Part shown: one piece after another, positions 1 to 64,000 of the stretch
Position numbering within the stretch: position 1 is the first letter of the stretch
How the letters are laid out: each line of letters begins with the position of its first letter
NCBI GenBank assembly: GCA_034090015.1
Contig: JAXDTJ010000018.1
Location: 41,740-105,739, forward strand
Length of the DNA stretch: 64,000 nucleotides
Source: Paludibacteraceae bacterium
GTDB taxonomy: Bacteria; Bacteroidota; Bacteroidia; Bacteroidales; Paludibacteraceae
Direction: 5' to 3'
The notes under the pieces: generated by a model
The model's database searches: none
The model's input: the letters and a program-made list of their open reading frames with translations, nothing else
Told to the model about the DNA's origin: nothing
Program-made: the position numbers and the translations under genes

Positions 1-1
1 G

Positions 2-1633
<1,632 letters not shown>

Positions 1634-1636
1634 CCT

Positions 1637-2164
1637 ATGTCCATCAAAGAAAAGATATACTCTTTTATCGCTCGCAGGCAGCCTCAGCGGGAAGCCAAGT
1701 GGCCGCACTGGGAGAGCGTGAAGCATGTGCTGGTGTTGTATGAAAGCGACTTTGTGGAGAAGAATCCTGCCATTCGCACGATTCGCACCGAGTTACAAAA
1801 ACATCATATCGATGCCGTCTTTTGGGGTTATGTGCCGAAGAAAGAGGTGCAGTCGGCAGTGTTACCACAAAGCCGTATCGTGGGGATGAAGGATTTTACT
1901 ATTCTTGGTTTCCCGTGCAAGGAATTGGTACAGGATTTGCAGCAACAAGAATATGACATAGTGATAGACCTCAACCAAAGCAATGCCCTGCCCTTGCGCT
2001 ACCTATGCCTGCTGGCGGATGCCGGCTTCAAAAGCGGCATGGCGTTTGAAGATGGCATACCCTCACCGCGCGACCTGCTAATCAACACGCAGCCGCAGGA
2101 GACACCCGAGTTCCTTTTCCAACAGATACTTCACTATTTAATCAATATACAAAGCAATGACTAA
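1637..2164 (+). CDS. hypothetical protein (175 aa)
   Basis: The ORF starts 3 nt after the ligA stop and overlaps the dapA ATG by 8 nt. I cannot name a motif. The call rests on coding-like composition and operon position only. Confidence 0.55.
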   Translation: MSIKEKIYSFIARRQPQREAKWPHWESVKHVLVLYESDFVEKNPAIRTIRTELQKHHIDAVFWGYVPKKEVQSAVLPQSRIVGMKDFTILGFPCKELVQDLQQQEYDIVIDLNQSNALPLRYLCLLADAGFKSGMAFEDGIPSPRDLLINTQPQETPEFLFQQILHYLINIQSND

Positions 2165-3074
2165 CCCCTCTCAACATTCAACGCTCAACGCTCAACCTTT
2201 GCTACCCTCTTTGTGTGGTTTAGGTACCGCCCTTATCACGCCTTTCCTACCCGATAAAACGGTAGATTTCAAAGCCCTTGGCACCCTGATAGAGCACCAG
2301 ATTGCAGCGGGAGTGGATTATATTGTGGTCTTCGGCACTACCTCCGAGATGGTTACGCTCAACGAGTTGGAGCGTATCACCGTGCGCGATTTTATTGTTC
2401 GCCGTGTGGCGGGGCGCGTGCCGTTGGTGCTCGGCATTGGCGGTAACTGCACAGAGCATGTCATCTGCGAGATAAAGCAGCAGGCACCCATCCTCACGCA
2501 ACATTTCCGCGCCATCCTCTCCGTCTGCCCTTACTACAACAAACCCAACCAGCAGGGCATGTTCCAACATTTCTGCGCCATCGCAGAAGCCTCGCCGCTG
2601 CCTATCATCTTATATAATGTGCCCGGGCGCACGGGCGTGAACCTGCTGCCGGAGACGGTGGCAAGGCTCTACAAAGCCATGCCGGAGAAGATAGTAGGCA
2701 TCAAGGAGGCAAGCGGGAAACTTGACCAGATAAAAAGCCTGCTGGAGATTATGCCCGAAGAGTTTATGGTGATTTCGGGCGATGATAAGTACGCTTGCGA
2801 ACTGATGGAGGCGGGTGCCAAAGGACTTATCTCCGTGGCAAGCAACGCCTTCCCCGAGGACTTCCGCACCATCGTATATGAGAAAGACGCGGCATTGGCT
2901 GCGCGATACAAGCAACTGGTTCACCTATTGTTTGCCGAAGGTAGCCCCGCAGGCATTAAATGTGTCCTGTCGGAGCAGGGTTTAGTCAGCAACATCCTCC
3001 GCCTCCCCTTAGTCCCCTGCACCCCCCTCCTCCAACAGGAAATCCATGAAGAACTGCTGGCAATTGGCATTTAG
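2157..3074 (+). CDS. dapA: 4-hydroxy-tetrahydrodipicolinate synthase
   Basis: Shows GLGTALITPF, YNVPGRTG and GIKEASG (Schiff-base Lys) motifs of the DapA/NAL family. The first ~18 codons are made of CTCAACG-type repeat words, so an in-frame TTG near 2211 is an alternative start. Confidence 0.9.
   Translation: MTNPSQHSTLNAQPLLPSLCGLGTALITPFLPDKTVDFKALGTLIEHQIAAGVDYIVVFGTTSEMVTLNELERITVRDFIVRRVAGRVPLVLGIGGNCTEHVICEIKQQAPILTQHFRAILSVCPYYNKPNQQGMFQHFCAIAEASPLPIILYNVPGRTGVNLLPETVARLYKAMPEKIVGIKEASGKLDQIKSLLEIMPEEFMVISGDDKYACELMEAGAKGLISVASNAFPEDFRTIVYEKDAALAARYKQLVHLLFAEGSPAGIKCVLSEQGLVSNILRLPLVPCTPLLQQEIHEELLAIGI
2168..2197. repeat. CTCAAC(G/A)-word tract inside the dapA 5' end
   Basis: CTCTCAACATTCAACGCTCAACGCTCAACC, related to the CTCAACT arrays at 62984 and 63646. 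Confidence 0.6.
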
Positions 3075-3107
3075 TATTTTTCACAATAATACTCAAAGTC
3101 GAATGAA

Positions 3108-3146
3108 TAAAAAAGAGTTAGGCCTATGGGCTTAACTCTTTTCTTT
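3108..3146. terminator. bidirectional hairpin between convergent dapA and fbp
   Basis: AAGAGTTAGGCC-TAT-GGGCTTAACTCTT flanked by an A-run and a T-run. The fbp stop codon lies in the stem. Confidence 0.55.
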
Positions 3147-5159
3147 GATGATGCCGGCTTGGTAGGCGGCGAGGAGGTGTTGGAGGTTAGTTATCTGCTG
3201 TTGGAGTTCTTTTCCGCGGTCGGTGTCGCGCACACGGATACGGTGGCGGCTGAAGTCCTCGAGCAGGGTGCGGTTGTGGATGTCGCTGCCGGATAGGATA
3301 GCCTGCTCGCGGCTCTCAAACGACTCATGCTCCACGAGTTGGATTCCGTGGCTGTTGTAGATAAGCGTGTAGCCCGCTATGCCCGTCTTCTCTTGGTAGG
3401 GCTTGCTGAATCCGCCGTCTATCACAAACCGCTTGCCCTCGGCGCGGATAGGGGTCTCGCCCTTGATGGTGCGCACGGGGATATGCCCATTGATGATACG
3501 CCCCGTCTCGGGGTCGAGCCCGAACTCGCGCAGTATCTGCTCGCATATATCGCGGCGGTTTGCCAGTTCGTAGTAGGCTCCTTTCTGCTCTTTCCACAGC
3601 GCTTCATCGTCAATGAAATAGCGTTCGAAAGTGGTCATCTTGTCTTTGTTGTAGAGCGGCGAGTGTGCTCCCTGCCAGAGGTAGAGCATATAGTCCAGCG
3701 CGTTGTCTTTCTCGGAGCCCGTACCGTAGTAGGCGGTGCGCACCACTTCGTCTATGCGCTCCATCAGCGCCCGTCCGCGCACCTGTTCGCCGCAGACATC
3801 CACCGTGGTGAACGACCCGTCGGCGTTCAGTGGGATGGCGGCATGGTAGAGCAGGAAGCCGTTGCGGACAAGGAAAAGCGAGCCATGCTGGTAGAGTCGC
3901 TTCAGGTCGCGCTGCATCTTCTCCGACTTGCGGAACGAGCGCGCCAGTTGCACCATCAGTTCCTCCTCCTCCGCGGAGAGCGCGTAGGGGTGCTTCGCAT
4001 TGATGGTAGGCAGGTTGCGGTCGGTGAGCGGGTAGGTGGCACCCTGTATGCGGATGGTGCCCGCGGCGAGGTCAATCTTATCCAGCAGCAAACGGTCGTC
4101 CATCTCCCACTCGGGATGGCGGAGGATGGTCTGTCCCTCCAACTTAAACTGTATGATAGCCATCGCCTTGTGCATCTTCGCCATGAGTTGTGCGGAGCGC
4201 GTCAGGCGCGGGTTGTTCTCGAAGTCTTTCGTCTGGAAGACGGTGCAAGGGTCGTTGCCGTAGGTCTCCATAGCGAAGTTCGCCAGCGGCAGGAGGTTGA
4301 TACCGTAGCCTTCCTCCAGTGTCTCGATGTTCGCGTAACGGATAGACACGCGGAGCACGGTGGCGATGAGGGCGAGGTTGCCCGCCATAGCGCCCATCCA
4401 CTCGATGTCGTGGTTGCCCCACTGGATGTCGTAGTCGCGCACCCACGAGAGTGTGTCCATAATTTGGCTCGCTCCCGGTCCGCGGTCGAAGATGTCGCCC
4501 ACGATATGCAGCGTGTCGATGGTCAGGCTGTGGATGAGATAGGAGATGGCGATTATGAGTTGCTCGGCGCAGCCCACCTCCACAATGGCGTCGATGATAG
4601 CGTTGTAGTAGGCGGTGCGGTCGTGCTCTATGCTCGACTCGTGAAGCAACTCGTCGATGACGTAGGCGTAGTCCTGCGGCAGCAGTTTGCGCACTTTCGA
4701 GCGGCTGTATTTGATGGTAACCGCTCGCGCTACGAGCACCACTTGGTGCAACCGCCTGCGATACCACTCGTCCATCGTGAACGTGCCCATGCCTTCGTCC
4801 AACTCTCTCCCTTGTAGGGAGGGTAGGGGAGCGTCCTCCTCCAAACTCCGGCGTACCAGTTCAATACGCTCCTCGGGGTAGTAGGTGAGGGCGCAGAGGG
4901 CGCGTTTCTCCGTCTCCGAGAGGGTAAGCCCGTAGATGTCGTCCACCTTGCGGCGGATAACGCCCGAAGCGTTCTTGATGATATGCACAAACGCACCGCT
5001 CTCGCCGTGCAGGTCGCTCACGATATGCTCCGTGCCTTTGGGCAGCGAGATGATGGCTTTCAGGTTGATTAGTTCGGTTACAACCGCCTTGCGCGTGGGA
5101 AACTTCTCGCTCAGCAGGCGCAGGTAACGCTCATCGTTTTTCAGTTCTTCCAAACTCAT
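3132..5159 (-). CDS. fbp: fructose-1,6-bisphosphatase class 3
   Basis: N-terminal LINLKAIISLPKGTEHIVSDLHGE, plus GDIFDRGP and WGNHD metallophosphoesterase motifs. The 675-aa size is typical of Fbp/YydE-type FBPase. Confidence 0.9.
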   Translation of the reverse strand: MSLEELKNDERYLRLLSEKFPTRKAVVTELINLKAIISLPKGTEHIVSDLHGESGAFVHIIKNASGVIRRKVDDIYGLTLSETEKRALCALTYYPEERIELVRRSLEEDAPLPSLQGRELDEGMGTFTMDEWYRRRLHQVVLVARAVTIKYSRSKVRKLLPQDYAYVIDELLHESSIEHDRTAYYNAIIDAIVEVGCAEQLIIAISYLIHSLTIDTLHIVGDIFDRGPGASQIMDTLSWVRDYDIQWGNHDIEWMGAMAGNLALIATVLRVSIRYANIETLEEGYGINLLPLANFAMETYGNDPCTVFQTKDFENNPRLTRSAQLMAKMHKAMAIIQFKLEGQTILRHPEWEMDDRLLLDKIDLAAGTIRIQGATYPLTDRNLPTINAKHPYALSAEEEELMVQLARSFRKSEKMQRDLKRLYQHGSLFLVRNGFLLYHAAIPLNADGSFTTVDVCGEQVRGRALMERIDEVVRTAYYGTGSEKDNALDYMLYLWQGAHSPLYNKDKMTTFERYFIDDEALWKEQKGAYYELANRRDICEQILREFGLDPETGRIINGHIPVRTIKGETPIRAEGKRFVIDGGFSKPYQEKTGIAGYTLIYNSHGIQLVEHESFESREQAILSGSDIHNRTLLEDFSRHRIRVRDTDRGKELQQQITNLQHLLAAYQAGIIKEKS
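4799..4837. repeat. GC-rich palindromic element copy inside fbp
   Basis: CCAACTCTCTCCCTTGTAGGGAGGGTAGGGGAGCGTCCT matches 38672-38710 with 3 mismatches. Confidence 0.8.
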
Positions 5160-5176
5160 AATGCAACAATTTTCCG

Positions 5177-5184
5177 CAAAGGTA
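5177..5184 (-). promoter_or_regulatory. Bacteroidota -7 box TACCTTTG for fbp
   Basis: The reverse complement of CAAAGGTA matches TAnnTTTG, 18 nt upstream of the fbp ATG. Confidence 0.45.
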
Positions 5185-5237
5185 CACTTTTTTTACGATA
5201 CATGCAAGAAAAAGACAGAATTTCCGTAAAAGAGCCA

Positions 5238-5277
5238 CAAAAAACAGCATCCGCCTATCATCTCCCGATGACAGGCG
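5238..5277 (-). terminator. terminator of pectate lyase gene
   Basis: On the minus strand: GCCTGTCATC-GGGA-GATGATAGGC, followed by GGATGCTGTTTTTTG. Confidence 0.55.
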
Positions 5278-5326
5278 AACGCCTAACAAACAATCAAACA
5301 ATTATATCTATTTCTATCTCGTTCTT

Positions 5327-7654
5327 TTATCTCACCACAAAACGCATCGTCTCTCCTTCTGCTACTACTATATACATGCCTTGCGGTAGGTTCATAGTGC
5401 TCATCTCCGTAGCGTTGCCATCGCCTATCGAAACGCCGCTCACGGTGTACAAATGCAGCAATTTGCCTTCGGGGTTGAGTATTGCCGAGCCGTTGAAGGA
5501 GATAGTGGTGGCAGTAGCGTCTTTGACAGCTGTTTCCGGTTCATCTTCCTCTTCCTCCGAGTATAGATTGATATAGAAGAGGTTATAAGAGCCTTTCTTG
5601 GTCAGTTCATGGCTGCCGGTGGCGATATCGTACATAATCACGCTGTTTGCAGCGGTTACTACCACGCCGTCCACTTTGATATTTGCGCTCGTTTCTGTAG
5701 ATGCAAAGCCGAGGTAGAGCGTCATATCTTTCGTTGTCGTGAACTTGACAGACGTAGAGGATTCTATTTTCAAACACTCTGTATAAGTAGTGCCGTTTGG
5801 AGCTGTAAACGACCCCTTGGAATTGCTATAATTTCCTGAAATGGTATAGAAACTATTGCTTGGCGTGAGACCCGTGAAATGGCACTCATACTCGCCCGTG
5901 GAAGTCCCGGGTATAACGGGGTCTGTCGGGTCTGTGGGATCAGTGGGGTCAGTCGGTTCTGTGGGCTCCGTCGGGTCGGTCGGCTCATCGCCGCCACCGG
6001 TGCCGCTGCCGGTTTCTTCGCCGCCAACAATACCTATCAGTGTGGTGGTGTAGTTATCTATCTTATTCCGCAGCGCGTCAATCACTTCGTAGTTGGTGTC
6101 CTCCGTAGCATCGTTGAACGTATATTGGAAGTCGCCGTGCTCGCAGCGTCCTGCCCCTTTGTCGCCCGTTACGATGGCGGGCACTTGGTTGGGGTCGTCG
6201 GGCGTGAGGGAGGGCATGAGCGAAGAGTTGGTGTCGAAGTTACTATACGTGTTCCCGCCGAGCAAAGATTTCACACTCGAGGGCACTTGCTCGCTGCGGC
6301 TACTCACCACGTAGGCATCAAAATGCTGATTATTCGTGCTGCTGTAGGGGATGAACTTACACGAACCTGTCATGACATTGTTGTATGCCTTGATGCTGCC
6401 TCCTGCCTCGCCGGAGAATGTCCCTTTCGTCTGGTCGCTGCTGCCTACGCCGCAGTTCACATCCGAGCCTTGCTTCGAGGTCAGCATCGGGTACTTGCAG
6501 TTGCGGAAGTAGTTACACTCCACGAATACATCGGAGCCCGTAGTGGACCCTACACCGTATTTGGCTACGCCATCGAAATAATTGTTGTAGATATGTACGC
6601 TCATCGTGCGGATACGCGGATGGCGCGAGTCGGAGTGGTCGAACCAGTTGTGGTGGTAGGTAATATAGTTCGGTCCGCTCTCGCTCGTCATACCGCACAT
6701 CGTGGACTTGCCTGTGTCCCAGAAATGGCAGTATGAGATAGTAACATGTTTCGAATCACTTTTCACATCTATCGCTCCGTCGCCTTTCTTTTGGTCGCCG
6801 CCTTTATTCGGACCGTAGAACACATCAATGTGGTGAATCCAGATATGGTCGTTGTCGGTATCCAGCGAGATACCATCGTCCAACCCCGTCATCACGCCGA
6901 GGTTGCGCAACTCTACCGAAGCGGAGTTGCGAACCAAGAAACCGAAGCCTTTGATGGTCGCATCTTTGCCCACACCCTCAATAGTGATGTTCAACTCCGA
7001 GTCGGCGGCTTTACCTTTTATCTGCAAACCTTCCGAGGAACTGCTCAGTGCATCCATGTCTCTTGCTTGAATCGTGCCGATGATGCGGAAGACGATAGGC
7101 GTCTTGTCCTGCCCTTTTTGATAGGCGTTGATGATGGCTTGCATACCCGTGCAGGTCGTCTTGGTGCCGTTAGAACCCGTAACAACATCTGTCGAAATAG
7201 TCTTCGCGGTGTTCTTCGTTACGTAGAACACTTTCGCGCCGGCTTTCAGCGTACCGTCGTTGTTGTACGCGCCCACGCCCTTTGAATAGTTGAAGTGTGC
7301 AAACCCGTTGCGGTCGTGGGCTGCTACGGTCAGCGTGCCGGTTTCTGTGGCTTCCGTTGTAACCTCATTACCGCTGTTGTCCACGGGCACAATCTTCAAT
7401 TGGTAGTTGCCCGCCTTCAGTCCGAGGGCATCTACGCGCATATACGAACCGTAGTTACGCAGCAGCATAGCGTCCAACTGCGTATAGGTGCCACCCGCAG
7501 GGCGGACATACGCATGGTAGTTAGTGTATGACCCCGGTGCCCATTCCGCATAAGCGGTCTCCAGCCATCCGGCAGACTTAGTGATTTCTACGGCAGCCTG
7601 TGAGCTTACCGTGAGGGCTGCAAAAGCAGCAAGAAAGAGTGTACGAATCTTCAT
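5327..7654 (-). CDS. secreted pectate lyase (PL1-like) with T9SS C-terminal sorting domain
   Basis: Signal peptide MKIRTLFLAAFAALTVSSQA. Beta-helix lyase motifs WIHHIDVF, GDGAIDVKSDSKHVTISYCHF and HHNWFDHSDSRHPRIR. A (PTD/PTE)n linker is present. The C-terminus ending LPQGMYIVVAEGETMRFVVR looks like a T9SS type-A CTD. Confidence 0.8.
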   Translation of the reverse strand: MKIRTLFLAAFAALTVSSQAAVEITKSAGWLETAYAEWAPGSYTNYHAYVRPAGGTYTQLDAMLLRNYGSYMRVDALGLKAGNYQLKIVPVDNSGNEVTTEATETGTLTVAAHDRNGFAHFNYSKGVGAYNNDGTLKAGAKVFYVTKNTAKTISTDVVTGSNGTKTTCTGMQAIINAYQKGQDKTPIVFRIIGTIQARDMDALSSSSEGLQIKGKAADSELNITIEGVGKDATIKGFGFLVRNSASVELRNLGVMTGLDDGISLDTDNDHIWIHHIDVFYGPNKGGDQKKGDGAIDVKSDSKHVTISYCHFWDTGKSTMCGMTSESGPNYITYHHNWFDHSDSRHPRIRTMSVHIYNNYFDGVAKYGVGSTTGSDVFVECNYFRNCKYPMLTSKQGSDVNCGVGSSDQTKGTFSGEAGGSIKAYNNVMTGSCKFIPYSSTNNQHFDAYVVSSRSEQVPSSVKSLLGGNTYSNFDTNSSLMPSLTPDDPNQVPAIVTGDKGAGRCEHGDFQYTFNDATEDTNYEVIDALRNKIDNYTTTLIGIVGGEETGSGTGGGDEPTDPTEPTEPTDPTDPTDPTDPVIPGTSTGEYECHFTGLTPSNSFYTISGNYSNSKGSFTAPNGTTYTECLKIESSTSVKFTTTKDMTLYLGFASTETSANIKVDGVVVTAANSVIMYDIATGSHELTKKGSYNLFYINLYSEEEEDEPETAVKDATATTISFNGSAILNPEGKLLHLYTVSGVSIGDGNATEMSTMNLPQGMYIVVAEGETMRFVVR

Positions 7655-7677
7655 GATGTAGAGTTTTTAAGACATGG

Positions 7678-7685
7678 CAAAGGTA
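7678..7685 (-). promoter_or_regulatory. -7 box TACCTTTG for pectate lyase gene
   Basis: TAnnTTTG match 24 nt upstream of the ATG at 7654. Confidence 0.45.
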
Positions 7686-7767
7686 CATTTCTTTTTTTAT
7701 ATAGGCAAATAAAAGACTTATTTTCTACAAAAATCGCCAAAACCTTGCATATCTCGCCAAAAAACAG

Positions 7768-7775
7768 TACTTTTG
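7768..7775 (+). promoter_or_regulatory. -7 box TACTTTTG for sulfhydrylase-lyase operon
   Basis: TAnnTTTG preceded by an A-run, 64 nt before the ATG at 7840. Confidence 0.45.
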
Positions 7776-7797
7776 CAACCGTTTTTTACCCAACACA

Positions 7798-7836
7798 AAT
7801 CGTAATTCGTAAATTCGTAAATCGTAAATCGTAAAT
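7798..7836. repeat. CGTAA(A/T)T word tract in 5' leader
   Basis: AATCGTAATTCGTAAATTCGTAAATCGTAAATCGTAAAT. Confidence 0.85.
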
Positions 7837-7839
7837 ATC

Positions 7840-9018
7840 ATGTTGTCTTCTTCCACTCTCGCTATTCAGACGCCGTACCAACGGCAAGACGCATGGGGAG
7901 CCCTCTCCATGCCTGTGTATCATAGTGTCGCCTTTGAGTTCGACGATGCTGCCACCATGAGCGACGTCTTCTGCGGGCGGGTCATCGCCCCCGACTACTC
8001 GCGCGTGATTAACCCGACCGTTACCTGCCTTGAAGACAAGGTGAAAGCCCTAACGGGTGCCGCCAACGTCATTGCCCTCAACTCGGGCATGGCGGCGATT
8101 TCCGCTACGCTCTTTGCCCTCGCAGGGCAGGGGAAGAACATCGTGTGCTCGCGGCACCTCTTCGGCAACACCTACCAACTCATCGCCGACATGCTGCCCC
8201 GCTTCGGCGTGGAGGCACATATCTGCGACCTGACCAAGCCCGAGGATGTGGAGCAGGCGGTGGATGAGCAGACGGCTTGTCTATTCGTGGAAATCATCAC
8301 TAACCCCCAGTTGGAGGTCGCTGACCTGCGGATGTTGGCAGAGGTATGCCACCGAAAGGGCACCTGCCTTGTAGCGGACACGACGATGATTCCCTTCACG
8401 CAGTTCTCCGCCCACGCGCTCGGCGTGGACATCGAGGTGGTATCGTCCACCAAGTACCTCTCCGGCGGGGCGACGTCGCTCGGCGGGCTGGTGATAGACT
8501 ACGGAACGGTGGGGGACTTCGGCAAGCGCCTGAAGACGGACATGCTATATTGCCTCGGGGCGTACATGACGCCCCACGCGGCGTATATGCAGACGCTGGG
8601 GTTAGAGACGCTCGCCGTGCGCTACCAACGGCAGGCGGCATCGGCACTGACCGTAGCGCAACGACTACACGACGAGGCGGAGGGCGTGAAGGTGAACTAC
8701 ATTGGACTTGCTGACAACCCCTACCACGACCTAGCCGCGGCGCTGTTCGGGCAGACGGCGGGGGCGATGATGACCCTTGAACTGGAGAGCCAAGAGGCAT
8801 GCTTCCGCTTCATCAACCGGCTGCAACTCATCAAACGTGCAACCAACCTCTTTGACAACCGCTCGCTCGCCATCCACCCCGCCAGCACCATCTTCGGACC
8901 TTTCACGCCCGAACGCAGGCGCGAGATGGACGTGCGCGATACCGTGATTCGCCTCTCCATCGGACTCGAAGACCCCGCCGACCTCCTCGCCGACATCCTC
9001 CAAGCGGCAAAAAGATAG
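7840..9018 (+). CDS. PLP-dependent O-acetylhomoserine/O-acetylserine sulfhydrylase family enzyme
   Basis: Cys/Met-metabolism PLP family layout with the SSTKYLSGG PLP-lysine motif. The exact substrate cannot be decided by eye. Confidence 0.8.
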   Translation: MLSSSTLAIQTPYQRQDAWGALSMPVYHSVAFEFDDAATMSDVFCGRVIAPDYSRVINPTVTCLEDKVKALTGAANVIALNSGMAAISATLFALAGQGKNIVCSRHLFGNTYQLIADMLPRFGVEAHICDLTKPEDVEQAVDEQTACLFVEIITNPQLEVADLRMLAEVCHRKGTCLVADTTMIPFTQFSAHALGVDIEVVSSTKYLSGGATSLGGLVIDYGTVGDFGKRLKTDMLYCLGAYMTPHAAYMQTLGLETLAVRYQRQAASALTVAQRLHDEAEGVKVNYIGLADNPYHDLAAALFGQTAGAMMTLELESQEACFRFINRLQLIKRATNLFDNRSLAIHPASTIFGPFTPERRREMDVRDTVIRLSIGLEDPADLLADILQAAKR

Positions 9019-9020
9019 TT

Positions 9021-9090
9021 CCCCCTAAAATCCCTAGAAAATATAGAATCCCTAGAAAATCTAGAAAAACTAGAAAAAAAAATCCCCCCT
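9021..9090. repeat. CCCTAGAAAAT / CTAGAAAAA word tract between sulfhydrylase and lyase genes
   Basis: AATCCCTAGAAAAT x2, then CTAGAAAAA x2, bracketed by C-runs. Confidence 0.8.
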
Positions 9091-10221
9091 ATGCCCTCCA
9101 CCTTTGAAACCCTCATAGACCGCCGCGGTAGTGGTGCGCTGAAGACCGACGCCCTTCGGGAACGATTTCCGATGTATCGGAACGAAGACGGCAGGGACGA
9201 CCTGCTGCCGATGTGGGTCGCCGACATGGACTTCGCGACGCCCGACTTCATCCTCGACGCCATCCGCCAACGGCTGGAACACCCCATCTTGGGGTACACC
9301 ATTGAGCCAGAGGACTATCGCCCCGCTATCATCGACTGGGTTCAATCGCACCATGGATGGGAGATTCAGCCCGAGTGGATTTCGTATATCCCGGGCGTGG
9401 TCAAAGGTATCGGCACCGCCCTTAACCTCTTCACCAAGCCCGGCGACAGCGTGGCAATCATGGAGCCCGTCTATCATATCTTCCGGCAGGTGATAGAAGG
9501 CAACGGGAGAAAAGTGGTAGGAGGAAAAGAAGGCTCGCCTGCCGTCTTTCTCCTCTCCAACCCGCACAATCCGATTGGGATATGTTGGTCGCGGGAGTGG
9601 TTGCAGGCGTTGGCGCACTACTGCTACGAGCACCATATCCTCGTCATCAGCGACGAAATACACGCCGACCTCGCCCTCTTCGGGCATAAACATATCCCCT
9701 TTGCCAGCGTCTCGGAAGAGGCGGCGATGAACAGCATCACCTTCATGGCACCCACCAAGACCTTCAACATGGCAGGTATCATCAGCGCGTACAGCATTAT
9801 CCCCAACCCCGACATCCGCGAACGCTACTACTCTTGGCTTGACACCAACGAACTGAGCGAACCGAACATCTTTGCCCCTATCGCCACCATCGCCGCCTAT
9901 CGCAATGGCGAACCATGGCGGCAGGAACTGATAGCCTATATCGAGCAGAACATCCTCTTCGCCGAGCAGTATTTGGCTCAACACCTGCCACAGGTGAAGG
10001 TCGTTCGCCCCGAGGCGTCGTTCCTTGTGTGGCTCGACTGCCGAGCATTAGGGCTGTCGCATGACGCACTGATAGACCTCTTCGTCAACCGCGCCCGACT
10101 CGCCCTCAACGACGGCGAGATGTTCGGACACGGCGGCGAAGGCTTCATGCGCATGAACGTTGGCTGCCCGCGGGCTGTATTGCAGCAAGCTTTAGAGCGA
10201 CTGCGAGATGCCTGCCAATAA
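9091..10221 (+). CDS. MalY/PatB-type cystathionine beta-lyase / aminotransferase class I-II
   Basis: Motifs WVADMDF, SNPHNPIG, APTKTFNMAG (PLP Lys) and the GFMRMNVGCPR tail. It appears to lack ~20 residues between the NGRKV and LLSNPHNP blocks. Confidence 0.78.
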   Translation: MPSTFETLIDRRGSGALKTDALRERFPMYRNEDGRDDLLPMWVADMDFATPDFILDAIRQRLEHPILGYTIEPEDYRPAIIDWVQSHHGWEIQPEWISYIPGVVKGIGTALNLFTKPGDSVAIMEPVYHIFRQVIEGNGRKVVGGKEGSPAVFLLSNPHNPIGICWSREWLQALAHYCYEHHILVISDEIHADLALFGHKHIPFASVSEEAAMNSITFMAPTKTFNMAGIISAYSIIPNPDIRERYYSWLDTNELSEPNIFAPIATIAAYRNGEPWRQELIAYIEQNILFAEQYLAQHLPQVKVVRPEASFLVWLDCRALGLSHDALIDLFVNRARLALNDGEMFGHGGEGFMRMNVGCPRAVLQQALERLRDACQ

Positions 10222-10240
10222 AAAAAAGACCCATAAAACA

Positions 10241-10276
10241 AAACGCCATCCCGAAATCTCAGGATGGCGTTTTTCT
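10241..10276. terminator. bidirectional terminator between the lyase gene and rluB
   Basis: AAACGCCATCC-loop-GGATGGCGTTTTT, with an A-run upstream. Confidence 0.7.
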
Positions 10277-10296
10277 ATCAATCTGATAATCTATTC

Positions 10297-11499
10297 CTAC
10301 TCAAATGCACCCATCTGGAGCATCGAGACCTCCTTGGGCGTGAGGAAACGGTACTTGCCGCGAGCAACGTTCTTCTTGGTGAGACCGGCGAACGACACGC
10401 GGTCAAGTTGCATCACCTTATAGCCCACTTTCTCGAAGATACGGCGCACCACGCGGTTCTGCCCGGAGTGAATCTCCAAGCCGATATGGCGGCGATCCTC
10501 TTTCGGGAACTCCAAGGCATCGGGCACGATCTTCTCATCGTCCAGCAAGATACCTTCGCGTACAGTGGCTTCGTCCGTCTCGTCTAAATCGCGGTCGAGC
10601 GTTACGGCGTAAATCTTCTTCTTGCCGAACTTCGGATGCGTCAGTTTGGCAGCCAAGTCGCCATCGTTGGTCAGCAGGAGCACGCCCGTGGTGTTGCGAT
10701 CAAGTCTGCCTACGGGGTAGATACGTTCGGAGCAGGCGTTGCGCACGATGTCAATCACCGTGTTGCGCTCTTGAGGGTCATCGGTGGTCGTTACGGTGTT
10801 CTTCGGCTTGTTGAGCAGGATATACACCTTGCGCTCGCGGCGCACAGGCTGGTCGTGGAACTGCACTTTATCGGTCGGCAGCACCTTTGCGCCCAGCGAA
10901 TCAACCACCACGCCGTTCACCGAGATTACGCCTGCCTGTATGAAGTCGTCTGCCTCACGGCGCGAGCAGATGCCCGCATTGGCGAGGTACTTGTTCAAAC
11001 GAATAGGCTTCGTGGGGTCTTCGTATTGCTTCTGATAGGTCTGGCGTTTGCGCTGGCTATAAACGCCGGCATTACGCTGCGGACGCGGACGGAAGGCACG
11101 TTGCTGTCCCTCGCCGTTACCATTGTTATAACCGTTGTTTCTGTTGTTTTCGTAGTTCTCGTTGCTACCGTTGTAGCCGCGATTGTTGTAGCGCGGACGT
11201 TGCTGATAGTCGGATTGGTTCCCGTTGTTGAACCTCGGGCGGGGTTGATACTCGCCCCCCTCGGCATTGTAGCGCGGGCGCGGCGTTACGCGCTCGGCGC
11301 GTTGCTGTCCGTCAGCAGGACGGCTGAAACGCTGACGAGGGCGACCTCCTTCGCGGCGGTTGTTGAATCCGTCAGGAGTACCCGAGTAGCCGTTGTTCTC
11401 ACGGCGGGCATTGTAGCCCCCTTCACGATGGGAATTGTCTGCATTGAAACGCGGGCGACGTGCGCCTTCTGCATTGAAATCTTGATGATCGTTGTACAT
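10297..11499 (-). CDS. rluB: 23S rRNA pseudouridine synthase, RsuA/RluB family, with Arg/Asn/Gly-rich N-terminal extension
   Basis: S4 domain (IRLNKYLANAGICSRREADDFI) and catalytic motif VGRLDRNTTGVLLLTNDG. Confidence 0.85.
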   Translation of the reverse strand: MYNDHQDFNAEGARRPRFNADNSHREGGYNARRENNGYSGTPDGFNNRREGGRPRQRFSRPADGQQRAERVTPRPRYNAEGGEYQPRPRFNNGNQSDYQQRPRYNNRGYNGSNENYENNRNNGYNNGNGEGQQRAFRPRPQRNAGVYSQRKRQTYQKQYEDPTKPIRLNKYLANAGICSRREADDFIQAGVISVNGVVVDSLGAKVLPTDKVQFHDQPVRRERKVYILLNKPKNTVTTTDDPQERNTVIDIVRNACSERIYPVGRLDRNTTGVLLLTNDGDLAAKLTHPKFGKKKIYAVTLDRDLDETDEATVREGILLDDEKIVPDALEFPKEDRRHIGLEIHSGQNRVVRRIFEKVGYKVMQLDRVSFAGLTKKNVARGKYRFLTPKEVSMLQMGAFE

Positions 11500-11583
11500 A
11501 ATCTTTTTGTCCTTTCTCTTTTGATTTAGGTTACGAGTAACCCTCGCGGGCTACGGGTACGCTCACGCGCACGGGAATAAAAT

Positions 11584-11671
11584 AATTAAGAATTATGAAT
11601 TAAGAATTAAGAGCGGCTTACGCCAACGGGATAACCACTGCCTCTTAATTCATAATTCTTAATTCTTAATT
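11584..11671. repeat. TTAAGAATTATGAA-word hairpin between rpmF and rluB
   Basis: Left arm AATTAAGAATTATGAATTAAGAATTAAGAG, 29-nt GC-rich loop, right arm CTCTTAATTCATAATTCTTAATTCTTAATT. Confidence 0.85.
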
Positions 11672-11683
11672 CTCAACATTCAC

Positions 11684-11869
11684 TTACGCTTCTGCTGCCT
11701 GCTCGATAGCCAGTTTGCCACGATAGTAGCCGCAAGAGGGGCATACGGTGTGGTAGATGTAGTGTGCACCACAGTTCGGGCAAATAGCCAATGCAGGTAC
11801 AATCAGTTTGTCATGCGTACGACGTTTCGCTTGTCTGGTGTGCGATTGTCTTCTTTTAGGATGTGCCAT
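11684..11869 (-). CDS. rpmF: 50S ribosomal protein L32
   Basis: MAHPKRRQSHTRQAKRRTHDKL start, CPNCG...CPSCG zinc ribbon, 61 aa. Confidence 0.95.
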   Translation of the reverse strand: MAHPKRRQSHTRQAKRRTHDKLIVPALAICPNCGAHYIYHTVCPSCGYYRGKLAIEQAAEA

Positions 11870-11947
11870 AGTTGTGTTATAATTTTACAGAATAATGTTA
11901 TACGTTTTGACTTGCCGCCTTCAAGTTAGTAGCCACGCAGAATAGCC

Positions 11948-12397
11948 CTATTCCTTGTCCTTCGGTTCGTCTATATCTTCATCCTCCGGCATGGTACAAA
12001 GGTGGTCTTGGAGAAGAGCATCCATTTGCGGATTACAACCACCGGCTTGGTGACTATGCACCAGCGGAAGATTCACAATTACAAGTTCATACGCCAGCCA
12101 CTCCAAGTCGAGCATCTCTGTGCCTTCGTCCATCTCCATATCGTCCTCGGCATCCACTGCCACGTCCATCGGGTCAAGACAACGGTCGCATGTAACTTGC
12201 ACCACACCACAGACTTTGATACGAAGGTCAAAGTCCTGCTCTCGGAGAGCCAACTCCGCTTTTGCCTGCACATTTCCGCCGAGCACTTCACTTTTCTCTA
12301 CACTTTGAAAGTACGCGCTATCTAACTCATAATCAAAGGAATAGTTACCTATTTCCAATTTAGAGAGCTCGATAATATGTGGCTTTTGTATAGGCAT
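11948..12397 (-). CDS. yceD: YceD/DUF177 family protein
   Basis: 149-aa acidic protein with a CDRCL motif directly upstream of rpmF, which is the canonical yceD-rpmF pairing. Confidence 0.8.
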   Translation of the reverse strand: MPIQKPHIIELSKLEIGNYSFDYELDSAYFQSVEKSEVLGGNVQAKAELALREQDFDLRIKVCGVVQVTCDRCLDPMDVAVDAEDDMEMDEGTEMLDLEWLAYELVIVNLPLVHSHQAGGCNPQMDALLQDHLCTMPEDEDIDEPKDKE

Positions 12398-12413
12398 AAC
12401 GCGAAATCGGCTG

Positions 12414-12421
12414 CAAAATTA
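12414..12421 (-). promoter_or_regulatory. -7 box TAATTTTG for yceD-rpmF-rluB
   Basis: TAnnTTTG on the minus strand, 17 nt upstream of the yceD ATG. Confidence 0.4.
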
Positions 12422-12497
12422 CTACTTTTTTTTGAAACTCACAAACTTTTCCGCAAAAAAAAACGCACGGATATTTGCATAGTTCGTTTTTTTTGTG

Positions 12498-12505
12498 TAC
12501 CTTTG
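12498..12505 (+). promoter_or_regulatory. -7 box TACCTTTG for glucokinase-deacetylase
   Basis: TAnnTTTG 81 nt before the ATG at 12587. Confidence 0.45.
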
Positions 12506-12535
12506 CGGGCGTTTTAAGCATTTTTTGGGCAAAAA

Positions 12536-12562
12536 ATCGTAATTCGTAAATCGTAAATCATT
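12536..12562. repeat. CGTAA(A/T)T word tract in glucokinase leader
   Basis: AAATCGTAATTCGTAAATCGTAAATC. Confidence 0.85.
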
Positions 12563-12586
12563 CTAACACTTAATACATTATCATTT

Positions 12587-13546
12587 ATGGAAAAACCTTA
12601 TGTCTTAGGGCTTGATATGGGAGGTACGAACTCCGTATTGGGCATCGTGGATGCCAGGGGACATGTGCTGGCACGTACATCCATCAAAACACAAGCGTAT
12701 GCAAAGATTGAAGATTATGTGAACGCTTTGTATGAAGAGGCGTTGAAAATCATTGAGCCCGTTGGCGGTATTGAGATGTTCCGCGGCATTGGTGCCGGCG
12801 CGCCGAATGCTAACTACTACTCGGGAAATATTGAGTATGCAGCCAACCTGCCATGGAAAGGTATCGTTCCTTTCGCTGAACTGATGACAGCAAAGTTCGG
12901 TATCCCCTGCCGTATTACCAACGATGCCAACGCGGCTGCGATGGGAGAGATGGCGTACGGTGCTGCACGCGGCATGAAGAACTTCATCATGATTACTCTC
13001 GGCACCGGCGTAGGCTCCGGTATTGTGATTGACGGAAAGTTGGTCTATGGACACGATGGTTTTGCCGGTGAGTTAGGGCATACCAAGATCGTTCGCGGCG
13101 AGAACGCACGTCTCTGCGGCTGCGGACACAAAGGCTGCTTGGAGGCGTATGCTTCGGCTACGGGCGTAGCACGCACCGCACGCGAAATAGTGATGAACAC
13201 CAACGAGCCTACACTCCTGCGCAACTTAGAGCCCGAGAGTATCACCTCGAAGGATGTCTTCGACGCCGCTGAGCAAGGCGACGAGGTGGCTAAGCGTATC
13301 TTCGACGAGACGGGCAAGATGCTCGGACAGAAGTTCGCTGACTTCGTGGCATTCTCCGCACCTGAGGCGATTATCCTCTTCGGAGGCATGACCAAGTGCG
13401 GACACTATATCCTCGACCCCATCGTGAAGACGATGAACGAAGATGTGCTCCCCATCTGGCAAAACAAAGTGAAAGTGATGTTCTCTGACTTGAAAGAGGC
13501 AGACGCTGCCGTGCTCGGTGCTTCGGCATTGGCATGGGGGGAATAA
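12587..13546 (+). CDS. ROK family glucokinase
   Basis: LGLDMGGTN ATP-binding N-terminus, GELGH, and Zn motif CGCGHKGCLEAYAS. Confidence 0.85.
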   Translation: MEKPYVLGLDMGGTNSVLGIVDARGHVLARTSIKTQAYAKIEDYVNALYEEALKIIEPVGGIEMFRGIGAGAPNANYYSGNIEYAANLPWKGIVPFAELMTAKFGIPCRITNDANAAAMGEMAYGAARGMKNFIMITLGTGVGSGIVIDGKLVYGHDGFAGELGHTKIVRGENARLCGCGHKGCLEAYASATGVARTAREIVMNTNEPTLLRNLEPESITSKDVFDAAEQGDEVAKRIFDETGKMLGQKFADFVAFSAPEAIILFGGMTKCGHYILDPIVKTMNEDVLPIWQNKVKVMFSDLKEADAAVLGASALAWGE

Positions 13547-13550
13547 GACC

Positions 13551-14189
13551 ATGGTGAGACTGCTTTATCAATTCCCTATGTGGTGGCAGAAGATGTACAG
13601 AACCGCAACATGGCGCATACAGCCTGAGCGCAAAGCCGTCTATCTGACCTTCGACGACGGACCAATACCTGAGGTAACCCCTCGGGTATTGGACGTTTTA
13701 CGCAAGTACCATGTCAAAGCCACCTTCTTCATGGTGGCGGACAACGTGCGCAAACACCCGGAGGTCTATCGGCAAGTGGTAGCAGAAGGGCACTCCGTCG
13801 GCAACCATACTTTCCATCATGTGAAAGGCATGCGTCTCCCCACCTCTGCTTACCTGCGCGAGGTGGATAAAGCAGCCGCCCTCTTGGGCAACACCCGCCT
13901 CTTTCGACCGCCTTATGGCAGGACATGGGTCTGGCAACGCAAAGCCCTGCTGCAACGCGGATACAAGATTTACCTGTGGGACGTGCTCACGCACGATTAC
14001 CACAAGAAATACTCGCCCGAGCGCATGCTTTCTATCATCAAAACTCTCACCCGCAACGGCAGTATCATCAACTTTCACGACTCTTTGAAATCCAACGAGC
14101 GCATGCTCCAAGTCCTTCCTCAAGCCATCGAATGGCTCCAAGCCGAAGGCTACGACATACTGCCGATAACTCCAAAAGACGGTAAGTAA
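13551..14189 (+). CDS. polysaccharide deacetylase (NodB homology domain)
   Basis: YLTFDDGP, GNHTFHH and RPPYG motifs. I prefer the ATG at 13551 over 13518 because it avoids overlap with the upstream gene. Confidence 0.8.
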   Translation: MVRLLYQFPMWWQKMYRTATWRIQPERKAVYLTFDDGPIPEVTPRVLDVLRKYHVKATFFMVADNVRKHPEVYRQVVAEGHSVGNHTFHHVKGMRLPTSAYLREVDKAAALLGNTRLFRPPYGRTWVWQRKALLQRGYKIYLWDVLTHDYHKKYSPERMLSIIKTLTRNGSIINFHDSLKSNERMLQVLPQAIEWLQAEGYDILPITPKDGK

Positions 14190-14223
14190 CTTTTTAACGT
14201 ATCATTCTCACTTGCTTTCCTTT

Positions 14224-14348
14224 CAACATATAATTACCGTATAATTAACCATTAATTTTTCTTTGCTGAATTATTAGGAATACATACACGTAGAAATGTC
14301 CTCAATGAAAATAATTAATGAATAATTACACGTTAATTATATGTTAAA
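14224..14348. repeat. ACATATAATTACCGTATAATTAACC-word hairpin
   Basis: The left arm is ~85 % identical over ~50 nt to 56661-56712. The right arm is an imperfect complement (TTAATTATATGTT). Confidence 0.7.
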
Positions 14349-14464
14349 ATGTAAATTGGCAATTACACGTTAAATGTACTACATTACCTATCATACACGT
14401 CAATTAAACGTGAAATGTATCACACCTTGATTATATGTTAGAAGTTGATTTGCACCGATCTCCA

Positions 14465-16330
14465 ATGCGGCTCATCGCATTCTCCCTGCTGTTGCTGTTT
14501 TTCTCTTCGTGTGCCAACCGAGGGATTGGACCGCAGGGAGGACCCAAAGACACTATCCCCCCGCGGATGGTGAAAGAGCAACCGCTGAACCAGTCCGTCA
14601 ACTTCCACGGAAAGAAGATAGAAATCACCTTCAACGAGTATCTGCAACTCGATAACATCCAGCAGAATCTGCTTGTCTCTCCGCCGCAGCAAGTGTCTCC
14701 TATCGTGAAAGCCGTCGGCAAGAAAGTAACCGTGGAGATGCAGGAAGACCTCATCGACTCCACTACCTACACCCTTGACTTCGGCAACGCTATCTGCGAC
14801 TATACAGAGAAGAACCCCTTGCGCGGCTATGTGTTTGCCTTTTCCACAGGCGACCGCATTGACTCTATGGAGGTCTATGGGCGTGTTGCCAATGCCGAGG
14901 ACCTCAACCCCGTCTCGGGACTGATGGTCGGACTGCAAGCCAACCTCCATGATAGCGCTTTCTCCACCCTGCCTTTCACCCGCGTAGCGCGCTCCGACTC
15001 CTTGGGCGAGTTCGGTATTCAGAACCTGCGCAACGGCGTTTACCGTCTTTATGCCCTCCAAGACCAGAGCCGAGACTTCCTATACCAGCCCGGCGAGGGA
15101 CTGGCGTTCGCCGACTCACTCGTCATACCCGAATACGAGACAGAAATCGTCTTCGACACAATATGGAAAGAACTCGCCGATACCATCGATTCCCTCGCGT
15201 CGGTGCCACAAATCGACACCATCCTGACTATCCAAAACACCTATGTAGGCCCCGCGGACTTGCTGCTCTGGTTCTTCAAGGAAGACAAGCAACGCCACTA
15301 TTTCCAGCGTGTGTACCGCGATGAGCCGCATATCATCAAGTTGCAGTTCTCCGCGCCGCAAGACAGCCTCCCCGCTCTGCGCGCCTTGCCGCCCTCTGCC
15401 ATGGACTCCACGCGCGCCGACAGCCTGTGGACGGACCCGTGGGCATACACCCTCCTCCAAGCCAACCCCACGCGCGACACCCTCGTCTATTGGCTCACCG
15501 ACTCCATCGCCATCCGCCAAGACACCATCTATCTGGAGATGACTTACCTCAAGTCCGACTCCCTATATAACCTCGTGCCGCAGATCGATACCGTCTCCGC
15601 CATCTACCGTGCACCGCGCATGACCCAGAAAGCCAAAGAGGCGCAGGAGAAGAAAGCCCGCGAGCGCAAACTCGATCTCAAGAGCAATGCGAAAGACAAG
15701 TTCGAAGTGTACGACACGCTATGCGTCGTCTCTGCTTTCCCAATCGACTCTATCTACACCGACAGCATTCGCCTCTACGAGAAGCAAGACACCCTGCTCA
15801 TAGACAAGCCCTTCACGCTCTGCCAAAAGGATGTGATGAGTTTCCAAATCATCGCCCCCTTGCAGCAAGGTAAGCAGTATGAGTTGCACCTCGACTCTGC
15901 TGCTGTGCGCGACATCTATGGCGTGGCGAGCGACAAGAAGAAGTTCACGCTCAAACTGAAGACCGCCGAAGACTACTCCACTTTGCTCATCCGCCTGCCG
16001 GACTACGACCCGCGTATCCGCTTGCAGTTGCTCAGCGAGAAAGACCAGCCTGTGCGCGAGTTGCCTGCCCGCGAGGAGGGGACGAAGTTCGAGTACCTCG
16101 CTCCCAAGACCTATTACCTGCGCCTCTATTTCGACTTGAACGGCGACGGCAGGTGGACGACGGGCGACTGGGCGACTAAGCGACAACCCGAGCCGGTCTA
16201 TTATTTCCCTGCTAAACTCAGCCTGCGCGCCAACTGGGACTTCGAGGAGCGTTTCGACTACCTCGCCCGTCCCCAACTGGAAGCCAAGCCCCGCGAACTC
16301 CGCAAAGACGCCACTGCTACGAAGAAATAA
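14465..16330 (+). CDS. Ig-like domain lipoprotein, function unknown
   Basis: Lipoprotein signal MRLIAFSLLLLFFSSC from the ATG at 14465. The N-terminal DTIPP...ITFNEYL pattern is Big_5/SbsA-Ig-like. The rest is unassigned. Confidence 0.6.
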   Translation: MRLIAFSLLLLFFSSCANRGIGPQGGPKDTIPPRMVKEQPLNQSVNFHGKKIEITFNEYLQLDNIQQNLLVSPPQQVSPIVKAVGKKVTVEMQEDLIDSTTYTLDFGNAICDYTEKNPLRGYVFAFSTGDRIDSMEVYGRVANAEDLNPVSGLMVGLQANLHDSAFSTLPFTRVARSDSLGEFGIQNLRNGVYRLYALQDQSRDFLYQPGEGLAFADSLVIPEYETEIVFDTIWKELADTIDSLASVPQIDTILTIQNTYVGPADLLLWFFKEDKQRHYFQRVYRDEPHIIKLQFSAPQDSLPALRALPPSAMDSTRADSLWTDPWAYTLLQANPTRDTLVYWLTDSIAIRQDTIYLEMTYLKSDSLYNLVPQIDTVSAIYRAPRMTQKAKEAQEKKARERKLDLKSNAKDKFEVYDTLCVVSAFPIDSIYTDSIRLYEKQDTLLIDKPFTLCQKDVMSFQIIAPLQQGKQYELHLDSAAVRDIYGVASDKKKFTLKLKTAEDYSTLLIRLPDYDPRIRLQLLSEKDQPVRELPAREEGTKFEYLAPKTYYLRLYFDLNGDGRWTTGDWATKRQPEPVYYFPAKLSLRANWDFEERFDYLARPQLEAKPRELRKDATATKK

Positions 16331-16354
16331 CCTTCAGCCTAATCTGTAATCAAA

Positions 16355-17479
16355 ATGGGGTGGTATCTTTTTATATTATTTCCAGCGGTGGTCGCCATCA
16401 TATGGGCAGTGGTAGTGAAAGTGCGTGCGAGAGCGTGGCGCGACGTGGTGGATATGCTTATCTGCGCCGTGGCGACGCTGGTCAACGCATTTTTTGTTTG
16501 CTACGCTTTCTCACCGAGCAGCCTGCCGCCCTGCGGACTGGTGATTAGGCAACTGCTCTCGGCGGTTATCCTGCCGGTTGCCTATATCTTTTTTGCCCGC
16601 CAACTCTCTATGGGCAAGTGGGACACCGTCATCACCACGCTCCTGTGGTCGTCGCTGCTGCTTTTCATCCTCCCGGGAGGGGTCATCTTCTTGGACGAAA
16701 CGCCCTTGAACACCGGCGTGGTCTGCCGCTGGGTGTACTATTGCGCCTACCATGGGCGTATCCTCTTCCGCTGCGAGACGGCGGATATCGTGCTGTGTTT
16801 GCAGACTTGGCTCGTGGTAATCAGTTATATTGACATCGCGCGAATCCTGCGCAAGTACGGCATGCGTGCCTCGGGGAAGTTGCGCTATTTCATGGTGTGG
16901 TGTACCGCAATGATGTTGTTCATCTTTTCCTGCGCACTGAGCGATATCCTCTATGCAGGCGGTCGCGAGTGGTTGTTCTTCGTGCTCTATTCCCTGCTCC
17001 TCACCTCTATCTACGGCTTGCTGGCACTGAATTTCGACCTGCGCCCCTACCTGCAACAGATGGTGGCGGAGGAAGAAAATGTGAAGGAATACACGGTGCA
17101 AATAGGGCAGCCCGTGGATGCCGAAAAGATGATTATCCAGACCCAATGCTTGGCGGAGCAGGTGCGCGTGCTGATGGAGCAGGAGCAGGTATGGCTCCAC
17201 CCCGGCTACAGTTCCAAAGACGCTATCGCCGCACTGGGCACCAACCGCACGTATTTCGCCCGCATGATGATGACGGAGTTCGGCTGCCGCTTCGGAGACT
17301 TGGTCTTGAAGCGTCGCATGGACGAGGCACGCCGCCTCTTGAGCACCACCGACATGACCATCACCGAGGTGGCAGATAAAAGCGGATTCGGCGACGCGGG
17401 CACTATGACCGCCCGCTTCAAGGAGATAGAGCATATCACGCCCGCTAAGTGGAGACAAAAAGCAAAACGGCAGTATTAG
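16355..17479 (+). CDS. membrane-anchored AraC/XylS family transcriptional regulator
   Basis: The first ~230 aa are a run of hydrophobic helices. The C-terminus is an AraC HTH pair (TYFARMMMTEFG..., ITEVADKSGFGDAGTMTARFKE). Confidence 0.75.
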   Translation: MGWYLFILFPAVVAIIWAVVVKVRARAWRDVVDMLICAVATLVNAFFVCYAFSPSSLPPCGLVIRQLLSAVILPVAYIFFARQLSMGKWDTVITTLLWSSLLLFILPGGVIFLDETPLNTGVVCRWVYYCAYHGRILFRCETADIVLCLQTWLVVISYIDIARILRKYGMRASGKLRYFMVWCTAMMLFIFSCALSDILYAGGREWLFFVLYSLLLTSIYGLLALNFDLRPYLQQMVAEEENVKEYTVQIGQPVDAEKMIIQTQCLAEQVRVLMEQEQVWLHPGYSSKDAIAALGTNRTYFARMMMTEFGCRFGDLVLKRRMDEARRLLSTTDMTITEVADKSGFGDAGTMTARFKEIEHITPAKWRQKAKRQY

Positions 17480-17505
17480 ATTCTGATAATCAGCGTTTTG
17501 TAATA

Positions 17506-17548
17506 AAAACATGGAAATCGTCAATTGACGTTTTCCATGTTTTTTTTG
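17506..17548 (+). terminator. terminator after AraC-like gene
   Basis: AAACATGGAAA-TCGTCAATTGACG-TTTCCATGTTTTTTTT. The 3' half plus T-run is then duplicated (17534-17575). Confidence 0.7.
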
Positions 17549-17603
17549 ATGATTCCCATGTTTTTTTTGATGATTTCTGTGCGATATTTACCAAAAAAAG
17601 TAG

Positions 17604-17611
17604 TATCTTTG
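17604..17611 (+). promoter_or_regulatory. -7 box TATCTTTG for symporter operon
   Basis: AAAAAAAGTAGTATCTTTGC context, 276 nt before the ATG at 17888. Confidence 0.45.
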
Positions 17612-17640
17612 CAGACTTTTTGAGAAAATTAGACCGTCTT

Positions 17641-17880
17641 GCGACTGTCAGACCGCTGTCCGACTGATTTACTGGGGACGCGGGCGGCTCGCCCGCGGGC
17701 CCGTCGGGCCCGAACAGCGGGTGTGGGCCATGTGATATCCTCCACGGCTTGCGCCTTGCCCGGGGGCGAGACGCCCGCGTCCCCAGTAAATCAGTCGTTC
17801 AGCGCAGCGGTCGGACAATGAAATGGTCCCGATAAATCGGGATGCAAGCATCTGACAGCGAAGCGGTCAGAAACATCTGT
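17641..17880. repeat. composite element: CAGACCGC-word palindrome with nested GC-rich MITE-like insert
   Basis: Perfect 25-bp inverted repeat GACTGATTTACTGGGGACGCGGGCG (17662-17686 / 17772-17796), flanked by GACCGC and GCGGTC words. Confidence 0.8.
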
Positions 17881-17887
17881 TAATCCC

Positions 17888-19090
17888 ATGAGAATCCCTC
17901 GTATTCCTCTTTTAGTCCGTGTGCTGATTGCCATTGCCTTGGGTATCGCTTTCGGCTTGTTCATGCCCGCTTGGGGTGTGCGTATCTTCACCACCTTCAA
18001 CGCTCTGTTCGACCAACTGCTGCGGTTCCTTATCCCGCTGATTATTTTGGGCTTGGTAACACCCGCCATCGCCGATTTGGGCAAGGGCGCATCGCGTCTG
18101 CTCCTGCTCACGGTGGGCATTGCTTACGTGGCGACTGTCCTCTCGGGTTTGTTCGGATACGGCTGCAGCATGCTTATCTTCCCGCATATCATCCACGCTT
18201 GCGAAGGCGAGACAACGGCTGCGGGCGCGGTGCCCGCTTTCCCGCCCTATTTCGAGGTGAGCATTCCGCCGCTCTTCGATGTGATGACGGCGCTTGCCAC
18301 GGCGTTTCTGCTCGGCTTGGGCATTGCCTTCCTTGCGGGCAAAGAGTCGGGCACGGAGGCGGAAGGCGGGCTGAAACGTGCCGCCCGCGAGTTCCAGAGT
18401 ATCGTGGTGCTGGCTATCCAAAAAGTCATCATCCCCTTGCTGCCGCTCTATATCTTCGGTGTCTTCATGAGCATGACCGCTTCGGGCGAGGCGGGCACTA
18501 TCTTGGTGAACTTTGCCGAGGTGATAGCCGTCCTCATCGGGCTCACGCTGGTCATCCTGCTCTTGCAGTATCTGGTTGCGGGCGCGGTGGTCAAGCGTAA
18601 TCCGTTCAAACTGCTCTGGACGATGTCCCCCGCCTATTTCACGGCGTTGGGCTGTTGCAGTTCGGCGGCGACCATCCCCGTAACGCTCAGGCAGACGCTC
18701 CAGAACGGTGTGAACGCCGATGTGGCGGGCTTTGTGGTGCCCCTCTGCGCCACCATCCACATGAGCGGCTCTATCGCGAAAATCACGGGTACCGCCATCG
18801 CCATCATGCTTATGCAGGGCGTACCCTTTGACGCATGGCAGATAGTCGGCTTCGTCCTCATGCTCGCCATCACCATGGTGGCAGCCCCGGGCGTGCCGGG
18901 CGGCTGCGTGATGGCGTCGCTGGGCTTGCTCGGCAGCATGCTGGGCTTCACGGGCGAGCAACAGGCACTCATGATAGCCATCTACATCGCCATCGACTCC
19001 TTCGGCACCGCCTGCAACGTAACGGGCGACGGCGCTATCGCCTTAATTATTGACAAAATACAATCCACTAATAAACTAAAACAATTATGA
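17888..19090 (+). CDS. dicarboxylate/amino acid:cation symporter (DAACS/SDF family)
   Basis: Polytopic membrane protein with SSAATIPV and NVTGDG motifs. Confidence 0.85.
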   Translation: MRIPRIPLLVRVLIAIALGIAFGLFMPAWGVRIFTTFNALFDQLLRFLIPLIILGLVTPAIADLGKGASRLLLLTVGIAYVATVLSGLFGYGCSMLIFPHIIHACEGETTAAGAVPAFPPYFEVSIPPLFDVMTALATAFLLGLGIAFLAGKESGTEAEGGLKRAAREFQSIVVLAIQKVIIPLLPLYIFGVFMSMTASGEAGTILVNFAEVIAVLIGLTLVILLLQYLVAGAVVKRNPFKLLWTMSPAYFTALGCCSSAATIPVTLRQTLQNGVNADVAGFVVPLCATIHMSGSIAKITGTAIAIMLMQGVPFDAWQIVGFVLMLAITMVAAPGVPGGCVMASLGLLGSMLGFTGEQQALMIAIYIAIDSFGTACNVTGDGAIALIIDKIQSTNKLKQL

Positions 19091-19524
19091 AAAAACTATG
19101 TTTCATTGCGGCTACCGTAGTAGCCATGGTGCTGGGAATGACTGGCTGTTTCACAACGGAAGTATCTGATGTAAACATCTATTGCCGAGTGAGTTCCAAT
19201 GCGTCCTCCAGCACTACCAAGCCTGTAACGCCGGGACTCGACGACAGTGAGTTGAAAAGCATTTTCAAAAAACACATGCTGACTTTGGGTGAGCCTTTTG
19301 GTGATGATGGTATCATTATCCGCCGCCAAAACAACGAGAAGAATGTGAAGCAAGCCATCCTCGAAGCGGCGCAGGAAGCCGATGCCGAGGTGAAAGAGAA
19401 GTACGGCAACCCCGTTACCGTAAAGGAGAACTACAAAAGCCTCAAAATGTCGGTCTATTACGACTTCGCCGATAACCCCGAAGTAAAAGTGGTAACCTAT
19501 ATCTACAAAGAAGAAACAGAATAA
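19087..19524 (+). CDS. small lipoprotein, unknown function
   Basis: MKKLCFIAATVVAMVLGMTGC lipobox. An ATGA overlap with the symporter stop suggests translational coupling. Confidence 0.6.
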   Translation: MKKLCFIAATVVAMVLGMTGCFTTEVSDVNIYCRVSSNASSSTTKPVTPGLDDSELKSIFKKHMLTLGEPFGDDGIIIRRQNNEKNVKQAILEAAQEADAEVKEKYGNPVTVKENYKSLKMSVYYDFADNPEVKVVTYIYKEETE

Positions 19525-19535
19525 CCGCTTAATTG

Positions 19536-19692
19536 CGACCGCAGACGCTAAAAGACCTTCTATCGACTGCAAGACCGCGCTTTGCACTGTAAGACTGATA
19601 TACAATTAAATACTGAATAAGTCGGACAGTGCACTGTCGTTCAGCGATAGCGGTCGGATAGTGCAACGGTCGTTCAGCGATAGCGGTCGTAA
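19536..19692. repeat. ~155-bp CAGACCGC-word palindrome after lipoprotein gene
   Basis: GACCGC words on the left, GCGGTC words on the right, centre GACTGATATAC...CTGAATAAGTC. Confidence 0.8.
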
Positions 19693-19705
19693 ACCAAAAT
19701 CAACC

Positions 19706-21289
19706 ATGAACATCCACGAAGAATCCCAACGCTGCTTGTTGTGCGAGAACGCCCCTTGCAGTCAAGCGTGTGCCCACGGCGACCCTGCGCGGGCAGTGCG
19801 CGCCATCCGTTTTGATAACCTCCACGCGGCAGGGCAGTGGTTGCTGCCATGCACCGACCGCGACCTCCAAGCCGCTGAGCAGGCGTGTATCCACTACGAC
19901 CGCTCCATCCGCCTGCGCGAACTCCGCGATGCCTACAAGCAGGAATGTAAACAAAGGTTAGATAACCATCTCCCCCGCCCCGCTTCGTTTATCCCAGTTT
20001 ATCCCGACTTGTCGGGAACCAGTCGGGACGGGGAGGAGAATAGGGGGCGGGGAGAAAATACCTTGTTAGCCTCCCTCCCCTCCCTCGCCATCGACTTCTG
20101 CGGTATCCCCTGCGAGAACCCCTTCTTCCTCGCCTCGTCCGCCATCTGCACCAACTACGAGATGGTCGCCCGCGCCTTCGACGCCGGCTGGGCAGGGGTC
20201 TTCTACAAGACAATCAGCCTCCAAGACATCCGCGAGGTCTCGCCCCGCTTCGACGCCATGCACACCAACGCCGCCAAGGGCGATTTCTACACCCTGCGCA
20301 ACATGGAGCAACTCAGCGAGAACCCCGCCGAGGTGGACTTTGACATCCTCGCCCGACTCAAGCAGAACTACCCCTCGAAAGTCATCGTAGCGAGTATCAT
20401 GGGGCAGACCGAGGAGGAGTGGATTACCCTCGCGAAGATGGCGGAGAAGGCGGGAGCCGATGCCGTGGAACTCAATTTCTCTTGCCCGCAGATGCGCCTC
20501 GCGGGGATGGGTAGCGACGTGGGGCAGAACCCCGAACTGGTTACGTTCTACACCGCCTACGTCAAGCGCAACGTCTCCATCCCCGTCATACCCAAGATGA
20601 CGCCCAACATCACCCATATCACCGAACCCGCGATGGGAGCCTTCTTCGCCGGCGCAGACGCTATCTCGGCTATCAACACCATCAAGTCCGTAACCATGAG
20701 TCCCCGCGCGGAGGTCGCCGACCGCCGCACCGTCTCAGGTTTGTCTGGACGCGCCGTCAAGCCCATCGCCCTGCGCTTCATCGTCGAGATGGCGAAGAAC
20801 CCCCTGATGAAGAACATCCAGTTCAGCGGTATCGGAGGCATAGAGACGTGGCGCGACGCGCTGGAATTCATACAGTTAGGCTGCCGCAACGTGCAGGTGT
20901 GCACCGCCGTTATGCAGTACGGCTACCGTATCATCGATGACCTTACCTTAGGCTTACAATTATATATGTCCGCCCGCGGGCTCACGCGCGTGGAGCAACT
21001 CGTTGGCGAGGAACTGCCCTCGTTCGTAACCCCCACAGACCTCGACCGCGAGACGATGGTCTTCCCCAAGATTGACCGCACGCGCTGTGTCGGCTGCGGG
21101 CGTTGTTTCATCTCTTGCGCCGATGGCGGACACCAAGCCATCACCTTCGATGCCGACCGCCGCCCCCATATCGTGGGTATCAAGTGCGTGGGCTGCCACC
21201 TCTGTCGCCTCGTCTGCCCCACGGGCGCCATCGGCGCGGCGCAACGCATGCCCAAGCACCAACTCCCCCGCACCTCCGACCCCACCTAA
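19706..21289 (+). CDS. PreA/dihydropyrimidine-dehydrogenase-B-like flavoprotein (DHOD-like TIM barrel + Fe-S domains)
   Basis: N-terminal CLLCENAPCSQAC. DHOD-like blocks NPFFLASS, ELNFSCPQ and GIGGI. C-terminal CVGCGRCFISC and CVGCHLCRLVCP ferredoxin motifs. I prefer the ATG at 19706 over the track start at 19661. Confidence 0.75.
   Translation: MNIHEESQRCLLCENAPCSQACAHGDPARAVRAIRFDNLHAAGQWLLPCTDRDLQAAEQACIHYDRSIRLRELRDAYKQECKQRLDNHLPRPASFIPVYPDLSGTSRDGEENRGRGENTLLASLPSLAIDFCGIPCENPFFLASSAICTNYEMVARAFDAGWAGVFYKTISLQDIREVSPRFDAMHTNAAKGDFYTLRNMEQLSENPAEVDFDILARLKQNYPSKVIVASIMGQTEEEWITLAKMAEKAGADAVELNFSCPQMRLAGMGSDVGQNPELVTFYTAYVKRNVSIPVIPKMTPNITHITEPAMGAFFAGADAISAINTIKSVTMSPRAEVADRRTVSGLSGRAVKPIALRFIVEMAKNPLMKNIQFSGIGGIETWRDALEFIQLGCRNVQVCTAVMQYGYRIIDDLTLGLQLYMSARGLTRVEQLVGEELPSFVTPTDLDRETMVFPKIDRTRCVGCGRCFISCADGGHQAITFDADRRPHIVGIKCVGCHLCRLVCPTGAIGAAQRMPKHQLPRTSDPT
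19969..20055. repeat. palindromic element inside the PreA-like gene
   Basis: TCTCCCCCGCCCC ... GGGGGCGGGGAGA arms enclosing ATCCCGACTTGTCGGGAACCAGTCGGGAC. Confidence 0.75.
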
Positions 21290-21292
21290 TAC

Positions 21293-21340
21293 CCACTGGG
21301 GACGCCTCACTGGGGACGCCCCGACAGTGTCGCGGGCGGA
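21293..21340. repeat. ACTGGGGACGC words after the PreA-like gene stop
   Basis: CACTGGGGACGCCTCACTGGGGACGCCCCGACAGTGTCGCGGGCGG, related to 17668 and 63388. Confidence 0.7.
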
Positions 21341-21407
21341 TAGTTCGGAACGAACTAATATCAACTAATAGGGGATAATGAGCCGACGATAAGCCGACAA
21401 TTACGGT

Positions 21408-21447
21408 AAAAAGACGGCAAAAGGACGGCAAAAAGACGGCAAAAGGA
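21408..21447. repeat. GACGGCAAAA(A/G) x3 tandem words
   Basis: AAAAGACGGCAAAAGGACGGCAAAAAGACGGCAAAAGGA. Confidence 0.8.
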
Positions 21448-21511
21448 GCCGAGACGAAGCGGAGAATAACGCAAGTTCTTGCTATTATAAAACTAATTAA
21501 AAAACAAAACA

Positions 21512-21829
21512 ATGAAAAAGATTCAGTTAGCACTTATGTGCGCAGTAGTGGCAGTGCTTTTTGCCTGCAAACCCAATGGTGTCAGTGTGAAGGACATGGA
21601 CGCTACCAAGTTAGACAACACCACCCCCAAATGTTGGGCATATACCATCGTTTATTCCGATGGAAAGACCACAGAAGCCTATTTGTGGGGTACAGAGCAG
21701 GAAATCGTGCTCAAGTTGCAAACAGTCATCAAGAACGCGGAACACACCGTTGCCAACGAGCCCAAGGACATCACCTACCGGGCAGACGGCACCAAAGACG
21801 AACAATCCTGCATGGATAAGAATATGTAA
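21512..21829 (+). CDS. small lipoprotein, unknown function
   Basis: MKKIQLALMCAVVAVLFAC lipobox, 105 aa. Confidence 0.6.
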   Translation: MKKIQLALMCAVVAVLFACKPNGVSVKDMDATKLDNTTPKCWAYTIVYSDGKTTEAYLWGTEQEIVLKLQTVIKNAEHTVANEPKDITYRADGTKDEQSCMDKNM

Positions 21830-22023
21830 GACCGCAGCAAGACCGTCTGACGACTGTCAGACCGCGCTTCGCGCTGAAAGACAAAAGATCGCTCACTTCG
21901 TTCGCTGTCAGACTGATATAGTCTCAAATGCTGAATCAGTCTTTCAGCGAAGCGGTCGTACAGTGAAACGGTCAGACAGCGAAGCGGTCGTTCAGCGAAA
22001 GCGGTCTAACAGCACAGCGGTCA
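21830..22023. repeat. ~190-bp CAGACCGC-word palindrome after second lipoprotein gene
   Basis: Same architecture and centre (GACTGATATAG...CTGAATCAGTC) as 19536-19692. Confidence 0.8.
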
Positions 22024-22034
22024 TAATAATCAAT

Positions 22035-23129
22035 ATGCACTCCCGTAATCTCACATACGATGTAGTCAAAGGTCTTGGTATTCTGTTGGTTATCTTTGCT
22101 CATTTCTCTAACCGTTGGCAGATAGAGAACATCTTTTTTTCTTTTCACATGCCGCTATTCATCTTGGTGGCAGGCTTGTTCGATAAGGGCGAAGCGCATA
22201 TCAAGGACTTTGGCAAGCGCACGCGGCAGAACGCGTGGCGGTTGCTGGTACCCTATTTCGGCACACTCATCTATATGTGCCTAATCTCATGGATATGGGA
22301 TGCCTATACAGGAGAAGAGACACTCAATCGCTTGCCGTTGGTGCGTCTTGTCATTAGCACGGGCGATTTCTATGCCACGCCCTACGGAGAGGCATGGTGC
22401 GGACCGCTGTGGTTCCTCTTCGCGCTCTTCATCACGCGCGAACTCTTCTTCTTGCTACGCTGCGGCATTCGGAACCCCTATGTCGTCTTGCTGGTATGCA
22501 CCGCACTCTCTTTCACGGCGAGTGTGCTTTATCCTTTGCTGGCACCTATGGCATGGAATCCCCTGCCGGGAATAGGCATGCTTATCTTCTATGCCATCGG
22601 CTGGTTTGCCCACCAAAGACATATCCCCGCCATTGCTAAGGTGCTGAGTATCATCGCGTGGCTCGCTGTCATCTATTGGTATTTGTGGGGCGGTGCCGCT
22701 GCCCATTTAGACATGCGCACCTGCCATGCCAATGCGCTGGAGGTGCTCGGTGCTTGCGGCGGCTCGCTATTGCTCTACGGCTTCTGCCGCTATCTTCTTT
22801 CGGCGCTCGAGGAACTGCAGACATGGTGCGAACATCGTGGATGGAAGTTCGCCCCTGCCCCTTTCTGGACATGGTGTGGCAGAAACTCCATGCTCATCCT
22901 CTGCGTGCATAGTTTTGACTTGGTAACCAATAAGTTTGCATTTATCATGACTTGGGCAACGGCTCTCTCTCCGTGGTTGGCTACGCTGGACAGCGCATGG
23001 CTTGCACTGCTCCGTGCGGCTATCACCCTGCTGGTGGCGCTGCTCATAGACTTAGGCTTGCACTTGTTCTACCACCTGCGCGACCGCATCTTCCCCAACA
23101 ACTTGGAGCACATGGCGCAAAGCATATAA
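22035..23129 (+). CDS. acyltransferase family 3 (OafA/YrhL-like) membrane protein
   Basis: About 10 hydrophobic helices. The N-terminal DVVKGLGILLVIFAHF pattern fits this family. The upstream 125 codons of track ORF 21660.. run through a palindromic repeat and are rejected. Confidence 0.7.
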   Translation: MHSRNLTYDVVKGLGILLVIFAHFSNRWQIENIFFSFHMPLFILVAGLFDKGEAHIKDFGKRTRQNAWRLLVPYFGTLIYMCLISWIWDAYTGEETLNRLPLVRLVISTGDFYATPYGEAWCGPLWFLFALFITRELFFLLRCGIRNPYVVLLVCTALSFTASVLYPLLAPMAWNPLPGIGMLIFYAIGWFAHQRHIPAIAKVLSIIAWLAVIYWYLWGGAAAHLDMRTCHANALEVLGACGGSLLLYGFCRYLLSALEELQTWCEHRGWKFAPAPFWTWCGRNSMLILCVHSFDLVTNKFAFIMTWATALSPWLATLDSAWLALLRAAITLLVALLIDLGLHLFYHLRDRIFPNNLEHMAQSI

Positions 23130-23161
23130 AACTGCGTGTAGGGAAGCCTCTTCGAGGCTGT

Positions 23162-23257
23162 ACACGAAGCGAAGCGGAGTTAAAAACACGAAGTTGCATA
23201 CACGAAGCGAAGCGAAGTTTCCTACACGAAGTTATAACACGAAGTTAAAACACGAAG
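23162..23257. repeat. six ACACGAAG octamers abutting the giant ORF start
   Basis: Copies at 23162, 23186, 23200, 23224, 23237 and 23250. The last three are 13-bp tandem units ending 6 nt before the ATG. Confidence 0.85.
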
Positions 23258-23263
23258 TTTGAT

Positions 23264-26200
23264 ATGAAAAACCGTTTATTCTTTTTATGCGTTGCCATGC
23301 TGGTGGCATGCGGCGTAACGATGGCTGACAACACTTGGTTTGAGGAGGGTCGTAACTTCTCTGCCTATTCTTTGGGTCAAGGCAAAGTGCATGTGAAGGT
23401 GCTGGTCTTTGCGAGAGGAGGTACGAATAACCACTGGGCAACGACGGGAAACGGCGGAAGCTTCGTCTATGCCTATTCCTCCGGAAATACAGTTTATGCG
23501 TTGCAGTACGAAGGCGATAATAATTACAACTGTGAGAACGACTACAAAGGTTGGGTGAAGTTTCAAGTGAAGAGCGGTACGGTGATTATTACCAATTCCT
23601 ACGGAGGCAACAACAGCACCACATACACTCCGAGCAACGGTTGGGTAAATCTATACCTATCGCGTACAGGAGAGAGCAACACCCCTACTTATTTGGAGTT
23701 CGACTGGTATCCGCCCACAGTCTTGGATAACAGGTCCTTCGACTTGAAAGCGACCATCACCGATACACGAAAGTATGGGGATACATGGACGCACACGTGG
23801 TACTTAGGCTCTTTCTCCGGCCTCTCTTTACAAGCGCCTATGCTCTATCAACCCGTGTTCTATAGCGTTGGAGAAGATGGTCAGCCGGGGCACGGACAAG
23901 TGGCTATTCCGTATGTGGTGTACCAAGAGCCGAAGAGTTACACCACCTCCACCACCGGCAATACTACCTTCATCTGCAAAGAGCGGACAGGTCAACTGCT
24001 GGCAAAGACCACCGACACGGTGCAGTATGGTTTTTCTGCCAACTTCACTGTCGTGCGCGAAGACAAGACCACCACGGTAGTAACTTCCAGCAAGGTGGAC
24101 ATCCCTGCGTTCCACCGTATCTATGATTTTAAAGCAGAACATTATGTACCGGAAGGTATGGATAGTATGTGGTATATAAAAACCAAGACCACCCTCAGTT
24201 GGAAGGTGCGGACACCCTGGGCAACCGATATCATGCCTATGGATATGTTCCAGATTCAGCGCGCCTACCATCCCGACTTCTCCGATGCCGAGACCCTCGC
24301 ACTCATCCCTTACGAGACAGGCAAGGGCACCTACCAGTGGGTGGACGACACAGAAGGGGCGATGAAAAACCTGAGAACGGATACTATTGACATGAATATC
24401 TACTATCGTGTAAACCGCGTCTCTACCACCAACTGGGGCTATGAAGGGCACGAGTGGGTGCGTACTACCGCCATCCGGAAAAACACCAGCTTAACGCATT
24501 TTGACTCCGATTATAGTAACTACCGCAAAGCAGACGATTTTCAAGAAACAAGGCGCGTGTTGTTTACATTAGAAACATTGACTGATCTAAACATGTCATA
24601 CTGTTGGGATGAGAGAGCCTCCATACGCGTACGCCGACTGGCTATCTCTGCCGTGGATACTATCATCACGGAGAGAGTATTCCCCGGCTCTATGGTGCGG
24701 CCCTTGCCCCCAGACCCCAAACGAGGCAACCCTTATTTCAGTACCCTCTACCGGTTTGACTTCGAAGATGTAGCAGACATCCCTTGTTGCCACTATGAGT
24801 ATGAGGTATATATAGACGACAGCCAAAGTCTGCTGAAGTTAGATGACTTGTACCACCGCTATCAAGAACCGCTGAAGTTAACCTCCTTAGACCTTTACTA
24901 CACCGATGCGGCTTCTATTGCTACCTTCCGCGTGTCGGACGGAGTCTATCCCGACCGTATCTTCCTGCAATGGAACCCAACATCAGGCAGCGTAGACTCC
25001 TTCTATGTATATCGGAGCACAGACCAGAGGCAAGGAGGCGAGGAGATTGCCCGCATCGCAGGACAGCACTATTATATAGACACGGATGTCGTCCCGGGCA
25101 CGGTTTACTACTATACCCTAATGGCGTCTTATCTTTGCGGCGGTACGCATCAGACGCAGTTTACCGAGCAAAAGAGAGGCAGTCTGTCGCCCTACGGATG
25201 CATCCGCGGGCGTATCACATACCCCAATGGCACCGGCAACGTCGGCGTAACAGTACGGGCTGAGGGTATAAGTGGAGATGTTGCTTCTATCACCCCCAAC
25301 TACCTCTATGCCGACTCCACACGCGTAGTATATAATAGTACGCAAGACCCCGTTTCCCTGAGCGGCGATTTCTCTATCCAGATGATGGTCAAAGACTCCG
25401 ACCTCACTATCGTTAGCGGTACCGGACACCCATTGCTATATAGCACCGATAGTACTTTCCGCCTCGAACTATCCGGCGAAACTATCCGCTTCACCATGGG
25501 CAACCAGACCAGACTACTCAGCCTACGTAACGAACACAGCCAAAACAACGATAACAACATTTTCTCCCTCACCCTCACCTACTGTGCCCACACCCAAACG
25601 GTAACCCTCTACCGCGATGAGCAACAGACCGCTACCGCCACTATCCCCCTGCACAACATCCATAGCCGCTTGCGCTTCTGCTGCCCCTACTCGCTCGCCC
25701 CCGTCTCTTCCTACGGCGTGGGCATTGATGAAGTGCGTATCTTCCACCGCGTGCTCTCACAAGACAACGTCCGCACATACTCGCGACATGCCTTGGCGGG
25801 AGACGAAAACGGACTGATACTCTACTACAAGTTCGACATGCTATCTTTATCTGATATCGCTATCCCCAATATAGCAAAGATGCAAGCCACGGACGGCAAC
25901 GGAATGATGGCAGCGAACAACGCACTCATTTGGGACAAGGCAAAAAATGATGATGATTACCGATATATCCACCTCCCGGGAGACCTCATCACGCGCTTCG
26001 AGGCACTCACCGACGAGAGCGGCAACTATGTCTTAGCGGGCATACCCTTTGCCAACGGCATTACTTACAGCCTTACCCCCACAGCCCAACACGGCACCTT
26101 CCGCTATAACGGCACATCCTCTGCTTCAGCCACCATCACGATTGGCAACACGCGCCCGGAAGCAACCGCTGTGGACTTCATGAACACCGATGCCGTGCGC

Positions 26201-29200
26201 TTCAGCGGCAGGATACTCTACGAACGCTCCACCATACCGGTGAAGGGCGTGCATTTCTTGGTGAACGGCATACTCGCCACCGATGCCACAGGCAACCCCG
26301 TCGAGACCAACGAGAGCGGTAACTTCCAGTTTGAATTGCCCAAAGCACCGATACGGGTGCAGGCTGTGAAAGACGGACACTGCTTTGCCAACGATGGATA
26401 CCTGATTCTCAACGGAGACACCCTCTTCCAACCTACCGACAACATCGATGCCATTCGCTTCTACGACCGAACGAAGGTACGCCTCATCGGGCGTATTGCC
26501 GGCGGTAACGACCAAGGACTACTCCCCTTAGGCTTCGGACTCAGCCGTAACAACCTCGGCGACCATATCTGCATGGTGCTGGAGTTAGAGGGCGACAACG
26601 CCGCGCAGATAGTCTTCGACCCCTTGGACAAGACCCTCAACCGCCTTGACACCACTATCGTCCATGCCATAGACACCACCCAACATACCGACATTTCCTT
26701 GCAGAGCAAGCGGATAATGATTTACCCCGACCCGGCTTCCGGAGAGTTCTTTGCCGACCTCTTCCCCGTGAAGTACAAAGTAACCCAACTGACCGCACAA
26801 GGCTATAGCACGCTCACCAACGAGAAGACCGCCATGCAGGTCATAGACCTCACCAACAAACTCGACAGCCAATACACCTATTATACTGACACCATTCAAG
26901 GAGGTGCGGTCTCCAGGCCGCACCAAGAGAACTATGACGAAACCATGGTGCGGTTAGGAGACCGCACCTCCTTGGCCTTCCACGACACCTTCCGACATAT
27001 CTACCATAGCCCCATCACCGTAACGCCCGTACAGAGCCTTTACGGCATGGAGGTGGGCTATTTCGGCGTCGAGCGTATCGCTGTGCAACGATGGGACGGA
27101 GAGTCGGAATCCCAGTCGGTAGCACTTGCCAAAGAAGACGGCACCTATGAATACCTCTTCGGAAAACCCATCTTCACCGAAGGCAAATACACCTTCAATA
27201 TCTACGCGCACGAGGACTATTACTATAATGGCGACCGCAACCTCGGCAAGCACGACCGCGTGATGCTCCACGAAGGCGAGGTGAAAATCTATAACGGCAT
27301 GCACTCCAACACAGAAGTGCTGACCGGGACGCTCGATAAAGACGGTGTCTGCCGCAACATGGTCCTCCGCGCGGATTATCCCACCTACACGCGCGTGGAC
27401 GAAGACGCTGCGCGAAACATACAGGTTACTGTAACCTACGAGCGTGAATCCCATACTACCGAGCCTTTGCGGGTGCTGGTATTCGCCGACCGACGAGAGG
27501 GAACAGAGGCAATATCCTCCACCACGGCAGACATCACACTCTACGATATCCTGCGCGACCCGCCCGGCTCCGGCAGTTTCGCTACACTCAGCGCAGGAGC
27601 ATCATACTCCGCATCGAAAACATGGGCGTTATCCGTCAAAGCGGGTGTCACACTCGAGTTCGAAAAAGGAGTAAAATATGCCGGATTTGTGGGAGCGGTT
27701 ACTGCCGTCCCGGGACTGCTATCAGCGCAAAACTATAACATAAACACAACCACACCATTCAGCATTCCGCTGGTGTATAATTATTCCATCAACAAAGATT
27801 ATAGTTATTCCTATTCCACCACCGAGACCATACGAACGGGTAGTGATGCCTACCATGTAGGTGCAAAAGCGGACATATTCATGGGGGCAGTGGAGAATCT
27901 CTATATATCTACTTGCCACGGTATGGCTGTGCTGGACTCGCTGACCTATCTATCGATGGCTGCGCAGAAGGAGAACGGCACCATGCGGCATATCGCTACC
28001 GCACGAAATCTACAAGGTGAACTACGCCACCTCGTGGTAGCGCCTAAACTCACCTTAGACATGGTGCAGGATGCCACTTTCTGCTACACCCAAGAGCACA
28101 TCCTCACCACCGTGATTCCCAAACTGGTAGCCCAACGCAATGCCTTGGTGCTTTGCGTGGACTCAGCGGCGGCAAGAGCAAAAGCCAATCAAGAGAAAAA
28201 GCGTATCTACTACACTACGATGAGCCCTGATAGTGCCGACTTCGCAATAACACGCGGGAAAGGGTACGACTTTGTTGACCCCGTAAATAATACCGATAAT
28301 ACACCCGAGGCGGATAAAGTAGCCGGTATCAACCGTGCCATCCTCGCTTGGACCAACCTGATAAAACAAAACGAGAAGGAGAAGGTCAATGCACAATATA
28401 CCACCGACAAAAAAACATATTCCGTGGCAGGTGGCTCTACGCTTACCTATTCCGAAACGGTAACTTACGGCAGCAAATATAACGAAATACCCTTCAACTT
28501 GGGCGGTTCTGCCGGAGCAAGCAATCTGAGCAATCTATGGGGAAACGCCATCAACAAAACCATACAGACGCTTCTACAGGTAGGTGGAAAGGCTGATTCT
28601 ATCACCATTGAGAGCGAAGCGCCGGGCAGCAAGTTCTCCTTCAGTTTGAAACCCATTGCCAATATAAGCACCCAACCAACTTACGCCGCCTCCGAACAGA
28701 AGTCGCGCACCTATGGTTATACGCTATCCCCAGACCGGTTCGGATATATGGATGTGCAAGTAATGCGCATGAAAGACACGATAAGCGATTTCTACCAAAA
28801 CGCGGAGGATACCCTTGCGTTAACAGGAGAGAAAGCCAATGGTAAACTGCAAAGTTACAGCAGTTTCATCTTCCGCCAGTTGGCAGGTGCCAGCCGCTGC
28901 CCGTGGGAGGATGCCGACTCCACACTCTTCTACCAGCCCGGCACGCCGCTGAGCATTGCCACCGCGCGCTTGGAAAACCCGCAGATAACCATCGCCCAAC
29001 GCGAGATAAGTAATGTGCCTGCCGACCAACGCGCCATCTTCCAAATCGCCCTCAACAACGAGCAGACCTACTACACGGGCATAGGTGCAGCCACCCTGCC
29101 CTTTGAACTGTCGGTTATGCCGGGTAGCAACCCCAACGGACTCAAGATAACCATAGACGGCCAACCCCTCACCTCGGATCCTTTATCCATCACTCTCCCG

Positions 29201-32200
29201 CACGGCACTACGATCCACAAGACCATAGAGGTGGAGCGCGGACAGGGTTACGACTTCGAGGACATCACGCTCCTCCTGCGCTCTACCTGCGATATCATGG
29301 AGTATGCCCTCGCCGCCTTCTCCGTCCATTTCGTACCTGCCGCCACCCCTGTCTCCATGCCTACCCCGCATGACCAATGGGTGCTTAACACGCAGTCCGC
29401 ACGCGACTCCGCAGGCTACTACCTACCCGTCTCCATCGACGGCTTCGACATCCACTCCGACGGCTTCGACCATATCGAGTTGCAGTACAAGCCCCACACC
29501 GCCTCCGATGCTGATTGGGTGAACATCTGCTCCTACTACGTCTCCGACAGCCTCTACGAGCAGGCATCGGGCACCAAGCAGCGTATCGCGGGCAGCAAGA
29601 TAGACAACATCCGTTTCTACGGCGGGCGCGACCCCATGGAGCAGGAGTACGACCTCCGTGCTATGGCGTTCGCACGCTACGGCAACGGCTTCGTTACTCG
29701 CGCCTCGGAGGTGCTCCACGGCGTGAAAGACACACGCCGACCCGAACTCTTCGGCACCCCAACGCCTGCCGACGGCATACTTTCCGTAGGCGATGTGCTC
29801 TCGCTGCGTTTCAGCGAACCCATTGCAGGAAACCTATTGGACGAGGATGTTAATTTCGAGGTGATTGGTACGGATGATGTTCTCTCACTCACCACCTCCC
29901 TCCATTTCACAGGCGAATTCTCTTGCTACGCCCGCACAAAGGTTACCCGCAACATGAACGCCCGACCCTTCACCATTGAGGCAATGATTAAACCTACCGG
30001 AAATGCAGCCTTGCAAACCATCTTCGCGCTGGACAACGAGAAAGAGCCTCTGTGGTTCGCATGGGCGGGAGACCATCTCGAAGCACAGATAGGAAAAGTG
30101 CGACTGCAATCCGCCACCGTAGAGCCTATCCTCGACTTCACACGAGTAGCACTTACCTACAACCTGGAGGACTCTATTGCCCGATTCTTTGTTGGAACAC
30201 AAGAGATTAATTATGAATTAAGAATTAAGAATTATGAGCATTCCGAGCACTCCGATAACTCCGAACACTCCGATTACTCAGCAACCAACGCGAAGCCGTC
30301 GTACCATAGTGCTGCTCAACTGATTTGGGGTAACAATGCTACTTATGATGCTCCCTTCCAAGGGGATATGTTGGAAGCACGACTATGGACGAAAGCACTC
30401 ACGCAAGCCGAGTTGGCGCGGTATAAAGACTGCCATCTGACGGGCTACGAGCGCGAACTGGTGGCATATTACCCGATGAACGAAGGGAAAGGCACTACTT
30501 GCGAGGACAAAGCCAATGGTGCCACCCTCACCCTTAACGGCACCTCGTGGGTACTGCCCGAAGGTATGTCTATCCACTTGAACGGCGCAGAGCCTATCTG
30601 TCTCAACGGCGACCTGCTCAGCCGCTCCGACATCGAAGACCTGACCCTGCTCTTCTCCTTCAAGGCAGACGAAAACCTCGCTGATACATCTGAACTCCTG
30701 CATGCAGGCAAGCATACCATGCACCTTACCTCGGATGCCTTGCTATGGAGAACCGACAGCACCGAACGCCGTGCACCGGGGGCTTTTGCAGATGCTCAGT
30801 GGCACCAGTTGGTGGTGGCTATTGACCGCACGAGGAATATAGCCTCTCTGCTTGTGGATGGCAACACACTGCTTGCCACAGCGGCTGACGACATACCCGC
30901 CTTCGCAGACAGTGTCTGGACACTGGGGCAGTCTTTCCGAGGACATATCGATGCTTTCACGCTCTTCGAACAGGCATTGCCTACCTATGTGATAGAACGC
31001 TACAACAATCTCGCACCGCAAGGAGACGAGATGGGACTTATCGCATATATGCCTTTCGGGCAGTATATCCTCCAACCCAACGGACGCTACGAGTTAGTCT
31101 ATTCGCCGGAGAACGCCCGTATCTTCCGCGATGCCGACGGGAATACGGTAGAGAAGCACCAAAAGCTGGTGATGAACAACCTCACACGCTACACCGATAA
31201 AAAGGATTTTGCACCCTTGCGTAATGGGAATGCCCGAAAGAAACTTAACTTCTCGTGGGCAAGCAATGGCGATGAACTGATGATAAACATCAACATGCCC
31301 GACCATGAGATTAACCATCGCAACCTGCTCCTGACGGTGCAGCGCGTGGAGGACCAACATGGCAACGCCATGCTCAGCCCCCACACATGGGCGGCTTATG
31401 TGCACCGGCAGCAACTGCGTTGGGACAACCCGCAGATTAACTATGAGCAACAGGTTCCTGGTTCCGAGTCTCAGGTTTCAAGTGCGCAGCCTTACACCTT
31501 CACCGCCACCATCCGCAACCACGGTGGTACTACGCGGGAGTATCATCTTAACTCCCTTCCCTCGTGGCTCACGGCGCAGCCGGCTTCCGGATTCCTTGCG
31601 CCGCTGGAGACGCAGACCATCACCTTCACTGTGGACGAAGGGCTGAACATCGGCGAATATACCGAGTATATCTACCTGACCGACGACCAACAGTTGGACG
31701 ACCGCTTGTTGCTCAACCTGCACATAAAAGCCACCTGCCCTTGGACACTCGACCAGACGGAACTCAACCGCTCCATGTCGCTAATCGGGCAGGTACAAAT
31801 ACCCGTCGAGAACGGTACAATACAAATAGATACCGACTCACAGGATATGGTGGCAGCCTTCGTTGGCGAGCAGTGCGTGGCTTTGGCTCCCGTGCGGCTG
31901 AATCAGCAGACAAAGCCGGTTACCTACATGACCATCTACGGTAACGATAGCCATGCAGGCAAGGCGCTACGCTTCCAACTCTGGCATGCCAAGAACGGCA
32001 AGGTCTATATCCTTGCCCCGAGCGAAGACATCCCCTTCCGCGCCAACGAATGTTATGGCTGCGAGGGTACACCCATCACGCTCACCGTGACCGACCGACA
32101 GGTGCAACTGCTCACGCTGCAGCCCGGGTGGAATTGGTTCAGCCTGTATCTCAAGCCCACCTATCGCTCGGACCTCACGCGCCTCTTCTGTTCATCCGAC

Positions 32201-33334
32201 GCATGGACGAACGGCGACATCATCAAGAACCCCGAAGAGCAATACTTCGCAGAATATCAGATGAATACCTCGCCAATTCGATGGTATGGTACCCTATCCA
32301 CGATACGGTACCGCAGCATTTTCTTGGCGCATGTGTCGAATCCTATTCTACTGCAGATTGAGGGCGACCGTTTGGACGATGAGGGACGCACGCTCACGCT
32401 TGAGCAGGGGTGGAACGTAATGCCCTATCTCCTGACAGAGAAGCAGTCGCTCACCGACGCCTTGGCTGACTACTACGACGATGCCTCCGAGGGCGACCTC
32501 ATCAAGAGTCGCGATGCCTTTGCTGTCTTCTCCCACGCAGGCAAGTGGGAAGGCAACCTCACATATATGCAACCCGGGCTGGGGTACATGCTCCGCCGCC
32601 TCGCACCCGACCCCTGTACCTTCACTTACTATACTTATAACCCGTTGGAACAAGGGACAGGAAGCCAGGAGTCAAGAATTAATTATGAATTAAGAATTAA
32701 GAAAAAATCGTTCGAGCGTAGCGGAGATAAGAATTATGAGGGCAACGCAAACAACGTAAACAACGCAAACAACGCAAACAACGCGCAGCCTTACACCTCT
32801 GCCACTACCATGTCGCTCATTGCCACGGTGGAATTGGAGCCGGGAGTCAAGAACCAAGAACAAAGACTAAATGGTTCCAACGATGAGATTGCAGAAACGA
32901 AGGTAATAAGTCTTTCATCCTGTGTCCTTTGTCCTTCATCCAATGAAAGCCTTACCCTCGCTGCTTATATCGGCAACAGGCTTGTGGGGGTCGGTTATCC
33001 GCAGCAGGTAGGGACAACGACAGAAGACGCTATCTTCTTCCTATCTATCGCCGATGGCGCAGAGGTGGCAAGTGGGCAGTGGCCAGTGGCCAGTGGTCAG
33101 GAGGTTAGTGGTCAGATACGCTTTGTCCTTCTCTGCAACGGCGAGCCGGTGGCACACGGCACCCAGACCTTGCCTTATCAACAAGATACGGTGGTGGGTA
33201 CCCTACGCAAACCCTATCGTATCACATTCCATACCATAGACGATATGCAAGACAAGCCGTATAAGATATTGGAAAATCAACAAATATACATTATTCGCAA
33301 TGAAAACAAATATAATATCCTTGGCGTTCATTAG
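23264..33334 (+). CDS. giant (3356 aa) secreted surface protein with FN3-like, carboxypeptidase-regulatory-like and three LamG (laminin-G_3) domains
   Basis: Signal peptide MKNRLFFLCVAMLVACGVTMA. FN3-like FLQWNPTSGSVDSFYVYRS. LamG endings IDEVRIFHRVLSQDNV, LEARLWTKALTQAEL and IDAFTLFEQALP. The frame is uninterrupted for 10 kb. Confidence 0.85.
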   Translation: MKNRLFFLCVAMLVACGVTMADNTWFEEGRNFSAYSLGQGKVHVKVLVFARGGTNNHWATTGNGGSFVYAYSSGNTVYALQYEGDNNYNCENDYKGWVKFQVKSGTVIITNSYGGNNSTTYTPSNGWVNLYLSRTGESNTPTYLEFDWYPPTVLDNRSFDLKATITDTRKYGDTWTHTWYLGSFSGLSLQAPMLYQPVFYSVGEDGQPGHGQVAIPYVVYQEPKSYTTSTTGNTTFICKERTGQLLAKTTDTVQYGFSANFTVVREDKTTTVVTSSKVDIPAFHRIYDFKAEHYVPEGMDSMWYIKTKTTLSWKVRTPWATDIMPMDMFQIQRAYHPDFSDAETLALIPYETGKGTYQWVDDTEGAMKNLRTDTIDMNIYYRVNRVSTTNWGYEGHEWVRTTAIRKNTSLTHFDSDYSNYRKADDFQETRRVLFTLETLTDLNMSYCWDERASIRVRRLAISAVDTIITERVFPGSMVRPLPPDPKRGNPYFSTLYRFDFEDVADIPCCHYEYEVYIDDSQSLLKLDDLYHRYQEPLKLTSLDLYYTDAASIATFRVSDGVYPDRIFLQWNPTSGSVDSFYVYRSTDQRQGGEEIARIAGQHYYIDTDVVPGTVYYYTLMASYLCGGTHQTQFTEQKRGSLSPYGCIRGRITYPNGTGNVGVTVRAEGISGDVASITPNYLYADSTRVVYNSTQDPVSLSGDFSIQMMVKDSDLTIVSGTGHPLLYSTDSTFRLELSGETIRFTMGNQTRLLSLRNEHSQNNDNNIFSLTLTYCAHTQTVTLYRDEQQTATATIPLHNIHSRLRFCCPYSLAPVSSYGVGIDEVRIFHRVLSQDNVRTYSRHALAGDENGLILYYKFDMLSLSDIAIPNIAKMQATDGNGMMAANNALIWDKAKNDDDYRYIHLPGDLITRFEALTDESGNYVLAGIPFANGITYSLTPTAQHGTFRYNGTSSASATITIGNTRPEATAVDFMNTDAVRFSGRILYERSTIPVKGVHFLVNGILATDATGNPVETNESGNFQFELPKAPIRVQAVKDGHCFANDGYLILNGDTLFQPTDNIDAIRFYDRTKVRLIGRIAGGNDQGLLPLGFGLSRNNLGDHICMVLELEGDNAAQIVFDPLDKTLNRLDTTIVHAIDTTQHTDISLQSKRIMIYPDPASGEFFADLFPVKYKVTQLTAQGYSTLTNEKTAMQVIDLTNKLDSQYTYYTDTIQGGAVSRPHQENYDETMVRLGDRTSLAFHDTFRHIYHSPITVTPVQSLYGMEVGYFGVERIAVQRWDGESESQSVALAKEDGTYEYLFGKPIFTEGKYTFNIYAHEDYYYNGDRNLGKHDRVMLHEGEVKIYNGMHSNTEVLTGTLDKDGVCRNMVLRADYPTYTRVDEDAARNIQVTVTYERESHTTEPLRVLVFADRREGTEAISSTTADITLYDILRDPPGSGSFATLSAGASYSASKTWALSVKAGVTLEFEKGVKYAGFVGAVTAVPGLLSAQNYNINTTTPFSIPLVYNYSINKDYSYSYSTTETIRTGSDAYHVGAKADIFMGAVENLYISTCHGMAVLDSLTYLSMAAQKENGTMRHIATARNLQGELRHLVVAPKLTLDMVQDATFCYTQEHILTTVIPKLVAQRNALVLCVDSAAARAKANQEKKRIYYTTMSPDSADFAITRGKGYDFVDPVNNTDNTPEADKVAGINRAILAWTNLIKQNEKEKVNAQYTTDKKTYSVAGGSTLTYSETVTYGSKYNEIPFNLGGSAGASNLSNLWGNAINKTIQTLLQVGGKADSITIESEAPGSKFSFSLKPIANISTQPTYAASEQKSRTYGYTLSPDRFGYMDVQVMRMKDTISDFYQNAEDTLALTGEKANGKLQSYSSFIFRQLAGASRCPWEDADSTLFYQPGTPLSIATARLENPQITIAQREISNVPADQRAIFQIALNNEQTYYTGIGAATLPFELSVMPGSNPNGLKITIDGQPLTSDPLSITLPHGTTIHKTIEVERGQGYDFEDITLLLRSTCDIMEYALAAFSVHFVPAATPVSMPTPHDQWVLNTQSARDSAGYYLPVSIDGFDIHSDGFDHIELQYKPHTASDADWVNICSYYVSDSLYEQASGTKQRIAGSKIDNIRFYGGRDPMEQEYDLRAMAFARYGNGFVTRASEVLHGVKDTRRPELFGTPTPADGILSVGDVLSLRFSEPIAGNLLDEDVNFEVIGTDDVLSLTTSLHFTGEFSCYARTKVTRNMNARPFTIEAMIKPTGNAALQTIFALDNEKEPLWFAWAGDHLEAQIGKVRLQSATVEPILDFTRVALTYNLEDSIARFFVGTQEINYELRIKNYEHSEHSDNSEHSDYSATNAKPSYHSAAQLIWGNNATYDAPFQGDMLEARLWTKALTQAELARYKDCHLTGYERELVAYYPMNEGKGTTCEDKANGATLTLNGTSWVLPEGMSIHLNGAEPICLNGDLLSRSDIEDLTLLFSFKADENLADTSELLHAGKHTMHLTSDALLWRTDSTERRAPGAFADAQWHQLVVAIDRTRNIASLLVDGNTLLATAADDIPAFADSVWTLGQSFRGHIDAFTLFEQALPTYVIERYNNLAPQGDEMGLIAYMPFGQYILQPNGRYELVYSPENARIFRDADGNTVEKHQKLVMNNLTRYTDKKDFAPLRNGNARKKLNFSWASNGDELMININMPDHEINHRNLLLTVQRVEDQHGNAMLSPHTWAAYVHRQQLRWDNPQINYEQQVPGSESQVSSAQPYTFTATIRNHGGTTREYHLNSLPSWLTAQPASGFLAPLETQTITFTVDEGLNIGEYTEYIYLTDDQQLDDRLLLNLHIKATCPWTLDQTELNRSMSLIGQVQIPVENGTIQIDTDSQDMVAAFVGEQCVALAPVRLNQQTKPVTYMTIYGNDSHAGKALRFQLWHAKNGKVYILAPSEDIPFRANECYGCEGTPITLTVTDRQVQLLTLQPGWNWFSLYLKPTYRSDLTRLFCSSDAWTNGDIIKNPEEQYFAEYQMNTSPIRWYGTLSTIRYRSIFLAHVSNPILLQIEGDRLDDEGRTLTLEQGWNVMPYLLTEKQSLTDALADYYDDASEGDLIKSRDAFAVFSHAGKWEGNLTYMQPGLGYMLRRLAPDPCTFTYYTYNPLEQGTGSQESRINYELRIKKKSFERSGDKNYEGNANNVNNANNANNAQPYTSATTMSLIATVELEPGVKNQEQRLNGSNDEIAETKVISLSSCVLCPSSNESLTLAAYIGNRLVGVGYPQQVGTTTEDAIFFLSIADGAEVASGQWPVASGQEVSGQIRFVLLCNGEPVAHGTQTLPYQQDTVVGTLRKPYRITFHTIDDMQDKPYKILENQQIYIIRNENKYNILGVH
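26897..26974. repeat. 78-nt palindromic element in-frame in giant ORF
   Basis: Arms GGAGGTGCGGTCTCCAGGCCGCACC / GGTGCGGTTAGGAGACCGCACCTCC. The left arm is identical to 62935-62959. Confidence 0.85.
30206..30280. repeat. TTAAGAATTATGA words + CACTCCGA words in-frame in giant ORF (LamG domain 2)
   Basis: ATTAATTATGAATTAAGAATTAAGAATTATGAG, then GAGCACTCCGATAACTCCGAACACTCCGATTACTC. Confidence 0.85.
32666..33115. repeat. cluster of five different word-repeat families in-frame in the giant ORF 3' region
   Basis: Five families are present: TTAAGAATT words (32675-32705); CAACGCAAA x~5 (32744-32786); AAGAACC words (32846-32865); the AAGGTAATAAGTCTTTCATCC... copy of the 58204 repeat (32897-32945); and CAGTGGC words (33070-33115). 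Confidence 0.85.
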
Positions 33335-33785
33335 CCTTCTTCTTCTGAGTTCGTGTAAGCGCGAGACGATTTTTCCTACCCACCCGCAGCCGGACTGGCA
33401 GGTGGTGAGCGATGTAGATATGCGTTATAGCATGACATTAGTAGGTGCTCTACCTGAGCACCTACTCGCCGATGCGGACACCGCAGACATCATCGCTGCC
33501 TTCGTAGTAGCCAACTCCGAGAACTCCGACACCCTCTGCTGTGGGCTCACCCATCTCACACCTATCCTCGGCAGCAACGAAAACAACAACGCCACTTACC
33601 TCCGCGCCTTCCTCTATATTACCCTGCCAACGGGGGTGAAGGAAGACTGCCGCATTTTCTTTCGCTACTACGCCACCCGCACACGCTACCTCTACCAAGC
33701 GGAAAGCACCATTCCCTTCCAATCGGATGCCATCATAGGCAACATCTCCGACCCCTACGAGATAGCCTTCGGGGAGCCGAGATGA
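33300..33785 (+). CDS. lipoprotein paralogous to the C-terminal module of the giant protein
   Basis: MKTNIISLAFISLLLLSSC lipobox. The ATG lies 35 nt inside the giant ORF. The sequence pattern SMTLVG...DIIAAFV...IPF...DPYEIAF matches two modules of the giant protein. Confidence 0.65.
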   Translation: MKTNIISLAFISLLLLSSCKRETIFPTHPQPDWQVVSDVDMRYSMTLVGALPEHLLADADTADIIAAFVVANSENSDTLCCGLTHLTPILGSNENNNATYLRAFLYITLPTGVKEDCRIFFRYYATRTRYLYQAESTIPFQSDAIIGNISDPYEIAFGEPR

Positions 33786-33786
33786 A

Positions 33787-33830
33787 AAAAGAGGGTGTGT
33801 CAGAAAGCATGACACACCCTCTTTCTTTGT
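33787..33830 (+). terminator. terminator after giant-ORF/lipoprotein pair
   Basis: Perfect 12-bp stem GAGGGTGTGTCA / TGACACACCCTC followed by TTTCTTTGTT. Confidence 0.75.
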
Positions 33831-33888
33831 TATAGGCGACCTTATAAAAACATGTCTTTATCGTAGATTTTCGTCAAGCCGATAAGCT

Positions 33889-33943
33889 TAGGTGATTCAT
33901 AGGTGATTCTTAGGTGATTCTTAGGTGATTCATAGGTGATTCA
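33889..33943. repeat. TAGGTGATTC(A/T) x5 perfect-register tandem repeat
   Basis: Five 11-bp units. Two inverted copies lie at 56425-56445. Confidence 0.9.
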
Positions 33944-33994
33944 CAGCGAAGCAATCTATCCCGACAAGTCGGGACCAACAGCGAAGCGATCTAT
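33943..33994. repeat. TCCCGAC-AA-GTCGGGA hairpin flanked by direct ACAGCGAAGC(A/G)ATCTAT repeats
   Basis: Same hairpin core as 20001-20029 and 52378-52408. Confidence 0.75.
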
Positions 33995-34053
33995 TTTTAG
34001 GTAGAAAAATACGCGAAAATGTCGTTTTGTTTGCATATATGGGAAAAAAGTGG

Positions 34054-34061
34054 TAACTTTG
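34054..34061 (+). promoter_or_regulatory. -7 box TAACTTTG for polyamine operon
   Basis: AAAAAAGTGGTAACTTTG context, 279 nt before the speB ATG. Confidence 0.45.
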
Positions 34062-34071
34062 TCGCCCCAAT

Positions 34072-34336
34072 AAATTTACGAATTACGATTTACGAATTAC
34101 GATTTTCCGTTAAAGACCATTAAAAGACCATTAAAAGTTTAAGTTATACTCCGTTAATTGCCGTTAATTATTCGTTAATTTTTTTGCCTCCATTAAAGAC
34201 CATTAAAGGTTCATTAAAGGCAAAGTTTTAATGGTTCTTTAATGGGCTTTAACGGAGAAAACAAAAAGAAATTAATGAATAATTAACGGTCATTAACGGA
34301 GAACGAAAATAATTAACGGGCATTAACGGAAAACGA
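34072..34336. repeat. word-repeat leader of polyamine operon (CGTAAAT, CCATTAAAG, CCGTTAAT words) with nested inverted repeats
   Basis: 34150-34182 is a near-perfect complement of 34270-34301. The inner pair is 34190-34220 / 34226-34247. Confidence 0.8.
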
Positions 34337-34340
34337 GATT

Positions 34341-35228
34341 ATGGAGAATTTTGCCGGATTAAGCGGGCGTTGGGCGGACGAAAAGACCGCGCGGATAGTG
34401 GTGTTGCCTGTGCCTTATGACAAGACGAGTTCGTGGGTACACGGTGCGGAGAAGGGACCGGAAGCCTTCTTGGAGGCGAGCGTGCAGTTGGAGTGGCTGG
34501 ACACGGAGACGCGGACGGAGGTCTATCGTCAGGGTATCCATACCGCCGCGCCCGTAACGGAAGACCGCACGCCGGCGTTGCTATGCGAGGCGGTGGAAGA
34601 ACGCATGGGGGCACTATGGGACGCGGGGAAGTTCCCCTGCATGATAGGCGGCAACCACACGGTGTCTATCGGTGCTTGCCGCGCGGCGGCGAAGCGTTTT
34701 GAGGGGCTGACGGTGCTGCAATTAGACGCACACAGCGACCTGCGACCCGAATACGAGGGGTCGGAGTTGAACCACGCCTGCATCATGAAAGAGGCGCAGA
34801 AAGTGGCGAAGACGGTGCAGGTGGGGATCCGCAGCCAGTGCGTAGAAGAGGCGGAGAACGCTGCGAAGAGCACGATTATATGGGCGCGCGAGATATGGGA
34901 AGACGAGACCTTCGGGCAGCGACCTGCCTCGGCGAGCGAGAGTTGGGCGTGGGAGAAGCGGGTATATGATGCGCTGACGGAGAATGTGTATCTGACCATC
35001 GACCTCGATGTGTTCGACCCTGCTTATCTGCCCTCTACGGGTACGCCGGAGCCCGGGGGCATGGGCTACTATCAGGTGCTGCACCTGCTGCGACCTGTGT
35101 TCGAGCGATACAACGTGGTGGGGTTTGATATCGTGGAACTCTGTCCGAGCCCGACCCGCCAAGCGCATGCGTCGCAGTACCTCGCCGCACGGCTGGCATA
35201 TCAGTTGATGACATACAAATTTATTTGA
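34341..35228 (+). CDS. speB: agmatinase (arginase/ureohydrolase family)
   Basis: GGNHTVSIG, LDAHSDL and DLDVFDP Mn-binding motifs, in a polyamine gene context. Confidence 0.85.
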   Translation: MENFAGLSGRWADEKTARIVVLPVPYDKTSSWVHGAEKGPEAFLEASVQLEWLDTETRTEVYRQGIHTAAPVTEDRTPALLCEAVEERMGALWDAGKFPCMIGGNHTVSIGACRAAAKRFEGLTVLQLDAHSDLRPEYEGSELNHACIMKEAQKVAKTVQVGIRSQCVEEAENAAKSTIIWAREIWEDETFGQRPASASESWAWEKRVYDALTENVYLTIDLDVFDPAYLPSTGTPEPGGMGYYQVLHLLRPVFERYNVVGFDIVELCPSPTRQAHASQYLAARLAYQLMTYKFI

Positions 35229-35305
35229 CAATTGGACAATTTACAATTTGACAATTATGCGCCGCATGGCTAATTGTAAAATTGTCAATTGTAAAATTGT
35301 AAAAT
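35224..35305. repeat. GACAATTT-word hairpin between speB and nspC
   Basis: Loop TGCGCCGCATGGC. The speB TGA lies inside the first word. Confidence 0.85.
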
Positions 35306-35311
35306 GATACC

Positions 35312-36553
35312 ATGTTTCCCAATCCTTGCTACATAGTGGAAGAGCGGCTTCTGCACCGTAACCTCGCGCTGATAAAGCGCGTGGCGGATGAGACGGGCGT
35401 GGAGATAATCTTGGCATTCAAGGCGTTTGCGCTTTGGAAGACTTTCCCTATCTTCCGTGAGTATATTCAGCATACCACGGCTTCGAGTGTCTATGAGGCG
35501 CGGCTGGCATACGAGCAATTCGGTGCCCCCGCGCACACCTATAGCCCCGCCTACACGGAGGAGAACTTCCCCGAGTTTCTGCGGTATTCGAGCCATATCA
35601 CGTTCAATAGTTTGAGTCAGTGGGAGAGATTTGGAAGGATCCAAGAACCAAGAACCGAGAACCAAGAGGGGAGAGTCTCTTTCGGCATACGTATTAACCC
35701 TGAGTATTCGGAGATAGAGACCTTGCTCTACAATCCTACGGCGCCCGGGTCGCGGTTTGGCGTGCTGGCGGAGCAGTTGGAGACCTATTGCGAGGCGCGT
35801 GGCGGGAGGCTGCCCGAAGGATTGGAGGGCTTTCATTGCCACTGCCATTGCGAGGATGATTCCTACACTTTCGAGCGGACGCTGCAACACATAGAGGCGA
35901 AGTTCGGCAAGTGGTTCCCGCAGTTGCAATGGCTCAACCTCGGCGGCGGGCACCTGATGACCCGCAAGGACTACGATGTGGAGCATCTGATAGGGTTGCT
36001 CAAAGGACTGCGCAGCCGCTATCCGCACCTGAAGATACTGCTTGAGCCCGGCAGCGCGTTTGCTTGGCAGACGGGTGTGCTGACGAGCAAGGTGGTGGAT
36101 ATCGTGGAGAACCACGGTATACGGACGGCAATACTGAACGTGTCGTTTGCCTGCCACATGCCCGACACGCTGGAGATGCCCTATCAACCGGCAGTGAGGG
36201 GAGCAAGACCCACCCCTCCCCTCCCTGAAGCCACCCCACTACGCGTTGCTTGTGGGGACCCCGGAAAGGGAGGGAGTGAAGACCCCCGCGAGGTAGGGAG
36301 TGAAGAGGGGTATCGGTATCGCCTTGGGGGCAATAGTTGTCTGTCGGGGGACTGGATAGGCGATTGGGTGTTTGACCACGAGTTGCAGATTGGGGAGGAG
36401 ATAATCTTTGAGGATATGATTCACTACACCACGGTGAAGACGCACATGTTCAACGGCATTGCTCATCCCTCGCTGGGAATACGCCGCGAAGACGGCACGG
36501 AGGAAGTGCTCCGCACATTTGATTACGAAGATTACTTGAATAGGATGGACTGA
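35312..36553 (+). CDS. nspC: carboxynorspermidine/carboxyspermidine decarboxylase
   Basis: N-terminus PCYIVEERLLHRNLALIK...ILAFKAF (PLP Lys), then LGG.SCLSGD and HYTTVKTHMFNG blocks. It carries two repeat-derived in-frame inserts. Confidence 0.85.
   Translation: MFPNPCYIVEERLLHRNLALIKRVADETGVEIILAFKAFALWKTFPIFREYIQHTTASSVYEARLAYEQFGAPAHTYSPAYTEENFPEFLRYSSHITFNSLSQWERFGRIQEPRTENQEGRVSFGIRINPEYSEIETLLYNPTAPGSRFGVLAEQLETYCEARGGRLPEGLEGFHCHCHCEDDSYTFERTLQHIEAKFGKWFPQLQWLNLGGGHLMTRKDYDVEHLIGLLKGLRSRYPHLKILLEPGSAFAWQTGVLTSKVVDIVENHGIRTAILNVSFACHMPDTLEMPYQPAVRGARPTPPLPEATPLRVACGDPGKGGSEDPREVGSEEGYRYRLGGNSCLSGDWIGDWVFDHELQIGEEIIFEDMIHYTTVKTHMFNGIAHPSLGIRREDGTEEVLRTFDYEDYLNRMD
35637..35671. repeat. 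AAGAACC words in-frame in nspC
   Basis: GGATCCAAGAACCAAGAACCGAGAACCAAGAGGGG. The same word occurs at 32846. Confidence 0.75.
36205..36312. repeat. GC-rich repeat block in-frame in nspC
   Basis: Contains CACCCCACTACGCGTTGCTTGTGGGGACCCCGG, which matches 38593-38630 (CACCCCACTGCGCGTTGCTTGCGGGGACCCCGC). Confidence 0.8.
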
Positions 36554-36560
36554 TATTAAA

Positions 36561-36645
36561 CTTGTAATTTGTAATTTTTAATTTGTAATTTTTAATTGCC
36601 ATTCGGCGAAAATAATTACAAATTAAAAATTAAACATTAAAAATT
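36561..36645. repeat. TGTAATTT-word hairpin between nspC and speA
   Basis: Left arm CTTGTAATTTGTAATTTTTAATTTGTAATTTTTAATT, loop GCCATTCGGCGAAA, complementary right arm. Confidence 0.85.
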
Positions 36646-36647
36646 GC

Positions 36648-38546
36648 ATGAAACGCTGGCATATAAAAGATAGTGCAGAACTGTACAACCTGCAGGGTTG
36701 GGGCGTGAACTATTTCGATATCAACGAGAAAGGGCACATGGTGGTTACCCCCAAGAAAGATGACAATCAGATAGATATCCGCGAACTGATTGACGAGTTG
36801 GCATTGCGCGACATTCAGCCGCCCGTGCTGCTGCGTTTCTCGGATATCATCGAGAACCGTATCGAGCGCATGAACGAATGCTACGAGCATGCCGCGAAAG
36901 AGTACGGCTACAAGGGCGAATGCTTCTTGGTGTATCCTATCAAGGTCAACCAGATGCAGCCCGTGGTGCACGAGATAGTGAGCCACGGCAAGAAGTTCAA
37001 TATCGGGCTGGAGGCAGGCAGTAAGCCGGAGTTGCACGCCGTGATAGCCGTCAATCAGGAGCCCGACTCCATCATCATCTGCAACGGCTACAAAGACGAG
37101 GCGTATATTGAGTTGGCTTTGCTCGCGCAGAAGATGGGCAAGCATATCTATATCGTTGCTGAGAAACTGAACGAGTTGGAACTCATTGCAAAAGTGTCGG
37201 AGCGGCTGGGTGTGCGCCCGAACATCGGCATCCGCATCAAGTTAGCGTCGGTAGGCTCGGGCAAGTGGGAAGAGTCGGGCGGCGATGCGTCGAAGTTCGG
37301 ACTGACCAGCAGCGAGTTGCTGGAAGCCCTCGAGACGCTGGACGCGCACCGGATGCACGACTGTCTGAAACTGATACACTTCCATATCGGCAGCCAAATC
37401 ACCAACATCCGCAACGTGAAGACGGCTATCCGCGAGGCGGCGCAGTACTACGTGCAACTGCACAAATTAGGTTTCCCCGTGGAGTTTGTGGATGCCGGCG
37501 GCGGGCTGGGCGTGGACTACGACGGCACGCGGTCGAGCAACTCAGAGTCGTCGGTCAACTACTCTATCCAAGAGTACGTCAACGATATCATGTACGGGCT
37601 GATAGAGGCGGCGGACAAGAACAACCTGCCGCACCCGAATATCATCACCGAGTCGGGGCGCTCGCTCAGTGCCCACCACACGGTGCTCATCATGGAGGTG
37701 CTGGAGACGGCGCACCTACCCGAGATGCCCGAAGAATGGGAGGTAGGCGAAGGCGACCACCAGTTGGTGAAAGACCTGTACGAGATTTGGGACAACCTCA
37801 CGCAACGGTCTGCGTTGGAGAGTTGGCACGATGCGGAGCAGATACGCGACGAGGTGGTGGAACTGTTCAGCCACGGGCTCATTGACCTGCGCACCCGCGC
37901 ACAGATAGAGAAACTCTATTGGTCGGTAACGCGCGAGATAGCCTCGCTCGCCAACCAGATGCGGCGCGTGCCCGAGGAGTTGGAGAAAGTGAATAAACTA
38001 TTGGCAGACAAGTACTTCTGCAATTTCTCGCTCTTCCAATCCATGCCCGACACATGGGCTATCGACCAAGTGTTCCCCATCATGCCTATCCAACGGCTCG
38101 ATGAGATGCCCGACCGCCATGCGACGATACAAGACATCACCTGCGACTCCGATGGCAAGGTGCAGAAATATGTCTCGGAGGGGACGCTGACGAAATCGCT
38201 GCCCGTGCATTCGTTGCGCAAAGGCGAGCCCTACTACATTGGTGTCTTCCTCGTGGGGGCGTACCAGGAAATCTTGGGAACTATCCACAACCTCTTCGGC
38301 GATGTTACCGCCGTGCATATCGCGATGAAAGACGAGGGCTACTCCATCGAGCAGACCATCGATGGCGAGAGCGTGCAGGATGTGCTGCGCTGGACGGAGT
38401 ACGATGTGAAGAAGATGGTGCGCACGCTGGAGACTTGGGTAACGAAGTCGGTGAAAGCAGGGAAAATCACCCTCGCCGAGGGCAAAGAGTTCCTCTCCAA
38501 CTACCGCTCCGGATTGTACGGATATACCTATTTGGAAAGGGAATAA
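36648..38546 (+). CDS. speA: biosynthetic arginine decarboxylase
   Basis: 632 aa. WGVNYFDINEKGH start, YPIKVNQ PLP-lysine block, HFHIGSQ, and C-terminal GYTYLE. Confidence 0.9.
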   Translation: MKRWHIKDSAELYNLQGWGVNYFDINEKGHMVVTPKKDDNQIDIRELIDELALRDIQPPVLLRFSDIIENRIERMNECYEHAAKEYGYKGECFLVYPIKVNQMQPVVHEIVSHGKKFNIGLEAGSKPELHAVIAVNQEPDSIIICNGYKDEAYIELALLAQKMGKHIYIVAEKLNELELIAKVSERLGVRPNIGIRIKLASVGSGKWEESGGDASKFGLTSSELLEALETLDAHRMHDCLKLIHFHIGSQITNIRNVKTAIREAAQYYVQLHKLGFPVEFVDAGGGLGVDYDGTRSSNSESSVNYSIQEYVNDIMYGLIEAADKNNLPHPNIITESGRSLSAHHTVLIMEVLETAHLPEMPEEWEVGEGDHQLVKDLYEIWDNLTQRSALESWHDAEQIRDEVVELFSHGLIDLRTRAQIEKLYWSVTREIASLANQMRRVPEELEKVNKLLADKYFCNFSLFQSMPDTWAIDQVFPIMPIQRLDEMPDRHATIQDITCDSDGKVQKYVSEGTLTKSLPVHSLRKGEPYYIGVFLVGAYQEILGTIHNLFGDVTAVHIAMKDEGYSIEQTIDGESVQDVLRWTEYDVKKMVRTLETWVTKSVKAGKITLAEGKEFLSNYRSGLYGYTYLERE

Positions 38547-38560
38547 AAGCCCCTGCGAGG

Positions 38561-38710
38561 CCCAGGACCCCCTCCTACTCCCCCTACAAGAGCACCCCAC
38601 TGCGCGTTGCTTGCGGGGACCCCGCGAGGGGGAGAGTATAAAATAACTATTGTATAACTAAAACTAATTTCCCAACTCCCTCCCTTGTAGGGAGGGTTGG
38701 GGAGAGTCCT
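38561..38710. repeat. GC-rich composite palindrome between speA and the dehydrogenase gene
   Basis: CCCCTACAAGAG on the left and CTCCCTTGTAGGGAGGG on the right. It ends at the ATG at 38711. Confidence 0.75.
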
Positions 38711-39964
38711 ATGAATCGAGTATTATTGATTGGCTGTGGAGGTGTAGGCACCGTGGCAGCCCACAAGTTGGCTCAGAATCCCGATGTGTTCGGTGAGATT
38801 TGTATCGCGAGCCGCACCAAGTCGAAATGTGATGCGACGGCGGAGGCTATCCGCGCGAAGCACTACACGAAGAACGGCTTGCAGTCTGTCATCACCACCG
38901 CGCAAGTGGATGCCGACGATGTGGCAGCGCTGGTGGCGCTGATGAAGGAGTACAAGCCCGCACTGTGTATCAACCTTGCACTTCCCTACCAAGACCTGAC
39001 CATCATGGACGCTTGTCTGGAAGCAGGGGTGCACTACATGGACACCGCCAACTACGAGCCGAAAGATGAGGCGCACTTTGAGTATTCATGGCAGTGGGCT
39101 TATCGCGAGCGTTTTGAGAAAGCAGGGCTCTGCGCGCTGCTCGGCTGCGGCTTCGACCCGGGCGTAACCTCCATCTTCACTGCCTATGCGGCGAAGCACT
39201 ACTTCAAGGAGATTCACTACCTCGACATCGTGGACTGCAACGCGGGCAACCATCACAAAGCATTCGCCACCAACTTCAACCCCGAAATCAACATCCGCGA
39301 GATTACCCAAAAGGGACTCTACTGGGAGAACGGCGCTTACCACGAGACGGAGCCGATGGAGATTCACAAGACGCTCCACTATCCGAATATCGGTCCGAAG
39401 GAGAGTTACCTGCTCCACCACGAGGAGATAGAGTCGCTCGTCATCAACTACCCGACCATCAAGCGTGCGCGCTTCTGGATGACCTTCGGACAGCAGTATC
39501 TGAACTACCTCGACGTGATTCAGAACATCGGCATGGCGCGTATCGATGAGATAGAGTACAAAGCGCCGAAAGCCGATGGCACGGGCGATGAAGTGGTGAA
39601 GATAGTGCCCTTGCAGTTCCTGAAAGCCGTGCTGCCGAACCCCAAGGAGTTGGGCGAGAACTACGACGGCGAGACCTCTATCGGTTGCCGTATCCGCGGC
39701 ATCGGCAACGACGGGCAGGAGCACACCTACTATGTCTGGAACAACTGCTCCCACCGTGCTGCTTACGAGGAGACGGGCATGCAGGGCGTCAGTTACACCA
39801 CGGGCGTGCCGGCGATGATTGGCGCGATGATGATGCTCACGGGCAAGTGGCTCCGCGCGGGTGTGCACAACGTGGAAGAGTTCGACCCCGATCCCTTCAT
39901 GGAGATGCTCAACGTCCACGGACTGCCCTGGCACGAGGAGCACGACGGAGATTTGGAACTGTAA
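38711..39964 (+). CDS. carboxynorspermidine/carboxyspermidine dehydrogenase (saccharopine dehydrogenase family)
   Basis: VLLIGCGGVGTVAAHKL Rossmann start, ~415 aa, clustered with nspC/speA/speB. Confidence 0.85.
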   Translation: MNRVLLIGCGGVGTVAAHKLAQNPDVFGEICIASRTKSKCDATAEAIRAKHYTKNGLQSVITTAQVDADDVAALVALMKEYKPALCINLALPYQDLTIMDACLEAGVHYMDTANYEPKDEAHFEYSWQWAYRERFEKAGLCALLGCGFDPGVTSIFTAYAAKHYFKEIHYLDIVDCNAGNHHKAFATNFNPEINIREITQKGLYWENGAYHETEPMEIHKTLHYPNIGPKESYLLHHEEIESLVINYPTIKRARFWMTFGQQYLNYLDVIQNIGMARIDEIEYKAPKADGTGDEVVKIVPLQFLKAVLPNPKELGENYDGETSIGCRIRGIGNDGQEHTYYVWNNCSHRAAYEETGMQGVSYTTGVPAMIGAMMMLTGKWLRAGVHNVEEFDPDPFMEMLNVHGLPWHEEHDGDLEL

Positions 39965-39966
39965 AA

Positions 39967-40063
39967 ACAATTTGAAAGTTAACAATTTGAAAATTTGAAA
40001 ATGACGATGCAGAATTAATCATTTTCAAATTTTCAAATTTACAAATTTACAAATTTTCAAATT
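39967..40063. repeat. TTTGAAAA-word hairpin between dehydrogenase and GT2 genes
   Basis: TTTGAAAATTTGAAAATGA - loop - TCATTTTCAAATTTTCAAA... Confidence 0.85.
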
Positions 40064-40071
40064 AAGACTTT

Positions 40072-41028
40072 ATGGATATATCAATTATTGTTCCCTTGTA
40101 CAACGAGGCAGAGTCGCTGCCGAAACTCTATGAATGGATAGTGCGCGTGATGAAAGAGCACGGGTACACCTATGAGATACTGTTTGTGAACGATGGCAGT
40201 ACGGATGCGTCGTGGCAAGTGATAGAAGACCTCGCCAAATCAGCAGCGGAAGGCACTGTGCACGGTATCTCTTTCCGCCGCAATTACGGCAAGTCGGCTG
40301 CTCTCTACTGCGGCTTCCAAGCCGCACAAGGCGAGGTCGTCATCACGATGGATGCCGACCTGCAAGACTCGCCCGACGAGATACCCGAACTCTATCGCAT
40401 GATTACCGAGGACGGTTTCGACCTCGTGAGCGGCTGGAAACAAAAACGCTATGATAACAAACTGACCAAGAACTTGCCGAGCAAACTCTTCAACGCGACG
40501 GCTCGGCGGGTTACCGGTATTGCGCTCCACGACATGAACTGCGGGCTGAAAGCCTATCGGCAGGAGGTAGTGAAGAACATCGAGGTCTTCTCGGAGATGC
40601 ACCGCTATATCCCGTACCTCGCTAAGAATGCGGGATTCACCAAGATTGGCGAGAAAGTGGTGCAACATCGCAAGCGTGAGTTCGGGGTATCGAAGTTCGG
40701 GTTGAGCCGCTTCGTGAACGGCTACCTCGACCTACTCACGCTGTGGTTCCTCAATAAGTTCGGCAAGCAGCCCATGCACTTCTTCGGGCTAATTGGCAGC
40801 CTGATGTTCTTCATCGGACTGGTGGCGGTGATAGTGGTAGCGGGAATGAAAGTGCATGCGCTGGCAAACGGTATTCCCGCCATGCTGATAGGCGTCAATC
40901 CCTACTTCCACATCGCCATCCTGATGATGATTCTCGGCTGCATGCTCTTCCTCGCAGGTTTCTTAGGCGAACTCATCATCCGCAACTCCGGCGAACGCAA
41001 CAACTACCTGATTGGGAAAAGAATATAA
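40072..41028 (+). CDS. family 2 glycosyltransferase (polyprenyl-phosphate sugar transferase-like, two C-terminal TM helices)
   Basis: ISIIVPLYNE, VNDGSTD and TMDADLQD motifs. The C-terminus is hydrophobic. Confidence 0.85.
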   Translation: MDISIIVPLYNEAESLPKLYEWIVRVMKEHGYTYEILFVNDGSTDASWQVIEDLAKSAAEGTVHGISFRRNYGKSAALYCGFQAAQGEVVITMDADLQDSPDEIPELYRMITEDGFDLVSGWKQKRYDNKLTKNLPSKLFNATARRVTGIALHDMNCGLKAYRQEVVKNIEVFSEMHRYIPYLAKNAGFTKIGEKVVQHRKREFGVSKFGLSRFVNGYLDLLTLWFLNKFGKQPMHFFGLIGSLMFFIGLVAVIVVAGMKVHALANGIPAMLIGVNPYFHIAILMMILGCMLFLAGFLGELIIRNSGERNNYLIGKRI

Positions 41029-41128
41029 CATTTGACAATTTGACAATTTACTATTTTACAATTAACCATGCGGCGCATAGTTGTCAAATTGTAAATTGTC
41101 AAATAGTCAAATAGTAAATTGTCAAATA
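41029..41128. repeat. GACAATTT-word hairpin between GT2 and hypothetical gene (inverted copy of the 35224 family)
   Basis: The loop CCATGCGGCGCATAG is the reverse complement of the 35258 loop. Confidence 0.85.
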
Positions 41129-42334
41129 ATGAAGCTTTCCGAGCAAGTAAATACCGTAGAGAGGGCATTGGGTGAACGCATGATTACCCATGCGATGGTG
41201 ATTGTGCGCCAATGGGCAAATGAGTTGGGCGATGAACTGTGTACAGGGCGGATTGACCAACTGGAGCAGAACTATCGCTATGTCTTCGATTATTACCTCT
41301 CTACCGAAGACCCCGATAGAGACGCTTTGCTCGACAAGATGACCGGCGAGGCTTATCGCATCACCGATGAGGTCTATGCCGCCCTGCGCGTGAAGCGCGG
41401 CATGTCGCCCGATATGCACGGCTTCAACCCCCGCAACCCCCAGAGCGTGATGCACTATTTCAGTTCCTGCGTGCAACTGAAGCCGGAGGACCTGCAATGG
41501 TTGCAGCAAGCAGCGCAGTATGAGCACTCTGCCGCCATCGCTATTGCCGCCTCTGCGGCGTTGGCACAGAACCTGCGCGAGTGCTTCAACGAAGCGGCGA
41601 TGCTGGCACTCATCGATGTGGCAAACGCCGACAACGGGCTGGTGGCTGACCAAGCGCTCGCTAACCTCATCCTGCTGCTTGCACACTACGATGTGCGTAT
41701 TGACTTTTTCCCCAATATACAAGACGCTTTTATGGAGCCGTTGGGCGATGGCACACGCGCTTTTGAAACGATGTGCGCCATCATACGCTCCACCAAGATG
41801 AATCTCCGCGATGTGCTGGCGTCAGGACAACTCTCTTTCGACGACCTGCCCGACGCACTCAAAGACTTGCTTGGCAGCACCGGCGACACTCCCGACATAG
41901 AGTCCATCGAGTCGTGGATGCCTGCATCGGAGAACGAGTATATGGCAGGGATTACCTCCATCCTGCCCGACACATGGGTGTATGCCGTCATCGTAGGGGA
42001 CAACGCGGAGCGCGAAGAGAAAGTAGCACTCACCTACTTGACAGTCGGAAAGATGGATATGCTGTGGGACAACCTCGAACCGGCGGAAGGCTGGCTCACT
42101 CAGCGTCTCTGCTCCGAGCAAGCCGCGCCTATCGACTATATCAACTACGGGCATTGCTGCTTCGTACGAGGCGACCGCATGATGGCGTATGAGAACTACC
42201 GCGAGGCGCGCAGCCGCTGCAAATCCGCCAAAGAGTTCTTCGCCCTCTTCCGCCCCGACAGACATTTCCTATTAGAGAAAGGCATACCCGTAGAGCAAAT
42301 CTACCTGATGGAAGACCAATTGCTGCGGTCGTAA
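41129..42334 (+). CDS. hypothetical protein (401 aa)
   Basis: Long ORF with host-like composition. The ATG at 41129 is chosen because the track start at 41081 lies inside a word repeat. I recognise no motif. Confidence 0.55.
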   Translation: MKLSEQVNTVERALGERMITHAMVIVRQWANELGDELCTGRIDQLEQNYRYVFDYYLSTEDPDRDALLDKMTGEAYRITDEVYAALRVKRGMSPDMHGFNPRNPQSVMHYFSSCVQLKPEDLQWLQQAAQYEHSAAIAIAASAALAQNLRECFNEAAMLALIDVANADNGLVADQALANLILLLAHYDVRIDFFPNIQDAFMEPLGDGTRAFETMCAIIRSTKMNLRDVLASGQLSFDDLPDALKDLLGSTGDTPDIESIESWMPASENEYMAGITSILPDTWVYAVIVGDNAEREEKVALTYLTVGKMDMLWDNLEPAEGWLTQRLCSEQAAPIDYINYGHCCFVRGDRMMAYENYREARSRCKSAKEFFALFRPDRHFLLEKGIPVEQIYLMEDQLLRS

Positions 42335-42348
42335 AAAGACAAATCAAT

Positions 42349-42392
42349 AAAGAGGCGGTCTAACAACTCCAAATTAGGCAGTCTCTTTTTTC
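42349..42392 (+). terminator. degenerate terminator-like hairpin after hypothetical gene (left copy of island-flanking repeat)
   Basis: AAAGAGGCGGTCTAACAACTCCAAATTAGGCAGTCTCTTTTTT. The stem is imperfect and a T-run is present. Confidence 0.4.
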
Positions 42393-42454
42393 TTGATTTA
42401 TTACATTTTTTGTGAAAAAGTGTATATTTATTTGCAAATATAAAAAATAAGCAG

Positions 42455-42462
42455 TATCTTTG
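42455..42462 (+). promoter_or_regulatory. -7 box TATCTTTG for LRR surface-protein operon
   Basis: AATAAGCAGTATCTTTGC context, 266 nt before the ATG at 42729. Confidence 0.45.
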
Positions 42463-42496
42463 CATTATAATTTAGTAGCACTTCGCTATTTCCGTA

Positions 42497-42538
42497 GTGT
42501 ATCAGTTTAGACGTTCGTCTAAACTGATACACTTTTTT
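42497..42538 (+). promoter_or_regulatory. leader hairpin 1 + T6 (terminator/attenuator-like) downstream of the LRR operon promoter
   Basis: Perfect 16-bp stem GTGTATCAGTTTAGAC-GTTC-GTCTAAACTGATACAC followed by TTTTTT. Confidence 0.6.
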
Positions 42539-42570
42539 ATGCCTTTTTCATTCTATTTTTCGGTCTTTTA

Positions 42571-42613
42571 GTGTGTAAGTTTAGACGTTCCTCTAAACTA
42601 TCTCACTTTTTTG
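42571..42613 (+). promoter_or_regulatory. leader hairpin 2 + T6, diverged copy of hairpin 1
   Basis: GTGTGTAAGTTTAGACGTTCCTCTAAACTATCTCAC followed by TTTTTT. Confidence 0.5.
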
Positions 42614-42728
42614 TTTAACCTCTTTGTTTTCATCCTAATACATAAAACTATTTAGTCATCAAAAAAAACGATAGAGACACTATTGAGTATAATCATTTTT
42701 TTTAACCATAATAAATCAAATTAAAATT

Positions 42729-45700
42729 ATGAAAAAGCTATTTACAGTATGCGTTGCCTTGGTGGTTGCCATGACCATGACGGCAGAAAACATGACTTGC
42801 TCGGATGCTGCTACAGCAGCACTTGCTTTGGGCGGGGGAGTAACAGCTACTGACTCTGTTACGGTTACAGGCTATGTCTCTGTGCTTAAAGGAGATGTCT
42901 CTACCAAGTATGAAACCCCTCAACAGCAATTTTGCATGGATGACACTAAAGGCTCAAATGCAGAAACATTGCTAATTTATTGGGCGAACATTCCCGAAGA
43001 GTTTCGTGAGTCATTAACCTCCCTCAACGTTGGAGATAAAGTCTCTGTTACGGGGCTATTATGCCATTATGTAAAAAGCGGTGTTTCTATTCCGGAATTG
43101 GTGAACGGCAATGTAAAAATGCTGGAACGTAACGAAGTAGAGATTGACACGCTTGATATGACCACTTGTGAAGTCATTGCAGCGGCAGAAGCGCTGAATG
43201 CCGACGAGTATTTAGATGAGGTGATAATAGTAAGTGGTTTGGTGAGTGCGGTATCCAGTACAAGCGAAAGACAACAGACTTTTGAAATGACTTGTGACGA
43301 TAATAACAAAATTTTTCAAGCGTATAATGTTGCCGTTACAGAGCCTGTTTTTGTAGGTGATTCCGTCATTGTTGTAGGGAAAGTAAAGAACTATAATGGG
43401 ATAATAGAAGCTCACGGAGGAAAAGCATATATCACCAAAAAGGGAGAGGTGAAGCATGGACCAATCGTTGTAACCTCCAATTCGTCCTCCGGCATTTCGA
43501 ATGCATGTTTCACCGCCACTCTTGAGGACGGAACTATTTTAGGATTTTATTCCTATTTCCCTGATTTAGGTTATGACGATGATTTTGTTTTCTGTGGTGC
43601 TATTTCACAACGAACAGAACTAACCATTCCGGATAGTGTTATTTTTAACTCTATTTCTTATCCGGTGACGAAGATAGGATGCTATAATAACGGTAATCGT
43701 GCTTATCAATGTGATTTGAGCAATGCTACAAGTGTAAAATCTGTTATATTACCCTCTACGATAGCTTATATATATGATTTGCCTTCCACAGTTGAAGACC
43801 TCCATATAAATAGTGATGTAAGTTGGTATAATGGAACAAAAACACTACAAAACCTATCCAAACTCTATGTGCCTGCAGACTTGTACAATCCCATTATGGG
43901 GAATGCGAATATGAGAAACTATGTCATTATCCTCGAAGAAGGGCAAGAGCCTATCCGCATCACCATCAATATGACCACTGCCGGCGAATTTGCACAACTG
44001 CTCTTGCAACAGACCGACAATAACTGGTATCATGTGCATGAATTAACCGTAACCGGACCGCTCAATGCTAATGACCTGAATGTATTCAAACGGATGAAGC
44101 AACTACAGAAGTTGGATTTGTCTAATGCGGTGATTGCAGACATACCGAATAATTTTAATGGTGCAACCGGTTATAGAGGTAATAGTTCCGATATGAACCT
44201 ATTGGAGGAATTGTCTTTACCGAGCATAAATAACATAGGCAATTATGCATTCTCCGGATGTAAAAAACTAAAAAGCATCAGTCTTACATCGGTGAATAGC
44301 ATAGGTCAATATGCTTTCTCTTACCTTGGCGCACCGCATATTTCTTTGCCGGAAGGAACAACATCAATAGGGACCAATGCTTTTTACTACAGCAACATCA
44401 CCGGAATCGACCTACCCTCTACGCTTACTTCGATTGGGGATTATGCTTTCGCATATAGTGAATTAAAAAGCATAGAAATTCCATCACCAATTACAGATGT
44501 TAGTGCATATTGTTTTTATGAGTGCGATAGCCTGGTTTCTGTATCGTTACCGATATCCACACAACAAATCAAGTCGTATGCATTCAGCAATTGTGAAAAT
44601 TTGACTGCAATCAATCTTCAAGAACTAATCAACCTAAAGAGCATTGAGAGTTATGCGTTTAACGGATGTTATGCCTTGAAAGAGATAGAATTAGCCGGTT
44701 CCCTTCGTAACATAAATTCCGGAACTTTTGGCGGATGTTATAATATCAAGTCTGTCAAAAGCTACGCTGTAATTCCGCCTTCCGGTAATTCTACCTATTC
44801 TCTATTGGACGGATGTGATTATACGGGAGTAACCCTATATGTCCCTGCCATGTCTATTGCTGCTTATCGTGCAGCAGCCGGATGGAGTGATTTCTATACC
44901 GTACTTCCTTTGGAGGAACAAATAAACAACTTGTATATCTATGATTTTGCGACTATTGCAGATGTCTCTGAGTTTTCGACAGATTGCAATGTAACGTTGG
45001 GCTGGGAATACTTGTCGCGCAACGGTTATTCGAGTATGTTCTATGGTGCATTAACGTACAACGATACCGCTACCTTCTCTATGCACAACTATCGGCAATA
45101 TCAAGATTTAGGAAGTTCTTCGTCTTCTTATCCTTATGCCGTTAATCCTATATTTACTTCGCTCGTGGCGAATGGCCCGATGCGTGCAGATAGTGTACAA
45201 ACAACGCTTATCACAAAATCAACATACGATTGGTACTTCATTTCCTTGCCTTACGATGTGCAGGTGGCGGATATTACTTATTCCGAGGGTGCGCAGTTTG
45301 TTATTCGCAAATACTCCGGCTACAACCGTGCGCAACAGGCAGGAGCTACGTGGCAGAATCTGACGACCGATAGCGTGATGCATGCATACGAGGGGTATAT
45401 CTTGAAATGTAATTTGCAAGATGCTTCGTTTACTTTCCCTGCCATCAACAATGCCCATAAAAACAATATGTTCCAAAAGGGCGATGCCGTAGTGCCGTTG
45501 AATGAATATCTGAGCGAGTTTGAGCATAACCGCTCATGGAACTTGATAGGTAACCCATATCCATGCTGGTACGACTCGCGCTATATGGACTTCTCGGCAC
45601 CTATCAGTGTATGGAATAGGTACTATGATCGTTACGATGCATTCTCTCCCGTTGACGATTCCTTTATCTTGCAACCCTCGCAGGCATTCTTTGTACAATG

Positions 45701-46379
45701 CCCCGTTGACCAATCTTCTATTACTTTCGACCAAGAAGGTCGTCAAGATTGTTGGTACACGCGCGTAAAATCGGATAAGGCTCCCATGCGTGTGGCAGCA
45801 AACGCAAACCGAAAAGTATTCAATATCGTTATGACAAGAGATTCGATAGAGGATCATACGCGTATAGTGCTCAACGATGATGCTTTGCTCGCATACGAGT
45901 TGGATAAAGATGCTTCCAAATTGATGGCTGATAATAATGCTGCTATGTTGCTCTATAGTGTTCACGATGGTGTACGCTATGCCATCAACGAGCGTCCTAT
46001 GGACAACGGAAAGGTAAGTTTAGGTTTCTTTGCACCTGAGGAAGGAGATTTCGAACTCTCTCTCAACACAACAGAAAGTGGCAATGTTATCTTGATGGAT
46101 AGTCTCACCAATACTATGACTACTCTGACCGGCAGTTACCGTTTCCATTCCGTAGCAGGTTACCACAATACCCGTTTAACCCTTGTATTCGAAACACCCA
46201 CCGAACTCAATCGCGCGGTTATCGGCAGCGATGGAAGTCTGTTGCATCAATCGGCTCAAATCTATTCAGTGGATGGTCGATGGATAGGGAATTATTATGA
46301 TGGCTGCATCAACAACTTGAATGCAGGTATTTACCTCATTATCGGACAGGATGTTAAACGCAAAATAATTGTGAAATAA
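42729..46379 (+). CDS. BspA-type leucine-rich-repeat surface protein with T9SS type-A C-terminal domain (1216 aa)
   Basis: Signal peptide. Two N-terminal OB-like modules. LRR units of the form IGNYAFSGCKKLKSISL and IGQYAFS. The C-terminus NLNAGIYLIIGQDVKRKIIVK looks like a T9SS CTD. Confidence 0.8.
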   Translation: MKKLFTVCVALVVAMTMTAENMTCSDAATAALALGGGVTATDSVTVTGYVSVLKGDVSTKYETPQQQFCMDDTKGSNAETLLIYWANIPEEFRESLTSLNVGDKVSVTGLLCHYVKSGVSIPELVNGNVKMLERNEVEIDTLDMTTCEVIAAAEALNADEYLDEVIIVSGLVSAVSSTSERQQTFEMTCDDNNKIFQAYNVAVTEPVFVGDSVIVVGKVKNYNGIIEAHGGKAYITKKGEVKHGPIVVTSNSSSGISNACFTATLEDGTILGFYSYFPDLGYDDDFVFCGAISQRTELTIPDSVIFNSISYPVTKIGCYNNGNRAYQCDLSNATSVKSVILPSTIAYIYDLPSTVEDLHINSDVSWYNGTKTLQNLSKLYVPADLYNPIMGNANMRNYVIILEEGQEPIRITINMTTAGEFAQLLLQQTDNNWYHVHELTVTGPLNANDLNVFKRMKQLQKLDLSNAVIADIPNNFNGATGYRGNSSDMNLLEELSLPSINNIGNYAFSGCKKLKSISLTSVNSIGQYAFSYLGAPHISLPEGTTSIGTNAFYYSNITGIDLPSTLTSIGDYAFAYSELKSIEIPSPITDVSAYCFYECDSLVSVSLPISTQQIKSYAFSNCENLTAINLQELINLKSIESYAFNGCYALKEIELAGSLRNINSGTFGGCYNIKSVKSYAVIPPSGNSTYSLLDGCDYTGVTLYVPAMSIAAYRAAAGWSDFYTVLPLEEQINNLYIYDFATIADVSEFSTDCNVTLGWEYLSRNGYSSMFYGALTYNDTATFSMHNYRQYQDLGSSSSSYPYAVNPIFTSLVANGPMRADSVQTTLITKSTYDWYFISLPYDVQVADITYSEGAQFVIRKYSGYNRAQQAGATWQNLTTDSVMHAYEGYILKCNLQDASFTFPAINNAHKNNMFQKGDAVVPLNEYLSEFEHNRSWNLIGNPYPCWYDSRYMDFSAPISVWNRYYDRYDAFSPVDDSFILQPSQAFFVQCPVDQSSITFDQEGRQDCWYTRVKSDKAPMRVAANANRKVFNIVMTRDSIEDHTRIVLNDDALLAYELDKDASKLMADNNAAMLLYSVHDGVRYAINERPMDNGKVSLGFFAPEEGDFELSLNTTESGNVILMDSLTNTMTTLTGSYRFHSVAGYHNTRLTLVFETPTELNRAVIGSDGSLLHQSAQIYSVDGRWIGNYYDGCINNLNAGIYLIIGQDVKRKIIVK

Positions 46380-49300
46380 TGAAAAAGGTATTTATTGCAC
46401 TATGTCTTCTATGCCTTTATGTAGTTGCATGGGGACAGATTGGTGGCGACTACGATCCCGAGAGTCCTTCCGACCCCGGCACACCGGTGAAGACATACGC
46501 GCTGACGCTCAATGCCACTCCCTCCAACGGCGGTAGTTTCAACACTACTGCAGTCCGTCTGGAAAGCGGAGAAACATACACGATACGAGCATATCCCAAC
46601 ACTGACTATAGGTTCATAGCATGGTTGTGCGAGGGGGATACGCTGTCGAAATCAACAGGCTACACCTACACTATGCCGGCGCACGATGTAAGAATTACCG
46701 GCGTGTTTGAGTATCATCCTGTCTCACCCTCAGACCCGCAACAGCCCGATACCACACGAAAATATCAGTTATTCATAAGCGCCAGTCCCGCGAATGGCGG
46801 TAGTTTCAATATCAGCAACGCCAAAGTGGCAGAAGGCAGTCATAACCAATTGCAGGCGTATTCCAATACAGACTTTGTGTTCAAACATTGGATAATGGGT
46901 GATTCCGTACTATCCACAGCCCAAAGTCTCGATTTCGTGATGCCGAAGCATGATGTACGGTTGGCGGGGGTATTTGAATACAATCCCGGTAACCCGGGAG
47001 ATCCCAATACCAATCCGTGGAATGCAGCAACGGGGGAAGTGATTATAGATGATTTTGTCCCGGGCTATCTACGCAACGCCATCTCTTCCGCTACTGGCAA
47101 CAACAGCAGTGCGGTGCTATCCATTATGGTGGTGGGTATCATGAATAGTTATGATTTTGAAGCCTTTAGCCGCTATAGCAACTGCGCGAACTTGGACTTA
47201 AGTCGTGTGTCGGGCATCACGACGGTACCTTCAAACGCGTTCTCAGCTTCTAACTTCAACCGTGTGGTACTGCCGGCTACCATTGAGTCGTTGGGTTACC
47301 GCTCTTTTGCCAATTGCGCCAACCTCACAAGCATTGTGCTGTATGCTATGACTCCGCCTACGCTCAACACAGACGTATTCAGCGGTGTCTCCGATGGGTT
47401 GCTTGTATATGTGCCGGCAGCGGCGATCCCGCAGTATCAAAATGAAACAGCATGGAGCGGCTTCACCCTATTGCCTATACAAGAAGATATTCTCAATCTG
47501 GAGGTTTCGTTACCGGAAGATGCCGACATTGCCGATTTCACCAATATGTGGTTGGAACTCACCAATACGAAGAACGGTCAGCGGATACATTACGTGATGA
47601 CAGATCGACGCTCCTACACCTTTGCCAACATCATCCGAAATACCACATGGAATGTTACCCTTCGAAACGAAAGGGGGGATGTCTTCGGACAAATACTCAA
47701 TGTGCAGGCACAAGATGAGGATATCAGTGTTTCGTTTACCTCATTATTGAAGCCGCAAAACCTGTCGTTGCGGGTGCTTACTCCCGACAGCGTGGATATT
47801 ACGGAGCAAGTCCAAGTGGTATGGACGGATAGCAAGGGCAATTATCTGGCACAAGCCCGTTCGCTGGTAGGTTTGCCGACGGGATATAGTGCTACCTACA
47901 CGGTTTCTCTGCCGCAACGTCTTGCCATGGTGTATGCTACGCCGCCTTCGGCTACCTGCGTCTTGACTGATGAGAGCAATGAGGTATTTTGTCGGCTATG
48001 CGCCATTCCAAATGTGCATATCTCGGGAACGGTTACCGATGCTTCAACGGGGCTGCCTATGTGCAATGCCACGGTGAGTGCATCGCAAACTTTCGCGGGC
48101 AAGTATAGCAAGACGTTAGGGACGCAAACGGATGCTAAGGGTGTTTACACGCTGGATATAGCCAATGTCCCCACGTCGTTATCGGTTTCCGCATCCAACT
48201 ATGTCAGCCAATCGTGCCGATGCGACTCACTGCTGTCGGGGCAGGATACCGTTGCTATACCCGTTTTTGCGCTACGAACAATCTCGGGTGCTACTATCGC
48301 ACTCGGATTTACCTACACCGATTTAGATGGCAACAGCCAAAACTGGTATCGCGACTACAACAATATAGACTACTCTATCTTCAATCTCACTACCGGAAAA
48401 GCAATTGACCGCTACACGCTGCAGTATCCCCAGATAGTGATTACGGAAGAGGTTGCCGATGGAGACCTGTTGCGCCTGACTGTCACGAGCAGAACCGGCT
48501 CTTTCATGCCGGTTAGTGTGGTGGATACTCTTGCCGACCAAAAAGCAACTGCCACGTTTGATATAGTGGCGTTGGGACGCATCGAATCGTCCTTTGCTTC
48601 TTCCAAAAACTCTACCGTAGCGGGCATTCTGTACGACAGCAACGGGAAATGGATGAATACATACGAATATACCTCCGGCAAGTTGTCGGTCAGCAATCTT
48701 CCCGATGGGCGTTATATCTTGGTAAGCATGGGCAGTAGCCGATTCTTCAATACGATTTATGATTTGGCGAAACTGCCACAAACAGGGCTGGTAAAGGGAG
48801 TGGATTACGTGGAGGACACAGCTGTGGTACGTAGCGGGGAGATAACCACGATTGCAATTAGCGAAGTGCCGACATTGGACGAAAGCAAACTATACTACAC
48901 AGGGGACAAAACCCAGTTCTCTGTGAACAAACCCAGCATTGTGGTGGGCAACTATCTCACCCTCTCGGGTACGATTGATTTCAAGCCGACCTATTCCCAA
49001 AGTGTCAGCAATGTACAGATGATAATAGACCTGCCCGAATCCTGTGAGTTTGTCAGCAACTCTGTGATGATCGGTACGAGTATCGGCAACTATACACTTA
49101 ATGGAAGTCAACTCACCATTCCGCTGATGCACTATACGGATCGGGTGCGTTTCTGCGTTATCCCCACCGAGGGAGGCGACTGTGCGCCGACGGCTTTTGT
49201 ACAGTTTGATCTACAGGGAACATCTATTATGCAACCCATTGGTTCGGCACACGTATCGGTGCAAGATTTGTCTGTTTCCGTTCCTTCTACGGTTGCCAAT

Positions 49301-52300
49301 CCCAGCATTCCGGTAAGCGGAACGGCGGTAGGCGTTTGCGATATCGAGATATTCGATGGCAATGTGTTAATAGGGCAAACCAAGTCATTAGCCAATGGTA
49401 CATGGGCAACCACCTATGAACTGTCTGATGCTTCAAATTTGTCCGTACATGCTATTCATGCTAAGGTGACAACTCAGACAGGAGTTCAATTGATCTCCGA
49501 AAGTAAAAATTGCGTTTATGATATGAACGCCATTGAGTTGATAAAAGTTACTATGTATCATATGAATCCTGAAAAGAATATGCAGACAGCTGTGTATAAT
49601 TTTCAAAATCCTTCTGTCACCCCCAATAAGTGGACAGTATATTACCCAAATAAAGCATTTACATATACAATAGAGTTCACCAACAATTCGCCGACCAAAG
49701 TTTCAAATGTGGTTTTATATGTTCATACTGCCGATAATGAAAAATTACCATTTGCAGCCACATACAACTCAGAGAAAGATTTTTGGTATGTTAATTGCAA
49801 TTTAGGGAATAAATCGGATCAGCACTACCCGATTAATGTGTCTGTCAGTTATACAGCTATTACAGAATTAGACTCTATGGCTACTCTTTCAATTTTTGAG
49901 GAAACTATAAAAAAACAAGACGATTATAATATAGAAATCACAAATGTTTCCGCCGATGAAGATTATTACTATACAGACTATATACATAATGGTTCCAACG
50001 TGGGATTAATTAGCAACTTTTCTACAATTGATACATTACCATGTAGCATTACGCCAATGGTAGATACGGTATTCGACAATTTTAGCATTTATTCAGACAT
50101 TGATTATGTTTCAAATACACTAAACGTATATATTCCAAAACTATCATTGACATATCTTTCAGACATAACAGACACGATTTTAATACAATATCTTGAATGG
50201 GCAGATGAGATTTGTACCTCCAACTTTTTGCGCTTCGCAATCAAAGTAGAAAACCGAAGTACATCTACAAACAACATTAGATTCCGTGCTCCCCTTCAAA
50301 ACTATTTGAGACGCTCACTCTACTTTACAGAACAGATTCTAGGAGCATATGATTCGTACCTAATGGAGAGAGAGGTTAGGGAACGTCTTGAACAGTTAGC
50401 AGATTTGTCAAATAGATTGGATAAGTTGGATTGTATGGACGAAAGCATAAAGGACGACATACGAGATAATATTAATAGATTATTTGAACAATACTTTGAT
50501 ATTAAAGAAACTTCCAACTTAATGCAGGATATGGATAATGAGTTTACTTCTCCGCTATATGCTATAAATTTTGCAGGTGGTTGGCTGGAATTTGCAGCTG
50601 AAATAGGATTTGCAACCCGAAGAAGACAAATATCAAACTTTATCGCAGTATTTGAGAATGCCTGTCCGCCTCCTTTTGAAGGTAATGATGGCGGAGATTA
50701 TACGCCTTACAATCCTGACGATGAAGTACAAATTGACCCCTCCGGCTATGTATATGAAGGGGTGTCGTCCAATCGGTTGGAAGGCGTAACTGCCACTATT
50801 TACTACAAAGAGATGGTGGAAGATATGTATGGTGATTTGCACGAGAACATTGTGAAATGGGATGCAGAAGCGTATGCACAGGAAAATCCGCTCTTTACGG
50901 ATGAGAACGGTTTGTATGCTTGGGATGTACCACAGGGACTATGGCAAGTGAAGTTTGAGAAACAAGGATATGAGACCACCCACTCCGATTGGCTTCCTGT
51001 ACCTCCACCGCAATTAGACGTGAATGTCGCTATGAAGCAGAACGTGCAACCTATGGTGAGAAAAGCCGGAGCTTATGAGGATGCTGTAGAGGTGGAGTTT
51101 GACAAGTATATGCTGCCGGAACAGTTGAACACCGACAATATCATCGTGATGCAAGGCGACAGCATGGTGGCGGGTACCATTCAATTGCTGGACGAGGAAG
51201 TAAGTTATGCGCAAAGCGATATCTCGTATGCATCCAAAGTGCGTTTTCAAGCCGCCGCTCCTTTCTCAGAGCCGATCGTTACGCTTATTGTGAGCAATCG
51301 GGTAAAGAGTTACGCGGGGGTTCGCATGCAAGACAACTACTCACAAACATTCGCTGTAGAGCAGGAAATCAAACAAATCCTCTGCGACTCTGTTAAGAAA
51401 GTGGGGTACTGCAAATCCACTACGCTTAGCGTTCAGGTATTGCCCGCAACAGCGGCGGCAAGAAAAGTGCTGAGGGCGCAATCCTCGTCAGACATGATGG
51501 TCAGCTTGCAAACGACGGAAGCGACTATCGACAACAACGGTCGGGCGGTGTTTACTCTCTCCGGCAATCTACCCGGTACTGCCGCTATCTTATTCGACAT
51601 TGAGGGTACGGATAAAACGGCGCAGACGATGGTCAATGTCGTTCCCGTTGCACAATTGATTCCTACCATCACTGTGGTTTCTGCCGATACGCTGCGGGGT
51701 ACGGTGCATATCGACCAAAAGGTGAATGAGGATAGCATTGCCGTCATCTCTGCTACACCGCTGTTCGGTTACCATTTCACACACTGGAACGATGGCAATA
51801 CCGATAATCCACGTACTATCAAACTGGCGGGCGACAGCACGCTGGTTGCCTCTTTTGACTTGACACGTTTCGGTTTGTGCGGCGATGCACTCTATTGGGA
51901 GTACAGCGACTCGGTAGTGATGGTTACCGGCGCAGGCGAGATGTATCATTTCACCGCCACCACCATGCCATGGCTGCTTCTGCGCGACAGTATCACCACT
52001 ATATCCATCAGCAGGGAGGCAACAACGATTGGAGAAGCCGCATTCTATGGCAGCAACAAGGTGGATACCATCTTCAGTTATGCGCTTGTACCGCCGATAT
52101 GTGGGGATTCCTGTTTCTATCTTGTGCCGCAGGAGGCACAGGTATTCGTACCGAATGGCTCATTGGAAGCGTACAAAGCCGCGGAAGGTTGGAGGTACTT
52201 CTTCCATATCAGCGAAATGGAGAAAATGCCGGAGACAGAGTTGGAACAAACAGAATTTTACCAATGCATCACAAAGTACGTCCGCAATGGAGTGCTGTAT

Positions 52301-52351
52301 ATCCGGAAGGGAAATAGAACCTATAATCTATTGGGAAATGAAGTTAGGTAA
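46379..52351 (+). CDS. giant (1990 aa) surface protein: Listeria-Bacteroides-type repeats, BspA-LRR blocks, carboxypeptidase-regulatory-like domains
   Basis: The start overlaps the upstream stop (TAATG). Signal peptide MKKVFIALCLLCLYVVAWGQ. Two N-terminal GGSFN...F.HW...V.GVFEY repeats and a third, divergent copy near the C-terminus. LRR blocks at both ends. Confidence 0.8.
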   Translation: MKKVFIALCLLCLYVVAWGQIGGDYDPESPSDPGTPVKTYALTLNATPSNGGSFNTTAVRLESGETYTIRAYPNTDYRFIAWLCEGDTLSKSTGYTYTMPAHDVRITGVFEYHPVSPSDPQQPDTTRKYQLFISASPANGGSFNISNAKVAEGSHNQLQAYSNTDFVFKHWIMGDSVLSTAQSLDFVMPKHDVRLAGVFEYNPGNPGDPNTNPWNAATGEVIIDDFVPGYLRNAISSATGNNSSAVLSIMVVGIMNSYDFEAFSRYSNCANLDLSRVSGITTVPSNAFSASNFNRVVLPATIESLGYRSFANCANLTSIVLYAMTPPTLNTDVFSGVSDGLLVYVPAAAIPQYQNETAWSGFTLLPIQEDILNLEVSLPEDADIADFTNMWLELTNTKNGQRIHYVMTDRRSYTFANIIRNTTWNVTLRNERGDVFGQILNVQAQDEDISVSFTSLLKPQNLSLRVLTPDSVDITEQVQVVWTDSKGNYLAQARSLVGLPTGYSATYTVSLPQRLAMVYATPPSATCVLTDESNEVFCRLCAIPNVHISGTVTDASTGLPMCNATVSASQTFAGKYSKTLGTQTDAKGVYTLDIANVPTSLSVSASNYVSQSCRCDSLLSGQDTVAIPVFALRTISGATIALGFTYTDLDGNSQNWYRDYNNIDYSIFNLTTGKAIDRYTLQYPQIVITEEVADGDLLRLTVTSRTGSFMPVSVVDTLADQKATATFDIVALGRIESSFASSKNSTVAGILYDSNGKWMNTYEYTSGKLSVSNLPDGRYILVSMGSSRFFNTIYDLAKLPQTGLVKGVDYVEDTAVVRSGEITTIAISEVPTLDESKLYYTGDKTQFSVNKPSIVVGNYLTLSGTIDFKPTYSQSVSNVQMIIDLPESCEFVSNSVMIGTSIGNYTLNGSQLTIPLMHYTDRVRFCVIPTEGGDCAPTAFVQFDLQGTSIMQPIGSAHVSVQDLSVSVPSTVANPSIPVSGTAVGVCDIEIFDGNVLIGQTKSLANGTWATTYELSDASNLSVHAIHAKVTTQTGVQLISESKNCVYDMNAIELIKVTMYHMNPEKNMQTAVYNFQNPSVTPNKWTVYYPNKAFTYTIEFTNNSPTKVSNVVLYVHTADNEKLPFAATYNSEKDFWYVNCNLGNKSDQHYPINVSVSYTAITELDSMATLSIFEETIKKQDDYNIEITNVSADEDYYYTDYIHNGSNVGLISNFSTIDTLPCSITPMVDTVFDNFSIYSDIDYVSNTLNVYIPKLSLTYLSDITDTILIQYLEWADEICTSNFLRFAIKVENRSTSTNNIRFRAPLQNYLRRSLYFTEQILGAYDSYLMEREVRERLEQLADLSNRLDKLDCMDESIKDDIRDNINRLFEQYFDIKETSNLMQDMDNEFTSPLYAINFAGGWLEFAAEIGFATRRRQISNFIAVFENACPPPFEGNDGGDYTPYNPDDEVQIDPSGYVYEGVSSNRLEGVTATIYYKEMVEDMYGDLHENIVKWDAEAYAQENPLFTDENGLYAWDVPQGLWQVKFEKQGYETTHSDWLPVPPPQLDVNVAMKQNVQPMVRKAGAYEDAVEVEFDKYMLPEQLNTDNIIVMQGDSMVAGTIQLLDEEVSYAQSDISYASKVRFQAAAPFSEPIVTLIVSNRVKSYAGVRMQDNYSQTFAVEQEIKQILCDSVKKVGYCKSTTLSVQVLPATAAARKVLRAQSSSDMMVSLQTTEATIDNNGRAVFTLSGNLPGTAAILFDIEGTDKTAQTMVNVVPVAQLIPTITVVSADTLRGTVHIDQKVNEDSIAVISATPLFGYHFTHWNDGNTDNPRTIKLAGDSTLVASFDLTRFGLCGDALYWEYSDSVVMVTGAGEMYHFTATTMPWLLLRDSITTISISREATTIGEAAFYGSNKVDTIFSYALVPPICGDSCFYLVPQEAQVFVPNGSLEAYKAAEGWRYFFHISEMEKMPETELEQTEFYQCITKYVRNGVLYIRKGNRTYNLLGNEVR

Positions 52352-52377
52352 GCCAAGCGATAACTCATAGAGGCGCG

Positions 52378-52408
52378 GTTCCCGACAAGTCGGGAACTGG
52401 TCGGGAGC
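52378..52408. repeat. TCCCGAC-AA-GTCGGGA hairpin between the 1990-aa and 802-aa genes
   Basis: GTTCCCGACAAGTCGGGAACTGGTCGGGAGC. Confidence 0.75.
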
Positions 52409-52463
52409 CGCACCAAAAGAAATAATGTATCAACAAATTTATTAACCTTTTCATCAAAAAAGT

Positions 52464-54872
52464 ATGAGAAAAAGAGTTTTTTCACTTTTTGTGGCACTGG
52501 GTACCACATTGAGTCTTCTCGCCTACGACTTCCAATCGGGCGACTTGTACTACACAATCACGAGTAGTACGGACCCATTAACTGTCAGCGTGGCAGCCGA
52601 TGCAGGCGGCAGTTATGCCTCGCTGACCACCGTAACCATCCCCGAGACGGTAACCAACAATGATGTAACCTACAGCGTAACGGGTATCGAAACCAACGCG
52701 TTCAGCGGTTGCACGAACCTTACAAGCGTGGTATGGAACGCCAAGAACTGCCAAAGTTGGGGTTCCTACAAAACGGCTCCGTTTCATAGCATTGCCGCAC
52801 AGATAACTTCGTTCACTTTCGGCGAGGGAGTAGAACTCATCCCCTACGCCATCTGTGACGATATGACGGCTCTCACCAACGTAACCTTACCCGAGAGCAC
52901 GAAAATAATCAAGGGCAGTGTTTTCTACGGTTGCACGGGGCTTACATCCATCAGCATCCCAACCAATGTGGATACGATTGGACTGGATGCGTTCAAGAAT
53001 TGCAGCCAACTGACTTCCGTAACATGGAACGCCAAGAACTGCCGCCCAAACTACTACCAAGGGGCTCTTAGCACGCCTTTCTATGCTATTGTGTCGCAGA
53101 TGACTTCGTTCACTTTCGGCGATTCGGTAGAGTGCATCCCTGATGGACTGATGATGGGGATGTCAAATATCTCCGCCATCACCATTCCCCTTCATGTAGA
53201 TTCCATTGGCGGATGTGATGCGTTTAGTGGTTGCAGCAGTTTGAACTCAGTAGTATGGAATGCGAAGCATTGCAAAACAGTCAAAGTACTAAATAGGACG
53301 TATGACTATGAAATAGGCGAATACAAATACTACTATGATAGTCAAAGTCCCTTCTACGGAGCCGCAGAGCAAATTACTTCTTTCACCTTTGGCGATCAAG
53401 TGGAGAGTTTGCCGGATAGGTTATGTGAAGGTATGAAAAATCTTAGTTCTATCTTGCTACCCGATGGTATCACTGCTATCGGAGAGAGAATGTTCTATGA
53501 TTGCTATGCCTTGTCTGCCATCACAATCCCTGAAAGCGTGCAAAGTATAGGAGAGAGTGCCTTTTCTTCTTGTAGAGGGCTAACCTCTATCACCATACCC
53601 AATAGTGTGAAAAGTATTGGAGGGTGGGCATTTAGTGGTTGCTATGGTATCAAAAAGACCAATTTTATAGGTACGCTTAGCGAATGGTGCCAAATAAATA
53701 CCGGAAGTACGCCGGTAGAGTATTCTCACAATTTGTACCTCAACGATGTCTTACTCACCCACGCAGATATACCGGATGGTGTTACAACCATTCATGATGA
53801 TGCTTTTAATGGAGACACCTGTTTGGTTTCCATCACAATTCCCAATAGTGTAACTTATATAGGAAAGGATGCTTTCGATGGTTGCTACAATGTAGAAACC
53901 GTAATGGTCGGTAATGGCGTAGAAACAATAGATGAGTATGCATTCTATGATTGCAGCGCACTGAAGAAATTCGTTTATGAGAGCCCGCTTGCAGCACCTT
54001 TGGATGTGATTTCTTACAAAGCAGACTTAGACACACTGATAGCACCTGCAACAGTACTAAACACTTATTATATGTCACCTTCTACACATGTCCGTTATAT
54101 CAAGATACATAGCGGAGAGATTACTGAACGGGGTTTTGCTGCATTGCTGGGCAGTTACAAGACTCTGGGCACCATAGACCTTGCCGGAGCAAGCAACACC
54201 GGCATGGCAGACAGGACGTTCTACGAGTGCTACAACCTGACGCAACTCAGCCTGCCCGCACAGTTGGAGGCCATTCCTTACAAGATGATAGCCGACTGCT
54301 ACATGCTGCAGTCTATCACCATCCCTGCTACGGTAACCGAAATCGACAACAATGCTTTTGAGAACTGCCGTAGCCTGCAAACGGTAAACTTTGCAGCGAA
54401 CAATGCACTGCAACGCATCGGCAACTGGGCATTCTACAACTGCCATGCTTTGCAGACCATCAGCATACCCGAGGGCGTAACATACGTGGGCGATGGTGCT
54501 TTCTACGGATGCACCTACCTGACCAACATCACGCTGCCGAGCACTATGCTCGCTATGGGGGACAACAGTTTCGCGCTCTGCTCGAAATTGCAGCAGATGA
54601 ATGTGCGTGCCAACATCCCGCCCACTATCGCAAGCAAGACCTTCTACAACGTGCTCCGCACTATACCCGTATATGTTCCTATGGATGCCGTAGCGCAGTA
54701 CAAAGCCGATACCTACTGGCGCGAGTTTAATATCATCGGTAGCGATGCCCCGTCCGATACGGAGAACGTACTCACCGATGCCGCTACACCCACGCGTATT
54801 GTTCGAGACGGGAAAGTGCTTGTCTATAGCAATGGCAAATGGTACGATATGTTAGGAAATATCGTGGAATAA
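52464..54872 (+). CDS. BspA-type leucine-rich-repeat surface protein (802 aa)
   Basis: Signal peptide MRKRVFSLFVALGTTLSLLA. There are over 15 LRR units (IETNAFSGCTNLTSV, IGESAFSSCRGLTSITIPNSV...). Confidence 0.8.
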   Translation: MRKRVFSLFVALGTTLSLLAYDFQSGDLYYTITSSTDPLTVSVAADAGGSYASLTTVTIPETVTNNDVTYSVTGIETNAFSGCTNLTSVVWNAKNCQSWGSYKTAPFHSIAAQITSFTFGEGVELIPYAICDDMTALTNVTLPESTKIIKGSVFYGCTGLTSISIPTNVDTIGLDAFKNCSQLTSVTWNAKNCRPNYYQGALSTPFYAIVSQMTSFTFGDSVECIPDGLMMGMSNISAITIPLHVDSIGGCDAFSGCSSLNSVVWNAKHCKTVKVLNRTYDYEIGEYKYYYDSQSPFYGAAEQITSFTFGDQVESLPDRLCEGMKNLSSILLPDGITAIGERMFYDCYALSAITIPESVQSIGESAFSSCRGLTSITIPNSVKSIGGWAFSGCYGIKKTNFIGTLSEWCQINTGSTPVEYSHNLYLNDVLLTHADIPDGVTTIHDDAFNGDTCLVSITIPNSVTYIGKDAFDGCYNVETVMVGNGVETIDEYAFYDCSALKKFVYESPLAAPLDVISYKADLDTLIAPATVLNTYYMSPSTHVRYIKIHSGEITERGFAALLGSYKTLGTIDLAGASNTGMADRTFYECYNLTQLSLPAQLEAIPYKMIADCYMLQSITIPATVTEIDNNAFENCRSLQTVNFAANNALQRIGNWAFYNCHALQTISIPEGVTYVGDGAFYGCTYLTNITLPSTMLAMGDNSFALCSKLQQMNVRANIPPTIASKTFYNVLRTIPVYVPMDAVAQYKADTYWREFNIIGSDAPSDTENVLTDAATPTRIVRDGKVLVYSNGKWYDMLGNIVE

Positions 54873-54912
54873 CCGCCGATTCCGAGAGCAATTGTTAAGT
54901 TATACATGGCGG

Positions 54913-54952
54913 AAAGGGACTGTCTAACAAGTCAAGTAGGCAGTCCCTTTTA
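54913..54952. terminator. bidirectional terminator between 802-aa LRR gene and DUF4301 gene (right copy of island-flanking repeat)
   Basis: AAAGGGACTGTC...GGCAGTCCCTTTT, stem 8 of 9 paired. Confidence 0.6.
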
Positions 54953-54978
54953 TTTGTTGTTTCAGGCAGATGTGTTGT

Positions 54979-56328
54979 TTAGCCTTGGTGTTGGGGGCGG
55001 AGGAGGTCGTTGACCATCTTGACGGGGTTGAAGGTGCTGACGGGCACTTCTACGAAGAGGGTGTTCCACTTCGCCATCGCGCCGTTCCACAAGCCCGGTA
55101 ACTCAAGTGCGAGCAGTTCTTTGCCATCCTTCGATTTCTGGGAGATGAAGCCCGTCTGCGGGTCCACATAGTCGGGGAGATGGAAGGGCTTGCCGTTGAC
55201 ATCGCGGGTAGCGCATACGAGGTCCACGGGGTTGAAGTGGGTAGCCTGCGCCATGAGAGCGGGGTCGGCTATCTGCGAGGACTCGAGGATTTGTCGGCTG
55301 ATAGTGCCGTCAGCGTCGCGCACGAGGAAGGGTCCGCCGCCGGGCTCGCCCGTGTTCTTCACTACGCCGCAGACGCGGATAGGACGGTTGAGGCGCTCGC
55401 GCTCTTCGTCCGTGATAGTGGGGTCTTGCAGGCGCGCGAACACACGCTTCTGCTCTGCCACGAGTACGCCGGCGAGAATCTGCTTGTAGCGCACGGTGTC
55501 TTTCTTCAGTCGGTCGGGCACTACATTGTCAATGTTCTTCACGAAGATAATGTCAGCATCCTGTGCGTTGAGGTTTTCAATGAGTGCTCCGTGTCCTCCC
55601 GGGCGGAAGAGGAGTTTGCCCTCTTTGTCGCGGAAGGGGGTGCCGTCGGGGTTAGCAGCGAGCGTATCGGTGCTGGGCAGTTGCTCGGAGAAGGAGATGT
55701 CGAAACGCACGCCGTACTTGGTCTCGAAGGCTTGCAGGTGGTCGGCAATGTGCTGACGGAAGAGGGGCAGGTGCTGGTGGGAGACGGTGAAATGGAGGTG
55801 CACCTGTCCGTTGCTGGCTGCGTAGAGTGCGCCTTCTACCATGTGCTCCAAGGCGGGGGTGCGGGGACCGTCTTTGTATTTATGAAAGAGGAGCAATCCC
55901 TTGGGCAGGTCGCCATAGTGCATGTCTTCGAGGAGGAAGCGCACGGCGTCTTGCCCGCTCTTGCCTGCGAGTTGGTCGCCGAAAGCAAAATCATCGATAT
56001 GGGTGAGGAACTCCTGTATGAATGCCGTCTCTTCGCCGTCTTCGAGGTACTGGAAGAGGTTCTTGAACATACGGCTGGCAGCGCCGCTGGCGGGGACGAA
56101 CTTCAAGATTTTGTGTCCCTCGGCGAGGTAGTCCTCCCAGATGCGGATGTACTCGTCCTGCTCTTTCTTGGTGGGGGCGAGGATACCGTCTTTGGTGGAG
56201 GCGGCGGCTACGATGTCTAATGCGGGGAAGCCTGTGCGAAAATGCTCCAGTTGTTCTTCGGCTTTCGCCACACTGATGCCTCGGGCTTCTAACTGCTCAA
56301 GGTCTTGGGGAGTGAAGACTGTGTTCAT
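54979..56328 (-). CDS. DUF4301 family protein
   Basis: N-terminus FTPQDLEQLEARGISVAKAEEQLEHFRTGFP and the KFVPASGAASRMFK block match my memory of DUF4301. This was not checked against a database. Confidence 0.6.
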   Translation of the reverse strand: MNTVFTPQDLEQLEARGISVAKAEEQLEHFRTGFPALDIVAAASTKDGILAPTKKEQDEYIRIWEDYLAEGHKILKFVPASGAASRMFKNLFQYLEDGEETAFIQEFLTHIDDFAFGDQLAGKSGQDAVRFLLEDMHYGDLPKGLLLFHKYKDGPRTPALEHMVEGALYAASNGQVHLHFTVSHQHLPLFRQHIADHLQAFETKYGVRFDISFSEQLPSTDTLAANPDGTPFRDKEGKLLFRPGGHGALIENLNAQDADIIFVKNIDNVVPDRLKKDTVRYKQILAGVLVAEQKRVFARLQDPTITDEERERLNRPIRVCGVVKNTGEPGGGPFLVRDADGTISRQILESSQIADPALMAQATHFNPVDLVCATRDVNGKPFHLPDYVDPQTGFISQKSKDGKELLALELPGLWNGAMAKWNTLFVEVPVSTFNPVKMVNDLLRPQHQG

Positions 56329-56334
56329 GATGTT

Positions 56335-56445
56335 GATTAAGAATTAAGAATTATGAATTAAGAGTGCATTTTTGGGTCGTTATCGGTTCGGTATCGTCTC
56401 GTCATCGTCTCACTATTCTCTCGTGAATCACCCACGAATCACCTA
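56335..56445. repeat. three word families in the DUF4301 leader
   Basis: GATTAAGAATTAAGAATTATGAATTAAGAG, TCGT(T/C)ATCG words, and GAATCACC(C/T)A x2. Confidence 0.8.
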
Positions 56446-56500
56446 CGATTGACGGCTTGCAGACCGCTTTGGATAATGGAGCATACCCGATACCTGCACG

Positions 56501-56508
56501 CAAAGGTA
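56501..56508 (-). promoter_or_regulatory. -7 box TACCTTTG for DUF4301 gene
   Basis: TAnnTTTG on the minus strand, 172 nt upstream of the ATG at 56328. Confidence 0.4.
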
Positions 56509-56612
56509 ACACTTTTTCTTTATTTGGACAAATAAATTTCTGTTTTGACGGCTTATTTGCCCTATTTTCTGATAAAATAGGGGTGAGTCTTGCATATGTC
56601 AAAAAAAAGTAG

Positions 56613-56620
56613 TAAATTTG
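56613..56620 (+). promoter_or_regulatory. -7 box TAAATTTG for lipid kinase-dut operon
   Basis: AAAAAAAAGTAGTAAATTTGC context, 150 nt before the ATG at 56771. Confidence 0.45.
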
Positions 56621-56660
56621 CAACGGAATTTTTGGGCACTTCTTTTTGTGCTGACCTTCT

Positions 56661-56745
56661 TTAACATATAATTATCGTATAATTAACCATTAATTCTTTC
56701 ATTGCGGAATTATACGGGCAATTATATGGCAATTAATGTTTATAA
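56661..56745. repeat. ACATATAATTATCGTATAATTAACC-word element in lipid-kinase leader
   Basis: Homologous to 14224-14275. Confidence 0.75.
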
Positions 56746-56770
56746 TAGTACGAGAAACAACCCTTAGAAA

Positions 56771-57652
56771 ATGAAAAACATCGCCTTTATCATCAACCCT
56801 ATATCGGGTACGCAGAATAAGCGGAAACTGCCGAAGTTGATTCAGCAGACGCTGGACAGTGAGCAATGGTTGCCGAACATCGTCTATACGGAGCGTCAGG
56901 GGCACGCCACGGAGTTGGCGCAGCAGTTCGCCCGCATGGGTTTTGATGCGGTGGTTGCTGTGGGCGGCGACGGTACGGTGAACGAGGTGGCAAGCGGCTT
57001 GCGGCACACTCAGACGGCAATGGGGATTCTGCCGATGGGCAGCGGCAACGGCTTCGCAAGGCATATAGGCGTGCCGGTGCATGTGAATCGGGCGATAGAG
57101 ATGCTGAACCGCTGTGAGCCTATCACGGTGGACTACGGTTTGGCAAACGACCGTTTCTTCGTCAGCACTTGCGGCACGGGTTTTGACGCGCTGATAGCCG
57201 ACCACTTTGCCGTGGCAGGCAAGCGCGGGATGAAGACCTACATTGAGAACATCCTGAGAGACGCGTTCACCTACAAGTCGCAGACCTATCATATCACGGG
57301 CGACGGGCTGGATATCACCCACAAAGCATTCCTCATCACTTTTGCCAACGCGGGGCAGTGGGGTAACGACGCTTATATCGCGCCCAAAGCGAGTATCCAG
57401 GACGGGAAGATGGATATCTGCATGATGTCATCTTCGGCGCTGATAGGGGCAGCAGGGCTGGCGCTCAGGCTCTTCACGAAGAGCATAGACAACAGCCTGT
57501 TTATGGACACTGTGCGGGCGAAGGAAGTACTATTAGAGCGCGAAGAGGCGGCACCCTTCCATGTGGACGGCGACCCCGTGGAGATGCCCAAAGATATACG
57601 GATAAAGATAGTACCCGACGGGCTGAAGGTGCTGGTGGAGAAAAGGTTTTGA
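56771..57652 (+). CDS. diacylglycerol/lipid kinase family protein (YegS/BmrU-like)
   Basis: VVAVGGDGTVNEV and PMGSGNGFAR motifs of DAGK_cat. Confidence 0.8.
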   Translation: MKNIAFIINPISGTQNKRKLPKLIQQTLDSEQWLPNIVYTERQGHATELAQQFARMGFDAVVAVGGDGTVNEVASGLRHTQTAMGILPMGSGNGFARHIGVPVHVNRAIEMLNRCEPITVDYGLANDRFFVSTCGTGFDALIADHFAVAGKRGMKTYIENILRDAFTYKSQTYHITGDGLDITHKAFLITFANAGQWGNDAYIAPKASIQDGKMDICMMSSSALIGAAGLALRLFTKSIDNSLFMDTVRAKEVLLEREEAAPFHVDGDPVEMPKDIRIKIVPDGLKVLVEKRF

Positions 57653-57655
57653 GAG

Positions 57656-57730
57656 GACCGCTCACTGCGTTCGCTGACAGACCGCTACGCTGACAGACCG
57701 CTTTGCTGTCTGACCGCTACGCTGACAGAC
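57656..57730. repeat. GCTGACAGACCGCT words x3-4 between lipid kinase and dut
   Basis: GACCGCTCACTGCGTTCGCTGACAGACCGCTACGCTGACAGACCGCTTTGCTGTCTGACCGCTACGCTGACAGAC. Confidence 0.8.
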
Positions 57731-57760
57731 ATTGGAATAATCGGAATAAATAGTATTTCT

Positions 57761-58195
57761 ATGGAACTGAAAATCATTAACAAAAGCAATAACCCTTTGC
57801 CGCGGTATGAGAGTGAGCAGGCGGCGGGTATGGATATACGGTGCAACCTCAGCGAGGAGGTAACGTTGCAGCCTATGGAGCGGCGACTGCTTCCTACGGG
57901 TTTGTTCATCGAACTGCCGCAGGGCTACGAGGCGCAGATTCGTCCGCGTAGCGGTTTGGCACTCAAACGCGGACTCACCGTACTGAACAGCCCGGGGACT
58001 ATTGATGCCGACTACCGCGGCGAGGTGGGGATTATCCTTATCAACCTGAGCAATGAGCCGCAGACCATCGCCCCCGGGGAGCGTATCTGTCAGATGGTCA
58101 TCGCGCGACATGAGCAGCCCGAGGTGGTGGAAGTAGAGGTGCTGAGCGACACCGAACGGGGAGCAGGAGGTTTCGGGCACTCGGGGGTGAAGTGA
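57761..58195 (+). CDS. dut: dUTP diphosphatase
   Basis: [28 protein letters not shown] and [11 protein letters not shown] motifs. Confidence 0.95.
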
Positions 58196-58203
58196 ATATG
58201 TTA

Positions 58204-58404
58204 GATGAAGGATAAAGGATTAAGGATAAAAGACTTATTACCTTTGTCTCTGAATATTCATAGTTGAAACTATTTCGTCTTTCATCCTGTATCCTTAATC
58301 TTTTATCCAAATAGTGTCTCTAATCCTTTATCCAAATAGAGTCCTTAATCCTTTATCCAATAAACTATTTAGTCTTTAATCCTGTGTCTTTAATCCTTCA
58401 TCCA
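58204..58404. repeat. GGATAAAGGATTAAGG-word hairpin plus tandem tail, overlapping the TPR gene start
   Basis: Left arm GATGAAGGATAAAGGATTAAGGATAAAAGAC, right arm GTCTTTCATCCTGTATCCTTAATC, then 3 more TAATCCTTTATCC units. Confidence 0.85.
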
Positions 58405-59361
58405 AAATGGCTTTTGGCGGTTCTTCTGTTTGTTGGGCAGGGGGCGTGGGCGGTGGAGTACGGGCTCTCGACGGAGCGTGAGCAGCAGTTTATGTACCAT
58501 TGGGTAGCGGCGCGCGATGCACTTGACCATAGCCAATACGATGCCGCGCTTGCACAACTGCTCTTCTGCGAGCAACTGAACCCGCAAGATGCCCTTACCA
58601 AGGAGTATTTAGGGGTGCTCTACAACGCTATCAACCAAAAAGAGAAAGCCTTTGATTACCTGCAGCAAGCCTACCGATTAGACCCCGCCAAGCGGTGGTA
58701 TCTCTACTCGGCTGCCCTATATAAATCGGGCGACAAGAAGCAGCATAAGACCCTGCTGCAAGTGGCGAAACGGGTGGTGAAACTGCAACCCAAAGACGAG
58801 GATGCGTGGAATAACCTGCGGCAGGCGGCATTGGCGAACGATGACTATAAACAGGCGCTCAAAGCGCAAGACGAATTGGACCAACTGCGCGGCTACGACG
58901 GGCTGAGTGCGCTCAACCGTTACCGCGTGTATGTGATGGCAGGCAAGCCGAAGAAAGCGCTGGCGGAGATAGAGCGATACCTCGCGCAAGACTCGCTGAA
59001 CCTGCAGTTTTGGCTCTTCAAGGTGCAGATACAAGAGGCGATGCACGCGCCTTTCCGCGACTGCGAGGCAACCTATCGGCAGATACTGCGCCTTGACCCG
59101 AACCACCTTTCCGCACTGAACAACTACGCCTACCTGCTCGCTATCCATGGCGGCGACCTACGGCTGGCGGAGAGCATGAGCCAACGCACCATTCAGGCGC
59201 AGCCTGACAACGCCACTTTCCTCGATACCTATGCGTGGATACTCCACCTGCAAGGACAAGACTACCTCGCGGCGTTCTATATCCAAAAAGCCCTCCGCAA
59301 TGCTGCCGAAGAGGAGAAAGCAGAGATAGTGAAACACTATAAGATAATTATGAAGGAATGA
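58384..59361 (+). CDS. TPR-repeat protein with signal peptide
   Basis: KWLLAVLLFVGQGAWA signal followed by TPR-like helices. There is no in-frame ATG before the signal peptide, so a GTG (58384) or TTG start inside the repeat block is implied. Confidence 0.65.
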   Translation: MSLILHPKWLLAVLLFVGQGAWAVEYGLSTEREQQFMYHWVAARDALDHSQYDAALAQLLFCEQLNPQDALTKEYLGVLYNAINQKEKAFDYLQQAYRLDPAKRWYLYSAALYKSGDKKQHKTLLQVAKRVVKLQPKDEDAWNNLRQAALANDDYKQALKAQDELDQLRGYDGLSALNRYRVYVMAGKPKKALAEIERYLAQDSLNLQFWLFKVQIQEAMHAPFRDCEATYRQILRLDPNHLSALNNYAYLLAIHGGDLRLAESMSQRTIQAQPDNATFLDTYAWILHLQGQDYLAAFYIQKALRNAAEEEKAEIVKHYKIIMKE

Positions 59362-59444
59362 GAATGTTGCGGTTTATCATACGGATGTTGCAAAACAGTA
59401 TAGCCCGCGGAATGCGGGGCATTGCGAGGTTGGCTGTGCGCACT

Positions 59445-60014
59445 ATGGCATATTGTGGCATTGAAATCATCACTATGTTGGCGCTTGGTACGGGTTTTGC
59501 GATAGGGCTGACGGGTTGCCACACACAGCAAGTAGCCGTACAACCACAGCCGACTGAAACGGCGACTGAAGAAGAAAAACCGTGGCATACCTGCTTGATG
59601 CAGGGGGCGAAAGCTACACTCACCATGGATGGGCAGACTATCACTGCCAACTGTACGATGCAGGTTGTGCGCGACTCCATGCTGGTGATTAGCGTCATGC
59701 CCATGCTCGGCATAGAGGTCTATCGACTTGAAGCCACGCCCGAAGAACTGATTGCGATTGATAAACTCAACCACCAATACTTGAAAACGGACTACGCGCG
59801 GATAAACCGATATGTAACCCCCTCGCTGACGTGGGAAGACCTGCAGCAGATAGCGAGCAACGAGGTGCAAGGGGGACCGTTCATAGGTTATGCCATCGGA
59901 GAGAAAACCATTGCACTCAAGATAACGTATCCCGAGAAACAGACGGATGTCGCTGTGCGCATGCTGCATATCGACCTATCGCGCTACAAGCAAGTGGTAG
60001 TAGAGAACTTATAG
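59445..60014 (+). CDS. DUF4292-like (LolB-like) lipoprotein
   Basis: Lipobox FAIGLTGC after the ATG at 59445. Position after dut-TPR and before M23 is as usual in Bacteroidota. The start is uncertain (59358 in the track). Confidence 0.55.
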   Translation: MAYCGIEIITMLALGTGFAIGLTGCHTQQVAVQPQPTETATEEEKPWHTCLMQGAKATLTMDGQTITANCTMQVVRDSMLVISVMPMLGIEVYRLEATPEELIAIDKLNHQYLKTDYARINRYVTPSLTWEDLQQIASNEVQGGPFIGYAIGEKTIALKITYPEKQTDVAVRMLHIDLSRYKQVVVENL

Positions 60015-60017
60015 ACA

Positions 60018-61184
60018 ATGAAACGCATCGGAATATACATATTGCTTTGCCTGCTGAGCCTCGCCGCGTCGGCAGATACTGTCAAGCAACTGCAGCAGAA
60101 GCAGAAGCAGCTGCAGCAGGAGATAGAGCAGACCAACAAGATGCTGCAGCAGACGAAGAAAGACGAGACCTCCACGCTGAATAAACTGCAACTACTGAGC
60201 AAGAACATCAGCACACAAAAGCAGTTGATTCGCACCCTTGGTAGCGAGATAACAGCCCTCGATGATGAAATGTTGCTGCTCGGTTTACAGCGCGACTCGC
60301 TGCAAGGGGAGTTGGAGCGTTGCAAAGCCGACTATGCGCGGTTGGTCCGCGAGACGCACCACACGAGTATGCAGCAGTCGCCGCTACTCTTCATCCTCTC
60401 GGCGGACGACTTCCAGCAGATGGTGCGCCGTGTGCGCTACATGCAGGAATTCGCCCGTTATCGGCAGGAGCAGGCAGCGCGTATCGAGCAGCTACAGGCG
60501 GAGATAGATGCACGCAACGATGCCTTGCAGACCAACCGCAAGGACAAGGAGCAGGCGTTGCAGTCGCGCAAACGGCAGCAAGAGAGCCTTGCCCGCGACG
60601 AGAAGAAGCACAAGAGTATGCTCAATAACCTCAAGAAGAAAGAGAAAGACCTCACTGCGCAACTCAAGAAACAGCAGAAGAAAGCCGCAGAACTCAACAA
60701 AAAGATAGACGATGCCATCCGCAAGCAGACGGCTACCAAGACCACGCTCACCAAAGAGCAGCAACTCGTGGCAGGAGGCTTCGAGCAGAACAAAGGCAAA
60801 CTACCGTGGCCCGTGGAGAAAGGGTATATCAGCGGCAAGTTCGGCAAGCAGCAACACCCCGTCTATGAGCATGTGGTAACCGACAACAAAGGTATCTATA
60901 TCCAGACCACCGCGGGCATGCAGGCGCGGGCGATATACAAGGGCGAGGTAACGAGTTGCTTCCTCGTGGGCAACACCTACGCCGTTATCGTGCAGCATGG
61001 TAACTACCGCTCGGTCTATTCCAATCTGAGCAAACTCAATGTGAAGCAGGGCGACAAGATAGAGACCAAGCAGACACTCGGCACCATCTATTCCGACCCC
61101 GAGCAAGACAATAAGACGGAACTCTATTTCCAGATATACCAAGACCGCAATATCCTAAACCCCGCCTCGTGGATATGTCAATAG
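60018..61184 (+). CDS. EnvC-like coiled-coil protein with degenerate M23/LytM domain
   Basis: Signal peptide, then ~230 aa Q/K/E-rich coiled coil, then a C-terminal LytM fold in which the Zn ligands are replaced (NKGIYI, YSNL, ELYFQIY). Confidence 0.8.
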   Translation: MKRIGIYILLCLLSLAASADTVKQLQQKQKQLQQEIEQTNKMLQQTKKDETSTLNKLQLLSKNISTQKQLIRTLGSEITALDDEMLLLGLQRDSLQGELERCKADYARLVRETHHTSMQQSPLLFILSADDFQQMVRRVRYMQEFARYRQEQAARIEQLQAEIDARNDALQTNRKDKEQALQSRKRQQESLARDEKKHKSMLNNLKKKEKDLTAQLKKQQKKAAELNKKIDDAIRKQTATKTTLTKEQQLVAGGFEQNKGKLPWPVEKGYISGKFGKQQHPVYEHVVTDNKGIYIQTTAGMQARAIYKGEVTSCFLVGNTYAVIVQHGNYRSVYSNLSKLNVKQGDKIETKQTLGTIYSDPEQDNKTELYFQIYQDRNILNPASWICQ

Positions 61185-61413
61185 CGGCGAAAGGCACGAT
61201 TTTTGTAATTTACTTTTATGCACAAAAACTATCAATAATACTTTACAAGAATAACCAAGAACTTTTTTTGAACAAATATTTTTCAAATATTGTCCAAATA
61301 TTCGTATCTTTAGCATATATTTCTCATTTCTTCATTATCAAAAACTCAATTACTATTTGACTGCTGAACAAGATACTTTCATTAATGGATAATTATACGA
61401 CAATTAATGTTTC

Positions 61414-61914
61414 ATGAAACACTATCTTTTTATATTTCTCGCTTTGGCGGCGGTGATGCTGTCGGGCTGCAAAGAGAATAACTGGATGGACTGGAAGGCA
61501 CAGAACGACCTTTGGCTGGCGCAGAACGCCAAACGGGACAGCGTGGTAACCACCTCCACAGGCCTGCAGTATAAGATTATCTATCAGGGGAACCCCACCG
61601 ATGCCCGACCGGATAACAGCAAGACCGTATTGGTAACCTACGAAGGTTACCTGATTAACGGTTGCCGATTCGATGGCGGCACGGCGTCCTTCGCATTGTC
61701 AAGCGTAGTGAGCGGTTTTGCGGAGGGACTGCGCAAGATTAACAACAAAGGCGTGATAGAGATTTATGTGCCGTATTACTTGGGTTACGACGAGGAAAAA
61801 TACACCAGCGATGATATTTACGAAGCCGAAGGTAACGGCACGGAGGGGACAAGCAGTTACATTCCGCCTTACTCGGTACTGATTTTCAAAGTGAACTTAG
61901 ATGCGGTGTATTAG
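61414..61914 (+). CDS. FKBP-type peptidyl-prolyl isomerase lipoprotein
   Basis: Lipobox AVMLSGC. GLQYKIIYQG...VLVTYEGYLINGCRFD...VSGFAEGL...YVPYYLGYD. Confidence 0.85.
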   Translation: MKHYLFIFLALAAVMLSGCKENNWMDWKAQNDLWLAQNAKRDSVVTTSTGLQYKIIYQGNPTDARPDNSKTVLVTYEGYLINGCRFDGGTASFALSSVVSGFAEGLRKINNKGVIEIYVPYYLGYDEEKYTSDDIYEAEGNGTEGTSSYIPPYSVLIFKVNLDAVY

Positions 61915-62410
61915 TATTCTACAACTCCCCGCTTTCAAGGGACTGACCTTTCTTCTCTTTCTCCTTGCACTTTGCGCCTGCGATACGCATACCACGTACC
62001 GCAGTTCGGTGCCGTCGTATCCCGTGAACATTCGCATCAACACCAATGAGGGTGTTTATGTGCATTTCGTGCCAGAGAACACCACTTTGTATATGATAGT
62101 GGACAAGGACGGCTACCATTTTAACGGGCAGACCATGCCCCGCAAGGAGACTGACCGATTTGGCTATGCCGGAGTAGTGGTATATATAGATATTTTCGGC
62201 AGTTACAGCGCTTACGACATGGCGTGTCCGCATTGCGTGAAGCAGGACAAGCCTGTGGAGGTGGACGGCATGCTTGCTACCTGCCCTATTTGCGGCGAAG
62301 AGTACGACCTCGGCACCGGCTATGCCACGCCGCAAAAAGGGATTAGCAACGAGGCACTGAGGCGCTACGATTTGATAGTTTCCAACGGAGTAATCACCAT
62401 ACGCAACTGA
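61901..62410 (+). CDS. lipoprotein with CPHC...CPICG metal-binding-like motif, unknown function
   Basis: Lipobox LLALCAC. Overlaps the FKBP gene by 14 nt. Two CxxC pairs. Confidence 0.55.
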   Translation: MRCISILQLPAFKGLTFLLFLLALCACDTHTTYRSSVPSYPVNIRINTNEGVYVHFVPENTTLYMIVDKDGYHFNGQTMPRKETDRFGYAGVVVYIDIFGSYSAYDMACPHCVKQDKPVEVDGMLATCPICGEEYDLGTGYATPQKGISNEALRRYDLIVSNGVITIRN

Positions 62411-62412
62411 TT

Positions 62413-62913
62413 ATGATTCAAGCCAACGAACTCATACGAATCGGCACGATGCGACGCCCGCACGGCAAAAGCGGGGAACTGCAATGCCAAATGGACAACG
62501 ACTACTGGGACGAAGCCGATGCCGACTTCCTTATCCTGCTCTTGGACGGCATCTTCGTGCCTTTCCGCGTGGAAGACTGGCGAGGGAAGGGAGCAGATAG
62601 CCTTATCTTTCGGTTGAAAGGGGTAGATTCGGAAATCAAAGCGCTGCGGTTAGTGAACGCGGAGGCGTACATGCTCCGCCGCGACCTTGCCGAGGAGGCG
62701 GAGGAGATGATGACTTGGCAGGACTTGACAGGTTATGAGGTGCTGAATGGCAATCGTGTGGTGCAGGGTAGGGTAGCAGCCGTGGATGAATCCACTATCA
62801 ACACCTTATTAGAATTGGAAGACGGACGCCTCTTGCCGGTGCACGAAGATTTGATAATAGAGATAGACGAACCGCAGAAACGCATTATCCTCGACCTGCC
62901 AGAAGGACTGTAA
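62413..62913 (+). CDS. rimM: 16S rRNA processing protein RimM
   Basis: IGTMRRPHGKSGEL N-terminal motif and PRC-barrel-like C-terminus, 166 aa. Confidence 0.8.
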   Translation: MIQANELIRIGTMRRPHGKSGELQCQMDNDYWDEADADFLILLLDGIFVPFRVEDWRGKGADSLIFRLKGVDSEIKALRLVNAEAYMLRRDLAEEAEEMMTWQDLTGYEVLNGNRVVQGRVAAVDESTINTLLELEDGRLLPVHEDLIIEIDEPQKRIILDLPEGL

Positions 62914-62934
62914 ACTCAATTCCCCCGCCATCAT

Positions 62935-62959
62935 GGAGGTGCGGTCTCCAGGCCGCACC
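62935..62959. repeat. solo arm of the GGAGGTGCGGTCTCC palindromic element
   Basis: 25 of 25 nt identical to 26900-26924. Confidence 0.85.
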
Positions 62960-62983
62960 ATCGGAGAAAAGGGCGCGGACTAT

Positions 62984-63017
62984 CTCAACACTCAACTCTC
63001 AACCCTCAACTCTAAAC
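62984..63017. repeat. CTCAACT 7-mer array upstream of trmH-family gene
   Basis: CTCAACACTCAACTCTCAACCCTCAACTCTAAAC. Confidence 0.85.
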
Positions 63018-63020
63018 TAC

Positions 63021-63613
63021 ATGCAGAAACTGACCATACAAGAGATGAATCGCCTATCTGCGGAGGCCTTCCGCGAGGCGGAGAAATTGCCGCTGGTGGT
63101 GGTGCTGGATAATGTCCGCAGCCAACATAATGTAGGTGCTGTGTTCCGTACAGCCGATGCGTTCTTGTTGGAGGGCTTGTACCTCTGCGGCATCACGCCG
63201 AAGCCCGACACGCTGAGTACCAACAACGACCTGCACAAGACGGCGCTCGGCGCAGAGCTGACAGTGGCGTGGCAGGCGTTTGCAGAGACGATGGAGGCGG
63301 TGAAGACACTGCAAGCGAGAGGCTATAAGGTCTATGCTGTAGAGCAGGCGCACCACTCCATCACCCTCGAGCAGGCTGCGCAAGAAATCACTGGGGACGC
63401 GGGCGTCTCGCCCGCGGTGGGGCTGTCCCTCCCCGTCTGCACTAACGGCATCGCCATCGTTCTCGGGCATGAGGTCTTCGGTGTGGCGCAGGAAGTGGTG
63501 GATGCTTGCGACGGCTGCATAGAGATTCCGCAGTATGGCACCAAACACTCGCTGAACGTCAGCGTAACAGCAGGCATCGTCATGTATGCTCTCGCCACCG
63601 CCATGCGGGGTTC

Positions 63614-63620
<7 letters not shown>
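63021..63620 (+). CDS. TrmH/SpoU family RNA 2'-O-methyltransferase
   Basis: VVVLDNVRSQHNVGAVFRTADAF, VLGHEVFGV and IPQYGTKHSLNVSVTAGIVMY motifs. It carries a 16-codon repeat-derived insert. Confidence 0.85.
63388..63435. repeat. GC-rich MITE-arm sequence in-frame in trmH-family gene
   Basis: CTGGGGACGCGGGCGTCTCGCCC (63391-63413) is identical to the reverse complement of 17768-17790. Confidence 0.8.
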
Positions 63621-63734
<114 letters not shown>

Positions 63735-64000
63735 ATGCACTTAAACAGATGGATTTTCGGTGGATTGGGCTTTGCGTTGCGCGGTCCTATGGGTGCCCTG
63801 ATTGGGGTTACCATTGCCATACTATTGGAGGAGAAACTTGACAGTTTAGACAAAGAACGCCCTGCGGAGGATGAAAAGGCGGAAAACGACCGTCGTTTTG
63901 TAGGCGGGGAGTCCACGAACTACCGTCGCGCCACCGTGGGCGACATCCGCGTGTCGCTCATCGTGCTCATCGCCTGCGTGATGAAAGCAGACGGGCAGGT
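63735..64000 (+). CDS. TerB/DjlA-like membrane protein, 3' end cut by window edge
   Basis: ATG at 63735 opens a frame to the window end. N-terminal TM (WIFGGLGFALRGPMGALIGVTIAIL) is followed by a ...IVLIACVMKADGQ TerB-like start. It is absent from the ORF track because no stop is reached. Confidence 0.45.
   Translation, partial: MHLNRWIFGGLGFALRGPMGALIGVTIAILLEEKLDSLDKERPAEDEKAENDRRFVGGESTNYRRATVGDIRVSLIVLIACVMKADGQ

Follow-up and report, generated by a model that had tools for sequence, protein, structure and literature searches.

A 117-bp doublet of inverted REPs in the leader of a Paludibacteraceae symporter gene, probably a REPIN/BIME-like element

Between an AraC-family regulator gene (16355-17479) and a gene for a symporter of the sodium:dicarboxylate family (SDF; 17888-19090, plus strand; Pfam PF00375, E = 1.6e-86), the genome of a Paludibacteraceae bacterium carries a very GC-rich sequence with perfect inverted ends, itself surrounded by the arms of another palindrome. 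This locus raises the question of whether the GC-rich sequence is a mobile element, of what kind, and whether it came to lie inside a member of a different repeat family. An initial annotation of the window (the whole stretch of 64,000 nucleotides of contig JAXDTJ010000018.1 that was analysed) proposed a MITE-like unit of 135 bp with 25-bp terminal inverted repeats (TIRs), inserted in the centre of the palindrome. That reading was essentially right once corrected – the unit is 117 bp long, its arms are REPs (repetitive extragenic palindromes), there is no target-site duplication, and the element is REPIN/BIME-like.

A perfect inverted repeat in a symporter leader

The element lies between the start codon of the symporter (ATG at 17888) and a Bacteroidota-type -7 promoter motif read from the sequence (TAtcTTTG, 17604-17611, plus strand). 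Motifs of this type (TAnnTTTG) are known from Bacteroidetes promoters, and a promoter role is predicted here. The motif is conserved in the orthologous leaders of the retrieved loci L114, L116, L118 and L115, which would place the element within the 5' leader of the symporter transcript, and the earlier placement in a "symporter leader" is reasonable. Scans for sigma-70 promoters and terminators were uninformative, as this is a Bacteroidota genome. Orthologs of the symporter, 83-98% identical, are found in MAGs of Paludibacteraceae and other Bacteroidales; the nearest genomes are those of two Paludibacteraceae MAGs, LOHA15_bin.007 (98% amino acid identity in the symporter) and LOHA31_bin.011 (97%). 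By its predicted fold, the element would add a very stable GC-rich hairpin to the leader of the symporter mRNA, and any effect that it has on symporter expression is probably incidental.

The region between the AraC-family gene and the symporter promoter also holds a separate palindrome, AATAAAAACATGGAAATCGTCAA / TTGACGTTTTCCATGTTTTTTTT (17502-17568), after which a 21-nt unit, TTGAyGwTTyCCATGTTTTTT, appears as a second direct copy. This palindrome is conserved in the orthologous loci. It could be a terminator for the AraC-family regulator gene, an operator for that gene, or both.

The perfect 25-bp inverted repeat is present where it had been described: GACTGATTTACTGGGGACGCGGGCG occurs at 17662-17686 on the plus strand and its exact reverse complement at 17772-17796. 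No further match to it is found in the window at three or fewer mismatches, nor any in 100 dinucleotide-preserving shuffles, so that none is expected by chance. The inverted repeat stretches imperfectly to 47 nt with 91% complementarity (17654-17700 / 17758-17804), and it is bracketed by an outer pair, TGTCAGACCGCTG / CAGCGGTCGGACA, at 17646-17658 / 17805-17817.

The repeat unit, its family and its host palindrome

The boundaries of the repeat unit were set by alignment with five other full-length copies at unrelated loci. Conservation within the family runs from ACTGGGG to CCCCAGT, which gives a unit of 117 bp (17671-17787, plus strand) rather than 135 bp; the repeat unit is real, and the outer 9 bp on each side of the perfect 25-bp inverted repeat, formerly counted as part of the TIRs, belong to the host palindrome. 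The unit consists of a REP, a hairpin A region, a spacer, hairpin B and an inverted REP. The left REP, ACTGGGGACGCGGGCGgCTCGCCCGCGG (17671-17698, plus strand), forms its own hairpin, CGCGGGCG-GCT-CGCCCGCG, and differs from the family consensus at a single position, with G for T in the loop. The right REP, ACTGGGGACGCGGGCGTCTCGCCCcCGG, is in inverted orientation (17760-17787, minus strand), and a spacer of 61 nt separates the two arms. The position of hairpin A (17699-17718, plus strand) has the family consensus CAGTTCG-GAA(A)-CGAACTG, in place of which the window has GGGCCCG-TC-GGGCCCG. The central spacer (17719-17742, plus strand) is loosely conserved around (G/A)CAA(T/C)G, with GCCATG in the window, and hairpin B (17743-17758, plus strand) is CACGGC-TTGC-GCCTTG in the window against a consensus of CAAGGC-TTGC-GCCTTG.

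The initial annotation had proposed a search for further full-length copies, and five were found. These convergent doublets (L015, L019, L049, L064 and L095) lie at unrelated loci in several related MAGs, with a spacer of 60-61 nt and the same internal modules. The fold of the doublet is predicted to be very stable (z = -9.9 as RNA and -9.7 as DNA). A structure of four local hairpins had 96.6% of its cells paired, with four pairs changed on both sides, while slid controls were 30-40% paired. In mixed doublets, with an A-variant left arm and a G-variant right arm, the pairs between the arms are broken and the hairpin of each arm is kept; the selected structures are thus the local hairpins, and a long stem between the arms was rejected as a selected structure.

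Doublets are located on the 5' side of genes, on their 3' side and within them, which argues against a dedicated function in leaders and for insertion as a unit. Two of them are in frame within coding sequences – one of 39 codons in PriA, immediately before the Walker A motif (L049, 3758-3873), and one in an MmeI-like restriction-modification enzyme, within its methyltransferase domain (L095, 5772-5887) – and these also argue that the doublet inserts as a unit. The doublets are nearly without stop codons in all six frames. No match to the region 17000-22500 was found in Rfam at E <= 1, and a blastn search of PLSDB with a 240-bp region gave no plasmid match. A link to phages was considered and rejected, with only one match in IMG/VR.

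Each arm of the doublet is a copy of a 28-nt self-folding REP-like hairpin, ACTGGGGACGCGGGCGTCTCGCCCGCGG, here called family F1. It folds as CGCGGGCG-TCT-CGCCCGCG, with an 8-bp stem made entirely of G/C pairs and a 3-nt loop. At one stem position, a compensatory change from G-C to A-T was found in 15 copies, against three copies with one-sided changes; self-folding together with compensatory change in the stem is the behavior of a REP. The conserved 5' end is ACTGGGGA; GTAG, the tetranucleotide that marks this end in the REPs of classical RAYTs, was found neither in the unit nor beside it.

A scan of genome contigs with the 19-mer TTTACTGGGGACGCGGGCG gave only three exact matches, which are single and unrelated and have the motif CGCGGGCGAGACGCCCGCGTCCCCAGTA in common. 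The number is this small because the 19-mer includes three bases of the host palindrome, and this result revealed the true boundary of the unit. The 24-mer core GGGGACGCGGGCGTCTCGCCCGCG, by comparison, was found in more than 105 stretches of genome contigs among the matches listed, which come from four MAGs of Paludibacteraceae, several of Bacteroidales and one that is labelled Kiritimatiellae. In the retrieved loci there are at least 170 or so copies of F1 at five or fewer mismatches; the census was seeded with the exact consensus 24-mer and is biased accordingly, so that its counts are lower bounds. Most copies are solo, with about 8% of the sampled copies in doublets, so the main replicating unit may be something other than the doublet. 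Module A or B is attached to about 11% of the REP copies, and others abut a module C hairpin or a sibling REP family, F2. This mosaic joining of F1 to modules A, B, C and F2 resembles the BIMEs of E. coli.

The MAG labelled Kiritimatiellae (RGIG5050, from roe deer rumen) holds dozens of copies of the REP core (at L009, L013, L017 and some 40 further loci); here the core has another 5' end (GTGTAC-TGTGGGGACGC...) and is embedded in a longer unit that is conserved. These copies point either to a RAYT-hairpin system shared across phyla or to a taxonomic mislabel.

Elsewhere in the window, a decayed relic at 21294-21358 (plus strand) consists of two 5' REP fragments (ACTGGGGACGC twice), then CGCGGGCGG, then a hairpin A module, ATAGTTCGGAACGAACTA. 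A solo consensus REP (63391-63418, plus strand) lies in frame in a gene for a SpoU-type methyltransferase (63021-63620) and encodes TGDAGVSPAVG. In SpoU orthologs that are 87-96% identical, the loop between LEQAA(Q/E)E and NGIAIVLGHE varies while the remainder is nearly invariant – the loop may hold the REP-encoded peptide, a tandem NALPSTL repeat or a 35-aa insert, or be short. The copies in PriA, the MmeI-like gene and SpoU are all three read in the same frame (TGDAGVSPA...PAGETPASP). The module C hairpin repeat, GGTGCGGTCTCCAGGCCGCACC, is found in the window at 26899-26969 and 62934-62959, and in related MAGs it is often joined directly to F1, sometimes in 72-nt tandem arrays (for example L063:3096-3267).

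The palindrome that surrounds the doublet has a left arm at 17631-17670 (plus strand), AGACCGTCTTGCGACTGTCAGACCGC TGTCCGACTGATTT, which includes the 9 bp GACTGATTT formerly assigned to the TIR. Its right arm (17788-17871, plus strand), AAATCAGTCGTTCAGCGCAGCGGTCGGA ... CAGCGAAGCGGTCAGA, is made up of CAGCGnnGCGGTC words of about 16 nt that continue up to the region of the start codon. Without a doublet, the left arm occurs at 21841-21865 of the window, and both arms occur in L114, L116 and L118. Uninterrupted palindromes are found in the leader of a DHO_dh/4Fe-4S gene (19536-19692, plus strand) and in that of an acyltransferase gene (21827-22020, plus strand), and the junction sequences of the doublet, GACTGATTT / AAATCAGTC, match the GACTGATAT...GAATCAGTC centres of these two, as had been described. 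The 8-mer CAGACCGC alone is not significantly enriched in the window (6 found, 2.4 expected); the longer clusters of words are real and recur in both uninterrupted palindromes.

These outer palindromes form a separate dispersed family of CAGCGnnGCGGTC words, with members at 19536-19692, 21827-22020 and 57670-57730. They are always in 5' leaders, with the GCGGTC arm beside the start codon, and the number of words varies between relatives. In PUUB51_bin.022, the symporter leader holds five tandem TCGCGGGTCTG units instead (L115:2820-2880).

Four close relatives have a symporter leader with no doublet, and these are empty sites of the kind that the initial annotation had called for. The window reads tgtccgactgattt, then the 117 bp, then aaatcagtcgttcagcg. 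At L114 and L116, where the symporter is 97-98% identical in amino acid sequence, the leader is ...cagaccgc-ttgtcg-ttcagcgcagcggtcgga..., with neither the doublet nor the GACTGAT centre; the base of its palindrome has undergone a deletion at which GTC microhomology is seen. At L115 (90%) there is a different tandem array of words. The most telling is L118 (92%), where the leader is ...tgtcagactgatat-acaaatgc-taaatcattcgttcagcg..., an intact palindrome with its loop (GACTGATAT...AAATCAT); this palindrome is 84% identical to window 21842-21989. The doublet occupies the position of this loop, which upholds the view that one repeat family has inserted into the loop of another, with L118 as the empty site. 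Nesting of this kind recurs, as the doublets of L015 and L019 are also inside GACCGC-word palindromes, beside GACTGAT.

The insertion is not a clean sum of loop plus element: the loop bases of the uninterrupted copies are missing, so that recombination, and not simple transposition, may have been at work. Target-site duplications, for which the initial annotation had proposed a search, did not turn up, and no direct repeats flank any of the six copies.

A candidate transposase and competing explanations

All ORFs in the retrieved loci, about 1 Mb of DNA rich in the family, were searched with phmmer, with E. coli RayT and the RAYT of MAG123 as queries. E. coli RayT gave one match, L034:231-830. 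The protein of this RAYT-like gene, also encoded at L122:2501-3097, matches Pfam Y1_Tnp (PF01797) at E = 8.5e-9, and its best NCBIfam match, REP_Tyr_transpos, scores 73 bits against a cut-off of 80; to judge from its sequence, it is a RAYT, if a divergent member. In a RAYT alignment, the motifs NHVH and RYIDRNP are invariant.

Both MAG123 and the genome nearest to the window, LOHA15_bin.007, carry the gene, flanked in each case on both sides by arrays of a sibling REP, CCGGGTGCGCAGGCGTCCCCGCCTGCT (family F2). F2 has a core, GCAGGCGTC..CGCCTGC, in common with the A-variant of F1, and the two families often adjoin. Two relatives of the gene, P0004 and P0002 (71% and 85% identical), are respectively a truncated gene and another F2-flanked gene. 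In the retrieved loci, the phmmer searches found no RAYT flanked by exact F1, the F2-flanked gene being the only one. The initial annotation had proposed a look for a transposase with matching ends; there is a RAYT in the closest genomes, and the REPs that flank it are of the sibling family F2. No insertion sequence with the same terminal inverted repeats was noticed in the same ca. 1 Mb, which was searched with RAYT queries only. A truncated and apparently chimeric RAYT pseudogene is found at L130:265-765; its N-terminal two-thirds are ca. 71% identical to the MAG123 RAYT and the remainder is unrelated.

A scan of metagenomes with the RAYT alignment found many RAYTs of the same clade, with 40-50% identity, that have inverted flanking REPs with the F1 hairpin (L152, L160, L150, L177, L193 and L136). 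At L152, GGGACCGCGGGCGTCTCGCCCGC is found at 1317 on the plus strand and at 2158 on the minus strand around a RAYT that scores 91.9 bits and passes the NCBIfam cut-off. This explains why a different phylum has a near-identical core: the hairpin goes with the RAYT clade.

The reading that we favor, with a probability of roughly 0.65, is that 17671-17787 is a non-autonomous REP doublet of the REPIN/BIME type, mobilised by a RAYT and inserted without target-site duplication into the loop of a pre-existing palindrome. A RAYT is an HUH-Y1 tyrosine transposase that would recognise the REP hairpin on single-stranded DNA, cut beside it and rejoin it elsewhere; an extruded palindrome loop may offer a favored single-stranded target. 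We infer both that F1 is moved by a RAYT in Paludibacteraceae and that the doublet travels as a single unit.

Support for the assembled sequence comes from independent contigs. Those of L006 and L008 run from the left flank through the right REP, that of L007 runs into the left REP, and that of L004 runs from the right REP onward, so both junctions are supported; the centre of the window copy (17698-17767) is covered by none of them. Contigs assembled from short reads end within the element, as one would expect of a repeat. The L006 contig (Logan, SRR5008275) has 16 mismatches in 6138 nt relative to window 11644-17781, and all 16 are inside the doublet, at 17683-17769 (L006:6049-6126). Twelve of the 16 are A/T in L006 and G/C in the window. 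L006 and L008 carry the family-consensus hairpin A at the symporter locus, where the window has GGGCCCG-TC-GGGCCCG. A k-mer search of the retrieved loci found no other copy with the GC-rich centre of the window, and of two 60-aa ORFs that span the element, checked as a means of confirming this centre, neither is on record. The 16 differences could reflect replacement from an unsampled member of the family, mutagenesis templated by the hairpin, or a locally chimeric assembly.

That the whole element is an artefact, a collapsed or chimeric repeat, is very improbable. Contigs do break inside it, and its centre both lacks an independent contig and differs from the L006/L008 allele, but both junctions and an element of identical length recur in independent samples (L006, L008, L007 and L004), and in the L006 allele the doublet is joined to the unique flank by k-mers that it and the window allele cannot have in common. 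A classical MITE – derived by deletion from an insertion sequence with a DDE transposase and moved through its 25-bp TIRs – would explain the perfect inverted ends, the small size, the multiple copies and the insertion polymorphism. It is nevertheless quite unlikely: none of the six copies has a target-site duplication, the "TIR" combines 16 nt of REP with 9 nt of host palindrome, the arms are mostly solo and self-folding with compensatory changes in the stem, as REPs are, and the only transposase found in the ca. 1 Mb of family-rich DNA, with RAYT queries, is a RAYT. A mechanism with no dedicated transposase, in which palindromic repeats recombine or templates are switched between them (by gene conversion or slipped-strand events), fits several features of the locus, namely a host loop that was replaced and not simply interrupted, the microhomology deletion of L114 and L116, the variable number of outer palindrome words among relatives, and the 16 differences between otherwise identical strains, which suggest replacement from another copy. 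We consider it unlikely, given in-frame copies in PriA and the MmeI-like gene that have no palindromic or homologous context and a RAYT clade that is specifically associated with the F1 hairpin across environments.

There is a similarly small chance that the element is an exapted cis-regulatory or small RNA element, riboswitch-like or stabilising or attenuating the mRNA, which is kept in the symporter leader and is not primarily mobile. It lies 3' of a conserved promoter motif and should be transcribed, its structure is very stable (z about -10), its internal hairpins are conserved with compensatory changes, and REPs and BIMEs of E. coli affect mRNA stability (PMC3733652). Against such a role are the lack of an Rfam match at E <= 1, the four close relatives in which the same leader has no doublet, the copies found 5' of, 3' of and inside genes, and the loss of the consensus hairpin A from the window copy itself. 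A more far-reaching possibility, which we regard as doubtful, is that the doublet is a site of targeted turnover, with replacement or hypermutation in situ driven by a RAYT or by the hairpin, to which the confinement of the 16 differences to the element, their strong bias from A/T to G/C and the swap of one hairpin for another would point, and that different phyla share the REP hairpin and its RAYT clade with almost no change. If this were true, REPs of the CGTC type would gain the dedicated transposase that the literature says they lack.

Comparison with known repeat systems

The GC-rich unit 5' of the symporter is real, but it is a fairly ordinary piece of small bacterial mobile DNA for a REP-rich genome. 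To our knowledge, REP/RAYT systems have been studied almost entirely in Proteobacteria. The uncultured gut and rumen Paludibacteraceae have a rich REP landscape of doublets, mosaics and in-frame intragenic copies, to which one locus adds a clear series of empty sites, along with a candidate RAYT. The elements break short-read assemblies and make leaders and loops hypervariable between near-identical strains, which matters to annotators and to strain-tracking pipelines. A RAYT with two sibling REP families is also a tractable test case for how a Y1 transposase chooses its hairpin.

Correia elements (NEMIS) of Neisseria and other bacterial MITEs are about 100-150 bp long, have inverted ends and are often in 5' leaders. 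Correia elements are co-transcribed and form hairpins in mRNA, and they have TA target duplications, a functional promoter and RNase III sites. The Paludibacteraceae doublet is like them in size, inverted ends, position in a 5' leader and hairpin; unlike them, it has no target duplication that we could see.

CGTC-tagged REPs, which include the Rickettsia palindromic elements (RPE), are found in Bacteroidetes, as head-to-head dimers and inside genes, including genes for replication and repair (Di Nocera, De Gregorio & Rocco 2013, PMC3733652). Their stem is 8-9 bp long and starts with two A-T pairs, their loop has 4-5 nt and their CGTC is terminal, and they are said to lack a dedicated transposase (PMC3733652). 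F1 is similarly a short stem-loop with CGTC at the edge of the stem, head-to-head dimers and copies inside genes (PriA). It falls outside the definition of that family, since its 8-bp stem is all G/C and its loop is 3 nt long, and REPs with the F1 hairpin do flank RAYT genes. Quentin et al. (PMC6006769) describe TnpA-REP subclasses in Bacteroidetes, and the motifs of the RAYT found here, NHVH and YIDRNP, match none of the subclasses given there exactly.

In sequence, the doublet is unrelated to the Y, Z1 and Z2 units of the BIMEs of E. coli. Those elements bind IHF, gyrase and Pol I. The likeness is one of architecture: the elements described here are mosaics of inverted palindromic units and other short motifs, with F1 joined to A, B, C and F2, as in bacterial interspersed mosaic elements (Bachellier et al. 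1994, as cited in PMC6006769).

From REPINs, the doublet differs in several respects. The host is a member of Bacteroidales and not of Proteobacteria, there is no GTAG tag, the 61-nt spacer holds two conserved hairpin modules, most F1 REPs are solo, and the RAYT in the closest genomes is flanked by F2 and not by F1. RAYT transposases of REPs were reportedly treated by Nunvar et al. in 2010. REPINs are two inverted REPs with a spacer, mobilised by RAYTs (Bertels & Rainey 2011, PMC3116915, PMC3337134), and the element of the symporter leader shares with them the pair of inverted REPs, the short spacer, the long hairpin, the many copies per genome, the absence of target-site duplication and the insertion polymorphism between relatives. 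Like REPIN/RAYT systems, the closest genomes also have a Y1 transposase of the single-copy type, flanked by REP arrays. The arms are copies of a self-folding REP that is mostly solo, and not classical TIRs. The likely mobilising enzyme is an HUH transposase of the RAYT type, and "REPIN/BIME-like" is therefore a more accurate description than "MITE-like".

Follow-up and report, generated by a model that had tools for sequence, protein, structure and literature searches.

Palindromic repeats that lie in frame within genes have been described mainly for Rickettsia and a few REP-rich proteobacteria. How does a preA-like gene of a Paludibacteraceae bacterium come to carry a nested palindrome in its reading frame, and how is it tolerated there? 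In the 64,000-nt stretch of DNA analysed here (the window), a first-pass annotation had described an 87-nt palindrome at 19969-20055 in the linker of a PreA-like flavoprotein, with the implication that a dispersed hairpin element sits there in frame. The sequence at these positions reads as claimed and forms a nested inverted repeat within an intact PreA-like gene (19706-21289, + strand). The nested palindrome is real, but the element that contains it is larger, at approximately 120 nt (19950-20067, + strand). We conclude that this element is very probably a composite REP/MITE-like hairpin repeat of ~120 nt that was inserted in frame, as a passenger, in the inter-domain linker of preA. As part of the same explanation, and as far as its sequence tells, preA would be an otherwise normal, functional gene that bears the composite.

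The host gene encodes a 527-aa protein with an N-terminal Cys-cluster domain, the element-bearing linker, a DHO_dh barrel and a C-terminal 2x[4Fe-4S] domain. It belongs to the NCBIfam PreA equivalog NF006183, which it matched at residues 126-515 with 517 bits against a cut-off of 335, and Pfam placed DHO_dh at residues 127-418 and Fer4_21 at residues 455-509. The Cys-cluster domain gave a weak Fer4_20 match (residues 3-45; 19.6 bits, below the cut-off), and this fused domain was found in all aligned PreA orthologues. Among the gene neighbours, which encode an SDF transporter, two small lipoprotein-like ORFs and an acyltransferase, there was no adjacent preT partner of the kind found in the E. 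coli preTA operon. With its flanking codon positions, the composite corresponds to residues 82-121 (KQRLDNHLPRPASFIPVYPDLSGTSRDGEENRGRGENTLL), and the first-pass annotation had correctly located this translated piece, which follows the N-terminal Cys cluster and precedes the first DHO_dh strand. In an AlphaFold2 model of low overall quality (mean pLDDT 60, from an alignment of 16 sequences), residues 88-118 are coil with no secondary structure and a pLDDT below 50.

Two outer arms had been said to enclose the inner sequence. A C-rich arm (TCTCCCCCGCCCC, 19969-19981) and a G-rich arm (GGGGGCGGGGAGA, 20043-20055) do exist (inverted-repeat pairs I1 and I5; these and all features below lie on the + strand), but their complementarity is imperfect, with the inverted-repeat search finding 78% over 18 nt around a perfect 9-nt core, CCCCGCCCC/GGGGCGGGG. 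Inside the arms, the building block is a 21-mer, GTTTA-TCCCGAC-NN-GTCGGGA, that consists of a 5-nt tail (GTTTA) and a 7-bp hairpin. The inner 21-mer (GTTTA-TCCCGAC-TT-GTCGGGA, 19997-20017) matches the family pattern exactly and encodes the peptide VYPDLSG; its hairpin, TCCCGAC-TT-GTCGGGA, occupies 20002-20017. The outer 21-mer is split around it into a left unit of 10 nt (GTTTATCCC plus A, 19987-19996; direct repeat D3) and a right unit of 11 nt (AC-CA-GTCGGGA, 20018-20028; direct repeat D4), with the second GTCGGGA at 20022-20028. One 21-mer is nested, in other words, within the left arm of another. DNA and RNA folds of the composite are both closed by AACAA/TTGTT, and the whole is an imperfect palindrome with terminal inverted repeats, as in a MITE, made up of these AACAA/TTGTT ends and the C-rich and G-rich arms.

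The first-pass annotation had put forward an alignment of orthologues as the test of its reading, and this comparison supports an insertion. Fourteen aligned PreA orthologues (~70-77% identity) have short, unrelated linkers in which the segment is missing. Most of the best 120 PreA matches are 482-490 aa long, compared with 527 here; relative to an orthologue length of 487 aa, the excess is the 40 residues. Among the orthologues, the segment is common only to a sister lineage with 95% amino acid identity (L001 and L002), which carries the same element in a form shorter by a clean 21-nt gap: the inner 21-mer is absent, with exactly GTTTATCCCGACTTGTCGGGA missing. The insertion is polymorphic, with one layer in the sister lineage and two in the window lineage. 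The outer G-rich arm reads GGGGACAGGGAGA in L001, so pairing of the outer arms is not conserved. Codon changes between the window and L001 were 6 non-synonymous and 2 synonymous within the element, as against 11 and 50 in the rest of the gene (Fisher p = 0.002); constraint on the element is relaxed. The nearest preA orthologues without the element are only ~72% identical and thus offer no empty site for the whole 120-nt composite, so that its outer boundaries are estimates based on the palindrome and on the difference in length.

Misassembly is typical of palindromes and repeats, and the contigs that support the comparison are short. Even so, the probability that the element is an assembly or chimera artefact at the repeat is vanishingly small. 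The element recurs at 98-100% identity in four independent assemblies from other sequencing runs (L003-L006), which shows that it is not an assembly artefact, the 21-nt-shorter allele was found in two further runs and the reading frame is kept in all assemblies.

The hairpin also occurs elsewhere in the window. Its core, TCCCGACNNGTCGGGA, is found at 20002, 33959 and 52380 (three matches compared with 0.01 expected; 0 of 100 shuffles reached three), and the two latter copies are those that had been reported in spacers near 33958 and 52378. The hairpin at 33959-33974 (TCCCGACAAGTCGGGA) is intergenic and flanked by the words CAGCGAAGC(A/G)ATCTAT. The copy at 52380 is part of an intergenic composite (52372-52414) that begins 21 nt past the stop codon of a 1990-aa ORF; in it, a host stem GGCGCGG/CCGCACC surrounds TCCCGAC-AA-GTCGGGA-AC-TG-GTCGGGA, and its RNA fold has an energy of -31 kcal/mol (z = -5.8). 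This copy belongs to the same family as L035, L036, L080 and L168. A variant hairpin, TCCCGATAAATCGGGA, was present as described but at 17827-17842 instead of 17832; it is followed by TGCAAGC and lies in the spacer between the genes for an AraC-type regulator and an SDF transporter, and its module, CCCGATAAATCGGGATGCAAGC, also occurs in L035 and L038. We could not uphold the proposal that complementary loops mark flipped copies, as the loop (TT versus AA) varies freely and homology with the four loci of its family shows the 52380 copy to be oriented like that in preA. The implied reading of a dispersed hairpin element in frame in the PreA linker is nevertheless supported, the core being dispersed in this and related genomes. 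Tandem Repeats Finder returned 62 rows of short tandem repeats in the window.

It is possible in principle that the hairpin is a selected RNA structure in the preA mRNA, such as a translational pause between the Fe-S domain and the barrel, an RNase processing site or a stabiliser, so that its place in the linker would have a function and not be an accident. The 118-nt RNA fold is strong (-49.2 kcal/mol; z = -2.95, within a range of about -2.6 to -3; none of 200 shuffles equalled it), and the sister lineage keeps the inner hairpin. Intergenic copies lie between co-directional genes, like RNA-acting REPs, with the 52380 copy close behind a stop codon, and the loop dinucleotides, although free to vary across the family, are strand-biased, TT, CT and TC being far commoner than AA, AG and GA. 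However, all other Bacteroidales orthologues lack the hairpin, two substitutions break the outer stem in the sister lineage and layer number differs among near-identical strains. The module also occurs in other, unrelated genes and in spacers, and takes either orientation with respect to the adjacent genes (42 versus 33, with no bias). No terminator-like T-run follows the hairpin, and 4227 Rfam covariance models, run with gathering and E-value thresholds, gave no match at the window hairpins or in 14 related loci. Stem covariation is sparse (the loop-closing pair is C-G in 28 cases, T-G in 5 and T-A in 3) and for that reason not decisive. We consider selection for an RNA structure improbable.

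The geometry of the 21-mer is strict. The spacing is 10 nt for left units in all 9 layered copies and 11 nt for right units in all 19 cases, and among these 28 unit spacings there was no stepwise intermediate such as +10 or +11 nt, which in non-coding copies would have pointed to local growth. The tail GTTTA is conserved, with a weak CGGA ahead of it. In an XRE-HTH gene, unrelated to preA, forms with zero, one and two layers encode 103, 110 and 117 aa: at a single site with near-identical flanks, 21 nt and then 42 nt are added, and the added peptide is VYPDLSG, the same as in PreA. The first of these layers enters a site without an earlier hairpin, where the flanks are an ambiguous A or AA. 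We found more filled and empty pairs in paralogous repeats, each with a length difference of 21 nt. Five nested pairs do not fit simple contiguous insertion, in that the host G ends mid-insert, or A or T plus the 21-mer replaces the G; there is no target-site duplication in nested layers, in which G is replaced instead.

Beyond the four copies in the 64-kb window, dozens of copies were found in related Bacteroidales loci; most copies overall are intergenic. A homologue of the entire composite (~100 nt) lies between genes in L090. The three-arm pattern occurs at 83 genome loci in 596 Gb, compared with ~2 expected by our own calculation. The exact 21-mer is present in at least 120 metagenome contigs, with several copies per contig in eight loci among the matches listed; these contigs were assigned to Bacteroidales, Ignavibacteria, Chloroflexota and Deltaproteobacteria, and their flanks are unrelated. 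Intergenic modules are replaced between strains, and arm duplications with identical loops occur at L041, L062 and L065, among others.

These data bear on an explanation without any mobile element, in which a native low-complexity linker became palindromic through replication slippage and quasi-palindrome correction, and the other hairpins converged on a stable stem. Short tandem repeats abound in the window (the 62 rows mentioned above), so slippage is clearly active, and the replacement of intergenic modules between strains and the identical-loop arm duplications fit such a process. But the 10-nt left and 11-nt right duplications would each shift the frame alone, yet they are always paired in coding sequence, and the first XRE-HTH layer has no earlier hairpin to build on. 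Nor does slippage account for the recurrence of one and the same 21-mer (19 of its bases specified) amid unrelated flanks in contigs from four phyla, or for the homologous composite in L090. Slippage as the sole origin of the element is thus quite improbable.

The inserted composite has probably grown by nesting. A new copy of the module lands within the left arm of an existing copy, and each such event lengthens the left side by 10 nt and the right side by 11 nt, 21 nt or seven codons in all. The element may have persisted in a coding gene because the length of every layer is divisible by three and the composite (~118-120 nt) is free of stop codons in only one of six frames, exactly the frame used here; the 21-mer alone is open in five of six. 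The site itself, a disordered, length-variable linker that joins the Fe-S helical domain to the flavin barrel, would also favour persistence. Given in-frame, stop-free layers in a disordered, variable linker, the insert would be translated as a 40-residue Pro/Gly/Arg-rich spacer without protein-level selection. The 40 added amino acids are apparently unconstrained, and we infer that the insert is functionally neutral. Spread might occur in trans through an enzyme specific to the hairpin, of which an HUH/Y1-type transposase such as RAYT would be one example, or alternatively through replication or repair that depends on the hairpin. We found no transposase, Y1/RAYT or cas gene among the ~40 window ORFs. 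Clustering of ORFs of at least 90 aa near ~200 copies revealed no recurrent transposase or parent IS; what recurred was limited to housekeeping proteins, surface proteins and spurious ORFs.

Among known families, REP and REPIN sequences with RAYT (PMC3116915, PMC3733652) are similar in being short, GC-rich, imperfect palindromes with a short unpaired tail that occur in multiple copies, mostly between co-directional or convergent genes, and often form larger hairpins. As in REPs, a short palindrome is found here in many dispersed, mostly extragenic copies, and intragenic REP copies that encode 20-30 aa have been documented (PMC3733652). The 21-nt unit, however, is at the lower limit of REP size. 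In place of GTAG or CGTC, which are the tags of the REP super-families (PMC3733652), the tail is GTTTA; the GTAG/GAAG heads that we also observed belong to a separate Chloroflexi family that has the same stem by chance. The layers are nested in one orientation with 10- and 11-nt spacing and are not the inverted doublets of REPINs, L159 being the only symmetric palindrome. No RAYT flanked by repeats was found among the window ORFs or the recurrent clusters near copies.

The Rickettsia palindromic elements (RPEs; Ogata et al. 2000, 2002), as far as they are described in the accounts cited, are similar in behaviour: palindromes of ~100-150 nt lie in frame in unrelated functional genes, are translated as an extra peptide at structurally permissive sites and are also found between genes, and a dedicated transposase is known for neither RPEs nor the present element (PMC10969869, PMC3733652). 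In-frame insertion in functional genes of unrelated families likewise occurs here, in PreA and in the XRE-HTH protein. The likeness is one of description. RPEs belong to Rickettsia whereas the host here is one of the Bacteroidales, and for that reason we do not claim membership in the RPE-1 to RPE-10 families. Self-nesting of a 21-nt module in exact seven-codon steps and its sharing across phyla are, in the same accounts (PMC10969869, PMC3733652), not part of the RPE descriptions.

A third comparison is with the SDRs of Nostoc and Anabaena. The repeats attributed to Elhai et al. 2008 (Genome Res 18:1484) are reportedly hairpins of ~20-30 nt inserted within other repeats and recognised by filled and empty paralogue pairs, in genomes said to be rich in short tandem heptamer repeats. 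We know of no transposase associated with SDRs. Very small size, a hairpin, insertion within other repeats, filled/empty paralogue pairs and a genome rich in short tandem heptamers are also true of the 21-mer, but sequence and phyla differ, and neither self-nesting with a fixed 10+11-nt geometry nor in-frame coding insertion has, to our knowledge, been described for SDRs.

A different kind of likeness is to the type I-E CRISPR repeat. In the E. coli repeat GAGTTCCCCGCGCCAGCGGGGATAAACCG, confirmed as such, GTTCCC and GGGATAAAC flank a 6-7-bp hairpin, and all three are also present in the Bacteroidales form when this is read as its reverse complement, GTTCCCGAC-NN-GTCGGGATAAAC. The units could on this basis be solitary type I-E-like repeats that work as decoys or regulators of a crRNA-like or Cas-binding kind instead of being selfish, which we regard as very improbable. 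The window copies are solitary or nested and form no array of at least three identical 28-37-nt repeats with unique spacers and cas genes nearby, and no cas domain or gene was found in the window ORFs. Nor were there unique-spacer arrays in the ~200 loci, those with multiple copies being tandem or dispersed with similar, repeated spacers. Conservation is limited to 21-23 nt and, outside Bacteroidales, does not include the GTT 5' of the hairpin, and nesting within its own arm is not the behaviour of a CRISPR repeat. The 21-mer had just one match in 2.9 million viral contigs, on which we also rejected a phage origin. A full-text literature search for GTCGGGA/TCCCGAC and GTTTATCCCGAC/GTCGGGATAAAC returned just primers and unrelated CRISPR spacers. 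The likeness to the type I-E repeat is a resemblance only.

Within the preferred reading of an inserted hairpin repeat, we tentatively suggest, with considerable doubt, that GTTTA-TCCCGAC-NN-GTCGGGA is an autonomous-looking replicative module moved by a putative hairpin-specific enzyme. Such a module may have its exact stem and tail in common among Bacteroidales, Ignavibacteria, Chloroflexota and Deltaproteobacteria, and may insert at a set position that follows a pyrimidine run, with its own left arm, the loops of other hairpin repeats, tRNA-like T-arms and coding sequence as targets. Its length of exactly seven codons and its five open frames may make it tolerable in coding sequence, and the enzyme could possibly be related to type I-E-like CRISPR-repeat machinery or to HUH transposases. 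The module is striking in being short, conserved across phyla and strict in its nesting geometry. If it is truly mobile, the 21-mer would mark the lower bound of size for transposable DNA and rank with the smallest mobile DNA on record, and an oligonucleotide of this length would be a tractable substrate for finding the enzyme.

With this case, in-frame palindromic insertion extends to gut or rumen-type Bacteroidales. The series of zero, one and two layers, with 7 aa per layer and near-identical flanks, is an unusually clean natural series of stepwise linker lengthening.

Several contexts of the 21-mer did not hold up as features of their own. That it always caps a host hairpin had weak support (mean -9.25 versus -8.56 kcal/mol, p = 0.03), and as capping was seen in some families only, we dropped it as a general rule. 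The GGTTCGATGGA contexts were considered as tRNA or tmRNA, but ARAGORN and Rfam called just the intact neighbouring tRNAs, and the contexts are 3' tRNA fragments. Matches in HflX (L111) and CreD (L193) fall in conserved motifs with the length unchanged and were rejected as insertions; we treated them as chance matches, which are about the number expected. The units also inflate and vary ORF lengths and create spurious ORFs with peptides such as VYPDLSG, and 21-nt units of this kind will confuse annotation and strain typing. The same peptide is found in an FkbM-type methyltransferase-like ORF in L148, as read from the filled form alone.

The core palindrome in the preA gene (19969-20055) reads TCTCCCCCGCCCC GCTTCGTTTATCCCAGTTTA TCCCGAC TT GTCGGGA ACCA GTCGGGA CGGGGAGGAGAATA GGGGGCGGGGAGA. 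A repeat finder recovered 18-nt outer arms with 78% complementarity and a 9-nt perfect core, a perfect 7-bp inner hairpin and two direct repeats, GTTTATCCC (two copies, spacing 10 nt) and GTCGGGA (two copies, spacing 11 nt). The region folded better than shuffled sequence (z of -2.6 to -3.0), and the same sequence was found in four assemblies built independently from other runs; this establishes the nested palindrome described in the first-pass annotation as a real feature rather than an artefact. The recurrence of its inner hairpin, also claimed there, was confirmed, with TCCCGACNNGTCGGGA present three times in the window (20002, 33959 and 52380) against 0.01 expected and a variant, TCCCGATAAATCGGGA, at 17827. 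When 19944-20072 was folded, the closing pair joined AACAA (19950-19954) to TTGTT (20063-20067). The span so delimited, 19950-20067, encodes residues 82-121, and these 40 amino acids equal the difference between the 527-aa product and the 487-aa ortholog length. Only one of the six reading frames of this composite is open, and preA uses it. In L090, a metagenome contig from a related organism, an intergenic element can be aligned with the composite over its full length; it has a C-rich left arm, one 21-mer (GTTTA-TCCCGAC-NN-GTCGGGA) and a G-rich right arm, GGAGGGGAGGTGGTAGGGGGCGGGAAGGTAC, and folds as the composite does. This full-length counterpart shows that the composite, too, is dispersed.

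The host ORF (19706-21289, 527 aa) matched the NCBIfam PreA equivalog over residues 126-515 (517 bits; cut-off 335), and Pfam returned DHO_dh, a C-terminal Fer4_21 and, weakly, Fer4_20 on the N-terminal Cys cluster. The best 120 homologues were Bacteroidales-type PreA, mostly of 482-490 aa, and the N-terminal domain was common to those aligned. In the alignment, the approximately 40 extra residues of the window protein fell precisely within the variable linker that joins the two domains. Nothing like this segment was found in 14 aligned orthologues (70-77% identity), so that the proposal of a hairpin repeat translated in frame within the PreA linker was essentially right. AlphaFold2 returned residues 88-118 as coil with pLDDT below 50, in a model of modest overall quality. 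The fused N-terminal domain, encoded by 19706-19960 and present in all aligned orthologues, is about 85 aa long and has a CxxCxxxPCxxxC cluster with a weak Fer4_20 match. No preT gene adjoins the window preA, and in Bacteroidales PreA this domain may stand in for part of PreT.

The closest relative, P0002 (protein identity 95%, DNA identity 94%), carries the same element but lacks precisely GTTTATCCCGACTTGTCGGGA, the stretch coding for VYPDLSG. The part left in P0002, GTTTATCCCGACCTGTCGGGA, has the form of a 21-mer too; the window allele is therefore one 21-mer lying within the left arm of another. An unrelated gene, encoding an XRE-family HTH protein, showed the same step: most homologues have 103-104 aa, a few 110 aa and two 117 aa; one of the latter (P0180) differs in its N-terminus, which is longer, and its site is without insertion. 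DNA alignment of HTH loci with near-identical flanks gave three states, namely an empty site (...ACCGCCC|AAGAAC...), one layer (+21 nt; ACTTG-TCCCGAT-GT-GTCGGGA) and two layers (+42 nt), where a GTTTA-type 21-mer follows TCCC as the nested second layer. The empty state greatly predominates, so the layers are gains. Differences of 21 nt also separate pairs of paralogous repeats, L062 from L036:2018 and, in L196 and L167, the family gtcattgcgggc-TTGA/TTGC-cccgcaat from ...TTA[21-mer]A/C.... In all layered copies the unit spacing was constant, at 10 nt on the left (9/9) and 11 nt on the right (19/19). A FkbM-type methyltransferase-like ORF in L148 (2479-3627, minus strand) reads ...YPDQARI-VYPDLSG-VTVILG..., with the 21-mer translated upstream of the methyltransferase domain; this is probably a third coding sequence with an in-frame insertion.

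We compared the window allele with that of the sister lineage L001. Codon changes in the element were six non-synonymous and two synonymous, against 11 and 50 in the remaining 488 codons (Fisher p = 0.002), and two substitutions in the outer G-rich arm of L001 break its pairing with the C-rich arm. These data show that preA is under purifying selection, that the inserted peptide is not and that the outer stem is not conserved. Such a pattern fits a passenger element, and argues against both a selected peptide and a selected large RNA structure.

For five pairs, nested or in loops, the filled site could be derived from the empty one in only two equivalent ways: either a host G is kept mid-insert, YY[W-GTTTATCCC]G[AC-NN-GTCGGGA], or the host G is swapped for A or T plus the 21-mer. 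Simple contiguous insertion would require a G-to-A/T change each time; a plain contiguous 21-nt insertion was seen only for the first HTH layer, beside an ambiguous A or AA. This junction rule is reproducible. On Ignavibacteria-type contigs, tRNA 3' fragments have the 21-mer in place of the 3' strand of the T-stem; in L163 a filled copy adjoins an empty one, from which it differs by 20 nt. Tandem partial duplicates of the tRNA-Phe 3' end adjoin an intact tRNA (L163 8765-8960); in one, the T-stem 3' strand (TCCG) is swapped for GGA plus the 21-mer, and the junction GGTTCGAT|GGA[21-mer] was found again in three other contigs (L099, L185 and L205). A tRNA-like sequence in L099 has TCCCGACAAGTCGGGA at the expected anticodon-arm place.

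A scan of species-representative genomes, the window's own genome not among the hits, found TCCCGACNNGTCGGGA-N(2-8)-GTCGGGA at 83 loci, against approximately two that we calculated for 596 Gb. GTTTA-tailed copies among these were confined to Bacteroidales MAGs (Paludibacteraceae LOHA15, LOHA31 and MAG123; Bacteroidales HGM05423, HGM05431 and SUG649; one Cryptobacteroides). Other phyla had unrelated REP-like families on the same 7-mer stem, for example about 25 copies headed GTAG/GAAG in a Chloroflexi MAG, which may be convergent. That Chloroflexi family (MAG JACQTY01; L012, L034, L037, L039, L055, L059, L064, L070, L079 and L082-L085) is separate from the 21-mer and MITE-like, with near-identical copies of approximately 150 nt; it contains (GTAG/GAAG)-TCCCGAC-CA-GTCGGGA-AC-AA-GTCGGGA, with the same stem and a head that fits the classical GTAG REP signature. 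The exact 21-mer, GTTTATCCCGACNNGTCGGGA, occurred at at least 120 loci in metagenome contigs of 28% to 64% GC; in a collection of 2.9 million viral contigs it was found in one only. Protein clusters at ≥90% identity placed L129 and L154 in Ignavibacteria, L146 in Chloroflexota/Dehalococcoidia and L091 in Deltaproteobacteria; the 21-mer occurs in at least four phyla with identical stem and tail. Conservation falls off sharply outside it (A at position -1 in 68%, a weak CGGA before it, a variable right flank). The loop is free yet strand-biased (TT 24, CT 23, TC 14, AA 12, AG 1), and orientation to neighbouring genes is unbiased. The 21-mer frequently occupies the loop of a hairpin repeat particular to the lineage; capping of a host hairpin as a general rule was not supported. 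L159 (~1627-1652) holds a fully symmetric unit, GTTTATCCCGACGAGTCGGGATAAAC, with a tail on both sides, matching the pattern on both strands.

The preA element behaves like the Rickettsia RPEs and the intragenic REPs of Di Nocera et al., which are in-frame, translated, often 20-30 aa long and tolerated at modular sites (PMC3733652, PMC10969869). We conclude that a hairpin repeat has inserted in frame, as a passenger, into a linker that tolerates it, an event of a known kind; the novelty lies in the anatomy of the element, which is built from a self-nesting 21-nt module, each event adding exactly seven codons. The tags that define the GTAG and CGTC REP super-families are absent from the 21-mer, and its copies lack the doublet organisation of REPINs (PMC3116915). 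No RAYT gene and no candidate enzyme acting on the 21-mer were found among window ORFs and recurrent ORFs near copies, and no Rfam family matched the hairpins. Closest in size and nesting are the cyanobacterial small dispersed repeats, as reportedly described by Elhai et al. in 2008; their genomes abound in short tandem heptamer repeats, as the window does. Flanking words of the E. coli type I-E CRISPR repeat resemble the reverse complement of the 21-mer, GTTCCCGAC-NN-GTCGGGATAAAC; no arrays with unique spacers were found in the window or at about 200 loci, and no cas gene among window ORFs.

The rest of the window is ordinary Bacteroidales chromosome (LigA, DapA, class 3 FBPase, a polyamine gene cluster, a pectate lyase with CBM77 and BspA-type LRR giants), and its ORFs include no transposase, cas or Y1 gene. 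Very large surface-protein genes occupy 23264-33334 and 42729-54872; one encodes 3356 aa including a Laminin_G_3 domain, and three in succession encode BspA-type LRR proteins of 1216, 1990 and 802 aa, the 52380 hairpin lying between the second and third of these LRR genes. Intergenic spacers are crowded with short tandem repeats (62 Tandem Repeats Finder rows window-wide), reminiscent of the cyanobacterial heptamers; examples at 63646-63733, 33889-33943, 21403-21444 and 11584-11673 include CTCTCAA x12.6, TAGGTGATTCA x5, ACGGCAAAAAG x3.8 and inverted AATTAAG arrays flanking a hairpin. The word CAGCGAAGC(G/A)(G/A)TC is repeated in tandem 4.9 times with a 16-nt period (21945-22023) and brackets the hairpins at 17827 (17800-17870) and 33959 (33944-33994). 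A similar word, cgaagcaatct, lies beside GTCGGGAC hairpins in Chloroflexi loci L018, L050, L074 and L089; words of this kind contain GCGAAGC, a very stable DNA mini-hairpin. Directly after the preA stop, spacer 21290-21374 holds different repeat modules in the otherwise 94-99% identical L001, L005 and L006, one change involving a degenerate hairpin, CCCGACAGTGTCGCGGG, at ~21328. Other short intergenic modules (11582-11626, 14212-14375, 23202-23246, 32856-32942, 34227-34304, 35225-35257, 41032-41064, 56575-56695 and 58204-58403; for example TTACACGTTAATTATATGTTAAA and AATGAATTAATG) are 80-97% identical to contigs of different Bacteroidales MAGs or metagenomes with unrelated flanking genes, and suggest an entire repertoire of mini-repeats that can be mixed and matched.

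Follow-up and report, generated by a model that had tools for sequence, protein, structure and literature searches.

An in-frame REP doublet in a giant protein gene of an uncultured Paludibacteraceae bacterium, and its probable place in a RAYT-associated repeat family

The doublet and the solo unit in the window

The window, by which we mean the whole stretch of Paludibacteraceae DNA analysed here (64 000 nt), contains a 78-nt palindromic element within the open reading frame of a giant protein, and one arm of that element recurs behind rimM. The features considered in the following are these.

23264–33334, plus strand: host gene of the doublet, encoding 3356 aa, with a LamG domain
26897–26974, no strand assigned: REPIN, made up of two REP hairpin units in tail-to-tail inversion and the spacer between them; 78 nt = 26 codons, in frame
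26900–26924, plus strand: left REP unit, canonical; the GGAGG tag overlaps a stem of 7 bp, GGTGCGG/CCGCACC, that closes an 8-nt loop; read as GGAVSRPH
26925–26946, plus strand: doublet spacer AAGAGAACTATGACGAAACCAT, 22 nt
26947–26971, minus strand: right REP unit, inverted, with three adjacent changes in the loop (AGG to TAA, as read on the strand of the unit)
62413–62913, plus strand: rimM, upstream of the solo REP unit, with both RimM Pfam domains
62935–62959, plus strand: solo REP unit (singlet), extragenic, 3' of rimM and oriented as the flanking genes

A search of the window found the 25-mer GGAGGTGCGGTCTCCAGGCCGCACC exactly at 26900–26924 and at 62935–62959, both on the plus strand, and a minus-strand copy with three mismatches at 26947–26971, while no matches would be expected by chance as judged from 100 dinucleotide-preserving shuffles. 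An earlier, sequence-only reading of this DNA had claimed precisely such a 25/25 identity, together with a reverse-complementary partner arm having two to three mismatches and a complementarity reaching into CAAGG/CCTTG. All of this held, the arms at 26897–26925 and 26946–26974 being 29 nt each, 90% complementary and 20 nt apart. It was also right in taking the element as 26 codons in frame with the giant ORF, where it is read as QGGAVSRPHQENYDETMVRLGDRTSL, corresponding to residues 1212–1237 of the 3356-aa protein. What that reading did not include is that each arm is by itself a hairpin unit (REP), so that the 78-mer is a REP doublet (REPIN). The stems are unbroken in all three window copies (GGTGCGG-N8-CCGCACC), and the mismatches of the right unit, being consecutive, are confined to the hairpin loop; this unit encodes (M)VRLGDRTS, the usual reading being MVRPGDRTS. 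The 98-nt surround of the element (26887–26984) folds with −56.6 kcal/mol (z = −9.3), and the reverse complement of the spacer, ATGGTTTCGTCATAGTTCTCTT, is similar to the weakly conserved ATGGTATC...TCTTCTT spacers of other doublets. No direct (target-site) duplication was found at the window doublet. The 25-mer is free of stop codons in all six frames, and the 78-mer is open in only two of the six; we rejected the notion that openness in all six frames is an adaptation, as 52% of shuffled versions of the 25-mer were equally stop-free.

The solo copy begins 21 nt past the stop codon of an ORF that was correctly named as rimM in the earlier reading, and lies 61 nt ahead of the ORF that follows, which starts at 63021 and encodes a SpoU methylase. 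The copy with its flanks (62932–62961) and the right arm of the doublet are 87% complementary. As an extragenic REP singlet lying 3' of a gene, the copy is of the ordinary kind. Its possible role as an intrinsic terminator was rejected, because the hairpin lacks a T-run and was not flagged in a terminator scan. At gathering thresholds, no Rfam family was detected in the whole window, and the element had no match in the phage and plasmid collections. A literature search using the element sequence gave unrelated primer and guide-sequence matches only, with no paper naming the sequence.

The repeat family and its location within genes

Using GGAGGTGCGGTCTCCNNNCCGCACC as query against one genome per species, a family scan returned at least 105 stretches, and among the matches listed all of them were in seven Paludibacteraceae/Bacteroidales MAGs, half coming from the genome LOHA15_bin.007. 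The 25-mer is hence not limited to the two window sites, and the dispersed, palindromic and probably mobile nature of the element, implicit in the sequence-only reading, was borne out. Among the matches listed there were 199 copies at up to four mismatches, 134 of which are identical to the left window unit, the sampled loci of LOHA15_bin.007 contributing at least 119 copies and the six other MAGs 4–26 each. The window's own genome, sampled as 64 kb, gave three units, and the family may be a fossil there. A unit is 25–33 nt long with the consensus (tc)AA-GGAGGTGCGG-TCTCCAGG-CCGCACC-AT(ag), in which the first three bases, GGA, are invariant across the 199 copies among the matches listed and the flank consensus is weak (tcAA before the unit, ATAg after it).

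The polarity of paired copies is fixed. Close pairs within 200 nt comprised 22 with tags outward and tails facing (+−) and none of the opposite kind (−+) among the matches listed, the start-to-start spacing of the +− pairs being 47 nt in nine, 50 nt in five, 52 nt in four, 61 nt in two, and other values in the remainder; the 47-nt spacing and the polarity are those of the window doublet, which thus has eight counterparts in the related genomes. Spacers of doublets vary in both length and sequence although they are loosely alike, direct tandem copies are spaced mostly by multiples of three, and 120 of the 199 copies among the matches listed are isolated singlets. Covariation in the hairpin was of one compensatory type, T-A to G-C, seen in three variants and four copies of a sample that is biased by the search pattern, and is weakly suggestive of maintenance of the hairpin.

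Most copies lie within genes. Among the matches listed, 146 of 199 (≈73%) fall in stop-free frames of at least 200 codons, compared with 81% for random positions in the same DNA, and when host frames were sampled at random, 16 of 20 encoded Pfam domains in frame with the repeat. In several hosts such domains flank the repeat on both sides (Dxs, RecQ, CobW, ABC-F), and other hosts include 3-dehydroquinate synthase (aroB), a CCA-adding-type enzyme, RibF, a TonB-dependent receptor, a PPIase and a subtilase. The intragenic copies use all six frames. Isolated intragenic singlets show a strong frame bias (10, 23 and 7 on one strand; 7, 26 and 5 on the other), which speaks for translation of the inserts and for selection acting on the resulting peptides; the singlets show no strand bias relative to the host gene (40 versus 38). 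The window doublet has no stop codon in the frame used and a length that is a multiple of three. Because the 3356-codon frame is intact and because intragenic copies are biased in reading frame, we infer that the doublet is translated as 26 extra residues.

It could be argued that the insert never reaches the protein. The RAYT transposase treated below might excise it precisely from the DNA of some members of the population, or it might be taken out of the RNA, and the 26 residues would then be absent from the mature protein. The very stable hairpin would be a possible processing substrate, and enzymes of the IS200/IS605 type do excise seamlessly. Removal would, however, tolerate stop codons and frameshifts, yet the 3356-codon frame is intact, the net insert lengths given below are multiples of three and the frames of intragenic copies are strongly biased, so that we consider this possibility to be very unlikely. 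Another view would be that the repeat exists at the protein level, with a peptide module GGAVSRPH...MVRPGDRTS having been selected in surface proteins and the DNA palindrome being a by-product. The intragenic doublets do nearly always read GGAVSRPH-x6-8-TMVRPGDRTS, but any doublet of 72 or 75 nt gives such a common peptide automatically, owing to its palindromic symmetry. Moreover, the same DNA is read in six frames to give six unrelated peptides, it is also present in intergenic copies, and its hosts include the cytoplasmic enzymes Dxs, AroB, RecQ and RibF. Selection on a peptide module is thereby an exceedingly improbable origin of the repeat.

The insertion site and filled and empty sites in orthologues

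The giant protein is a surface protein of LamG type and has a signal-peptide-like N terminus in addition to its LamG domain. It has 77 relatives, most of about 3100–3300 aa, several of which are named Paludibacteraceae and some of which carry PF18962, the sorting domain of type IX secretion. When the 22 closest homologues were aligned, the insertion site proved to be an indel hotspot, with nothing at the site in homologues that are 45–50% identical and with differing inserts in closer ones. As the earlier suggestion of a presence/absence polymorphism would have it, the homologous giant genes are mostly without the segment, which is present in one of the 22 (P0008, locus L107).

Comparison at the DNA level found the same doublet at the same position in L107, an A-rich 72-nt segment in its place in L106 (P0001), another GC-rich hairpin-like insert in L108 and L110, a short version in L109 and none in L111. 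L107 is about 75% identical to the window across much of the giant gene. L106 has 96–99% nucleotide identity to the window along the gene save at the doublet site, and the site is therefore polymorphic between very close strains. The boundaries of the window site are blurred, with remodelled neighbouring codons and with another insert in the nearest strain, and no truly empty allele of the window insertion was found, every close orthologue having either another insert or remodelled codons. For the local polymorphism at this site, recombination between alleles would be as good an explanation as transposition; an L107-like donor was considered in particular and rejected, sliding identity giving no local signal of such an exchange. 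The window insertion is probably old, being shared with the L107 lineage and, as it appears, replaced in L106.

An AlphaFold model of 300 residues around the site has the insert at segment residues 133–158 as coil, with pLDDT below 50 over segment residues 128–155 and strands at 124–129 and 155–160. The doublet is thus predicted to sit in a hypervariable, disordered loop between two beta-strands. Peptides spanning the junctions of the predicted insert-bearing protein include GGAVSRPHQENYDETMVR and IQGGAVSRPHQENYDETMVR.

Sites elsewhere were found in both filled and empty states. The orthologue of the giant gene in LOHA15 (L029) has a doublet at another site (window ≈29994–30012) that five orthologues including the window lack (+87 nt). 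In L082 the doublet is a clean insertion of about 81 nt compared with L012, centred in another palindromic repeat, and this clean filled/empty pair shows no target-site duplication. A singlet in L072 adds 48 nt inside the orthologue of window ORF 1637–2164, and the L049 orthologue of window ORF 14435–16330 has a hairpin-repeat composite of about 240 nt compared with 30 nt in the window. At the sites compared, each net gain in length is divisible by three: +48, +87 and, against L106, +27. As judged from these orthologue alignments, whole doublets were shown to come and go as units at orthologous sites without target-site duplication.

A RAYT-type transposase and comparison with known systems

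No RAYT is encoded within the 64-kb window. A six-frame motif search of the repeat-bearing loci found one HUH...Y protein adjoining the repeat, in locus L002 of the sister genome LOHA15_bin.007, at 2360–3013 on the minus strand. The protein has a Y1_Tnp domain (Pfam E = 2.9e-12), and among NCBIfam models 'REP-associated tyrosine transposase' fits it best, with 65.5 bits, the equivalog cut-off lying higher, at 80. Both the HUH motif (NHVH) and the catalytic Tyr motif (YIQHNP) are intact, and there is weak similarity to solved IS200-type transposases as well as to E. coli TnpA_REP; the motifs NHVH, WQ and YIQHNP fit class 2 of the Quentin 2018 scheme and do not separate subclasses 2.4, 2.6 and 2.7. 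Five units of the window family lie upstream of this gene and three downstream, in tandems ending in tail-to-tail doublets. With tblastn of the REP-bearing loci a RAYT was found in L002 only, plus the separately fetched L112 and L113, and pairing of a RAYT with the exact 25-mer was seen at one locus (L002).

This has a bearing on whether the element would be a classical MITE, i.e. a deletion derivative of an IS whose 29-nt arms would be terminal inverted repeats for a DDE transposase. The ends of a MITE are inverted repeats that match a DDE transposase, and its insertion duplicates the target site. The size of 78 nt and the 29-nt inverted arms match that outline, and like Correia/NEMIS, RUP and ERIC the repeat is small, non-autonomous, palindromic, dispersed and sometimes located in or overlapping genes. 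Unlike those, the family shows neither DDE-matched termini nor target-site duplication, neither at the L082/L012 pair nor at the window site. Each arm is a self-contained hairpin that also occurs solo (120 of 199 copies among the matches listed) and in direct tandem, the spacers are uniform neither in length nor in sequence, an IS ending in this way was not seen, and the sole transposase found adjoining the repeat is an HUH/Y1 enzyme. A MITE is accordingly a highly doubtful description of the 78-mer.

The closest relative of the RAYT that we found, in L112, is 51% identical and has on both sides doublets of the form CAAGGAGG-TGGGGCG-TCC-CGCCCCA-CC. More distant relatives numbered 80 from metagenomes, and none above 48% identity was found there. 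Perfect hairpins with the GGAGG tag, having other stems, flank such relatives in L115, L117, L118, L124, L158 and L172, the number observed being 44 versus 8.35 in shuffles (maximum 13). The tag being common to the hairpins of seven RAYT relatives, GGAGG appears as the counterpart of the classical GTAG, going with the transposase clade. In Bacteroidetes, RAYTs whose flanking structures are atypical have been described (PMC6006769). On these sequence comparisons, and beyond what the earlier reading contained, the repeat family is tied to a RAYT-type transposase and is mostly intragenic; from this we infer, as is customary in the field for associations of this kind, that the RAYT probably mobilises the repeat.

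Alternatively, the repeat might not be mobile and might have a function, for instance as a protein binding site or as a signal for the stability or processing of RNA. Selection would then preserve it, recombination and gene conversion would spread or homogenise it, and the nearby RAYT would be incidental. The 134 identical 25-mers (among the matches listed) in seven species-level genomes imply strong conservation, the solo copy lies just past a stop codon, where REPs with proposed RNA roles sit, and the polymorphism at the window site resembles allele replacement. A signal acting in the transcript is nonetheless hard to fit with copies in six frames of unrelated genes and equally on both strands, and whole doublets are found at sites that are empty in five orthologues. 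The tag furthermore co-varies with the transposase clade, and the repeat has neither an Rfam family nor a terminator-like T-run. We hold a non-mobile motif to be unlikely.

The reading that we favour, and that we believe to be well supported, is that the 78-mer is a REPIN of a dispersed, RAYT-associated, REP-type repeat family in an uncultured Paludibacteraceae clade, present as an in-frame loop insert. The RAYT would bind the tagged hairpin in single-stranded DNA and then cut and rejoin it, and would in this way copy or move singlets and doublets. Such action has been proposed for the classical REP/REPIN-RAYT systems and shown for IS200/IS605 transposases. A doublet landing in a disordered loop and adding whole codons without a stop would simply be translated.

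REP/REPIN systems with a RAYT (TnpA_REP) occur in E. coli, Pseudomonas and Stenotrophomonas, and were reportedly described by Nunvar in 2010 and by Bertels & Rainey in 2011; Di Nocera et al. 2013 also treat them. The window family is like them in being a GC-rich hairpin of 25–33 nt with a short conserved 5' tag, in having singlets, tandem clusters and inverted doublets of fixed polarity, in lacking target-site duplications, in flanking a single class 2 HUH/Y1 gene (L002, in the sister genome) and in having its solo window copy just 3' of a gene. It differs in that the tag is GGAGG (5' end GGAG(G)) rather than GTAG or CGTC, that about three quarters of the copies, including the window doublet, are intragenic, that the RAYT lacks its own stop codon and forms part of the reading frame of an MmeI-type restriction-modification gene, and that the host is an uncultured Bacteroidales lineage.

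REPs are otherwise the textbook extragenic repeat, and to our knowledge palindromes in frame within genes have mainly been a Rickettsia curiosity without a known mobilising enzyme. The Rickettsia element RPE-1, reportedly described by Ogata et al. in 2000/2002, is said to be an in-frame, translated palindrome of about 100–150 nt that is found in unrelated genes, tolerated in surface-exposed loops and confined to Rickettsia, and we know of no transposase assigned to it. The window family resembles the RPEs in being inserted in frame in functional protein genes, whereas its unit length of 25–33 nt and its Paludibacteraceae/Bacteroidales hosts among the matches listed set it apart from RPE-1; it works like the RPEs without being the same family. 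Intragenic REPs have been described in Opitutus terrae (GTAG), in Rickettsia conorii (CGTC = RPE-4 and RPE-6) and in other species, more than half of the intragenic inserts being dimers or groups that encode 20–30 residues, and different REPs may hold about the same site in orthologous genes (PMC3733652). The tail-to-tail dimers with variable spacers described there for REP families are likewise found in the window family, and the intragenic dimers of that study (Di Nocera et al. 2013, PMC3733652) are of similar size to the window insert (26 residues). Intragenic copies are a minority of each family in that study, most REPs there being intergenic, in contrast to their majority in the window family. 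In-frame REP doublets are thus already known, and what is new here is the family, the tag, the extent of its location in coding sequence and the gene organisation of the transposase.

The family would decorate both essential enzymes and surface proteins with 8–30 extra residues while being physically tied to a RAYT, which suggests how a defined transposase may bring about innovation in protein sequences, through the insertion of palindromes, in abundant uncultured gut Bacteroidales. Because of these repeats, surface proteins differ in length between strains; the repeats are also convenient strain markers and can lead gene calling and assembly astray. We tentatively raise the further possibility that the GGAGG-tagged REP/RAYT clade, instead of being extragenic, is a lineage that invades genes. 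The REPINs of this clade would then enter coding loops at near random-position frequency, its REPIN-RAYT-REPIN cassettes would lie in frame within genes (dnaE, priA, a DinG/XPD-like helicase and MmeI/Eco57I-type genes), with the transposase translated as an unspliced insert of the host protein, and the window 78-mer would be one footprint of this process.

There are also observations on the genes that surround the transposases. We found no description of an in-frame, host-gene-embedded HUH transposase in the literature searched, and Pfam detected no intein-like domain in the frames with embedded RAYT cassettes, which are without their own stop codon. In L002 the RAYT and its flanking repeats lie inside a single frame of 1314 codons that is otherwise a complete MmeI-type restriction-modification gene, and the MmeI-type gene of L100, being 93–97% identical to that of L002, is without the cassette and has another hairpin repeat there. 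Among 49 RAYT relatives with enough flanking sequence, 21 lie within much longer frames, the Pfam domains found in the same frame being those of PriA, DnaE, Eco57I/MmeI-type methylases, a DinG/XPD-like helicase and DUF1156. In both of the loci that were checked for this (L116 and L166), REPIN copies were present on both sides of the RAYT.

RAYT domains within host genes

In L002, a locus from LOHA15_bin.007, the domain of the REP-associated HUH/Y1 tyrosine transposase (RAYT) and its flanking REP clusters were found in frame within a complete MmeI-type gene, inside its methyltransferase domain, with the embedded RAYT having no stop codon of its own and with a third REP cluster close to the C terminus of the gene product.

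L002 (JBJECI010000112.1) 784-4726 (-): RAYT-bearing MmeI-type restriction-modification gene

The MmeI-type gene of the related locus L100 was 93-97% identical to that of L002 and lacked the RAYT cassette, with a second hairpin family occupying the site of the cassette.

Long reading frames enclosing RAYT relatives were found at 21 of 49 loci, and no intein domain was detected by Pfam. The RAYT relatives of L116, L120, L125, L148, L166 and L179 lay inside such frames with same-frame host domains on both sides, and in L116 and L166 copies of the REPIN (a tail-to-tail inverted doublet of REP units) flanked the RAYT on either side.

near 2501-3100 in most of these loci: RAYT match
1154-1747 in L116: RAYT match

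The surrounding host domains included PriA, DnaE (with the RAYT separating the finger domain from the HhH domain), DUF1156, a DinG/XPD-like helicase and methylases of the Eco57I/MmeI type.

Hairpin repeats and their insertion sites

The second hairpin-repeat family, having the structure ACTGGGGA-CGCGGGCG-TCT-CGCCCGCG-G, was also present in the window.

17671-17698 (+) / 17760-17787 (-): second-family doublet, intergenic
63390-63417 (+): second-family singlet, in frame in the SpoU-methylase ORF 63021-63620

This singlet was translated as ITGDAGVSPAV, and at many related loci peptides of this family (TGDAGVSPA, AGETPASP) recurred adjoining the main family.

At L082 4178-4254 a REPIN was cleanly inserted at the centre of another palindromic element, GATGAAGGA...TCCTTCATC, as compared with the empty site at about 6053-6072 of L012; we speculate that extrusion of the palindrome would leave its loop single-stranded and so favourable to an HUH enzyme. 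L107, the contig sharing the REPIN of the window, carried two additional insertions (1125-1201 and 4274-4298), one being a doublet within the acyltransferase gene upstream of the giant gene and the other a variant unit, compensated as GGTGCTG...CAGCACC, at a different position in the giant gene.

In all copies of the main family, the conserved tag AAGGAGGTG (window 26897-26905) matches the Shine-Dalgarno consensus in full, and the opposite arm terminates in CACCTCCTT (26966-26974), the 16S rRNA 3'-end sequence. Shine-Dalgarno pairing is little used by Bacteroidota, and selection to keep motifs of this kind out of genes might be weaker as a result.

Tandem repeats and base composition of the window

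Nearly all intergenic regions of the window were filled by tandem 7-8-nt repeats, often in palindromic arrangement, with motifs such as AATTAAG/AATTATG, TTTGACAA and CTCTCAA. Some were also present in frame within the giant ORF, translated for example as INYELRIKNYEHSEHSD, and window positions 32844-32943 were an inverted match to 58201-58300.

11576-11692, 34066-34304, 35221-35320, 39962-40063, 41015-41129, 63632-63750: intergenic examples
30201-30239, 32673-32711, 32834-32943: inside the giant ORF

Between about 42000 and 54000 the G+C content fell to 41-48%, from about 52-57%, and this block, which may be a foreign island, held very large ORFs.

42729-46379: very large ORF
46379-52351: very large ORF
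52464-54872: very large ORF, with internal repeats of period about 290 nt at 52698-53413

Follow-up and report, generated by a model that had tools for sequence, protein, structure and literature searches.

How short tandem-repeat words that usually lie between genes come to stand inside the coding sequence of a folded domain is the question raised by one AT-rich tract in a 64,000-nucleotide (64-kb) stretch of Paludibacteraceae DNA, here called the window. A first-pass annotation of the window had described hairpin-type words at 30206–30280, followed by a second word set, that interrupt the second LamG domain of a giant ORF. We find that the tract is an in-frame, strain-specific insertion made of the lineage's own short tandem-repeat words, and a clear example, though not the first of its kind, of repeats from non-coding DNA turned protein sequence. 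As to its origin, we consider it probable that a tolerated, translated repeat-word insertion arose through slippage and ectopic template copying, filtered for the one stop-free frame.

The tract and the domain that it interrupts

23264–33334, plus strand: giant ORF of 3356 aa, host of the tract, with a signal-peptide-like N-terminus and LamG-like domains (ORF list, translation, and a PF13385 match at residues 700–836)
29927–30418, plus strand: Laminin_G_3 (ConA-like) domain split by the tract (Pfam PF13385, E 4e-13)
30206–30238, plus strand: heptamer word array, ATTAATT-ATGAATT-AAGAATT-AAGAATT-ATGAG, read INYELRIKNYE
30239–30280, plus strand: nonamer array, CAT TCC GAG / CAC TCC GAT / AAC TCC GAA / CAC TCC GAT / TAC TCA, read HSEHSDNSEHSDYS (TRF period 9/18)
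30281–30292, plus strand: GCAACCAACGCG, the remnant end of an AACGMAAAY nonamer family, from the alignment of long and short alleles and the comparison of sites

The tract comprises 87 bases (30206–30292) and supplies residues 2315–2343, in frame, with the translation INYELRIKNYEHSEHSDNSEHSDYSATNA; the predicted peptides spanning it are ...FFVGTQEINYELR and IKNYEHSEHSDNSEHSDYSATNAKPSYH. Four AATTATG/AATTAAG heptamer words at 30206–30238 (ATTAATTATGAATTAAGAATTAAGAATTATGAG) are followed by CATTCCGAG CACTCCGAT AACTCCGAA CACTCCGAT TACTCA, giving approximately 4–5 copies of CACTCCGAN nonamers on their 3' side. Direct reading and TRF (period 7, 3.7 copies, 94% matches at 30209–30234; period 9/18 at 30236–30279) bear out both word sets of the first-pass annotation, and its start coordinate stands, but comparison with relatives moves the end from 30280 to 30292. 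The sharp fall in GC that it described is also real, at 0.32 over 30170–30259 (60-nt windows) versus 0.45–0.65 in the surroundings. Only one of the six frames of the heptamer array is free of stops; both other sense frames hold TAA or TGA. Neither inverted repeats nor an inverted partner were found in or near the tract, which contains sense-strand words only, and no direct repeat (target-site duplication) flanks it. Neither an RNA-structure role nor a promoter role is apparent for the copy inside the ORF: its fold z-score of −0.13 amounts to no structure, and an internal promoter is ruled out by the lack of a TAnnTTTG motif. No Rfam family matched anywhere in the window. An intron, intein or bypass element is likewise ruled out, the tract being 87 nt long, stop-free, in frame and unstructured.

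An insertion of the words into a LamG domain is supported by the PF13385 profile, which matches in three stretches with the tract in place and in a single stretch (profile positions 6–151 of 151) once it is deleted; deletion raises the score from 50.1 to 54.6 bits, both above the gathering cut-off of 27.6. The match at residues 700–836 makes "second" the correct designation for this domain. The structure prediction that the first-pass annotation had suggested, an AF2 model built on 8 sequences with a mean pLDDT of 60.6, yields an all-β sandwich (domain pLDDT 65–84) and places the tract in coil, with pLDDT below 50 at residues 169–193 of the model, between strands 156–166 and 201–206. The best Foldseek matches were laminin α2 LG4-5 pairs (E 1.4e-10) and neurexin L2-L3, with TM-scores that are low (0.25–0.36) because two domains were modelled together. 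The host domain is thus predicted to be a β-sandwich resembling solved LG and LNS domains, in which the tract occupies a floppy surface loop. Its product is probably a disordered polar/acidic loop of ~28 residues that the fold appears to tolerate, and which may change the domain's surface or its ligand rim. NCBIfam returned no match for the giant protein or for the neighbouring protein, and no NCBIfam model supports a T9SS C-terminal domain on the giant protein.

The first-pass annotation had also proposed a comparison with homologues, in which conservation of the tract at the protein level without the nucleotide words would speak against an insertion. The opposite was seen. Distant homologues (36–49% identity) lack the tract; nine or ten close relatives (L001, L005, L200–L202, L205 and L210–L213) have a degenerate 45-nt short allele instead, 14 aa shorter than the tract; and the more distant relatives L002–L004 have unrelated repeat fillers at the same loop (GTGGTCA heptamers, AACGNAAAY nonamers and a C5/G5 palindrome). 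The long 87-nt allele was found in the window strain only, among the relatives compared, none of which has the CACTCCGAN nonamer array. Long and short alleles have both ends in common, including AACGCG within 30281–30292, but differ by so many substitutions and indels that the order of steps is not recoverable. This strain set was gathered through exact matches to the adjacent protein of 161/162 aa; a degenerate 29-nt pattern from the flank gave no match in the metagenome contig collection, from which the lineage seems to be absent. Full-length orthologues in four relatives measure 3288–3327 aa, and the five full-length genes, window included, are 95–97% identical in amino acids with dN/dS of 0.23–0.36, values that indicate purifying selection on the giant gene. 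From this selection and the conserved frame we infer that the tract is translated.

Five variable loops in one gene

All indels among the five full-length genes fall in five hot spots (A, C, F, G and H), with the tract at hot spot C; a further site, E, carries a related cassette in other relatives.

26897–26974, plus strand: hot spot A, an in-frame palindromic element of 78 nt whose ends are perfect 18-nt inverted repeats, CAAGGAGGTGCGGTCTCC / GGAGACCGCACCTCCTTG
62935–62960, plus strand: intergenic half-copy (small GC hairpin) of the hot spot A element
31436–31489, plus strand: hot spot E (INYEQQVPGSESQVSSAQ), where L207 and L004 have a heptamer+nonamer cassette
32678–32797, plus strand: hot spot F, a 120-nt composite cassette of AATTAWG words, an AAATCG-type insert, AATTATGAG, (AACGCAAAC)n and GCGCAGCCTTACACC
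32828–32950, plus strand: hot spot G, a variable low-complexity segment (comparison of relatives)
33065–33115, plus strand: hot spot H, a GTGGSCA heptamer array (TRF period 7, 5.1 copies), read VASGQWPVASGQEVSGQ, with allelic variants in relatives

The palindrome of hot spot A is present in the window and L211, nonamer arrays take its place in L210, L212 and L213, and the element is found at a different site in L004. The site-F cassette of the window is identical to the site-E cassette of L207 at 115 of 120 positions (96%) and ends in GCGCAGCCTTACACC, which in all relatives is the native sequence 3' of site E, so that the copy carries 15 nt of site-E flank. The 33-mer at site C (30206–30238) is identical to one at site E of the L004 orthologue, a 26-nt repeat is common to the tract and 32678–32703, and the nonamer copy number at site F varies among the window, L203, L208, L210 and L213. 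The words of hot spot H, of GTGGTCA type, resemble the STRR word TTGGTCA.

These observations are consistent with repeat tracts at the loops having been rewritten repeatedly, by two putative routes. Replication slippage would alter nonamer copy number in frame, and ectopic template-switch or gene-conversion-like copying may transfer tracts between different hot spots; selection would then keep only those products that are stop-free and a multiple of three in length. AATTAWG words would so be restricted to the sense strand and to orders such as ATG-AAG-AAG-ATG. Within the 64-kb window, neither the CACTCCGAN nor the AACGCAAAC nonamers have a donor that we could find; 42 nt of the tract are unique there, and the sole other tandem copy of its nonamers is a 2-unit AACTCCGAGAACTCCGAC at 33513–33530. 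The CACTCCGAN half could thus be a de novo expansion, or come from beyond the window.

The same pattern might be read as programmed diversification of an adhesin-like surface protein, with five maintained cassette sites, words that serve as recombination handles, and antigenic or phage-receptor variation under diversifying selection. The confinement of indels to five sites in 3356 aa would suit such a system, as would the heptamer+nonamer composite that recurs at A, C, E and F, the presence of the 120-nt cassette at E or F according to the relative but at both in none seen, and the mosaic combinations of alleles (L211 has allele A of the window but alleles F and G of L212). However, the surroundings of the gene showed no silent donor locus, recombinase or invertase, the window contains no nonamer donor, and similar inserts in the housekeeping enzyme NspC argue for a genome-wide mutational process and not a dedicated system. 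The hot spots may also be merely the sole places that tolerate insertions. We therefore regard this explanation as unlikely, and slippage with ectopic copying, filtered by frame, as the better account of the five loops.

The same words between genes and in other genomes

10297–11499, minus strand: S4/PseudoU_synth_2 (RluB-type) gene, flanking the hairpin
11584–11673, no strand assigned: intergenic hairpin between rpmF and the RluB-type gene, both arms being AATTAAG/AATTATG word arrays
11687–11872, minus strand: rpmF, flanking the hairpin
56335–56363, no strand assigned: intergenic array of AATTAAG/AATTATG words, 7 nt upstream of the start of the minus-strand gene 54979–56328
63614–63634, no strand assigned: intergenic (ATTATGA)x3 array overlapping the stop of gene 63021–63620, followed by (CTCTCAA)x12.6

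With at most one mismatch, AATTAAGAATTA occurs 18 times in the window versus 0.21 expected, a count reached in none of 100 shuffles. The AATTAAG/AATTATG family has intergenic copies at 11584–11673, 56335–56363 and 63614–63634 and in-ORF copies at 30206 and 32678. Both hairpin arms (11584–11612 and 11643–11673; RNA fold −37.5 kcal/mol, z −5.5) are built of these words, so that the identity of words given in the first-pass annotation holds. The tract contains just one of the two arms and is thus no copy of the hairpin as a whole. Stops in every frame of the reverse arm account for the single arm; none of 16 four-word arrays is open on the reverse strand. The second in-ORF copy, at 32678–32703, lies in the same frame and had not previously been tied to the tract.

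The usual place of the words is the spacer between genes, where they form hairpin arms or leaders that run up to start codons. Of 45 tandem arrays in the window, 30 lie within the 8.7% that is non-coding, and 14 of those 30 end no more than 30 nt from a start codon; the number of words per locus ranges from 3 to 14. Similar repeat inserts were also observed in the housekeeping enzyme NspC. Beyond the window, the same 20-mer array was present in at least 120 metagenome contigs, with GC of 0.32–0.62, and in 7 viral contigs. Among the matches listed, 17 of 128 arrays from other metagenomes (13%) fall inside long ORFs, all 17 in sense orientation, and 27–29 of the 128 provide the start ATG of a long ORF or lie directly against it. 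A literature search for the words or peptides (AATTAAGAATTAAG, NYELRI, ELRIKNYE) found nothing relevant, the AATTAAG/AATTATG family was not found in the literature searched, and a search for Bacteroid* palindromic in-frame elements was unproductive.

It is conceivable, though we think it quite improbable, that an active process operating across distant bacteria writes AATTAAG/AATTATG words, coding DNA included, rather than that slippage produced them independently. Such a process could be DNA synthesis at breaks or stalled forks, either templated or stuttering, or else the spread of a unit by horizontal transfer. If such a process were real, this Bacteroidales lineage would possess a built-in means of rewriting adhesin-like surface loops, with cassettes hopping between hot spots.

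Very unlikely is a mobile miniature element, MITE- or RPE-like, of which the tract would be one transposed unit that happened to keep frame. In-frame insertions with intergenic copies are a hallmark of Rickettsia palindromic elements (PMC10969869), and hot spot A is a true 78-nt palindrome with 18-nt terminal inverted repeats, another site in L004 and an intergenic half-copy. The tract, however, lacks inverted repeats, a second arm, a target-site duplication and a fixed unit length; it consists of tandem 7- and 9-nt words of varying number, and the reverse arm could not code. A DGR target was also considered and rejected, as the differences between alleles lie in indels and in whole word families and not in A-specific substitutions, and the window holds no template copy.

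A phase-variable switch, in which gain or loss of one heptamer shifts the frame and turns the giant protein off or on, is more improbable still. Seven is not a multiple of three, the other sense frames contain TAA or TGA, and the host protein is of surface type, but only two perfect heptamer units are adjacent in the tract, and ~15 related sequences are all in frame at all hot spots, with allele lengths that differ by multiples of three and not of seven. No sign of phase variation was seen in these comparisons. Least credible of all is an assembly artefact, in which the 26-nt repeat common to the tract and 32678–32703 led to a de Bruijn-graph mis-join and so to the long allele. Although the long allele is unique to the window and other assemblies break at or near the tract (L202 begins 56 nt upstream, L205 inside it), the same gene resumes in the same frame after 87 nt, 42 nt of the tract are seen nowhere else in the window, both of its ends are common to the short allele, and a mis-join to site F would delete or duplicate 2.4 kb.

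Significance and comparison with known systems

Taken as a repeat-word insertion shaped by slippage, ectopic copying and frame, the tract provides a clean and datable instance in which non-coding repeats have turned into protein sequence, for which relatives display the before and after states. The same words form hairpin arms or leaders between genes and, as modelled, a disordered loop within a folded domain. In this uncultured gut Bacteroidales lineage, five repeat-filled loops hold all the length variation of a 10-kb surface-protein gene, and whole cassettes appear to be copied between them; this concentration bears on strain typing, on surface (phage or antibody) variation and on breaks in short-read assemblies. 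A simple rule, sense strand only and particular word orders, predicts where in genes 7-nt repeats can survive.

Rickettsia palindromic elements are selfish repeats that have inserted into protein-coding genes without breaking the frame (Ogata et al. 2000, 2002, reviewed in PMC10969869). Like them, the tract belongs to a repeat family that is both intergenic and in frame in ORFs, where it is presumably translated, and it sits at a fold-compatible position, a surface loop; housekeeping genes are also hit, here NspC. Those elements are palindromes of ~100–150 bp with a conserved peptide, whereas the tract consists of non-palindromic 7- and 9-nt tandem words in variable number. It differs from strain to strain, and its spread seems to be by copying from one hot spot to another of a single gene. 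Only the separate element at hot spot A (26897–26974) is RPE-like in form.

A second related group is formed by the heptanucleotide LSSR, cyanobacterial STRR-type and TAACTGA repeats, as these are presented in one paper (MacGregor 2015, PMC4679880; Mrazek et al. 2007 through it). As in those families, our words are 7-nt repeats in head-to-tail array (at least 3 copies by TRF), mostly intergenic and often ending a few nt before a start codon, appear to be common to unrelated lineages, and have an ORF orientation limited by stop codons. The words described there are CCCCAGT, TTGGTCA, CAACAGT and TAACTGA, whereas here they are AATTAAG/AATTATG, and the puzzle of the same heptanucleotides in unrelated bacteria is widened to a new word family. 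In contrast to LSSR/STRR repeats, these words also build hairpin arms and, thanks to their particular order, would be translated inside a folded domain.

In-frame 9-nt copy-number variation between strains, within a large secreted protein, recalls the VNTRs of bacterial surface proteins, which differ in that here distinct word families and palindromes replace each other at the same loop. Quasipalindrome, or template-switch, mutagenesis is an established replication-error mechanism. It would explain both the perfect hairpins with tandem-word arms and the transfer of a tract to a new site along with a few bases of its former flank; its action here is suggested by those products, as neither an intermediate nor junction microhomology of more than 1 nt was seen.

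At the level of the protein, the nearest parallel is with the splice inserts of neurexin, laminin and agrin LNS (LamG) domains, where a short flexible peptide is present or absent in a loop of the β-sandwich. In neurexins the SS4 loop is that between β10 and β11. Foldseek relates the host domain to laminin LG and neurexin LNS pairs. For neurexin LNS6, both SS4+ and SS4− forms have been structurally characterised (PMC3084293). Unlike in those domains, presence or absence of the insert here is genomic, between strains, and is not brought about by RNA splicing.

The tract in its LamG loop

The tract at 30206-30292 is a strain-specific repeat-word insertion, presumably translated, in a disordered loop of a LamG domain, and one of five repeat-filled hot spots of a giant gene. 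The elements concerned are:

23264-33334: giant ORF (3356 aa), tract in frame; residues 2315-2343 are INYELRIKNYEHSEHSDNSEHSDYSATNA
30206-30238: heptamer part of the tract, ATTAATTATGAATTAAGAATTAAGAATTATGAG
directly following: nonamer part, CATTCCGAG CACTCCGAT AACTCCGAA CACTCCGAT TACTCA
30209-30234: period-7 array, 3.7 copies, 94% matches (Tandem Repeats Finder)
30236-30279: period-9/18 array (Tandem Repeats Finder)
32678-32703: second in-ORF word copy, in the same frame as the tract
11584-11612 / 11643-11673: hairpin with both arms built of the words, between rpmF (11687-11872, minus strand, Ribosomal_L32p) and an S4 plus PseudoU_synth_2 gene (10297-11499, minus strand)

The first-pass annotation had reported repeat words at 30206, the same word set in the hairpin at 11584, and a sharp local drop in GC. 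All three were confirmed when the sequence was re-read: the repeat periods are those listed, both hairpin arms consist of the AATTAAG/AATTATG words, and GC falls to 0.32 over the tract versus 0.45-0.65 in its surroundings. With up to one mismatch allowed, AATTAAGAATTA is present 18 times, compared with 0.21 expected from shuffling. Folded as RNA, the intergenic word copy gives a long hairpin (-37.5 kcal/mol, z -5.5), and the tract within the ORF shows no structure (z -0.13); an Rfam search of the window found no family, and no Bacteroidetes-type TAnnTTTG motif was found in or near the tract.

The PF13385 (Laminin_G_3) match over this region is broken into three stretches with the tract and becomes a single stretch, profile positions 6-151 of 151, when residues INYEL...SATN are deleted. 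The tract is also absent from the loop in all seven database homologues compared (36-49% identity). Thus the healing of the split and the homologues together support the earlier reading, in which intergenic-type repeat words had been inserted into a LamG domain and interrupted it. In an AlphaFold2 model of residues 2150-2560 (8-sequence alignment, mean pLDDT 60.6), the domain is predicted as a beta-sandwich (pLDDT 65-84), and the tract, at model residues 166-193, corresponds to a coil (169-193, pLDDT below 50) flanked by strands 156-161/164-166 and 201-206. The best PDB matches of the model were laminin LG4-5 and neurexin LNS pairs (Foldseek, E ~1e-10). Neurexin LamG/LNS domains carry splice-dependent loop inserts (PMC3084293), to which the tract is a functional analogy only. 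Its own effect would be neutral or surface-modulating.

Relatives came from two sources. Scanning one genome for each species gave 72 loci (5 close), and searching for exact matches to the 161/162-aa protein encoded next door added 15 contigs from gut metagenomes (pig and others), 4 of them with full-length giant genes. L-numbers denote these and other loci and contigs compared.

Loop alleles between FFVGTQE and KPSYH
Window: 87 nt, the sole long allele among the relatives compared
L001, L005, L200, L201, L210, L211, L213: 45 nt, VNYKIKNDEDNENNA
L202, L212: variants of the 45-nt allele by one or two residues
L205: contig begins within the short allele
L002, L003: C5...G5 palindrome (TPSNSPYEGGGS)
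L004: GTGGTCA heptamers, then AACGNAAAY nonamers

Short and long alleles align at both ends (TTAATTAT...AAGAATgATGAG and ...AACGCG), and a degenerate word array was therefore already present in the loop. In the window's strain, rewriting would have made these words perfect, and an array of nonamers would have been newly added.

The next gene (33300-33785, plus strand), whose start the giant ORF overlaps by 35 nt (33300-33334), encodes a 161-aa product with a lipoprotein-like signal sequence and a 90%-identity cluster of 271 members. All 34 blocks with this neighbour protein were contigs below 5 kb, and short-read contigs of close relatives start at or next to the tract (position 1 of L202, L205 and L203 is window 30150, ~30270 and 30611, respectively); it seems that assemblies in this lineage break at the repeat hot spots. 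The Logan contig L201 starts with TTCAGACGTGTGCTCTTCCGATCT (positions 1-24), which looks like an Illumina TruSeq adapter remnant in a public assembly.

Indels at five hot spots and cassette copying between sites

When the window gene was aligned with the four full-length relatives (95-97% amino-acid identity), all indels were confined to five places:

Site A: residues ~1205-1233
Site C (the tract): residues 2315-2343
Site F: residues ~3130-3175
Site G: residues ~3199-3236
Site H: residues ~3268-3290

The dN/dS values of the window gene to these relatives (0.23-0.36) indicate that the giant gene is under purifying selection. Repeat types known from intergenic DNA also fill the hot spots: AATTAWG words, AACGCAAAC nonamers, GTGGSCA heptamers at site H and a palindromic element at site A. 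Allele combinations are mosaic among relatives. The site-A element (26897-26974) is 78 nt long with perfect 18-nt terminal inverted repeats, reads in frame as QGGAVSRPHQENYDETMVRLGDRTSL, and lies at another site of the gene in the L004 orthologue (L004 78-224); a half-copy forms a small intergenic GC hairpin at 62935-62960, 22 nt past the stop of gene 62413-62913.

Cassettes have been copied between sites. The 120-nt cassette at site F (32678-32797) is identical at 115/120 positions to that at site E (window 31436-31489) of L207, and it ends in GCGCAGCCTTACACC, which in all relatives natively borders site E on the 3' side, so that copying must have run from E to F with 15 nt of the old flank. 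No relative seen carries the cassette at both sites; it occupies either E or F. The tract's 33-nt heptamer array is identical to the site-E array of L004, and the nonamer copy number at site F varies among relatives. Slippage combined with template switching probably generated the tract. Among the alternatives, programmed cassette diversification retains the most weight, followed by a mobile element and then phase variation; an assembly artefact is the least probable.

Word arrays are also filtered by frame. Frame enumeration showed that four-word AATTAAG/AATTATG arrays, whatever their word order, have stops in every frame of the reverse strand; the sense strand has at most one open frame, for certain word orders only, among them the tract's ATG-AAG-AAG-ATG. 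This filter accounts for the INYELRIK reading of both in-ORF copies, for the ability of one hairpin arm alone to code and, partly, for the recurrence of identical arrays. The window holds no donor for the CACTCCGAN nonamers; the sole similar sequence there, and the sole other tandem ACTCCGA occurrence, is AACTCCGAGAACTCCGAC (NSENSD) at 33513-33530 in the next gene, which is conserved in all relatives and may have seeded or donated the tract's nonamer half.

Repeat words elsewhere and comparison with known systems

Although 91.3% of the window is coding (greedy ORF map), 30 of its 45 tandem arrays (TRF score >=40) are intergenic, and 14 of these 30 terminate no more than 30 nt from a start codon. 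Paired arrays in several spacers form intercistronic hairpins from stop codon to next start codon, nearly filling the short spacers between co-directional genes:

35223-35305, 36562-36645, 39969-40063 and 41030-41128: spacer-filling hairpins, arms of tandem 7- or 8-nt words (ATTTGACA, TTGTAAT/AATTAAA, AATTTGAA/ATTTTCAA)

Gene 63021-63620 has its stop overlapped by (ATTATGA)x3, and directly after this comes the longest array of the window, (CTCTCAA/CTCTAAA) x12.6 at 63646-63733.

In-frame inserts also occur outside the giant gene. Carboxynorspermidine decarboxylase (35312-36553, plus strand) has ~30 extra residues (299-328, RPTPPLPEATPLRVACGDPGKGGSEDPREV, window 36207-36300). They derive from a GC-rich palindromic/24-nt tandem repeat and have no counterpart in 36gy, a close solved homologue. 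Smaller extra segments occupy residues ~109-115 (CCAAGAA heptamers, 35641-35667) and ~157-163. The RluB-type pseudouridine synthase (10297-11499, minus strand) has a ~160-aa N-terminal extension ahead of its S4 domain, with a 14-nt tandem array at 11169-11202, and this extension may be another translated repeat region.

The word 20-mer TTAAGAATTAAGAATTATGA was found in at least 120 metagenome contigs and 7 viral (IMG/VR) contigs (L073-L199). Among the matches listed, habitats were termite gut, rumen, sediments, soils and waters, contig GC ranged from 0.32 to 0.62, and 115/130 extended as arrays of 4-14 words. Among these listed matches, 17/128 arrays had a hairpin partner, and 17/128 lay inside long ORFs, all in sense orientation, including synthetase-, pseudouridine-synthase- and glycosyltransferase-like proteins (judged by eye); 27-29 of 128 gave or adjoined the start ATG of a long ORF, which in about a fifth of the listed matches came from the last AATTATG word or just after it. 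In four low-GC contigs (L123, L132, L133, L178) these heptamer words encode LRIKNYEL at a position common to all four (...RQPL-ELRIKNYEL-...EEVNVKEI...), in what looks like the C-terminal region of isoleucyl-tRNA synthetase; the peptide is a conserved insert or else native sequence turned into words.

The papers searched contain neither the AATTAAG words nor their encoded peptide. Heptanucleotides are the commonest type of long simple-sequence repeat in bacteria (PMC4679880). Most TAACTGA repeats, a type common to Beggiatoaceae, Cyanobacteria and Bacteroidetes, immediately precede start codons, and stop codons restrict such repeats within ORFs (PMC4679880). In form, the 78-nt site-A element is like an RPE/MITE. 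The best-known intergenic repeats colonising genes in frame are the Rickettsia palindromic elements (PMC10969869). Unlike these, the tract has no palindrome, fixed unit or target duplication; what it has in common with them is the outcome, an intergenic repeat lying in frame within a gene.
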